Assembly: GCA_021788365.1 (NCBI GenBank)
Contig: JAJYKS010000007.1
Location: 1-33,141, forward strand
Length of the DNA stretch: 33,141 bases
From: a bacterium
Lineage (GTDB): Bacteria > Patescibacteriota > Microgenomatia > UBA1400 > UBA12108
Direction of reading: 5' to 3'
Shown: one piece after another, positions 1 to 33,141 of the stretch
Layout of the letters: each line of letters opens with the position of its first letter
Position numbering within the stretch: the first letter of the stretch is position 1
Made by a program: the position numbers and the translations under genes
Notes under the pieces: model-generated
Told to the model about the DNA's origin: nothing
Seen by the model: the letters and a program-made list of their open reading frames with translations, nothing else
The model's database searches: none

Positions 1-138
1 CCGGGACGGCTGTGCCGCTCCGTAGCTCGAAGAGCGAAGGGCGGTACCACCCTTTATTTATCTTCGTTAGTGACTATTTCGCTAGTCGGACGGGCTATTT
101 AGGCCGGAGCTAAGGAGTTCGCGACGCTCCCTGAATAA
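1..138 (-). promoter_or_regulatory. Compact T-box riboswitch-like leader for a gene left of the window
   Basis: Minus strand reads AATAAAGGGTGGTACCGC (58..41), the T-box bulge consensus, with the complementary CGTCCC at 8..3. An upstream GCCCGTC resembles stem IIA/B. An extended -10 (TGGTACAAT) lies at 153..145. Confidence 0.65.
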
Positions 139-160
139 GGGGATATTGTACCACGGATTA

Positions 161-484
161 CTATTCTAGCATCTTAACTGCTTCGATGAGATTAGCAATA
201 GTTCCGTGTACTAAATTATTCAATGATTCCTTAACTCTCTTCGCCTCACTTGCACTCGGCATTGTAAGCTTTCTTTGATTGATTCCATTGTGTTGCACAT
301 AGGCCGACAAAGAACTTTCACTTCCAATTAACGCAAAAACAAGTTTATTTTCCAAAAGATCATCGGGTATCACATCACAACCATTCGTCTGGAAATTCCG
401 CACTAAGCCACGCTCTCTCAAAAACCCGCCTAACTCAGAGCTGACAACCCCGTATTCCGGAGCAACACCTTTTTCTCTCGCCAT
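161..484 (-). CDS. Hypothetical protein (107 aa, lower GC)
   Basis: ORF with a purine-rich AGGAGAGAGG upstream of the ATG; no recognised motif. Confidence 0.6.
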   Translation of the reverse strand: MAREKGVAPEYGVVSSELGGFLRERGLVRNFQTNGCDVIPDDLLENKLVFALIGSESSLSAYVQHNGINQRKLTMPSASEAKRVKESLNNLVHGTIANLIEAVKMLE

Positions 485-599
485 AAACCTCTCTCCTAAG
501 ATATAACTATCTCCATTCTACCCCACTTGTCTACCGTGCAGACTTGCGATGGCCTGAAAGCCCCGCCCCCACCCCCACCGCAACGATTGCCGACACAAT

Positions 600-758
600 G
601 GCGGCAAGTGCTCCGATCCACCAGTACCGGGCAAACGCCGACTCCGAAATGTTTGTCCTCTGGAAGGCTCGGCTAAAAGACGCAGATACCCAAAAGTGTT
701 ATGCAAAGCCCAAACACAAGCACGGCAACAACCGAAGGGATTATTCGTCGCATTGTAA
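600..758 (+). pseudogene. Possible degraded thermonuclease (SNase-like) C-terminal remnant
   Basis: Frame reads GKRRLRNVCPLEGSAKRRRYPKVLCKAQTQARQQPKGLF, resembling the SNase pattern 'GRLLRYV..EGYA..Y..AQ.EAR..KGLW'. No intact start or N-terminus. Confidence 0.3.
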
Positions 759-864
759 GTACAGATATATGTTTCACGAAGTTTAATCGTACCGTCAGGA
801 GCGTCGCTGTCCAAGTCATATCTAATATGTAGTAAATACAGTATTTGGTACACTACAGTTATCT

Positions 865-2265
865 ATGATAAAAAACATATGCGGCATGAGCCTTGTACTC
901 GCCGTCATACTTCTCAACCCTACACCAACCCACGCCGGCAGCACCGGACAACTCAGAACCACCACCATGACCGCAGTTACGAGTAGCGCGGGTGACAACA
1001 ACGGTTTCGAGACTACCTACGGTACGACGACACCCAAAGACACAACCACCACTAACACGGCAGGTATCGAAAGCGTGAACTCAGGTACCGCGGCAAGCAC
1101 GAGCTGTGCCCTTCCCAACACCAGCTCCGACCAGGCGATTTTCAGCAACTTCAACGTCTCTCTGCCAGCTGGTGCCGTAATCACGGGTATTACTGTCACC
1201 ATCCGCGGCCACTACGATAGCGCGACGGGTACAAACACATTTTGTACGTTCCTCTCTCCCGACGGAGGGTCCACCTGGACTGCCGGTCAAAAGACCGGCG
1301 ACGTCAATGCCTCTGACGTAACCAACACTCTCGGCGGCACGAGTAACTTGTGGGGCCGATCCAACTGGTCGGCCTCCGAGGTAAACAACACCAACTTCCG
1401 CCTGCGCCTCATGACCCTGGTGGCGAGTACTTCCCGCGATGCGTTTATCGACTATCTAGCCATCACCGTATCCTACAATTCACCGCCAAATCCACCAGGC
1501 ATGTACAACCCAACAAACGGTGAAACCGATGTCTCGACTACCCCCGAGCTCCAATTTAGTGCCAGCGACCCCGACGGCGACAACCTCGGATACAAAGTGG
1601 TTATCTATTCCGACTCCGGCTGCTCATCCGCCCTACAAACATATGACCAGGCAGTAAGTAGCGCCGGTTGGATAGGGCAAAACGCTACATGCGTCAATAG
1701 CCCCACCAGCTGCTATGGTTCCAGCATCACCGCAGGTCTCACTCTACAATCGGCACTTAGCTCTGGAACCGAGTACTGGTGGCGAGCCTCGGCCTTTGAC
1801 CCCGACGGGAGCGGAGTAGTTATCGACGCCACCTCGTGCAACAGCTTCACCACCCTCTCCCCCATTATCTCTGTCTCTTTGACCTCATCGGGGACTATCT
1901 CGTACGGCTTCCTCGGACCAGGAGCACAAAAAAATACAACCACAAATGGTATAAGCGCCACACAGACCGTGCAAAACGACGGCAACGTGCTAGAAGATCT
2001 AACCATTAAGACAACAAATGCTACGGGGGGTATACCGTGGTCTCTCGGAGAAAGCGCTGGCACAAATATGTTCGTCCACGAGTTCTCGACAAATAGCGGC
2101 GGAGCATGGACAAAATTTTCCGCTGCCGATACGTACCAATCATTGATTTCTAACCTGGGAGCGGGGAGCACACAAGACATTGATTTCCGTCTCACGGGTC
2201 CCACAGCAAGTACCGACCTCCTCGAGAAGACTATTACCGTCACCATCCTTGCCGCCCAGCACTAA
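865..2265 (+). CDS. Secreted multidomain surface protein (beta-sandwich/Ig-like domains, C-terminal WxL-like domain)
   Basis: Signal peptide ending AHA; Thr/Ser/Gly-rich; 'ASDPDGDNLGY..YWWRASAFD' Ig/Fn3-like motif; C-terminus (QTVQNDGNV.ED..WSL..IDFRL) paralogous to 2350..2880. Confidence 0.85.
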   Translation: MIKNICGMSLVLAVILLNPTPTHAGSTGQLRTTTMTAVTSSAGDNNGFETTYGTTTPKDTTTTNTAGIESVNSGTAASTSCALPNTSSDQAIFSNFNVSLPAGAVITGITVTIRGHYDSATGTNTFCTFLSPDGGSTWTAGQKTGDVNASDVTNTLGGTSNLWGRSNWSASEVNNTNFRLRLMTLVASTSRDAFIDYLAITVSYNSPPNPPGMYNPTNGETDVSTTPELQFSASDPDGDNLGYKVVIYSDSGCSSALQTYDQAVSSAGWIGQNATCVNSPTSCYGSSITAGLTLQSALSSGTEYWWRASAFDPDGSGVVIDATSCNSFTTLSPIISVSLTSSGTISYGFLGPGAQKNTTTNGISATQTVQNDGNVLEDLTIKTTNATGGIPWSLGESAGTNMFVHEFSTNSGGAWTKFSAADTYQSLISNLGAGSTQDIDFRLTGPTASTDLLEKTITVTILAAQH

Positions 2266-2271
2266 TTCTGC

Positions 2272-2299
2272 TTGACAATAGTAGTAAATTTGCCATACT
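2272..2299 (+). promoter_or_regulatory. Sigma70-type promoter
   Basis: TTGACA (2272-2277), 16-nt spacer, TG-C-CATACT extended -10, upstream of 2350. Confidence 0.6.
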
Positions 2300-2349
2300 A
2301 AAAAATAGTTTCATATACAAGTTAGTTTTAATAAAAAAGGAAACAATAT

Positions 2350-2880
2350 ATGAGCCGCAATATGAGCGCTATTGTCGTAAACTTGGGGCTCGCCGGCATT
2401 GTCGCGCTTGCATCTGCTGGGGTTGCCCTTGCAGGAACAACGGCCCAGATTTCCGCAACCGTGACCGCCCAAAACGTTTCCATCACCCTTACTTCGGACG
2501 GCTCCGTTGCCTACGGGACACAATCGTTGAGTAATACTCCGGACACGACAACGGGAACATATGGAGTAGACGACACTCAAACTGTCCAAAACAACGGTAA
2601 CGTGGCCGAAGATTTTACCATCCAGGGTGCCAACTCAACCAACTGGTCCCTCGCGGCAACAGCTGGCGCCAATCAATACGGATACAAGTTCTGTACAACA
2701 ACCTGCGACACGACTCCCAGCTGGACGAGTATGAACAACGCTACTGGCGTATCACTGTCAACATCGGTCGGCGCCGGGAGCAGCAAAGATGTAGACTTCC
2801 AACTCCTCATGCCCACCTCCGACTCATCGGGGTATGCAGAACAGTCGTTTAACGTGACCATAACCGCTGCTGCCTCGTAG
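2350..2880 (+). CDS. Small secreted WxL-like/fibre subunit protein
   Basis: Signal peptide; 'ISATVT' N-terminal strand; NWSL motif; terminal 'VTITAAAS' strand; SD-like AAAGGA. Confidence 0.85.
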   Translation: MSRNMSAIVVNLGLAGIVALASAGVALAGTTAQISATVTAQNVSITLTSDGSVAYGTQSLSNTPDTTTGTYGVDDTQTVQNNGNVAEDFTIQGANSTNWSLAATAGANQYGYKFCTTTCDTTPSWTSMNNATGVSLSTSVGAGSSKDVDFQLLMPTSDSSGYAEQSFNVTITAAAS

Positions 2881-2895
2881 GCGTAGAGAGATACG

Positions 2896-3504
2896 ATGTA
2901 CATAAAATGGACTAGCCTGCTTGTTGCGACCGCCATTGCGACCAGTGTCTCCCCCGCCCTTGCACGCCTCGGCGTCGGTGTAGCAACGGGAAAAATCGAG
3001 ATAAAAGAGACCTTGCATCCAGGTAGTGTCTACCGCTTACCGCCCTTTACTGTGGTTAATACCGGTGACGAGCCGTCCGACTACACGGTTGGCATCTCAC
3101 AACTCCAAGGACAGCGCGAGCTCTCCCCCAATCCGGCGTGGTTCTCCTACTCGCCAGCCACATTTTCCCTCGATCCCGGTGCAACCCGCGCGGTCACGGT
3201 TACCCTCGCCATTCCTGTTCGGGGCGTAACCCCAGGAACATACTTTGCCTACCTGAGCGCTCACCCCGCAACCAAAGTGCAGGGTGGCTCGTCGGTGGGT
3301 ATCGCCGCCGCCGCCAAGCTGTACTTCAGCGTCGCCCCTGCCAATATATTCGCGAGTCTATACTACCGCATTCGTTCCCTGTGGCAGGATTATCTGCCAT
3401 GGAGCAATGTTGTCGCTGCGGTCATGGTTGGCAGCCTCATACTCGTCTACCTGCGCCATACCTTTAGCTTTACCATCCGGAAAAAGCAGGAAAAGAATGA
3501 ATGA
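2896..3504 (+). CDS. DUF916/PapD-like Ig-fold protein with C-terminal TM anchor
   Basis: Signal peptide; 'VVNTGD..WFSYSP..FSLDPG..V.VTL.IP..PGTYFAYL' pattern; C-terminal TM helix plus basic tail. Confidence 0.8.
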   Translation: MYIKWTSLLVATAIATSVSPALARLGVGVATGKIEIKETLHPGSVYRLPPFTVVNTGDEPSDYTVGISQLQGQRELSPNPAWFSYSPATFSLDPGATRAVTVTLAIPVRGVTPGTYFAYLSAHPATKVQGGSSVGIAAAAKLYFSVAPANIFASLYYRIRSLWQDYLPWSNVVAAVMVGSLILVYLRHTFSFTIRKKQEKNE

Positions 3505-4112
3505 ACCTTCGCGCTCCCGCCGCCGCTGTCATCCTTGTTTTCCTCTGTACTAGTACGCTCGCTCATGCCGCGACTTCTCGCACCATACACACAACGGTGG
3601 GGGTAAACGTCTGCGGGAATGGCGCGGTCGAACGGCCAGCCGAAGATTGCGAAGGCAGCAACCTCCACGGTGGGACATGCCAAAATCAAGGATACGGTCC
3701 TGGCACCCTCACCTGCGATATAGCCTGCAGCTACGACACCTTCGGATGTGCCTCCCCCTCGCCGCATCCCTCGCCATCACCATCCTCATCTCCCACACCT
3801 ACAGCTACCGCCACTACCACGACAAACAACTCGAGCGACAGCGAGGCCCCGCCGGTAGGCAGCGGCAGGGCCAGTACCGTACCCATCGAAGTAGTGGCAC
3901 CACGCCTCCCCACACCCCTTGCCGCGCTTGACCCCAACGGCGACGGTACTATCTCAATAGCAGAGCTTTATACAACCGTCAAAAGCTGGGTAGGTAGTTG
4001 GCGAGCAAGCATTGGATCAGAAGGAAAAACTACGATAGCTTGCGATATCAACGGCGACAAATCGTGCGACATCATCGACTTGTCTTTATTGCTATACTAT
4101 ATTGAAAGATAA
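3501..4112 (+). CDS. Secreted Cys-rich protein with Pro/Ser/Thr linker and C-terminal dockerin/EF-hand pair
   Basis: CGNGAVE..EDCEG Cys module; two Ca-binding loops, DPNGDGTISIAEL and DINGDKSCDIIDL; ATGA overlap with the upstream gene. Confidence 0.8.
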   Translation: MNLRAPAAAVILVFLCTSTLAHAATSRTIHTTVGVNVCGNGAVERPAEDCEGSNLHGGTCQNQGYGPGTLTCDIACSYDTFGCASPSPHPSPSPSSSPTPTATATTTTNNSSDSEAPPVGSGRASTVPIEVVAPRLPTPLAALDPNGDGTISIAELYTTVKSWVGSWRASIGSEGKTTIACDINGDKSCDIIDLSLLLYYIER

Positions 4113-4127
4113 ATACTTATCGGAGCG

Positions 4128-5120
4128 ATGGTGATGTCGATCTGGGCTGTGTGTAAACAAGTTCTATTTATATGCATCGCTATACTCATCTCGTGGGTCG
4201 GTGTCCACGTGGTTGCCATATTCGGACTCTTTTTTGCAGCGGCTATCCCCATCCTCTATCTCTTCTTCACTCCAGCCATACCCTGCTTTTGGTGTCGCAT
4301 AACCGGCGCTACGCACAAGGGTCACCATGGCCTGATAGACGCTGGACTCATGCTAGTCGCAACCGCAGTCGCGATCAGCTTGGTATACCTCGAAGCGCGC
4401 ATACTCTCCTACGTAGGTTTCCCCCCAACCCCAAAAACGGTAAGTTTCGTGATCCCCGCCCATAATCAATATAAGCTCGGAGAAGTATTTCCCATGAAAA
4501 TAGAAGTGTCGGGCGCCAAACAGCCGGTAAACGCCGTCCAAGCCGACCTAGGATTTGACCCCGGGAAACTCGAGGTTGTAAGCATAACAACCGACGAGTC
4601 GTTTGCCAAACTTTTTGTCCAGAAAGAATTTAGCAACACCCTAGGCTACGCACGACTAACCGGCGGATTGCCGAACCCCGGCTTCTCAGGAGAAGTTGGC
4701 ACGTTTGGTACCGTCTACTTCCGCGGCAAGGTAGCTGGCCTCGCCGAAGTCACCTTCCTCCCGACATCTATGGTACTTGCCAACGATGGCCGCGGCACAA
4801 ACGTCCTGAAAGATTTTGCGACCGCGAGCTACCTCATCACCCCAGAAAAAGTGAGCGCCGCCGAGCAACAAATGGAAGAGTCATTGGTAAACGCCAAGAC
4901 GCCGGTCTTGGGAACCGAAACACAAGCGCAGATGACCTTTTATGACGACGCACCACCCGCTGCGTTTGCAGAGGATAAGGGCACCGTCCTTGGCACAACT
5001 ACCACTACCGTCCCCTCCCAAGATGATCCGTTATCATGGCTCGGTTCCCTTGATCTTAGTATCGTCAAGTTTTGGCAAAGCGTAGGTAGTGCCCTCCTCT
5101 CACTTTTTTCTCCGCAGTAA
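4128..5120 (+). CDS. Membrane-anchored cohesin-domain protein
   Basis: N-terminal TM helices with a CxxC motif; 'VNAVQADLGFDPGKLEVVSI...G.FGTVYFRGK.AG.AEVTF...VLANDG.GTNVL' cohesin-like signature. Confidence 0.8.
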   Translation: MVMSIWAVCKQVLFICIAILISWVGVHVVAIFGLFFAAAIPILYLFFTPAIPCFWCRITGATHKGHHGLIDAGLMLVATAVAISLVYLEARILSYVGFPPTPKTVSFVIPAHNQYKLGEVFPMKIEVSGAKQPVNAVQADLGFDPGKLEVVSITTDESFAKLFVQKEFSNTLGYARLTGGLPNPGFSGEVGTFGTVYFRGKVAGLAEVTFLPTSMVLANDGRGTNVLKDFATASYLITPEKVSAAEQQMEESLVNAKTPVLGTETQAQMTFYDDAPPAAFAEDKGTVLGTTTTTVPSQDDPLSWLGSLDLSIVKFWQSVGSALLSLFSPQ

Positions 5121-5179
5121 GTAGCTGCTAGCTACTAGCTGTAGAGAAAAAATAGCTTATATAGTGTAATTTGGGCGCT

Positions 5180-5416
5180 ATGGGTAAACCGCGAAAGCCG
5201 AATAAAGAGCTGCGCAAACACTTCGGACGCCGCGTCCGCGAGCTACGGAAAGCTCGTGGCTATTCGCAGGAAGAGCTCGGGTTTCGCACCAACATCCACC
5301 GCACCTACATCGGCTCCGTCGAGCGCGGAGAACAGAATATTTCTTTAGACAACATCGGCCGGTTGGCAAAAGCTCTCGGCGTCCCACTTCACGATCTATT
5401 CGAGAAGGTTTCGTAG
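5180..5416 (+). CDS. XRE-family HTH transcriptional regulator
   Basis: FGRRVRELRKARGYSQEELG..IHRTYIGSVERGEQNISL; the ATG at 5180 is preferred over the TTG at 5171. Confidence 0.9.
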   Translation: MGKPRKPNKELRKHFGRRVRELRKARGYSQEELGFRTNIHRTYIGSVERGEQNISLDNIGRLAKALGVPLHDLFEKVS

Positions 5417-5420
5417 ATCG

Positions 5421-6335
5421 CTACGGCAACTCTGTCACCACATCACCCTCCTTATCGGTTCGCATAATCGTTGCCCCCACCATACCCAAGCGGTCGAGCA
5501 CGTCCGGTGTGGGGTGTCCATACGCATTCCCCAGACCAACAGAGATGACGGCTACGGTTGGTTGCAATATCCCCAAAAACTCCAGGGAAGAAGAATATTT
5601 TGACCCATGGTGACCTACTTTGAGGTAGTCTATTTTACCCAGCACACCCTCCGCCAGCATATCTTTTTCCTCTGGTACTCCAGAGTCGCCGGTAAAAAGC
5701 GCCCTATAACTATCGCTCGTAAGGAGAAGTACGACTGATCTGGTATTAGTTTCTACCTTTTTGGCACTCGCTCCCAGTATCTGCTCACGCGCGGAGGAAT
5801 CGATATTACCCGCGACAGCCGCAACATATCGCATGTCGGTATCTGGCGGCCATAGCACGCGGAAGGTGAAAGCAGCCACACCCCCGCGATCGTGTACAGC
5901 GATAGTATTACCAGCGGCAACAGCCGCGACCGGTACCCGCCTCTCACGCAAAATTGCCGTCAGGTGGATAAGTGTACTGCTCTCCTGTACTCCATCTGCC
6001 ATAGCAAACTGCAGCGTACTATATCGCTCCAGTACAGCCACCACCCCAGTCATGTGGTCGTAGTCCGTATTGGTGAGGACTATAAGCTCCACCTTTCTAT
6101 CCCAAAACGGCATATGGCGCGACAGACAGGTAAGCACCTTTTGCGAGCTCGGCCCGCCATCGATAAGAACTTGCACGCTGCCGCGGATGAGGAGTATGGC
6201 GTCCCCCTGCCCCACATCGCAAGCGATGATCCTGGTTTTCCCATCCGGCAGTTGCGACGCCACGAGTATTGCTAACCCCAAAACCAGACCTACAGCGTAG
6301 TAAACTAGCTTTTTTGCTTTCCTCTGGTCCCACAT
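5421..6335 (-). CDS. ComEC-associated metallo-beta-lactamase-fold protein (separate gene)
   Basis: DVGQGDA, LIDGG, LTNTDYDH (degenerate HxHxDH), LFTGD, KVGHHGS, YGHP, RTD motifs. Likely start at 6335; the ORF extends to 6359. Confidence 0.9.
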   Translation of the reverse strand: MWDQRKAKKLVYYAVGLVLGLAILVASQLPDGKTRIIACDVGQGDAILLIRGSVQVLIDGGPSSQKVLTCLSRHMPFWDRKVELIVLTNTDYDHMTGVVAVLERYSTLQFAMADGVQESSTLIHLTAILRERRVPVAAVAAGNTIAVHDRGGVAAFTFRVLWPPDTDMRYVAAVAGNIDSSAREQILGASAKKVETNTRSVVLLLTSDSYRALFTGDSGVPEEKDMLAEGVLGKIDYLKVGHHGSKYSSSLEFLGILQPTVAVISVGLGNAYGHPTPDVLDRLGMVGATIMRTDKEGDVVTELP

Positions 6336-6342
6336 ATAAGTC

Positions 6343-7500
6343 CTATCTGCCTCCCCCAAATAATGCGATCACGCTAACCATCCACCACAGTGGTACGTAC
6401 GCCAAGAGCGCCCCAGGGACAGGTACCAGCACGGCGACTGCCGCGAGCGCCATCGAGAGCGGTACTATCGGAAGTACGAGCATGTTGGCGAGCAAGCTCA
6501 CCGCGCTCACCCGTCCGAACCACCAGAGAATGACTGGCAATGTAGCGACTGTAGCTGCTAGCGTCGGATAAAAATAGTCTGCCAAAATACTCTGGAAGCT
6601 CTTTAAGAATTGATTATTTGAAAATTGATTGAAAATTAAAAATTGGTTATTGAAAATTCTCTGAATCATCGGCTCCAAGTATAGTAGCCCCCACGTCGCC
6701 GCCACCGACAACTGGAAACCCGGGTCTACGAGATACAAAGGGTTTGCAAACAGCATAATGACAATAGTCACCCACAAGAGGCGCTTTGCCTCTGTGGGCC
6801 GCCCCCACGCGTAGGCGAGGACGGTGAGACCACCCATGACACCCGCCCGTATGACGGACGCCCCTGCCCCGGCCACGAGTATATAAAGGAATACTCCCAC
6901 GAGTCCGAGAGCCGTCGCCCACCCACGGGATACCATGTATAGCAGCGCTTTAGAAATTACTCCCAGCACTACGCTCACGTTGTATCCGCTGGCGGCAATG
7001 ATATGGGTGGTACCGGTACTGGCCAATGCTTGGTAAAAATCCGCCGGGAGCTGTGCTTTGACTCCCAGAAGTATTCCCGCAGCTAGGGACGCCATCGGCT
7101 CAGGTAGCGATTTTTCCAGAACAGCAACACAATGTTCGCGCAATCGCGACAACCAAACCGCGACACACCCGGTGTGAAAGGCTCCCACACACCGGGTGTG
7201 TGACATACCCTCAAATGTCGGATCCATCATGACAATCTTTGTTACCTTCCCCGCTATCACTGTGGGTTCCGGAGTGCCGGAGAAGCGCACACGATCGCCA
7301 GGCGTAATTACCGCATAACCCGGAAGTTGCAACTCCCATATCCCCGCACGTATGATGGTTTTTGTATCGGTGTGTTCCGGCTCCTCCATGATCGGTGCGG
7401 TAATTGTCACTGGCGTCCCCCGAACCCAACCGGTAGGGAGCGGAGACGGAAGCGTTACCCAACGAAGGATAAACACGACCGCCAAAAACAAAGTCATCAT
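6343..7500 (-). CDS. comEC: ComEC/Rec2 competence membrane channel
   Basis: LAAGILLG, GTTHIIAASGYNV, ASVIRAGVM, DPGFQLSVAAT, SLLANML motifs. Start placed at the ATG just after the comEA stop. Confidence 0.93.
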   Translation of the reverse strand: MMTLFLAVVFILRWVTLPSPLPTGWVRGTPVTITAPIMEEPEHTDTKTIIRAGIWELQLPGYAVITPGDRVRFSGTPEPTVIAGKVTKIVMMDPTFEGMSHTRCVGAFHTGCVAVWLSRLREHCVAVLEKSLPEPMASLAAGILLGVKAQLPADFYQALASTGTTHIIAASGYNVSVVLGVISKALLYMVSRGWATALGLVGVFLYILVAGAGASVIRAGVMGGLTVLAYAWGRPTEAKRLLWVTIVIMLFANPLYLVDPGFQLSVAATWGLLYLEPMIQRIFNNQFLIFNQFSNNQFLKSFQSILADYFYPTLAATVATLPVILWWFGRVSAVSLLANMLVLPIVPLSMALAAVAVLVPVPGALLAYVPLWWMVSVIALFGGGR

Positions 7501-7504
7501 AAAC

Positions 7505-8107
7505 TTAATAGACACTAATGGCGTCCTTGATTTTGTCGTACACACTCTGAGGTATTCCAGCTTTGGCTATGATCTCGTCCGTTGTGCCGTACGGTCGACC
7601 AGCAACAATCGCCGTCGCCCGCGACGGGCCTATCCCCCAAAGAGTATCGAGCTCTGCCTCGCTCGCCGTATTTATATTGACCTTTGCGGTTTTCTGACCT
7701 GCCGATGCACTGATCTGCTGATCCTGCTGGCTAGCAGACTCGCCGACTTGCTGATTTGCCGGAATGTATATCTTCTCCCCGTCTCTAACCGGCGTAGCCA
7801 GATTGAGCGTTGCAGATACCCAGGCATGATCAGCAGATGCAGCAAGTCCCCCAGCGGCAACAAGCACCTCTCCCACCCGCGAACCCTCTGGTAGCGTGTA
7901 CACTCCAGGATTGACTACCGCCCCGGAAACATCGACCACAAGCTGTTTCGCAACACGGCTCTCGGCGTCCGTATCGTGAGAGATCTCCACCACAACAGGC
8001 GGCGGTGCAATCGCCTGCCAAAATCCGTACCCGAAGCAGGAGAGTCCAACGACTCCAACGAGCAAGGCTAAACCATATTCACGCAAAAACTCAAATATTT
8101 TACCCAC
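7505..8107 (-). CDS. comEA: ComEA DNA-binding competence protein (TM + SLBB + HhH)
   Basis: VVDVSGAVVNPGVY.LPEGSRV (SLBB) and KVNINTASEAELDTLWGIGPSRA (HhH). Confidence 0.95.
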   Translation of the reverse strand: MGKIFEFLREYGLALLVGVVGLSCFGYGFWQAIAPPPVVVEISHDTDAESRVAKQLVVDVSGAVVNPGVYTLPEGSRVGEVLVAAGGLAASADHAWVSATLNLATPVRDGEKIYIPANQQVGESASQQDQQISASAGQKTAKVNINTASEAELDTLWGIGPSRATAIVAGRPYGTTDEIIAKAGIPQSVYDKIKDAISVY

Positions 8108-8127
8108 AGTTAAAGGCTAGCAAAATC

Positions 8128-9009
8128 CTACACTGCAAGCAACATTGCAAGCACACCAAGACCAAGGGCCAAACTCACCCACTGCCCGCTGTTGATCCGC
8201 TTATGTTCGCCAAACACAAAGAGTCCGGCCAGCGTCGTCACCGTCACGATTGCCACCCGACGTACAATACTCGAAAGCGAAAGCGGGACAGTGACAAGTA
8301 GCGTTGCGTACCAAAAAACAGAAGCCGCAAAAAGTGTTCCTTGGACTATACCCCACACAACTTGCCTCCGCCCCACGTGCAAATCCTGTCCTCGCGCGTA
8401 CACAAACACGATCCCACCAAAGAGTAGTCCCAGGTATTCCCAGAACATATAGCTTGCTGGCTTCACCCCCGCAACCGCCACCGCCCACTTCACGGCAAGA
8501 TTCGCGACGACAACCATTAAAGCAGAGGCGAGAAGTTTCGCACTCCAATGAAACCGCTTCGTACGCGTCAGCGTGTCATCACGCTTTTGGTAAAAGAACA
8601 CGAGAAAAAGTGTTAAACACAAGGCCAGGATGTTGAGAAGGCCACGTCCACTTCGTGGGTCAAAATACCCCCACTCTGAAAAGAGAAACCCCGAGGAGAG
8701 AACGATGAGGAGACTAGACAATGGATACGAGAAGACAACGGTCCCCGCCATCTCCTCACGGCTCGCCGAATAGTAGGCTGCCTGCATGACAGATTCGAGG
8801 ATGCCAACACCGACAAACAGGAGGTATAGTGGGGAAAACCCGTAGAGGTGTTGTACAACGCTCACCACCGCAACAACGAGGAGTATTGTCCCGTCTCGTA
8901 GCACACCACTCTGGAACGCGCTCATGCGAGAAACTTGTCGTTTGCCGATAGATTGGGCAATCCCCGACAATATCCCGGTTGTGACGACTGCCACCTGCCA
9001 CGTAATCAT
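8128..9009 (-). CDS. EamA/DMT-family transporter
   Basis: About 10 TM helices in two repeated halves ending 'FLFSE' and 'FVFGE'. Confidence 0.8.
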   Translation of the reverse strand: MITWQVAVVTTGILSGIAQSIGKRQVSRMSAFQSGVLRDGTILLVVAVVSVVQHLYGFSPLYLLFVGVGILESVMQAAYYSASREEMAGTVVFSYPLSSLLIVLSSGFLFSEWGYFDPRSGRGLLNILALCLTLFLVFFYQKRDDTLTRTKRFHWSAKLLASALMVVVANLAVKWAVAVAGVKPASYMFWEYLGLLFGGIVFVYARGQDLHVGRRQVVWGIVQGTLFAASVFWYATLLVTVPLSLSSIVRRVAIVTVTTLAGLFVFGEHKRINSGQWVSLALGLGVLAMLLAV

Positions 9010-9027
9010 GAGACCATTATAAAGGAG

Positions 9028-11676
9028 TTAAACAACAAAGTTCACGAGCCGGCCTGCCACAAAAATAACCTTCTTTGGCGCGCCTGTTACCCACTTTGCG
9101 ACCGACTGGTCCGCGAGCGCGAGTTTCGTGACCGCGTGCTCATCGCTTGCCACACTTTGTGCAACCCGCAGCGTCCCACGCAATTTCCCATTCACTTGGA
9201 TGGCGATGGTAACTGGTACATCCTGAGCGAGCGCTAGCGAGTCGAAGGACGGCCACGGCGCCTCGTCCACGCGGTCAGTTGCATACCAGGTCTGTGGGCT
9301 CCCTTCAAACCTGGTATGCAACTGTGTCCAAATCTTTTGTGCCGTTTGTGGTGCAAACGGACACAATAATTGCGCAAACTTTCGTACGTCATCCGCCGAA
9401 AGTACCAGACTTTCTGCCTTCCATGCATTCACAAATTCCATCATGCCGGCGATGGCCGTGTTAAATCGTTGTTCAAGAATGCTTTTTTCTATACGCTCAC
9501 CCAACTTCGATAGCTGTACCGCAAGAACGGGAGAGGTCTGTTCTCCCACTTTTTTCTCGCTCACATCTTTCACTTTTTCCAGAAACCGCACCTGTCCCGC
9601 AATAGCACCACTGTCCCACGCGATGGCCTGGTCCCACGGACCCATGAACATCTCGTAGAGGCGTGTCGCGTCCGAGCCGTACTTCGCGACCATGTCGTCA
9701 GGGTTGATAACATTGCCCCAGCTCTTACTCATCTTTCGCCCGTCTTCGGCGAGCACCATGCCAACAGATCGCAACCGCAAAAATGGCTCCGGAAAATCGA
9801 CAAGGCCCAGGTCTTGGAATACTTTCACCCAGAACCGAGCATACAAAAGATGAAGGACCGCGTGCTCTGCACCACCAAGATACCAATCGGCAGGCAGCCA
9901 CGCATCGATAGCCGGTTTAGCTACCTCTTTCCAAAACTCCGTAAACGGCGTCGGCGATTTCTCCCTGTATTCATCCAATATTTGTCTTGTTGGTTTGTTT
10001 TGAGCATTTGAATTTTGGATTTGTTTGGAATTTGGTGCTTGGTTATTGGTGATTTCGCTTCGCCAAAAGGCGAAAGCAAGGAAATACCAACAGCTTCCTG
10101 CCCAGTTGGGCATAGTATCCGTCTCGCGCTTTGCAGGACCACCGCACACGGGACACGTCGTATTCACCCAAGTTGTAACGCGCGACAGCGGACTCTCCCC
10201 CGTGTCAGTCGGCTCGTAGCTCTCAAGGGTCGGCAGCGTGAGCGGCAAGTCTTTCTCGAACAGTGGCACTACCCCATTTTTGTCCCCACATTTGTCGCAG
10301 TACACGAGCGGGATCGGTTCTCCCCAGTATCGCTGCCGCGAGAATACCCAGTCGCGGAGATGATAGGTAACCTCGCGTCTCCCAATCTTTTGATCGACAA
10401 TCCACCGCACCATTTCCCCAATCAACTCCGGCGAAATCGCCTTCCCGGTAAAGGGGCCACTATCTCTCAAAGTTCCTTCATTCAGGTGGGCGTTGACCGG
10501 CATGTGTGGGTCGGTACGATCCACTACCTCGTTCATGGGTATCTTGTATTTGGTCGCAAACTCGTAGTCGCGTACGTCGTGCGCCGAACAACGAATGATA
10601 CCGGTACCAAAATCCATCATGGCAAAGTTGGCCACCCATATCGGCATCTCACGGTTGCTATTAAAGGGGTCCAAGGCGTATCGGCCGGTAAATACCCCCT
10701 TCTTCTCAAACTTATCCTCGACCCGCTGCTGATTGGTAATTGTCGCGGACTCCTCGACAAAGGCTCGAACATCTTTCTCATATTTCGTCCCCGCCGTTAG
10801 CCTCTTCACCAAAGGATGCTCCGGAGCGATCACGATAAAGGTATCGGCGAATAGCCACGCTGGGTACGCAGAAAAGGTATCGAGCAAAAGATCCATGTCT
10901 TTCACCTGGTGGTGAATAACCACCCCCTCCTTCTTTCCTATCCAATTCCGCTGCATCTCCAATATTCCCCGGGGCCAGTCAAGCGACTTTGTCGCCTGAC
11001 TGTCCTGAGCTTGCCGAAGGACAGTCAAGTTGCTCTTACCAAACCATTTCGATAGGTCCTCATCCAATCCCCCAAGTAGCCTGTCTGCATACTCCGTGAT
11101 CCTCATGACCCACTGTGGCAGATTTTTCTTGGTGACCGGCGTGCCGCACCGCTCATGGGTACCGTCGCCCATCACCTCTTCATTCGCCAGTCCCGTCTTA
11201 CATTTGGGGCACCAGTTAATAGCCACCTCTTCACGATATACGAGACCTTTCTCGTAGAGTTTGAGGAATAGCCACTGGGTGAGACCATAATAGGTAGGGT
11301 CAGTGGTCGCGAACTCGTGCTCCCAATCGAAGGATAAGGAGAGCGCTTGCATCTGCTTCTTAAAATTTGCGTAGTTATGGGGAACCATTTGTTGGGGGAT
11401 TTTCTTGAACTTTATGGCAGCATTCTCAGCCGGCAGCCCAAATGCGTCCCACCCCATCGGAGAAAGCACCGCAGGTGCTTTCGGAGCCCCTGAGCGAGCG
11501 GAGCGAGTCGAAGGGTGGGCACTTTTCGCCCGAAAATACCGGGCCATGACATCGCACGCGGTAAAGATGCGCACGTGTCCTACATGGAGCCCCTCCCCTG
11601 ACGGGTACGGGAACATGCCGAGTACGTAAGTCTTATCCTGAGCTTGCCGAAGGATTTTATTTTTTACCTGTTTCAT
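9028..11676 (-). CDS. leuS: Leucine--tRNA ligase
   Basis: MFPYPSG.GLHVGH (HIGH), GWDAFGLPAEN, RDWVFSRQRYWGEPIP, GGAEHAVLHLLYARF, KMSKS, QVNGKLRG. Confidence 0.98.
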   Translation of the reverse strand: MKQVKNKILRQAQDKTYVLGMFPYPSGEGLHVGHVRIFTACDVMARYFRAKSAHPSTRSARSGAPKAPAVLSPMGWDAFGLPAENAAIKFKKIPQQMVPHNYANFKKQMQALSLSFDWEHEFATTDPTYYGLTQWLFLKLYEKGLVYREEVAINWCPKCKTGLANEEVMGDGTHERCGTPVTKKNLPQWVMRITEYADRLLGGLDEDLSKWFGKSNLTVLRQAQDSQATKSLDWPRGILEMQRNWIGKKEGVVIHHQVKDMDLLLDTFSAYPAWLFADTFIVIAPEHPLVKRLTAGTKYEKDVRAFVEESATITNQQRVEDKFEKKGVFTGRYALDPFNSNREMPIWVANFAMMDFGTGIIRCSAHDVRDYEFATKYKIPMNEVVDRTDPHMPVNAHLNEGTLRDSGPFTGKAISPELIGEMVRWIVDQKIGRREVTYHLRDWVFSRQRYWGEPIPLVYCDKCGDKNGVVPLFEKDLPLTLPTLESYEPTDTGESPLSRVTTWVNTTCPVCGGPAKRETDTMPNWAGSCWYFLAFAFWRSEITNNQAPNSKQIQNSNAQNKPTRQILDEYREKSPTPFTEFWKEVAKPAIDAWLPADWYLGGAEHAVLHLLYARFWVKVFQDLGLVDFPEPFLRLRSVGMVLAEDGRKMSKSWGNVINPDDMVAKYGSDATRLYEMFMGPWDQAIAWDSGAIAGQVRFLEKVKDVSEKKVGEQTSPVLAVQLSKLGERIEKSILEQRFNTAIAGMMEFVNAWKAESLVLSADDVRKFAQLLCPFAPQTAQKIWTQLHTRFEGSPQTWYATDRVDEAPWPSFDSLALAQDVPVTIAIQVNGKLRGTLRVAQSVASDEHAVTKLALADQSVAKWVTGAPKKVIFVAGRLVNFVV

Positions 11677-11695
11677 GATTTTCCCATTTTATAAC

Positions 11696-11716
11696 AAAAA
11701 CTCCCCTTGCGGGGAG
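11696..11716 (-). terminator. Attenuator/intrinsic terminator upstream of leuS
   Basis: Minus strand CTCCCC-GCAA-GGGGAG followed by TTTTT. Confidence 0.8.
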
Positions 11717-11741
11717 CGACACACGTCAATCTCCCCTACAC

Positions 11742-11786
11742 CTAGGTGGTAAGAAGGAGAAGTGATAATCCGCGTGAGAACGTCAT
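11742..11786 (-). CDS. Leu-rich leader peptide MTFSRGLSLLLLTT
   Basis: 14-codon ORF with TTA and CTT CTC CTT CTT, lying between an extended -10 (TGCTATCAT) and the terminator preceding leuS. Confidence 0.8.
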   Translation of the reverse strand: MTFSRGLSLLLLTT

Positions 11787-11808
11787 ACAGAGATGATAGC
11801 AGATCGAA

Positions 11809-12087
11809 TCAAGGTTTTGCAGTAGCATCTTCGTCCACATCAGCGAGTCGAGCGGTTGCCCGTTGCAAACCATTCTCTGCCGACAAGTACCCGAGTCCAG
11901 CAAGGATTGTCAGCCCGACAAATAATCCACCGAGTCCACTCGGATTTTCGAGATTAGTAAGAGCTCCGATTCCCAAAGCTGTCCCTACCCACGGCAACAC
12001 CTTTGTCCAAAACCGCGCAGCCTTAATGTAGCCCCTGAGTTCTTCCCCCGACATTTCCTCCGGTTGCCAATGAATTTGATCTTTCAT
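11809..12087 (-). CDS. Small two-TM membrane protein
   Basis: Two hydrophobic segments; TGGTAGAAT -10 box ends 7 nt before the ATG. Confidence 0.75.
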   Translation of the reverse strand: MKDQIHWQPEEMSGEELRGYIKAARFWTKVLPWVGTALGIGALTNLENPSGLGGLFVGLTILAGLGYLSAENGLQRATARLADVDEDATAKP

Positions 12088-12211
12088 GCCACGTATTCTA
12101 CCACTACTTTAGTGTAAACTTGTAGATCAAAGTGATCTATCAGCTTTGATTGATCTGTCCAAGGTAAGCCCCCGTTGTACACGTCATACAATCTGCGGTA
12201 AGCTAGTACCA

Positions 12212-12946
12212 ATGCCCATACGCTTTCTCTCTCATACATTCCTGCTCGTGGTCGCCGTCGGCGGGGTGTACTTGTGGCTCTCTTCACCCCTCCTCTTCCC
12301 CTACACGCTTCAGCTGGTCGCGCTCCTCGTACTCCTCTATCTGGCTACCCACTGGCTGCGTGCCCACAAACCGAAACTCTTCCACAAAAACACGGTCACG
12401 ATGGATGTAACACTCCTTACAGCCATGATCCTGCTCCTCGTCTCCGAAACCGGAGCCCTCACCTCTCCCCTCTTCTTCCTCCTATATTTCCTCATGTTCG
12501 GCGTGGCCATGCTGTACGATATCGAGGCTACGCTAGTTTTGACCGGCGTGCTCATCCTTTACTTCCTCCTCTTGCCCACGACCAATCTTTCCGACCTCGC
12601 CCATCTCTCCGAGCTGCTCGCCCTCGTCATGGTTACCCCGCTCGCCATTTTGACCGGTCACATTTATGAAACAGATCTGGAGGACCGCCGCGCCCGCGCC
12701 CTGCTGTCCCAGCACATTTCCAGGGAAGAAACCGATACACTCATGTTCCTCTCGCTAAACCTCAAAGATACCCTGCTCTCCGCGCTCGACAATCTCTCTG
12801 TGGTGATCCCCCAAACAAAGATCCGTTCTTTGCATACCGACCTGGAAACGCTCTACCAAGACCTCAAAACCCTCTACCGCTCCGCGGATGAGCTACAACA
12901 GACACTAGATCACGATAGTGATTCCCAAAATAGCAGACCATCCTGA
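12212..12946 (+). CDS. Multi-TM membrane protein with C-terminal helical domain
   Basis: About 5-6 TM helices ('TGALTSPLFFLLYF' sensor-like) and a coiled C-terminus. Start at 12212 chosen from a -10-like TAAGCT 7 nt upstream. Confidence 0.8.
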   Translation: MPIRFLSHTFLLVVAVGGVYLWLSSPLLFPYTLQLVALLVLLYLATHWLRAHKPKLFHKNTVTMDVTLLTAMILLLVSETGALTSPLFFLLYFLMFGVAMLYDIEATLVLTGVLILYFLLLPTTNLSDLAHLSELLALVMVTPLAILTGHIYETDLEDRRARALLSQHISREETDTLMFLSLNLKDTLLSALDNLSVVIPQTKIRSLHTDLETLYQDLKTLYRSADELQQTLDHDSDSQNSRPS

Positions 12947-13012
12947 GCTTGTCGAAGGATGAGCTTGAGCAAACGCTAGACAAAAAATCATAAAAATCAC
13001 TATAATGGTGCC

Positions 13013-13837
13013 ATGAAGTCGGTGTTGCCATTCCTATTCAGAACGCCATCCACAAATAGCACCCCAACATCTCTCAACTCGTTTGCAAGCAAGATCACCC
13101 TCGTCACTATGCTCATCATTGGCATTTCCCTGTATGTACGCAGCTCGGTTGGCACCACACCGATGATCGCGGACATTAATGGTGTTGGTTGGCTGGTGGG
13201 TGCGCTTGCCACCATTTACACCTTCGTCGCTGCCTTCACAATTGTCGAGGTTTGGAGCCAATACAATAGCGCCAGCAGCCTCATCGCTCGCGAGGGAAAG
13301 GCGGTGACAGCTATCTGGAATTACGTCGATTATCTCGATGACAAGAACGTCGACAAAGCGATGAAAACAGCTCTCCTCATCTATCTTAAAAAAGCCGTAT
13401 CCGAGATGAGAGATGCCGCGAAAGGTATTCGTGCCATCCATCCCAGCCCAGAGCTAAAAACTATTCAACACGTAGTGGACGGAATAACGTTCAACGATCA
13501 CCGCGACGCTGCCGTATTTCCACCCCTCATGAATGCCTATGAAGAACTTTCAAGTATCCGAAGCGAGCGTATCGAAAGCAGCATCACGCGCCTCCCCGCA
13601 TTGCTCAAAAGTTTCGTCCTCCTCCTATCCACCATGCTCGTCATAGGTTTTGCTTTTCTCGGATTCGTAAATACGTGGTTCTACGCCATAGCCATCGGTT
13701 TTGTGAGTATTATCGTCGTTTATGTCTATACACTCATGAACGATCTGGATAATCCCTACGAAGGCATATGGAATGTCTCATTCGAGGCGTTTGAGCAAGC
13801 AGAAAAATATATCACCGGCACCAAGCACCAGTCGTAG
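13013..13837 (+). CDS. DUF4239/bestrophin-like membrane protein
   Basis: 'F..VEVWSQYN.A...ARE', 'R.ER', 'DLDNPYEGIWNVS.EAF' motifs; TM helices. Confidence 0.8.
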   Translation: MKSVLPFLFRTPSTNSTPTSLNSFASKITLVTMLIIGISLYVRSSVGTTPMIADINGVGWLVGALATIYTFVAAFTIVEVWSQYNSASSLIAREGKAVTAIWNYVDYLDDKNVDKAMKTALLIYLKKAVSEMRDAAKGIRAIHPSPELKTIQHVVDGITFNDHRDAAVFPPLMNAYEELSSIRSERIESSITRLPALLKSFVLLLSTMLVIGFAFLGFVNTWFYAIAIGFVSIIVVYVYTLMNDLDNPYEGIWNVSFEAFEQAEKYITGTKHQS

Positions 13838-13857
13838 CTGCCTGCTATACTGGATTC

Positions 13858-14622
13858 ATGCCCACAAAAACTAGGAGAGAGATTCTAGATCCTGGAAGAG
13901 AGAAGTTAGGGACCCTTCTTTTACCCGTCCTCCTAGTATCTAGCATCTACCTTCTAGCATCTCGTCCCGCCCACGCCCAGTCCATGCGCTCCTCCGATTA
14001 CACCATCCGTCTTGGCAACTTCAACATGACGAGCGGTCTCAAAAGCTCCACAAGCTACTCGCTGACCGACACGGTTGGTCAGATAGTGGCGGACTACTTC
14101 AGCAGTACCGGCTACCATGTTAAAGCAGGTTTTCAATACCTCTATACACTGTACCCGTTTAGCTTTTCGGTAAGCTCTCTAACCGCCGACCTAGGCGCCC
14201 TATCACCAGGGAGTTTTAGCACGGCAGCAACCACCCTCACCGTCACCGCGCCGGGACAGGGATACAGCGTCACTGCTATGGAAAGTAGCAAGCTCACGAG
14301 TGCAAATAGCAATACCATCCCCGACACCATCTGTGACACCAGCTGTACAACAACAACCGCAGGCGTCTGGAATAGTACCTCTGCCTACGGCTTCGGCTAC
14401 AACGTGAGTGGTTCTGATGTACCAGCCGACTTTGTGGGGAGTACATACTTCCGCCCATTCCCCGACATATCGCTCGGCGGTACCCCGGCAACGGTGATGA
14501 CAAGTACCGCGGCCGGCAAAAATCGCACAGCAACAGTCACTTACAAAGCCGCGATTAGCGGCACCCAAGCCGAAGGATCCTACAGTACGCAAATCGTCTA
14601 TATAGCGACACCGGTATACTAA
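13858..14622 (+). CDS. Secreted WxL-like surface/fibre subunit
   Basis: Signal peptide ending AHA; 'GYSVTA', 'W..TSAYGFGYN', terminal 'GSYSTQIVYIATPVY'. Confidence 0.85.
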   Translation: MPTKTRREILDPGREKLGTLLLPVLLVSSIYLLASRPAHAQSMRSSDYTIRLGNFNMTSGLKSSTSYSLTDTVGQIVADYFSSTGYHVKAGFQYLYTLYPFSFSVSSLTADLGALSPGSFSTAATTLTVTAPGQGYSVTAMESSKLTSANSNTIPDTICDTSCTTTTAGVWNSTSAYGFGYNVSGSDVPADFVGSTYFRPFPDISLGGTPATVMTSTAAGKNRTATVTYKAAISGTQAEGSYSTQIVYIATPVY

Positions 14623-14629
14623 AAAACAT

Positions 14630-15604
14630 ATGAAAAAAACACTAAACGCTGCAGTCATCACATGTCTCACACTACTTATTTCTCCCCTCGTTCCACGAGC
14701 TCACGCGCAGTCTATTGGGCTATCGATATCACCCCCGACGGTGGAAATTTTGCTCTCTCCGAACAAAAAGGTTATACAGACATTTCAACTCACAAACCAG
14801 GGAGAAAATACCGAAATAGTGCCAGAAATACACGCCGTTGTGCCAAGTGATTCTGCCGGTCACGTCGTGGTCGATCCCGCCCCCCTTTCGCCCACAAAAA
14901 TCCCGCTCATCATAAGTTGTGATCATACCTTAGGTACGCCGTTTTCAATTGCGGGTGGCGCGACAGTTCCCGTCACATTGAGTGTGGAGGGAGCAAGTAG
15001 CGACACTGTTACCGATACCTATTTTGCACTCGTACTCAAAGTGGTCCCATCCACACCGTCCCAAACACACACACTTTCTCCCACGCTTCCCGCCATCTCA
15101 ACCCTGGTATTTGTCACCCTGACGCAAACGGGTACCCTGCCCATAAATCTCGAAATTGGTAACTTCGACCCGCCCCTAGTCCAAGATTCGTGGGGAGTGC
15201 TCACCATCACACCCACCATTAAAAACACCGCACCGGTCATGATCCGCCCCAAAGGGACATACACCATCCTCTCTCCCCAGGGGAAAACGATCCTCTCGCT
15301 CCCCTTTTTCCCTAATCTGATATTAAAGACATCAGAACGGATCATTTTAGGTGAGAAAATGGCTGATGACGGCAAAACACCAGAGGCAATATCGCTCTCC
15401 TGGTCGCCACATTGGTACGACGTAGGCCCCTATCGGCTCCATCTAGCAGTCACAACCGAGGGTGGCACCAAAGTCACCGAAATCGAAAAAGTAGTCTGGC
15501 TCCTCCCTATACGAGCAACTATATTCACTGCACTGCTAGCACTATCAGCAATGACACTGCTTATATACTTCAAGAAGCGTCAAATATCTTCTACACATCC
15601 ATGA
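14630..15604 (+). CDS. DUF916/DUF3324-like two-Ig-domain protein with C-terminal TM
   Basis: Signal peptide; LSISPP..E..L.P; 'IKNT....IRPKG', 'GPYRLHL'; C-terminal TM followed by KKR. Confidence 0.85.
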   Translation: MKKTLNAAVITCLTLLISPLVPRAHAQSIGLSISPPTVEILLSPNKKVIQTFQLTNQGENTEIVPEIHAVVPSDSAGHVVVDPAPLSPTKIPLIISCDHTLGTPFSIAGGATVPVTLSVEGASSDTVTDTYFALVLKVVPSTPSQTHTLSPTLPAISTLVFVTLTQTGTLPINLEIGNFDPPLVQDSWGVLTITPTIKNTAPVMIRPKGTYTILSPQGKTILSLPFFPNLILKTSERIILGEKMADDGKTPEAISLSWSPHWYDVGPYRLHLAVTTEGGTKVTEIEKVVWLLPIRATIFTALLALSAMTLLIYFKKRQISSTHP

Positions 15605-15674
15605 CATAATTATCAAAACATAATACATAGTATTGTATTGACAGACTACTCGAAAGTTGGTTAAGTAAAGGTGT

Positions 15675-17105
15675 ATGTCTCAGAAAGCCCTGATAGCTAT
15701 CGGCGTCATTCTTGTCGCAACCGGAGTAGTTCTCTACAAACCAGGAAAACTGGATTCTGCGAACTTGACCAGCGTCAAAGATACACTCCAATCCTCCCGC
15801 CTCTCGGTCGCCGCCCGCGTGAACGCAACCGGCACTGCCGTGGGTGGTAGTAACGTACAGATTTACACTGTTGCTTCCTCCCCCTACTACACCATCAGTA
15901 CCGCCAATCTGAGGGCAGGTGATACTGTCACCATCGGCTCGCACGCCTACTCGGTTGTAGGTATCGTCGACTCTGCCAACTTCACTGTCTCCCCTGTCTT
16001 AATTACCGGCGACACTACCGACGGCACCGCCATATATCTAAAAGAGAAGCCCCAGCACGTCGTCACCTTTACGACTGCAACCGCCGTCCCCAACGGTTTC
16101 TTCCAAATCCTTCTCCCCAGTAACGCCACAACCGGCAACGACGGCAACCCAGATTTCAACGGCTACGATTTCAACACCACCGTGGACGTCGTAGGAACCA
16201 ACGCCACCAACTACACTTTTGTCACTGGGGTCGCGACCGCCTCCGGCGGAACAGGTTGCACTGCCCCAGCCAACTACCATTGTTTCGAGGTGCACTACTC
16301 CGGCTCGGGCGGCGTGAGCACCGCGATCACCATTAAGATCGGCAACACCAATGGCACCAACACTCCCATAGCCCCGGCGACAGGCAGCAGCCACACGGAG
16401 GGGACCGCCGACACCTATCCCTTCATCGTCAAAAACTTCGCAGCCAGCGCCAACCCCAACACCGCCACCCCGGTAGACCAAACTACGGGTAGGATCGCCC
16501 AAATAGAATCCGTCCGCGTGACCGCGACCGTCTCGCCGACCATCAGTTTTGCAATCGCCGGCCACGCCGCTTCCGGTACCGTCTGCGGCGTCACCCCCGA
16601 CATCGACACAACTACGGGTTCAAACGCTCCCCTCGCCGTCCCCTTTGGTACCATGACCTTAAACACCTTTAAAACCGCCGTGCAATCCCTTACCGTCTCC
16701 ACCAACGCCGCCTCGGGCTACGTGGTGACGGCCAGCGAGAACCAGCCGCTCGGGAAAAATGGCGCAACGAGCCCCACGATCGCCGACACTACCTGCGACG
16801 CTGGCACCTGCTCCCAGACTACGGCCGGCGAATGGGCAACCGCCACCCACAACGGCTTCGGCTATTCTCTCCAGAACACTTCGGCTACCACTATTGCCTT
16901 TCAATATAACGACTCCGCCGGCACATTCCACGCCAAGCAGTTCGCCGACATTTCCGCCGCCGAGACACCCCAGACACTCTTCAGTAGTACAACGGTCGCG
17001 AACGCCGAAGCCGCCTACGTCTGCTACCGTCTCTCCGTAGGCGCCACTCAGGCCGCCGGCGACTACGAGAACCAGATTACTTATACCGCAACCGGAACAT
17101 TTTAA
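15675..17105 (+). CDS. Large secreted protein with C-terminal WxL-like domain
   Basis: N-terminal hydrophobic segment; 'VRVTATVSPTISFAI', 'LTVSTNAASGYVVT', 'GFGYSL', terminal 'AGDYENQITYTATGTF'; TTGACA at 15638. Confidence 0.88.
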   Translation: MSQKALIAIGVILVATGVVLYKPGKLDSANLTSVKDTLQSSRLSVAARVNATGTAVGGSNVQIYTVASSPYYTISTANLRAGDTVTIGSHAYSVVGIVDSANFTVSPVLITGDTTDGTAIYLKEKPQHVVTFTTATAVPNGFFQILLPSNATTGNDGNPDFNGYDFNTTVDVVGTNATNYTFVTGVATASGGTGCTAPANYHCFEVHYSGSGGVSTAITIKIGNTNGTNTPIAPATGSSHTEGTADTYPFIVKNFAASANPNTATPVDQTTGRIAQIESVRVTATVSPTISFAIAGHAASGTVCGVTPDIDTTTGSNAPLAVPFGTMTLNTFKTAVQSLTVSTNAASGYVVTASENQPLGKNGATSPTIADTTCDAGTCSQTTAGEWATATHNGFGYSLQNTSATTIAFQYNDSAGTFHAKQFADISAAETPQTLFSSTTVANAEAAYVCYRLSVGATQAAGDYENQITYTATGTF

Positions 17106-17114
17106 AAGGAGTTT

Positions 17115-18125
17115 ATGCTTCGCCTGCCCCACCCAACCCAAGTTGCAATTCGACGTATAAGACATATAGGACTTATATGTCTTATAGGACTTATAACATC
17201 AGTGCTACCGCCGAAGGCGTTAGCAGCTGATGTATCGTTGGTCGTCTCCCCACCCCGCTTCGACGTCGCCGGCAATCCCGGCGAGACGATCCAAAAGATC
17301 ATCAAAGTCACAAACAATAGCGCCACCCAAACATTAAACCTCAAGGCATTTGTCAAAGATTTCATCGTCCAGGACGATATGGGCACCCCCGTCCCGGTGT
17401 CGGTCACCGCCTCCGGCCGCTACTTCGCTTCACCCTGGTTTACCCTCGACCGTAGCTCCCTCACCATCCCCCCCAAAAGTGAAGACCAGCTCATCGTACT
17501 CATCCAGGTACCTAGAGATGCCTTGCCCGGCGGCCACTACGCCGGGGTCTTCTTCCAGCCCGTACCTGAGGGAGGGCTCAAGACCACCGTTTCTTACACG
17601 GCCTCACAGGTAGGTTCCCTTTTTGGCATCACGGTCGCCGGCAACGTCAAATACAACGCCATCATTAAAGACTTCTCCGTCGGCAAAAACTTGTACGAAT
17701 TTGGGCCGGTCGACTTTCAGGCAACTATCGAAAACCAATCGGACACCCACATCAGCCCCAAAGCCGACGTCAAGGTTTACGACATGCTGGGGCGCCAACT
17801 CACCGATCTTTCCCTCGACTCCGTCAACATCTTCCCCTTTACCAGTCGCACGATTGCGGGTAGGTGGGAAACGGTCTGGGGGCTAGGCCGCTATACTGCT
17901 ACCTTGACCGCCGCCTACGGCCCAAATGGCGCCGTTGCCACCCGCACGATCCTATTCTGGATCCTTCCCTACAAACTCATGACCGCGCTCGGCGTAATTC
18001 TCCTGGTCCTCATCGCCGTCTTTATCCTGATCCGCCGTCACATCTTGCATCGCGAAGACAAGCGGGACGATGAGATCGACGAGCTGAAGCGCAAGATTGT
18101 AGAGCTAGAGAATAAGAACCGGTAA
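17115..18125 (+). CDS. DUF916/DUF3324-like protein with C-terminal TM
   Basis: LVVSPPRF..PGETI..IKVTN; 'IQVPRDALPGGHYAGVFF'; 'IENQSDTHISP'; 'GRYTATL'; TM plus charged tail; AAGGAG RBS. Confidence 0.88.
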   Translation: MLRLPHPTQVAIRRIRHIGLICLIGLITSVLPPKALAADVSLVVSPPRFDVAGNPGETIQKIIKVTNNSATQTLNLKAFVKDFIVQDDMGTPVPVSVTASGRYFASPWFTLDRSSLTIPPKSEDQLIVLIQVPRDALPGGHYAGVFFQPVPEGGLKTTVSYTASQVGSLFGITVAGNVKYNAIIKDFSVGKNLYEFGPVDFQATIENQSDTHISPKADVKVYDMLGRQLTDLSLDSVNIFPFTSRTIAGRWETVWGLGRYTATLTAAYGPNGAVATRTILFWILPYKLMTALGVILLVLIAVFILIRRHILHREDKRDDEIDELKRKIVELENKNR

Positions 18126-18140
18126 AGCTATACTGGTAGC

Positions 18141-19418
18141 ATGCCCATCCCTGTCCCCAACCCACCATGTTCCCAGCATATAACTCCTATACGTCTTATA
18201 AGACTTATAAGTCTTATCGGACTTATAGTGGCGGCCATGCCGCCACATGCATTAGCAACTCCACCTCCCGCCACGAGTAGCGCACAGGTCTCCACCACCA
18301 TCCCCACTTTCTTCACGCCAAACGACACAACCGCCCCCACCGCCCCCCTTCTCCTTCGCCCCGCCGACGGCACCTACACCAGCGAAAAGACACTGGAGTT
18401 TGCCTGGCATCAAAGCACCGACATCGACTCCAATAAAATTATATATACATTATATCTGAATAACGTCGCCACCTACCTGGGCATAAGCAACGACGGAAAC
18501 GCCGAAGGCGCAGGCTATACCTCGCGGATCGAAGGCGGAGAAGTTCGCCTCATCCCCAATCCCCCGCTCCCCGACGGCACCTACGACTGGTACGTCACCG
18601 CCGAGGACCTGTCCGGCAACAAAAGCTACTCGGCGTCGTGGCACCTCACAGTTGACACCGTCCCGCCCACAATTCTCGTGACGGATATCGACACCTACCA
18701 TCACCTCGCGCTCGATTCTACTAACCCCGCTTCCGTCCCGCCAGGAACGAGCTTTGATGTAAATGGGCCAAAAGACGTGTACTTTACCGTTGTTACGGAA
18801 CCGTTTGCGACCATCTCACTCCAGTATCGGACCTATCTGTCCTATACGTCGTATCAAACCTATCCGTTTCCCACCGGCTCCGGTGGTCACGTCAACTCCT
18901 ACGCCCACTTTGACCCCGGTACCTACGAGGTGCTCATTTCAGCGGTGGACCGTGCCGGCCAGCCGGCCGCGCTGCCGCCACTGCTGCTTCGCGTCACCGC
19001 AGCAGCGGTGACTATCGGGCCTATCGGTCCTATTGGACGTATCGGCCCTATCAGCTTCCCCGCTCCGCTCACCTCTCTGCCTTCCACCATCTCGTACGTT
19101 GCCACTCGGGTAGGTATGGCAGGATATGTAGCCATTTCGCTAGCAGTATTAGTACTGATACTGCTCATATTCCTCTGGAACAGGCGGGACAACCTTATCT
19201 TGGTGGACGAGCATGGAAACCCCCTTGCCGCGAGTGTTTGGCACTCGCGGCAATATACGTCATATATGATATATAAGTCGTATAAGACGTATACAGGTAG
19301 GCTACGCGTCCCTCACCTAGGTCGCTACTCCACCCTCACGATCCGCACAAGCCGCATCACGCTCGTCCTCTCCCTCTGCCAAAATGCGCGCGTCTACACG
19401 GTCATAGTACCCCAATAA
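18141..19418 (+). CDS. Ig-like (Big) domain membrane-anchored protein
   Basis: 'DTTAPTAP.LL.P', 'LPDGTYDWYVTAEDLSGN', 'TVDTVPP'; TM near the C-terminus; carries four 9-nt repeat arrays. Confidence 0.8.
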   Translation: MPIPVPNPPCSQHITPIRLIRLISLIGLIVAAMPPHALATPPPATSSAQVSTTIPTFFTPNDTTAPTAPLLLRPADGTYTSEKTLEFAWHQSTDIDSNKIIYTLYLNNVATYLGISNDGNAEGAGYTSRIEGGEVRLIPNPPLPDGTYDWYVTAEDLSGNKSYSASWHLTVDTVPPTILVTDIDTYHHLALDSTNPASVPPGTSFDVNGPKDVYFTVVTEPFATISLQYRTYLSYTSYQTYPFPTGSGGHVNSYAHFDPGTYEVLISAVDRAGQPAALPPLLLRVTAAAVTIGPIGPIGRIGPISFPAPLTSLPSTISYVATRVGMAGYVAISLAVLVLILLIFLWNRRDNLILVDEHGNPLAASVWHSRQYTSYMIYKSYKTYTGRLRVPHLGRYSTLTIRTSRITLVLSLCQNARVYTVIVPQ

Positions 19419-19460
19419 GTCCTATTTGACATATTCCTCCAATACGTCATATTTATTACT

Positions 19461-19973
19461 ATGCCATATAAAGAACTGTTATCCTACCAGATGACAACGA
19501 TCATCTACGATCTAACCGATATTTTTGTAAGAAAATATATTGACAAACGCTCCCGTACCAGTGACCAAATGGTACAAGCCGCCAGGTCTAGTAAGCAAAA
19601 CATTGTTGAAGGCTGCAGCGAACGCACATCAAAAAAAAGCGAGCTCAAGCTCCTAGGCGTAGCCCGTGCCTCACTCAAAGAACTCCTGGAAGATTACGAA
19701 GATTACCTCAGGCAGCGCGGGCTCAGACAATGGGAAAAGTCCTCGCCAGAGTCCCTGGTAGTCCGTAATCTCTCATATAGGTCATATAAGACCTATCAGA
19801 CCTATACGTCCTATATGACAACCCCCAACAAAGCCGCCAATTGTCTTATCTGCCTCATAAATCAAGCCGGATATCTGCTCGACAAACAAATTACGAAAGC
19901 GGAACAAGATTTTCTGCAACATGGTGGGTACACAGAAAATTTGTTTCGACAGCGGCTTCAAAACCGAAAATAA
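19461..19973 (+). CDS. Four-helix-bundle protein with suffix domain (23S rRNA IVS-protein/TIGR02436-like family)
   Basis: Y.ELLSYQ..IIYDLT..F, SRT.DQMVQAARS.KQNIVEG, ELKLLGVARASLKELLEDYEDYLRQR, AN..ICLINQA.YLLDKQI...EQDFL..GGYTE.L. Confidence 0.92.
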   Translation: MPYKELLSYQMTTIIYDLTDIFVRKYIDKRSRTSDQMVQAARSSKQNIVEGCSERTSKKSELKLLGVARASLKELLEDYEDYLRQRGLRQWEKSSPESLVVRNLSYRSYKTYQTYTSYMTTPNKAANCLICLINQAGYLLDKQITKAEQDFLQHGGYTENLFRQRLQNRK

Positions 19974-20007
19974 CACATTCCCCCTGCATGTAAACGCGTG
20001 AAACTAT

Positions 20008-20034
20008 TACCGCAATCATTTGCGGTATTATTTC
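20008..20034 (+). terminator. Probable terminator hairpin
   Basis: TACCGCAA-TCAT-TTGCGGTA followed by a T-rich tract. Confidence 0.45.
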
Positions 20035-20047
20035 TGGTCCCAGACTA

Positions 20048-20077
20048 TTGACACGCCTTGTACAACGCTTTTATAGT
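20048..20077 (+). promoter_or_regulatory. Sigma70-type promoter for the giant gene
   Basis: TTGACA, 18-nt spacer, TATAGT. Confidence 0.55.
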
Positions 20078-20138
20078 AGACCTATGGTCCTGAGTTTATC
20101 GAAGGATAACAGTGTATAACGAAATATAACTACAAGAT

Positions 20139-23100
20139 ATGAAACCAAATACTGCCCACCCTACATTCGACACCATTCTCGCCACCTGCAAGCAGTTTCT
20201 TGCAAGCACCCACCTGAGTCTCACCAGCCGCAAGCTGTATCTCGCCGACATCAAGCGGTTTTTGCACTGGCTGCAAGCCAGTAAAACCCTGAGTGAATCG
20301 AAGGGCTCGCCGCTAGATATACTCACCCAACCAAGTAACTACACCTCGTATATGGAGTCCTTGAGGAACAATGGCGCTGACAAGTCTGTGCTACTTCGCG
20401 CCCTCGCCTCGCTCAAGCAGCTCGGCACTGTGCTTTCCGCAACCTACAGCATCGCAAACCCCACCGACGGGTTCACCTTGAAGCAAAGATCCGATCTTTC
20501 CGAAGATCGGATCTTTGCTGAGAACTACATCAAACCATTCACCAACCAGCTCGAAAGCGAGCACCTCTCCCCTTTGACCGTTAGGTCCTATAAATCTGAC
20601 GTCACCCGCTACCTGCATTGGGCAAGCTCCAACACTCCTAGCACTCAGATGGATGCAGTGCTAGGCACAAAAAATCGCGAAAAATACTTGGATCATCTGC
20701 GCCAAATTGATGGAATGTCTTCGGCGACCATAGAGCGAAAAGGTAAGTCCATCGCCCGTTTTGCAACGTGGTATGCCGGTGCCTACCCGCACGCCGTACT
20801 ACCCGATAGTTCTTCCGCCCACCTAGCGAGCGGTATAGGACCTATACGTCCAATACGTCCTATTGGACCTATACGTATTGGCTCCTCTGTTCCAGAGGAA
20901 CCAATAGATTCCGTGAAAAAAAATAATTCCCGCAAACGGTTCTTTCTCCCGATTCCGCGCCTGTTCGGCCCAGGTTCCGAACTTCTGGGAGTTCGGAACC
21001 TTCTTCCCTTTGCCATCCTCCTCCTCTTCACGATTACCCTTGGCGTCTTCTCCTACCGTCAGTTCTCCCGCGATCGGGTTGTCTTGACCGAAGCCTATCC
21101 CAGCACACCGGTTACCCCGAACCGGCAGATCTCCTTCCAGGGCAGGCTCGAGAACGCCGGTGGCACACCCATAACCAGCGCCACCAACTTTGTCTTTAAG
21201 TTGTTCGATGCCGCCTCCGCCGGCACGCAGCTCTATAGTAGTGGCACGTGTTCCGTGACCCCCGACTCCGACGGCGTCTTCAATACTCAGATCGGCAGTA
21301 CCTGTGGCTCGGCGATTACCTCCGATGTCTTTACCCAAAACGCCAACGTCTATCTTGAAGTCACGGTGGGCGCCGAGACCCTCACCCCCCGCCAGCAAAT
21401 CGCCACCGTCGCCTATGCCCTAAACTCCGAGACTCTGCAGGGATTCCCCATCTCCGCAACGGTCTCTGCAGTGCGGAACACCGTCGTCCCCATGAATCAG
21501 TGGGGTGAAATCTTGGTCGGCGAGCAAAATCCGCGCATGACCGGCGTCTCAGGGACGTTTCAAATCTCCGCCCCCGCCCTCTCGCTCGCGACGACCACGG
21601 GCAGTAGTGGCAACATCACGATTGCCCCCGACGGCACCGGCCAGGTCAACGTGAACGGCAACACCACGACCACCAATTTCTTCAACGTGGCCGACGCCCA
21701 GCTCAGTACCGGCACTTTGATTACCGGCACCGTGGGGAACAACACCACCGGCTTCAAACTCCTCGACCTCCTTTCAGGAACCAGCCCCACCAGCAAATTC
21801 TCGGTAGACGCCTCCGGCAACACCACCCTCGCCGGCACGCTTAGCCTCCCCAATAGCAATACCTTAACCGGAGTGACCAATTATATTGAAGCCAGCGGCG
21901 GCCTCGCGGTAGGTAGCGGCACCACCTATAAACTGACGAGTACCGGCGATCTCTACGCTAATAACATCTACACAGGTGGTACGCAAAGGTTGGACTCCGC
22001 CGGAAATTTAACAAACATTGGCACCACCCAGCTCCACGGGGTCACCTACACCTGGCCAAGTGCCGACGCCGGCTCCTCCGGCTACGTCCTGTCTAGTAAC
22101 GCAGGCGGCACCCTCTCGTGGGTGGCCCAGACCGGCGGGGGTGGTAGCACTTATTGGCGGCTCGCCACCGGCGCACTCTCCCCGGTAAACGACACCCTCG
22201 ACCTTTTGCTCGGAGGCAACGCCACCGGCTCCGCCAAAATCGGACTAATCAACGTGAATAGCGGCACTCCCACCGCGACCATTGCCGGCACCACCGCCAA
22301 TGTAGCAACCTACCTGAATGGCAACGGCACGCTAGGGACGACCAACGCGCAAACCTTGACCCTCGGCAGTATTTCGACCGGCAACGTCATCCTCGCTCCC
22401 GGCGGCACGACAGCGTTGACCGCGGCAGGCGCCAATCTGACCGCTGCCGGCACGCTCACCCTGCCAAGCACAAACACCTTGACCGGGGTGACCAACTATC
22501 TGCAGCTTTCCCAGGGCTTGTCCGTCGGCGGCGGCACCACCTACTACATTGCCGGCAACGGTAACGGCAATCTCAACGGCCTCACGCTGGGTGCCGCCCT
22601 CGCTCTACCAAATACCAACAGCCTAACCGGGGTGTCGGGTTATGTACAATTTAACAACGGGATATCCGTGGGGGCGGCAACCGCCTATCACTTCGACAAT
22701 ACCGGCAACCTCGTCGCCCAAGGCGTCTCCGGCACGTCCCTCACCGATTCTGGGCTCACCCCCGGCTCCATCGTCTTTGCCGGCATGGCTGGTCTCCTTT
22801 CCCAAAACAACGGCAATTTTTACTGGGACAACACGAACAAGCACCTGGGCGTGGGCGCCAGCGGGACGAATCTTTTGGGTACCCTTGACCTTCGCTCCAC
22901 GCTCGGCACCCTGCCGGTCGCAACCATTTCCGGAGCGACATCCATGGCCTCCCTCATGGTCGACCAATCTGGTGTCGGCGACCTTCTTACGGCGAGCAAG
23001 TCCGGCGCCACCAAATTCGTGGTAGCCAATAATGGCAATGTGGGGATTGGCACCGCCAACCCCAGCTATCTTCTGGACGTGAACGGCAACGCCCGGATCG

Positions 23101-26100
23101 TGGGCGCCACCTTTACCAACAACGTCTATTTTGCCAACAGCTCGGACACGACCGGCTACTATGTGGACGTGAACGGCAACGCCAAATTTCTGGATTTAAT
23201 CGCCTCCGACACCGGCAACCCCGGATTAACCGTGGGCAACGGCAGCATCGGTTTTGCCAAAATCGGCGGCAGCACCATCTCCGACAACGCCGGCAACCTG
23301 ACCCTCGCCTCCGACACCGGTACGACGGACATTACCGGGAACGCTACGACCACCGGCTATGTGACGGTGGGGAACGGCATCATCAATTCGGGAGTTGCCG
23401 ACGGCACCTCGGCTCTCGGCTTCACCCTCAACACCAACAACACTCTGACCGGCGCCGACGCCAAGCTCCTCTCCATTAAAAACAACGGCACCGAAAAAAT
23501 GTACCTGGATGCCAGCGGCAACCTCTACGTCTCCGGCACGATTACCTCCGGTGCCGGCTTCTCCGTCACCGCGGTCAACAAGAGCGGCGGCACCGTCGCC
23601 AAGAAGGCACTAGTCGTCCTCGACCCCACGAACGCCAACGCCTTCACCACCACGACTACCCCCTACTCCAAGGCCGTCTTTGGTGTAGTGCAGGGGGTAG
23701 AGGTCAACAGCGACACCAACAACAACGGCGCCTGCGACGCGAACGAGACCTGTCTCATCGCCGTTGCTGGCGAGGTCGACGTTACTATTAAAAATACAAC
23801 CACGGTCGCCAAAGGCGATTATCTCTTCACCTCCGACACGGCAGGTAGCGCCTTCTCCTCCGCCAAGCAGTACGACGGCCTGGTCGGCGTCGTCTCCGAT
23901 ACTACGAATGCCGGCTCCGGCTACGTCAAGATGATTTTCAAAGTTCAGCCCCAGGTCACGGCCAGCGCCGCCATAGACAAGACCAGCAAACACAACGAGT
24001 ATTGGCTCTACGCGAACGACTACACCGCTGTCAATGAGGGTACGAATACTAATGCTAACCTCCTGGCTCGGGGGCTTACCTTTGACAATTTCTACGACAA
24101 CACCAAAACGGATAGCGCCAACACCACGGTGAGCGGCCCCGCCCCCGTTGGCGGCGCCGCCGCTCCCTATCGGGCAGGCCTCATGGGTGGCCAAACCATG
24201 AGTGCAGCAACCACCGACAATGCCGGGAATACCTATCTAGGGAGTAGTACGGTCAACAAGGTCTTCTACTACGACCGTACCAAGGACAGTATCCCCCAGG
24301 TCCAGGTAGAGCTAGGGATCGATCCTAACTGGTACAACGGGGTAACCTTGTCGGTGGCAACAACCAGTGCTCAGTTTAGCCAGAACAGTACCACTCCCCA
24401 GAAGAATCCGAACTTAAGTACCTCGTACAACGGCTCCCTGATTAAAGCCACGGGGACATATAGCAGTAACGCCAAGACTATCTATATCACCATCAAGTCC
24501 CCCACCACCTTTGACTGGACGGACTACAACGGCCAGGCTGCGACCGGCGTCACCATGACTCCCGGGACAGCCCAGGCGCTAGGGGCAACCGGTGTCTCCG
24601 CGACCTTCACCTCCGCCTCCTACAATGTCGGTGATGTCTTCAAGATCGCCTCCTGGTTCACCGAACCATCCTCTTCCACCCGTGGGGCAAAGGCCCAGTT
24701 CCCGGAACGCTCCAATATCGTGGCGACCGCCTCCTCCGTGGACGTGATCGACGCCGATACCCAGAAACTCTGGATGAGGTTTAGCACTGGCGGAACTACG
24801 ATAAATAATTCTAATATGATCGGTGCTACCGCCGATCCACTAAATTCGACAACAGCGCTAAATGGAGAAATAATAACCGCTAATACTGGAACTGTTTCTA
24901 ACTCAACAACATTCATTAGATTTTTTAGCGACGAAGCACGTATCGCGAATGCAACCGGTGGCAATGGACATAAATACAACGGTGGTATCTCTCAAAGAAA
25001 TTCTGGACTAGGAATAATTACTAGTATATATGCTAACTTTAATATAGTGGCACCTCAAGCCAACGACGTCGCCGCTGCCGTCATCCCCAACCAACCCACC
25101 GGTCAAGTGACCGTGAGTGGGTGGGGGTATATCCAAGGTGCTGCCGCAACCAACGTAAGTGAAGCCGTCAATCTGCCGTACAAATTTAATAATATTCCAA
25201 AAGTAAACATTAGCTATACCGGCGCCAAACCAACAACAGCCCCAACCTCACTTTCAGATTGTAACGCTGCTTATAATCGTTACACCGTTTGGACTGGACC
25301 AGTAACAACTACAGGTTTCTCTGCATTTATAGGGCTTACAGATGCAGCAGATGGAAACATGAGTTCAAGCTACTATTTCTGTTACACCTGGACCGCAACC
25401 GGCGTCGTCTCCCCCAAACAGTTTGTGGCGGTAGCGACAGGTAGTAGCAGCTCAAACGGCGGTACCACCGTCATCAATGAAACCGATGGCACCAGTATCA
25501 ACATCTCCATCGGCAGCCAAAGCGGCGGCACGGTCTGGCAAGACAAGGTTGCCTTTGCCAACAACACCTTATATCTAGGTGGTGGTGGTACCCCCACCCC
25601 GACCTACTTGGCAGTATATTATGGGGTTCACGGCCTATCAGCCAGCGAAACATCTTGGGCTCAATATCGGAATGGATACTACTTTGTCGGACAACAATCT
25701 AGTGGTTGGTCGGCAACCGGACCTGTAATTTTAGGTGCAAATGGTGCTCGTTTTACCTCCCTTGTCGCGACTCCAAACACCTCAACCATAAATAGCCACA
25801 GCAACACCATCTATGCCGGGACTGCCAGTGGTCTTTCTGTCATCCAAGAAAACCAGGGAGGGGGCAATGTTGCGGACGGTTCCGTGGAATCCTCCGGTTC
25901 TGTTAAATACTACACCAAAGACTACGTCTCCGAAGAAATGGTTGGGGATGTCCGCGGCATGTGGCCCTTGTCCGCCAGTGGTGCCCTTTCCTTGTCCGAC
26001 GTCTCCGTTAAGGGTAATACATTAACAAACACAGGATCCGTTACTGCAGTGAGCGGCGTTCGTGGCATGGGGGCAACGTTTAATGGGTCAAACTACCTAT

Positions 26101-29100
26101 CTATTGCAGATAATTCATCGCTTAACCTCAGTGGCGGATCAACAATGTCAGTCGGGGCCTGGTTTAAAACAACATCGTCAGGTACCGTGATTGCCAAAAC
26201 ACAGGGAGGAGTATCGTATCCAGACTTTTATCTTGTCGTCGGAGCCATATCGTCCGGAAAGATAACATTTACTATGTCTGTCACCGCAGGTACTTCTCAG
26301 GTGGCAGTCACCTCTAACACGACAGTTAATGACGGTAATTGGCACTATGCAATTGGTTCATATGATGGTGCGAACATGAATCTTTACATTGATGGAAAAT
26401 TAGACAATACAGCTGCAAGAACGGGAGCAGTTTATCACAATGCATCGGCATCTTTAGCAATTGGCGCGGTCTTGGGCACACCGAATTCCAGTTTTCTTAC
26501 AGGATCAGTCGACGAGCCATTCGTGACGGCGACAGCCCTCTCCGCCTCTCAGGTTAAACACATGTACGAGGTAGGTGCTCGTGCTCTCCAGTCCCACGCT
26601 ACTACCCTGGGTGGTGGTGGAGCCGACTTGAATCAAGAGTTAGGTGGCTCGGTCAATACGGTGGGAGACGCAAGACCGGACTACAACAACCAGTTTATGT
26701 ATGTCGGTACCAACGATGCGACGAATGGCAGGGTATCTAAGATTAGCTTAAACAGTGATACCAACGTCAAGACCTATGACAAAACCACCAATACCCCGAC
26801 AGGAGGTACCCTTCTGGCCAATGACAACACCAACACTCTCGCCGTCGGCTACAACCTGGAGACCGTGGGGAGCGCCACCAGTGGGGTAAAAACCATAGGG
26901 ATCGATTCCTACGCGACCGCCACCTCCGGCAACTTTATCGGCAAAACAGTCACCACTGCCGAATCTTTCAACCAAGCCTACGTCTGGAGCCAGTACACCC
27001 TGGACAGCTCCGACGCGAGCAACACCGTTGCCGTCTGGGCCAGCAACGACGGCGGCAGCAACTACTACCAATGCAATCTCACCAACACCGATTCCAGCCA
27101 GTCCCCTCCCGAGTACGAATACTTCTGCCAGTTCAACACTCCCGGCACTTCGCTCAAAACCAAGTTCGTTATGGCCCGCGGCTCCACCAAAACGAACACC
27201 TATATTACTCGTTACGGCGTAGCGTGGGTGAGCGGCGACGCCGTCGCGAGCGCCCCCGGCGGCAACGGACTTTACACCAACACCAATACCGCGGTCGCGA
27301 GCGGCAGCTACATCGACGTCGCCCACAACCAGGGGACGAACGATCTTTTGACAAACGCCTGGATCAATTCCCAATCCGTCTGGAAATCCCTGGATGCCAG
27401 CTACCAGCCGGCTATAGCCTGGGCAGGCAAAGATACGGAAAAAGGCGTCTACCACAACGCCGTCAATTCGTACGTACCAACCGCCGAGACTACCGACACC
27501 ACCACCAATCTCGCAAGCGGCCTCCTCTTTGACACGTTCGAAGACCAGACAAAAACCGACTCCGGCAGCACCACCGCCTCCATTACTACTCAGAAGCCGG
27601 ACGACGGCGCCGCCAACTATATGACCCTGCAAAATAGGGTCCAATCCGGCCGCGTCGGCCTCATGGGTGGCCAAACCATGAGTGCAGCAACCACCGACAA
27701 TGCCGGGAATACCTATCTAGGGAGTAGTACGGTCAACAAGGTCTTCTACTACGACCGTACCAAGGACAGTATCCCCCAGGTCCAGGTAGAGCTAGGGATC
27801 GATCCTAACTGGTACAACGGGGTAACCTTGTCGGTGGCAACAACCAGTGCCCAGTTTAGCCAAAACAGTACCACTCCCCAGAAGAACCCGAACTTAAGTA
27901 CCTCGTATAACGGCTCCCTGATTAAAGCCACGGGGACATATAGCAGTAACGCCAAGACTATCTATATCACCATCAAATCCCCCACCACCTTTGACTGGAC
28001 GGACTACAACGGCCAGGCTGCGACCGGTGTCACCATGACTCCCGGGACAGCCCAGGCCCTTGGCACGACCGGTGTCTCCGCTACCTTTACCTCCGCCTCC
28101 TACAACGTGGGCGATGTCTTCCGTATTGCTTCATGGTTTGTCGAGCCGGCTTCCGCGACCCGTGGCAGCAAAGCTCAGTTCCCGGAGAGGAGTAATGTAA
28201 TTACTCAAAATAACTACACTGATATTATTGACGCCGATACGCAAAAATTATGGATGCGTTTTAATGTGGTCGCCTGGAAGACATCGTACGTCGCTCTAAG
28301 CGCCAACATGCTCAACGGTATTCTCTATATCGCCAACAATAATAGTGCCGGTAGCGACGGCAACCTCAGGCGTCTCAATTTTGCAATCGATAACGACAAT
28401 TATCTCTATGAAGGGAGTACTTTCAAAGCCATTGGAGCCCAGACAACTATTGCTGCTAGAAATATTGCCGGTACCAGCAACGTCATTATCGCTCCCATTG
28501 GACTAGTTTCGCGCTACGCTAACGACGTCTCCGCCGCCGTCATCCCCAACCAGCCGACGGGACAGGTGACGGTAAGCGGGTGGGGATATGTGGCCGGAGA
28601 TGGGGTTAGCACAGTTCTGACAGAAGCCGTCAACTTCCCATACAAATTTAATACGACTCCAACTGTCCAAGTCTCTTGGGCTGGACAAGTAGCATCAACT
28701 CCCACTTCCTTATCAAGTTGTGCCACATCTGGCGGAAGCGGAGCAGGGCTAGGATCAACAACTGCAGCTGCAGTTGGCACAAATACATTTAACGTTAGTA
28801 TGGCAAAAAACACAAACGTTTTTGCGAGTGGTGTTTACTTCTGTTACACCTGGACCGCCACCGGCGTCGTCTCCCCCAAACAGTTTGTGGCAGTAGCAGA
28901 AGGAACGAGTATCGCCGGCGGCGCCACAGACGTAATCAATGAAACGGATGGCACGGTTGCTCATATAATGTCTGCAAACGGAGCAGTAAACACCCTTAAC
29001 TATCAATCAAAAGTCGCCATCGCCGGAAATAATCTCTATATGGGAGATGGATACCTCCCCTCTACTGGTATATCATCAGTGGATATCTACCATGGTATTC

Positions 29101-32100
29101 ACGGACTCACCTCAGAGGCAGGAGTTGCCCAATACAGACGCGGATATTATGAAGTAGGGGCTATTGGTGCCTCATTTATTCCAAGCATTTTAGGTACAGC
29201 CACCGGTGCCAACCAGATTACCTCGCTTGCCGCCACCGCCGGAACTTCAACTGTCGACGGCAAATCAAACACGCTCTACATCGGTACCACCTCTGGCCTT
29301 ACGGTATTACAAGAGAATCAAGGATCGGGGAACATCACAGACGGCTCGGAAGAATCCTCCGGTTCCGTCAAATACTACACCAAAGACTACGTCTCCGAAG
29401 AAATGGTCGGCGACATCCGCGGCATGTGGCCGCTCTCCAGTAATGGCGCATTATCTTTAACCGACGCCTCTATAAAAGGAGATACTCTCACCAATAACGG
29501 TAGTGTCACCGCTATTTCCGGCGTGCGTGGTATGGCGGCCAGCTTCAATGGAAGTAATTACTTATCCTGTACCGACGCGGCCTGTGGAGGAACGACCAAA
29601 TTAGACTCCGGCGGCACTACTTGGAGCTATGGTGCTTGGTATAAAACAACAATGACAGGGTCAGGGGGAACGGCTGGAAGAATTATTGGTAAATGGGGTA
29701 ATGGAACTGCTGGAATAGCATCGTATTTATTATCCATGGGAGATTCTGGCACCGGAAAATTGAGAGGCGTTATACAAAACAGCTCTGCAACACAAGGTAT
29801 TGTTGACGACACAACGACAAGTAATGATGGCAGCTGGCACTACGCCGTAGTAACGTATGATGGAGCTAGCCTTAAACTATATCGAGATGGACAACTAGTT
29901 AACCAAACCGCCACTACTGTCACAATCGCTGATGGAACGGCTGGTTTTGCGGTTGGAGCGGCTGACACACCAGGCTATTATTTTACCGGCTCCATCGACG
30001 AGCCCTTCGTGACCGCCACGGCTCTTTCTGCTGGTCAGGTTAAACACATGTACGAGGTAGGTGCTCGTGCCCTCCAGTCTCACGCCACAACCCTGGGTGG
30101 TGGTGGAGCCGATCTCAATCAAGAGTTAGGTGGCTCGGTCAATACGGTAGGAGACGCTCGCCCCGACTACAACAACCAGTTTATGTATGTCGGTACCAAT
30201 GACGCGACGAATGGCAGGGTATCTAAGATTAGCTTAAACAGTGATACCAACGTCAAGACGTATGACAAAACCACCAATACCCCCACGGGAGGGACACTCC
30301 TAGCCAACGACGATACCAACACTCTCGCCGTCGGCTACAACCTAGAGACCGTGGGGAGTGCCACCAGTGGAGTCAAGACTATGGGGGTAGATGACTATGC
30401 AACGGCCACGAGCGGCAGCTACTACAGCAAGACCTACACCCTCCCCCAGAATATTGGCTCGGCTGTGCTCTGGGCATCCCCAATCCTGGATAGTGCAGAC
30501 GCCGGCAACACGCTAACGGTCAAGGCCTCGGTCGACGGTGGTAGCACCTACACTACCTGTACCCTGGCCAGCACCGATTCCGCTCCCACCGTCCCCGAAA
30601 AAGAATATGCCTGCACCTTCCCCGCCTCCGGCTCTTCCCTCAAGATCCGCTTCGACTTTGCCCGCGGTTCTACGAAAACCAACACCTATCTCGTCCAGTA
30701 CGGCATCTCCTGGCTCGGCCAGAGTGGCTTTAAAATCGAGCAAACTGACAACAACACCGTCCGCCTCTACAACTACTCCGGAGAAACCCAAAACCTCCGC
30801 CTCGACGTCGTGACCGGCGGCCTCGGCAGGAACTCCGGCACCATCAGCCTGGCCCCCTCCGTGGCCGACGTCAACGCCAACTCCAACACCAACAGTATCT
30901 GGGTGAATAATACCGGCACCGGCGGCAATCTTCTCAAATTACAGTCAGGGGGAACCGATGTCCTTTCGCTCACACCCACGGGCAATCTGACCCTGACCGG
31001 CGACTTGCATTTGACGGGTAAGCTCTACGATTCAAATGTCACATCGGGCATCAGTCTCGGCGATGCGAGCAACTCCTCCCTGGTCGGCTTTGGCGCCTCC
31101 TCCTTGGTCGGCGCCCTCAACGAACTTAAAAATAGCAACGCCAACATCTCCCACAACGACTATCTCGATTGGGCCAATTACTATACCGCTAAAGCCGAAG
31201 GATCAAACTCCAACGTCAACAGTGCTCTGAACGGCCTCTTCTTCGACACCTTCGCCGATAGTACCAAACTGGACAGCGCCAACTCCACGAGTAGCGGCGC
31301 CATTCAAATCTCGGATCCATCCGCCGCTGTCAAACCTTCGGCGCCCTTCCGTGTCGGTCTCATGGGTGGCCAAACCATGAGTGCGGGGACAACCGACAAT
31401 GCGGGGAATACCTATCTTGGGAGTAGTACAGTCAACAAGGTCTTCTACTACGACCGTACCAAAGATAGTATCCCCCAGGTCCAGGTGGAGCTAGGGATCG
31501 ATCCTAACTGGTACAACGGAGTAACCTTGTCGGTGGCAACAACCAGTGCCCAGTTTAGCCAGAACAGTACCACTCCCCAGAAGAATCCGAACCTAAGTAC
31601 CACCTACAACGGCTCCCTGATCAAAGCCACGGGGACATATAGCAGTAACGCCAAGACTATCTATATCACCATCAAATCCCCCACCACCTTTGACTGGACC
31701 GACTACAACGGCCAGGCTGCTACCGGTGTCACCATGACTCCCGGGACAGCCCAGGCACTCGGGACAACCGGTGTCTCCGCAACCTTTACCTCCGCCTCCT
31801 ACAACGTGGGCGATGTCTTCCGTATTGCTTCATGGTTTGTCGAGCCCGCTTCCGCCACTCGCGGTAGCAAAGCTCAATTCCCGGAGAGGAGTAATATTAT
31901 TGGCACTTTAGCCAATAATACCAGTATTATTGATGCCGATACTCAAAAATTGTGGATGTCATTTACTGGAGGAAATAACAATACCGCGGCCACAATGACC
32001 ATGCTGGGGTATGAATCTAATTCGATAAATGCTCTCAACGGAGTTATTTATTCCGGAACTCCAAATAGCAACAATGTAGGTTTAACAATGATCCGCTTCA

Positions 32101-33141
32101 ATGTAGACTCTGCTTCTCATGCTGACGGTGGAGGGAATAATTATATGACCTGGAAAGGATCGGGGATTGCTGGCCGTAATGTTGCCTCAGGATATTCAAC
32201 TACTAATTCCTCCATATCTATTGTTAGTTCAGTTGTTAACGACGTCTCCGCCGCCGTCATCCCCAACCAACCCACCCAAACTGTGACGGTGAGTGGGTGG
32301 GGGTATATCCAAGGGAGCGGCCTTGGAACGATGGCTGAAACAGTTAGATTACCATATAAATTCAACGACATTCCAAATATAGTAACCAACATAGGGGGCG
32401 CGACAAACAGTGGCGCGCCTACAAATCTTTCAAGTTGTACAACTGGCGCATTCGGTTACGGTACGATTGCTGCTTCCGCCTCTTCTGTAGGAAATTCTTC
32501 ATTTACGGTAAACATGACCATGCCTAGTGGTACTTTTAGCTCCTCATATTATTATTGCTACACCTGGACCGCAACCGGCACCGTCTCTCCTAAGCAGTTT
32601 GTGGCCGTGGCAACCCAAGTTGGCAATACGGTCATTAATGAAACTAACCAATCATCTATCAATGTTTATAATAACGGATCTGGTTATCCAAATAAAAAGA
32701 TCTTCCTTACTTCAAAAGGCGAACTCTATTACACGGAAGATCTCACTCTTGCCAGAGCAGAAGACCAGCTTTTGGTAAAACGGAACGTTGCAGGACTCAC
32801 TACAAATCAAACTGGCGCCAATGGGTTTGATTATTATTACAATCATCAGTCCACCTCTATCCCCTCATTGGGAAGTCTGGCCTATGTCCATAGCTTGTAT
32901 GTAACCGAAAATACATCAACCTATATAAACGGTGGAAACACTGTCTATTTTGGTGATGATGGGGGTCTAAAACTAATTCAAGAAAATAGTAACTACGGAA
33001 ATGCGAGCGACGCGGGTGGTGGAACACCTGGTGGTTCCGTCAAATACTACACCAAAGACTACATTTCCGAGGAAATGGTCGGGGATGTCCGCTTAATGAC
33101 ACCATTTGCCGGAACTTCTGCATTATCTACCAACACCACTC
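20139..33141 (+). CDS. Giant (>4,330 aa, 3'-truncated) membrane-anchored protein: two integrase SAM-like core-binding domains, TM, fibre-like beta repeats, and ~1,160-1,230-aa modules with H-lectin/gp53-like and LamG domains
   Basis: Hand translation from ATG 20139 (MKPNTAHPTFDTIL...). The frame is consistent at every repeat checked and at the window end (..KYYTKDYISEEMVGDVR..). It is absent from the ORF track, which fits an ORF with no stop inside the window. Confidence 0.92.
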   Translation, partial: MKPNTAHPTFDTILATCKQFLASTHLSLTSRKLYLADIKRFLHWLQASKTLSESKGSPLDILTQPSNYTSYMESLRNNGADKSVLLRALASLKQLGTVLSATYSIANPTDGFTLKQRSDLSEDRIFAENYIKPFTNQLESEHLSPLTVRSYKSDVTRYLHWASSNTPSTQMDAVLGTKNREKYLDHLRQIDGMSSATIERKGKSIARFATWYAGAYPHAVLPDSSSAHLASGIGPIRPIRPIGPIRIGSSVPEEPIDSVKKNNSRKRFFLPIPRLFGPGSELLGVRNLLPFAILLLFTITLGVFSYRQFSRDRVVLTEAYPSTPVTPNRQISFQGRLENAGGTPITSATNFVFKLFDAASAGTQLYSSGTCSVTPDSDGVFNTQIGSTCGSAITSDVFTQNANVYLEVTVGAETLTPRQQIATVAYALNSETLQGFPISATVSAVRNTVVPMNQWGEILVGEQNPRMTGVSGTFQISAPALSLATTTGSSGNITIAPDGTGQVNVNGNTTTTNFFNVADAQLSTGTLITGTVGNNTTGFKLLDLLSGTSPTSKFSVDASGNTTLAGTLSLPNSNTLTGVTNYIEASGGLAVGSGTTYKLTSTGDLYANNIYTGGTQRLDSAGNLTNIGTTQLHGVTYTWPSADAGSSGYVLSSNAGGTLSWVAQTGGGGSTYWRLATGALSPVNDTLDLLLGGNATGSAKIGLINVNSGTPTATIAGTTANVATYLNGNGTLGTTNAQTLTLGSISTGNVILAPGGTTALTAAGANLTAAGTLTLPSTNTLTGVTNYLQLSQGLSVGGGTTYYIAGNGNGNLNGLTLGAALALPNTNSLTGVSGYVQFNNGISVGAATAYHFDNTGNLVAQGVSGTSLTDSGLTPGSIVFAGMAGLLSQNNGNFYWDNTNKHLGVGASGTNLLGTLDLRSTLGTLPVATISGATSMASLMVDQSGVGDLLTASKSGATKFVVANNGNVGIGTANPSYLLDVNGNARIVGATFTNNVYFANSSDTTGYYVDVNGNAKFLDLIASDTGNPGLTVGNGSIGFAKIGGSTISDNAGNLTLASDTGTTDITGNATTTGYVTVGNGIINSGVADGTSALGFTLNTNNTLTGADAKLLSIKNNGTEKMYLDASGNLYVSGTITSGAGFSVTAVNKSGGTVAKKALVVLDPTNANAFTTTTTPYSKAVFGVVQGVEVNSDTNNNGACDANETCLIAVAGEVDVTIKNTTTVAKGDYLFTSDTAGSAFSSAKQYDGLVGVVSDTTNAGSGYVKMIFKVQPQVTASAAIDKTSKHNEYWLYANDYTAVNEGTNTNANLLARGLTFDNFYDNTKTDSANTTVSGPAPVGGAAAPYRAGLMGGQTMSAATTDNAGNTYLGSSTVNKVFYYDRTKDSIPQVQVELGIDPNWYNGVTLSVATTSAQFSQNSTTPQKNPNLSTSYNGSLIKATGTYSSNAKTIYITIKSPTTFDWTDYNGQAATGVTMTPGTAQALGATGVSATFTSASYNVGDVFKIASWFTEPSSSTRGAKAQFPERSNIVATASSVDVIDADTQKLWMRFSTGGTTINNSNMIGATADPLNSTTALNGEIITANTGTVSNSTTFIRFFSDEARIANATGGNGHKYNGGISQRNSGLGIITSIYANFNIVAPQANDVAAAVIPNQPTGQVTVSGWGYIQGAAATNVSEAVNLPYKFNNIPKVNISYTGAKPTTAPTSLSDCNAAYNRYTVWTGPVTTTGFSAFIGLTDAADGNMSSSYYFCYTWTATGVVSPKQFVAVATGSSSSNGGTTVINETDGTSINISIGSQSGGTVWQDKVAFANNTLYLGGGGTPTPTYLAVYYGVHGLSASETSWAQYRNGYYFVGQQSSGWSATGPVILGANGARFTSLVATPNTSTINSHSNTIYAGTASGLSVIQENQGGGNVADGSVESSGSVKYYTKDYVSEEMVGDVRGMWPLSASGALSLSDVSVKGNTLTNTGSVTAVSGVRGMGATFNGSNYLSIADNSSLNLSGGSTMSVGAWFKTTSSGTVIAKTQGGVSYPDFYLVVGAISSGKITFTMSVTAGTSQVAVTSNTTVNDGNWHYAIGSYDGANMNLYIDGKLDNTAARTGAVYHNASASLAIGAVLGTPNSSFLTGSVDEPFVTATALSASQVKHMYEVGARALQSHATTLGGGGADLNQELGGSVNTVGDARPDYNNQFMYVGTNDATNGRVSKISLNSDTNVKTYDKTTNTPTGGTLLANDNTNTLAVGYNLETVGSATSGVKTIGIDSYATATSGNFIGKTVTTAESFNQAYVWSQYTLDSSDASNTVAVWASNDGGSNYYQCNLTNTDSSQSPPEYEYFCQFNTPGTSLKTKFVMARGSTKTNTYITRYGVAWVSGDAVASAPGGNGLYTNTNTAVASGSYIDVAHNQGTNDLLTNAWINSQSVWKSLDASYQPAIAWAGKDTEKGVYHNAVNSYVPTAETTDTTTNLASGLLFDTFEDQTKTDSGSTTASITTQKPDDGAANYMTLQNRVQSGRVGLMGGQTMSAATTDNAGNTYLGSSTVNKVFYYDRTKDSIPQVQVELGIDPNWYNGVTLSVATTSAQFSQNSTTPQKNPNLSTSYNGSLIKATGTYSSNAKTIYITIKSPTTFDWTDYNGQAATGVTMTPGTAQALGTTGVSATFTSASYNVGDVFRIASWFVEPASATRGSKAQFPERSNVITQNNYTDIIDADTQKLWMRFNVVAWKTSYVALSANMLNGILYIANNNSAGSDGNLRRLNFAIDNDNYLYEGSTFKAIGAQTTIAARNIAGTSNVIIAPIGLVSRYANDVSAAVIPNQPTGQVTVSGWGYVAGDGVSTVLTEAVNFPYKFNTTPTVQVSWAGQVASTPTSLSSCATSGGSGAGLGSTTAAAVGTNTFNVSMAKNTNVFASGVYFCYTWTATGVVSPKQFVAVAEGTSIAGGATDVINETDGTVAHIMSANGAVNTLNYQSKVAIAGNNLYMGDGYLPSTGISSVDIYHGIHGLTSEAGVAQYRRGYYEVGAIGASFIPSILGTATGANQITSLAATAGTSTVDGKSNTLYIGTTSGLTVLQENQGSGNITDGSEESSGSVKYYTKDYVSEEMVGDIRGMWPLSSNGALSLTDASIKGDTLTNNGSVTAISGVRGMAASFNGSNYLSCTDAACGGTTKLDSGGTTWSYGAWYKTTMTGSGGTAGRIIGKWGNGTAGIASYLLSMGDSGTGKLRGVIQNSSATQGIVDDTTTSNDGSWHYAVVTYDGASLKLYRDGQLVNQTATTVTIADGTAGFAVGAADTPGYYFTGSIDEPFVTATALSAGQVKHMYEVGARALQSHATTLGGGGADLNQELGGSVNTVGDARPDYNNQFMYVGTNDATNGRVSKISLNSDTNVKTYDKTTNTPTGGTLLANDDTNTLAVGYNLETVGSATSGVKTMGVDDYATATSGSYYSKTYTLPQNIGSAVLWASPILDSADAGNTLTVKASVDGGSTYTTCTLASTDSAPTVPEKEYACTFPASGSSLKIRFDFARGSTKTNTYLVQYGISWLGQSGFKIEQTDNNTVRLYNYSGETQNLRLDVVTGGLGRNSGTISLAPSVADVNANSNTNSIWVNNTGTGGNLLKLQSGGTDVLSLTPTGNLTLTGDLHLTGKLYDSNVTSGISLGDASNSSLVGFGASSLVGALNELKNSNANISHNDYLDWANYYTAKAEGSNSNVNSALNGLFFDTFADSTKLDSANSTSSGAIQISDPSAAVKPSAPFRVGLMGGQTMSAGTTDNAGNTYLGSSTVNKVFYYDRTKDSIPQVQVELGIDPNWYNGVTLSVATTSAQFSQNSTTPQKNPNLSTTYNGSLIKATGTYSSNAKTIYITIKSPTTFDWTDYNGQAATGVTMTPGTAQALGTTGVSATFTSASYNVGDVFRIASWFVEPASATRGSKAQFPERSNIIGTLANNTSIIDADTQKLWMSFTGGNNNTAATMTMLGYESNSINALNGVIYSGTPNSNNVGLTMIRFNVDSASHADGGGNNYMTWKGSGIAGRNVASGYSTTNSSISIVSSVVNDVSAAVIPNQPTQTVTVSGWGYIQGSGLGTMAETVRLPYKFNDIPNIVTNIGGATNSGAPTNLSSCTTGAFGYGTIAASASSVGNSSFTVNMTMPSGTFSSSYYYCYTWTATGTVSPKQFVAVATQVGNTVINETNQSSINVYNNGSGYPNKKIFLTSKGELYYTEDLTLARAEDQLLVKRNVAGLTTNQTGANGFDYYYNHQSTSIPSLGSLAYVHSLYVTENTSTYINGGNTVYFGDDGGLKLIQENSNYGNASDAGGGTPGGSVKYYTKDYISEEMVGDVRLMTPFAGTSALSTNTT
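24060..27509 (+). repeat. Giant-gene module copy 1
   Basis: Block starting CTCATGGGTGGCCAAACCATGAGTGC at 24180 recurs at 27660 (+3480) and 31359 (+3699). Boundaries approximate. Confidence 0.9.
27510..31224 (+). repeat. Giant-gene module copy 2
   Basis: About 440 bp nearly identical to copy 1 from 27660, and about 400 bp from ~30000 nearly identical to ~26515 onward. Confidence 0.9.
31225..33141 (+). repeat. Giant-gene module copy 3 (truncated by window)
   Basis: Same conserved blocks at 31359, ~32238, ~32556 and ~33033. Confidence 0.9.

Follow-up and report, generated by a model that had tools for sequence, protein, structure and literature searches.

The gene at positions 19461–19973 of the window, i.e., the whole 33,141-nt stretch of DNA analyzed here, encodes a four-helix-bundle protein and is bracketed and split by tandem arrays of one 9-nt unit, and arrays of the same unit recur within the adjoining surface-protein genes. 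The window lies on contig C7 of genome G000 (1.085 Mb, 94.8% complete). The reading that we favor, with slightly less than even confidence, is that of a mobile cassette bracketed by repeats, in which quasi-palindromic arrays are copied locally at the DNA level and the reading frame acts as a filter. A published description of such a gene-plus-array cassette was not found in the literature. The features of the locus are as follows:

6335–6351, no strand assigned: two-unit repeat remnant at the overlap of two ComEC-like ORFs (Competence domain; MBL domain)
17115–18125, + strand: 336-aa surface-locus gene, host of array 1
17148–17195, + strand: array 1, in the 336-aa ORF, encoding IRRIRHIGLICLIGLI in the signal-peptide n/h region; hairpin z −2.7
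18141–19418, + strand: 425-aa Big_13 Ig-like surface gene, host of arrays 2–5
18179–18227, + strand: array 2, in the 425-aa ORF, encoding ITPIRLIRLISLIGLI (signal peptide); hairpin z −3.3
18825–18862, + strand: array 3, in the 425-aa ORF, YRTYLSYTSYQTY, at a variable loop of the orthologues
19012–19052, + strand: array 4, in the 425-aa ORF, IGPIGPIGRIGPI, in a variable proline-rich linker before a membrane helix
19253–19293, + strand: array 5, in the 425-aa ORF, YTSYMIYKSYKTY; hairpin z −3.8
19412–19460, + strand: degenerate 5' flanking array with matches at 19414 and 19423, extending over the upstream gene's stop region and a putative promoter
19419–20138, + strand: intergenic interval of 720 nt with the inserted cassette
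19461–19973, + strand: four-helix-bundle 'suffix' gene, 170 aa, TIGR02436/PF05635 in the N-terminal and TIGR04258 in the C-terminal part
19776–19820, + strand: linker array within the suffix gene, encoding SYRSYKTYQTYTSY between helix 3 and helix 4
20139–33140, + strand: giant surface ORF of more than 4334 aa, open at the window end, host of array 8
20833–20879, + strand: array 8, in the giant ORF, IGPIRPIRPIGPIRI, before a membrane helix

The preliminary description had placed eight arrays near the four-helix-bundle gene, and pattern matching and TRF recovered all of them in place; for array 2, TRF also reported an 18-nt period. The unit, TAT-N-N-G-W-C-N (type A), consists of TATA and RGWCY, both palindromic, and is nearly strand-symmetric as described. 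When two-unit TATNNGWCN matches with at most one mismatch were counted, the window contained 49, whereas 100 dinucleotide shuffles averaged 0.36 and never exceeded 2; because of this excess, a chance origin of the window arrays is excluded. Forty-seven of these matches lie inside 17147–20877 (3.7 kb), the other two in the window being those at 6335–6351 and 20576–20592. Across the genome, 51 three-unit matches (≤2 mismatches) were found and none in the backwards control, and a count of the matches listed assigns 38 to C7:17147–20877, 12 to C16:2627–3050 and 1 to C23. The same search gave 0–3 matches in 59 of 60 relatives, the exception being G034 with 10. The 12 matches on contig C16 belong to three more type A arrays, in an ORF that, by synteny in G021 and G020, is probably the C-terminal end of the window's giant gene and lies at least 12 kb away. 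Array 8 and the C16 arrays have two-unit blocks of 14–16 nt in common. The one weak copy previously reported elsewhere does exist at 6335–6351, but the C16 arrays extend the repeats beyond the span then given. In total, G000 contains 181 short arrays with a period of 6–9.

Translation confirmed the two reading frames of the arrays, I-G/R-P/L and Y-x-S/T, which are the only stop-free frames of the unit because most units give TAA or TAG in the third. With 9 nt equal to three codons, arrays can be accommodated within ORFs. The use of both frames, together with the presence of the unit in non-coding 19412–19460, supports the constraint at the nucleotide level proposed earlier, and arrays 1 and 2 indeed encode n/h-regions of N-terminal signal-peptide-like segments. 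Folding yielded imperfect hairpins for six of eight arrays (z −1.6 to −3.8; four at −2.4 or below), whereas the degenerate upstream array at 19412–19460 did not fold in this way (z −0.5).

The suffix protein scored 63.2 bits against TIGR04258 (four helix bundle suffix domain, 49 residues; cut-off 40) over residues 124–170, and the 170-aa protein reached 39.3 bits against TIGR02436 (cut-off 24). The PF05635 match was borderline, its two scores of 33.6 and 33.9 bits lying on either side of the cut-off (33.8), and covered residues 8–76 only. A Prevotella homologue in RefSeq likewise carries the product name 'four helix bundle suffix'. The AF2 model (pLDDT 87.6) contains helices at 58–85 and 122–153, with lower pLDDT in residues 101–120, and its best Foldseek matches in the PDB were 2gsc (Xcc0516; TM 0.85, normalized on the target) and 2rld (BT_0352), with E-values of only 0.03–0.5. 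These scores and matches uphold the earlier assignment to the PF05635 family of IVS proteins with an Avd-like fold. Profile searches and Foldseek revealed no nuclease, recombinase or polymerase domain in the suffix protein, which matched four-helix-bundle models alone, and the profile searches found no transposase domain, and so no Y1 transposase, in the cassette. The Avd model NF033474 gave no match to the suffix protein at E ≤ 0.01; within G000 it matched only the canonical paralogue on C2, which scored 26.4 bits (cut-off 80). RVT_1, the reverse transcriptase profile, had 0 matches in the 94.8% complete G000. Rfam found no rRNA in 16500–21500, and the suffix gene sits between two protein-coding genes.

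Comparison with relatives indicates that the suffix gene at 19461–19973 is an insertion, because ten orthologous loci have neither the gene nor the arrays. In 10 of 10 relatives the giant gene directly follows the 425-aa gene across a gene-free gap of 159–390 nt, compared to 720 nt here, and type A arrays occur at 0 of 11 orthologous loci; the comparison with loci lacking the gene, proposed in the preliminary description, thus found the arrays absent along with it. The orthologous intergenic DNA is too diverged for any target-site duplication around the cassette to be read; the arrays themselves might serve as ends of an insertion sequence or MITE. Where arrays are coding, the orthologues have variable segments of similar length at the aligned positions, so that the array-coded segments are replacements and not net insertions. 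The 336-aa gene has no Pfam match; of 41 genomes searched, 27 (counting G000) contain a match to it, and in G021 the signal-peptide spot of its orthologue carries an array of another type.

Strain-level variation was compared in four runs, with co-occurring sister samples including X2–X4. In three sister samples the locus was identical, bar a few single-base differences, except at arrays 2 and 8. The array 2 region (18144–18258) was replaced by 103 other letters, and 20811–20911, comprising array 8 and about 35 nt more, was hypervariable with 36 listed substitutions; the alternative allele is still a type A array. Substitutions involved all base classes and were not adenine-specific. Contigs break at several arrays, with those of X2–X4 breaking at array 1. 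No copy-number differences at arrays were seen in the four runs; variation was by replacement.

The association of gene and arrays extends across the family, which we surveyed at 80 genome loci and 78 metagenome loci from many phyla. At the 80 genome loci, period-9 arrays numbered 13.2 per 10 kb at −200..0, 8.4 in the gene and 19.8 at +520..720, compared to 0.5–1.3 elsewhere; controls at lags 8, 10 and 12 gave 0–1.3. The metagenome loci repeated the flank peaks (22.9 and 39.8 vs. 0.45–1.5). Family members thus share array sites just upstream, in the linker between helices 3 and 4, at the same position in homologues, and just downstream. Each locus has one unit type (63 of 80 loci typed, none mixed), and on the tree the type labels required 21 changes compared to 39 for shuffled labels, a value equalled in 0 of 200 shuffles. 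All 12 rows of type B group together as one clade (1 change), and the 8 rows of type C share a clade of SH-aLRT 99 with a single untyped row (2 changes). This co-variation of repeat type with protein clade, and the peaks at the gene, support the gene-plus-cognate-repeat system previously proposed. Most family loci have arrays only within about 200 nt of the gene and no wide halo, and the window is an exception; cognate distal arrays numbered 6 of 60 compared to 12 of 600 in the control, and G039 was the only other wide-halo case seen. Host phyla are mixed within clades at 48–59% identity, which points to horizontal transfer of the cassette. Elsewhere the cassette occupies unrelated contexts, i.e., between cas7 and cas4, between hsdS and hsdR, and among housekeeping genes. 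The TAT of the unit is retained even in GC-rich hosts, and the proteins are basic (median pI 9.4; 96% of 85 above 8). Canonical PF05635 genes are bracketed by 7–8-nt arrays, mostly inverted-looking by eye.

Arrays also occur apart from the gene. A second array type, AATTNGSCN (type E), is abundant in four relatives that have no TIGR04258 match, with 18 matches in G021, 24 in G022, 24 in G028 and 9 in G007, and 17 in G051, which has the gene. Among the four, G028 has only a decayed remnant and the other three have only canonical PF05635 matches to the family profile. The type E arrays of G028 lie in intergenic spacers between housekeeping genes, and those of G021 occupy a holB-like linker, a site upstream of gyrB and signal peptides, with no suffix gene nearby. 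Since type E is abundant where there is no TIGR04258 match, arrays persist, and perhaps spread, without the suffix gene. The frequency of type E in relatives where no intact suffix gene was detected counts against seeding by the protein, and the earlier proposal that the protein binds or helps seed the repeats found no support. Suffix genes of G034 are interrupted or cut short where the linker array lies. G000 itself has two suffix genes, each with its own unit that is also found elsewhere in the genome: type A in 10 further arrays, and TAAGTTACC in 5 perfect copies on C12.

We propose that 19461–19973 is carried as cargo by a compact cassette of the PF05635 (23S-rRNA-IVS protein/Avd-like) family that moves horizontally and has cognate strand-symmetric 9-nt arrays at its 5' flank, in the loop between helices 3 and 4, and at its 3' flank. 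In the G000 lineage it entered between two surface-protein genes, after which array sequence would have been copied to places in the adjoining genes that are free of constraint: the cores of signal peptides, loops and linkers. Such copying would be DNA-level and protein-independent, presumably by gene conversion or template switching between quasi-palindromic, recombination-prone arrays, and selection would retain only copies that lie in either stop-free frame and keep the length a multiple of three. Contact of the basic protein (pI 9.4) with the arrays would be conceivable, and the flanking arrays might have a role at the RNA level, e.g., as an IVS-like stem. Several observations stand against the copying view. 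Conservation of the non-coding flank arrays across phyla suggests a function beyond the copying explanation. A conversion donor or tract was not found, and the common blocks of 14–16 nt are short. The 20811–20911 patch exceeds the array by about 35 nt, and normal recombination between alleles of a hypervariable surface linker could account for it. Among type B arrays, similarity within a locus is no higher than between loci. Most family loci have no wide halo, so something special to G000 would be required. Distance alone does not define the spread, because the C16 arrays are at least 12 kb off in the same gene.

It is possible, though unlikely, that the basic four-helix-bundle protein itself recognizes the nonamer array cognate to it and actively drives array DNA to be copied or inserted in the vicinity, as in REPtrons, the arrays being non-autonomous satellites. 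A suffix gene flanked and split by its own repeat type, the tracking of protein clade by repeat type, the two G000 genes with their dispersed units (type A; TAAGTTACC on C12) and the basic character of the family all fit this idea, as do the solo arrays and decayed gene of G028, comparable to MITEs outlasting their master copy. However, the protein lacks nuclease, recombinase and polymerase domains, type E is as frequent in G021, G022, G028 and G007 as in G051, and a link between type and clade is expected from simple co-inheritance, as kin share labels. We consider it still less probable that the arrays came first, as an independent REP-like class of nonamers in these small genomes, in which the cassette landed or by which it was captured through homologous recombination between array tracts; an array-rich locus would then have attracted the gene, giving the coincidence in the window. 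Type E arrays in G028 spacers and G021 genes, the array of a different type at the same signal-peptide spot in G021 and the 181 short arrays of G000 would be in line with this order of events. Yet the orthologous loci (0 of 11) and the relatives, at most 3 matches each except in G034, lend no support to a type A landing pad, across hosts from many phyla hardly any arrays lie outside the cassette, and the linker array has a fixed position within the ORF.

Regulation of the surface-protein locus by binding of the protein to the repeats as operators, another earlier suggestion, found no support and seems very improbable. One array does lie just upstream of the suffix gene and two at the 5' ends of neighboring ORFs, but most are deep in coding sequence, in variable segments that do not resemble operator positions; moreover, the cassette occurs in unrelated contexts and the orthologous loci work without it. 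We likewise disfavor, as the least credible of these explanations, protein-level selection for tripeptide repeats (I-G-P or Y-x-T) that arose separately in the individual surface proteins. In its favor, low-complexity peptides are common in linkers and signal peptides, the places where the arrays lie; against this, one strand-symmetric nucleotide unit is used in two frames and in non-coding 19412–19460, its TAT is retained in GC-rich hosts, and the orthologues do not have this repeat.

Several known systems resemble the cassette in part. Like contingency-locus simple sequence repeats, the arrays are tandem short units in surface-protein genes and vary between strains; unlike them, the units are degenerate, the period is frame-neutral and variation is by replacement. 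Cyanobacterial STRR repeats are comparable short intergenic tandem repeats. Direct repeats of the heptamer TAACTGA are described between genes in Beggiatoaceae, cyanobacteria and Bacteroidetes (PMC4679880). These share with our arrays the short tandem unit (7–9 nt), the location between genes and horizontal sharing. That paper does not contain the words 23S, S23, helix bundle or intervening, and so draws no link to PF05635; compared with the repeats it describes, the window arrays flank genes of one particular family and are found in coding sequence too.

The protein family is also known from rRNA: 23S rRNA intervening sequences encode a PF05635 ORF (Ralph & McClelland 1993, cited in PMC3936711), and CPR rRNA insertions carry 23S_rRNA_IVP (10.1101/2024.02.27.582315). 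The intervening sequences and the cassette have in common the family and a small ORF inserted in a transcribed host unit; the brackets of the cassette may be able to pair, as the flanks of an intervening sequence do in a stem processed by RNase III. The cassette differs in that it is not in an rRNA gene, is flanked by tandem short repeats, and has a suffix domain, a linker array and repeats that spread into neighboring protein genes. Like DGR Avd, the suffix protein is a basic member of a four-helix-bundle family adjoining surface-protein genes with local hypervariable patches. Identity with Avd was rejected, given no NF033474 match, no reverse transcriptase found in G000 and variation that is not adenine-specific; unlike in a DGR, the window locus has no template/variable repeat pair.

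The REPtrons consist of REP elements with a RAYT, a single gene for a Y1 (IS200/IS605-like) transposase flanked by cognate short palindromic repeats. The repeats are hairpins of about 35 nt, solo copies are dispersed, some genomes have repeats without the gene, and repeat type follows gene clade. The window system likewise combines a gene with its own cognate palindromic repeats, typed by gene clade, with solo repeats and gene-less genomes. In contrast to REPtrons, its protein is a four-helix bundle and not a Y1 transposase, and its repeats are tandem 9-mers, with one array within the gene and others in frame inside ORFs.

The arrays of the window surround one gene of the PF05635 family, termed here the suffix gene or cassette cargo. 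A tandem-repeat check of the window found all eight arrays of a 9-nt unit where the preliminary description had placed them, and the features of the locus are as follows.

17115–18125, plus strand: gene for a 336-aa surface protein
17148–17195: array 1
18141–19418, plus strand: gene for a 425-aa surface protein
18179–18227: array 2
18825–18862: array 3
19012–19052: array 4
19253–19293: array 5
19412–19460: array in the 5' flank of the suffix gene
19461–19973, plus strand: suffix gene
19776–19820: linker array, inside the suffix gene
20139–33140, plus strand: giant surface-protein ORF, probably running on in contig C16
20833–20879: array 8

The product of the suffix gene is a basic protein (170 aa, pI 9.4), for which a profile search gave matches to TIGR02436/PF05635 at residues 8–76 and to the TIGR04258 "four helix bundle suffix domain" at residues 124–170. 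The AlphaFold model (pLDDT 87.6) contains helices at residues 7–26, 32–51, 58–85 and 122–153 plus a terminal helix, with the array-coded peptide forming the less confident stretch from helix 3 to helix 4. In the PDB, the closest folds belong to two PF05635 members, Xcc0516 and BT_0352. The family first came to notice through 23S rRNA intervening sequences. Related to the DGR factor Avd, its proteins are very widespread and often occur in CRISPR and restriction operons. To our knowledge, no function has been assigned to them outside DGRs. G000, the genome of the window, encodes four PF05635-type genes: two canonical 123-aa frames and two suffix-type genes, each with its own, different internal 9-nt array. 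The second suffix gene lies on C20, and the unit of its linker array (C20:97231–97271), TAAGTTACY, recurs as five perfect TAAGTTACC copies where two glycosyltransferase-like ORFs meet (L119, C12:15787–15831).

The unit of the window arrays, hereafter type A, is TATNNGWCN, composed of TATA and then RGWCY. Each part is palindromic, which makes an array nearly identical when read on either strand, as had been claimed. Compared with dinucleotide shuffles, six of the eight arrays form imperfect hairpins (z −1.6 to −3.8; four at ≤ −2.4), with a z of only −0.5 for the degenerate upstream array. Two-unit matches with at most one mismatch numbered 49 in the window against 0.36 expected and a shuffle maximum of 2 (n = 100), and 47 of them lie within 17147–20877. 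Across G000 (1.085 Mb in 26 contigs, 94.8% complete), the three-unit pattern gave 51 matches versus 0 for the backwards control: 38 at the window locus, 12 at C16:2627–3050 and 1 on C23. In two relatives (G021 and G020), the giant gene comes after the orthologous locus, and its C-terminal part has homology to the C16 ORF. Practically all arrays of type A in G000 thus fall in one surface-protein gene cluster. The reading frames previously assigned to the arrays were right, and the unit has just these two open frames: signal peptides and membrane-proximal linkers use the hydrophobic I-x-L/P frame, and loops and the linker of the suffix gene itself use the Y-x-S/T frame.

Other repeats and structures were observed in the same genome. 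Two type-E arrays (AATTNGSCN) lie at C16:2290–2337, in the giant ORF that also holds three type-A arrays, and at C16:13906–13950; G000 has no type-E suffix gene. Genome-wide, there are approximately 39 strongly periodic heptamer arrays of the AATTTTC and GATTCAA types (e.g., C14:48511–48549, C16:20439–20481 and C2:149375–149412), and the 181 arrays of period 6–9 far outnumber the PF05635 genes. A ComEC-like gene of the window is divided between two minus-strand ORFs (Competence domain, 6343–7545; MBL domain, 5421–6359), whose overlap coincides exactly with a two-unit type-A remnant within 6335–6359; the division may reflect a frameshift or be genuine. The idea that this remnant marks an old cassette site in ComEC was unsupported: in the relative G039, what lies before the neighbour gene of the MBL ORF is a LamG-like surface gene rather than the ComEC Competence domain. 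No known RNA family was detected in 16500–21500, where sub-threshold miRNA-model noise was the only signal, and a near-perfect hairpin with a stem of ~15 bp inside the giant ORF (20482–20519) was picked up just as such noise. The N-terminus of the giant protein (20139–20800) carries two phage-integrase N-terminal SAM-like repeats before the membrane helix, one scored by Pfam (residues 132–206) and the second read by eye.

A profile built from six proteins and searched in species-representative genomes recovered at least 593 loci in many phyla, with 48–59% identity to the window protein; a metagenome scan for close cassette relatives found none above 59% identity. At the best 80 of these at least 593 loci, the density of period-9 arrays per 10 kb was 13.2 in the 200 nt upstream, 8.4 within the gene (in the linker, near nt +310) and 19.8 in the 200 nt downstream, compared with 0.5–1.3 elsewhere within 10 kb and 0–1.3 for control periods of 8, 10 and 12. 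A metagenome replicate with 78 of 80 loci, many of them near-copies and hence not independent, reproduced this pattern (22.9 and 39.8 versus 0.45–1.5). The unit types share one plan, a 4-nt palindrome joined to a GWC-centred part, and none of the 63 loci (of 80) that could be typed has mixed types.

Array unit types and number of typed loci
Type A: TATA+RGWCY; 42 loci
Type B: GTCNGACNN; 12 loci
Type C: GATC+NGWCN; 8 loci
Type D: TTAA+NGWCN; 1 locus
Type E: AATT+NGSCN

A tree was made without the linker columns from 79 of the 80 loci (L071 failed the length filter) and six sequences from G000 and its relatives. Type A forms the tree backbone, type B is a single clade, and all eight type C rows fall, with one untyped row, in one SH-aLRT-99 clade (two changes by parsimony). 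Type labels change 21 times on the tree versus 39 for shuffled labels, and the proposed co-variation of repeat type with protein clade was thereby borne out. Host phyla are scrambled inside the clades. The pattern says that gene and arrays are inherited and transferred as one. Kinship by itself would give clustering of this kind, which is thus no proof of co-adaptation. The arrays are not an artefact of MAG assembly, since the complete genome of a Prevotella nigrescens isolate has a CCTAGGNNN array ~40 nt downstream of its copy. Within-locus concerted evolution was modest for type A (1.64 vs. 2.08; 121 of 5000 resamples as low) and type C (0.83 vs. 1.37; 37 of 5000), and none was detected for type B (3.0 vs. 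2.4).

Canonical PF05635 genes have arrays as well. Among 21 such genes from five related genomes (L125–L143), arrays of period 7–9 with at least 2.5 copies at most 150 nt from the gene were present on both sides of 11, on one side of 6 and on neither side of 4, against a chance expectation of ~0.03 per flank. These are tandem units of 7–8 nt, often in inverted pairs (by eye, 7 inverted and 3 direct); the canonical gene at C2:159280 of G000 lies between an inverted heptamer-based repeat (159264–159293 and 159640–159672).

The 336-aa, 425-aa and giant genes are syntenic in relatives. The giant gene directly follows the 425-aa gene in all 10 loci showing it, with a gap of 159–390 nt compared with 720 nt in the window, and there is no TIGR04258 match at these 10 loci. 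Orthologous loci lacking the gene also lack type-A arrays (0/11), a comparison proposed in the preliminary description. The three-unit pattern gave 0–3 matches, near control level, in 59 of 60 relatives, the exception being G034 with 10; weak matches in G002 and G005 were rejected as arrays and represent a conserved SYKSD coding motif. Relative to these orthologous loci, the suffix gene is an insertion. The array-coded segments align with variable segments of the orthologues, namely signal-peptide cores, an Ig-domain loop, proline-rich linkers and the linker before the membrane helix of the giant protein. As the aligned segments are of similar length, the arrays took the place of existing sequence without net addition.

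The locus was also recovered in contigs of three other samples, identical except for a few single-base differences and two patches. In the first patch, 18144–18258 (array 2) is swapped for 103 other letters; the second, 20811–20911 (array 8 and ~35 nt beyond), carries 36 listed substitutions of all kinds. Applying these to the window yields an array 8 allele that remains type A and in phase, made up of different units. The cassette itself is the same in the other samples, their contigs break at several arrays, and no copy-number differences are listed among the four runs (X1–X4), all of which come from one study and one of which, X1, is not independent, as the window may derive from it. A minor contig of X2 (depth ~3 vs. 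17 for the main form) matches the window to 19412, where the 5' array begins, beyond which its sequence was not placed anywhere in G000; the contig may represent an allele whose cassette is different or missing.

Family-wide, the cassette usually sits between genes of one operon. Upstream neighbours include Cas7 (9/77 loci) and the type I specificity subunit (5/77), and downstream neighbours include Cas4 (9/75), HsdR_N (5/75) and several restriction-modification methylases, where the tallies cover 77 of 79 upstream and 75 of 77 downstream ORFs, the two longest being omitted in each. The Cas7 and Cas4 neighbours agree with a passage noting 23S_rRNA_IVP genes among cas genes (PMC3936711). Carriage by phages or plasmids was rejected, as tblastn gave 0 phage records and one plasmid-collection record, a 568-kb Prevotella replicon.

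We tentatively favour a mobile cassette bracketed by repeats, whose arrays, the part active in recombination, are copied locally and sorted by frame, an explanation that could well be correct although we stop short of calling it probable. Once the cassette had inserted at this locus, array sequence would have been copied into nearby unconstrained coding segments, and the reading frame would have sorted which copies survived. Both the G034 suffix genes that break exactly at the linker array and the decayed G028 remnant fit recombination-prone arrays, and inter-array copying fits the two-unit blocks common to array 8 and the C16 arrays. The broken genes (L144, G034:C2; L003, G034:C5:116130; L145, G028:C20) comprise an N-terminal part ending right after the linker array, a fragment consisting of the suffix alone, and a remnant that has an internal deletion and stops. 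The basic, Avd-like protein is a putative array-binding protein and a candidate helper in array copying, and the flank arrays may form an IVS-like RNA stem. Their persistence as one type across phyla argues that the non-coding flank arrays matter to the cassette, in a manner that lies outside the proposed explanation.

A simple model, in which the suffix gene causes cognate arrays nearby, conflicts with the distribution of type-E arrays, which occur in 13 of 61 genomes (control matches ~0). They are as common in genomes without a TIGR04258 match (18 in G021, 24 each in G022 and G028, 9 in G007) as in the gene-bearing G051 (17); with the family profile, G028 has a decayed remnant alone, and G021, G022 and G007 have canonical genes alone. 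G000 itself has its two type-E arrays on C16 yet no type-E gene. In G028, these arrays occupy intergenic spacers among housekeeping genes. In G021:C3 (L122; 6843–6901 and 7216–7267), one occupies, in frame, the linker between domains of a holB-like (DNA polymerase III delta'-like) gene and another lies just upstream of gyrB; the signal peptides of two G021 surface-locus genes also contain them, at the spots of window arrays 1 and 2. Distal cognate arrays are rare in the wider family (6/60 vs. 12/600 in the control), and a halo comparable to that of the window was found in G039 alone. This second halo (L124, G039:C62:3031–6930 and 10929–11663) has two suffix genes 5 kb apart and at least four nonamer families inside neighbouring ORFs, some of them non-palindromic (GTACAAGAG). 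We consider it unlikely that the suffix protein reads its own 9-nt unit sequence-specifically and, with a host polymerase or repair enzyme, writes cognate arrays nearby. If it did, this would be a reverse-transcriptase-free, frame-neutral "repeat-writing" system that remodels signal peptides and linkers of surface proteins; the 7–8-nt arrays of canonical genes would be its simpler relatives, and the IVS/Avd-like family would gain a general job in managing short tandem repeats.

Under the favoured mobile-cassette reading, the locus illustrates how selfish repeat DNA may turn into coding sequence: frame-neutral palindromic nonamers now serve as signal-peptide cores and linkers of surface proteins in a reduced genome and differ among co-occurring strains. 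The PF05635 family is now tied to a checkable nucleic-acid feature: each gene is accompanied by a short tandem array of its own, made of 9-mers in the suffix subfamily and of 7–8-mers in canonical members. These arrays are an obvious substrate for binding, processing and mobility experiments, and the array-gene-array signature is usable by annotation pipelines and repeat finders. A literature search found no paper connecting PF05635/TIGR04258 genes with tandem arrays, and the terms "TIGR04258" and "four helix bundle suffix" were absent from the papers searched; supplements and the text of the TIGR04258 curators, which may mention repeats, lie outside its scope.

Compared with known systems, mutagenic homing of the DGR type was rejected, as G000 has no RVT_1, the Avd model was not matched and the substitutions are not A-specific. 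The cassette differs from a REP/RAYT pair in the defining enzyme and from an ORF-bearing rRNA intervening sequence in location; nevertheless, the former is its nearest likeness in way of working and the latter in build.
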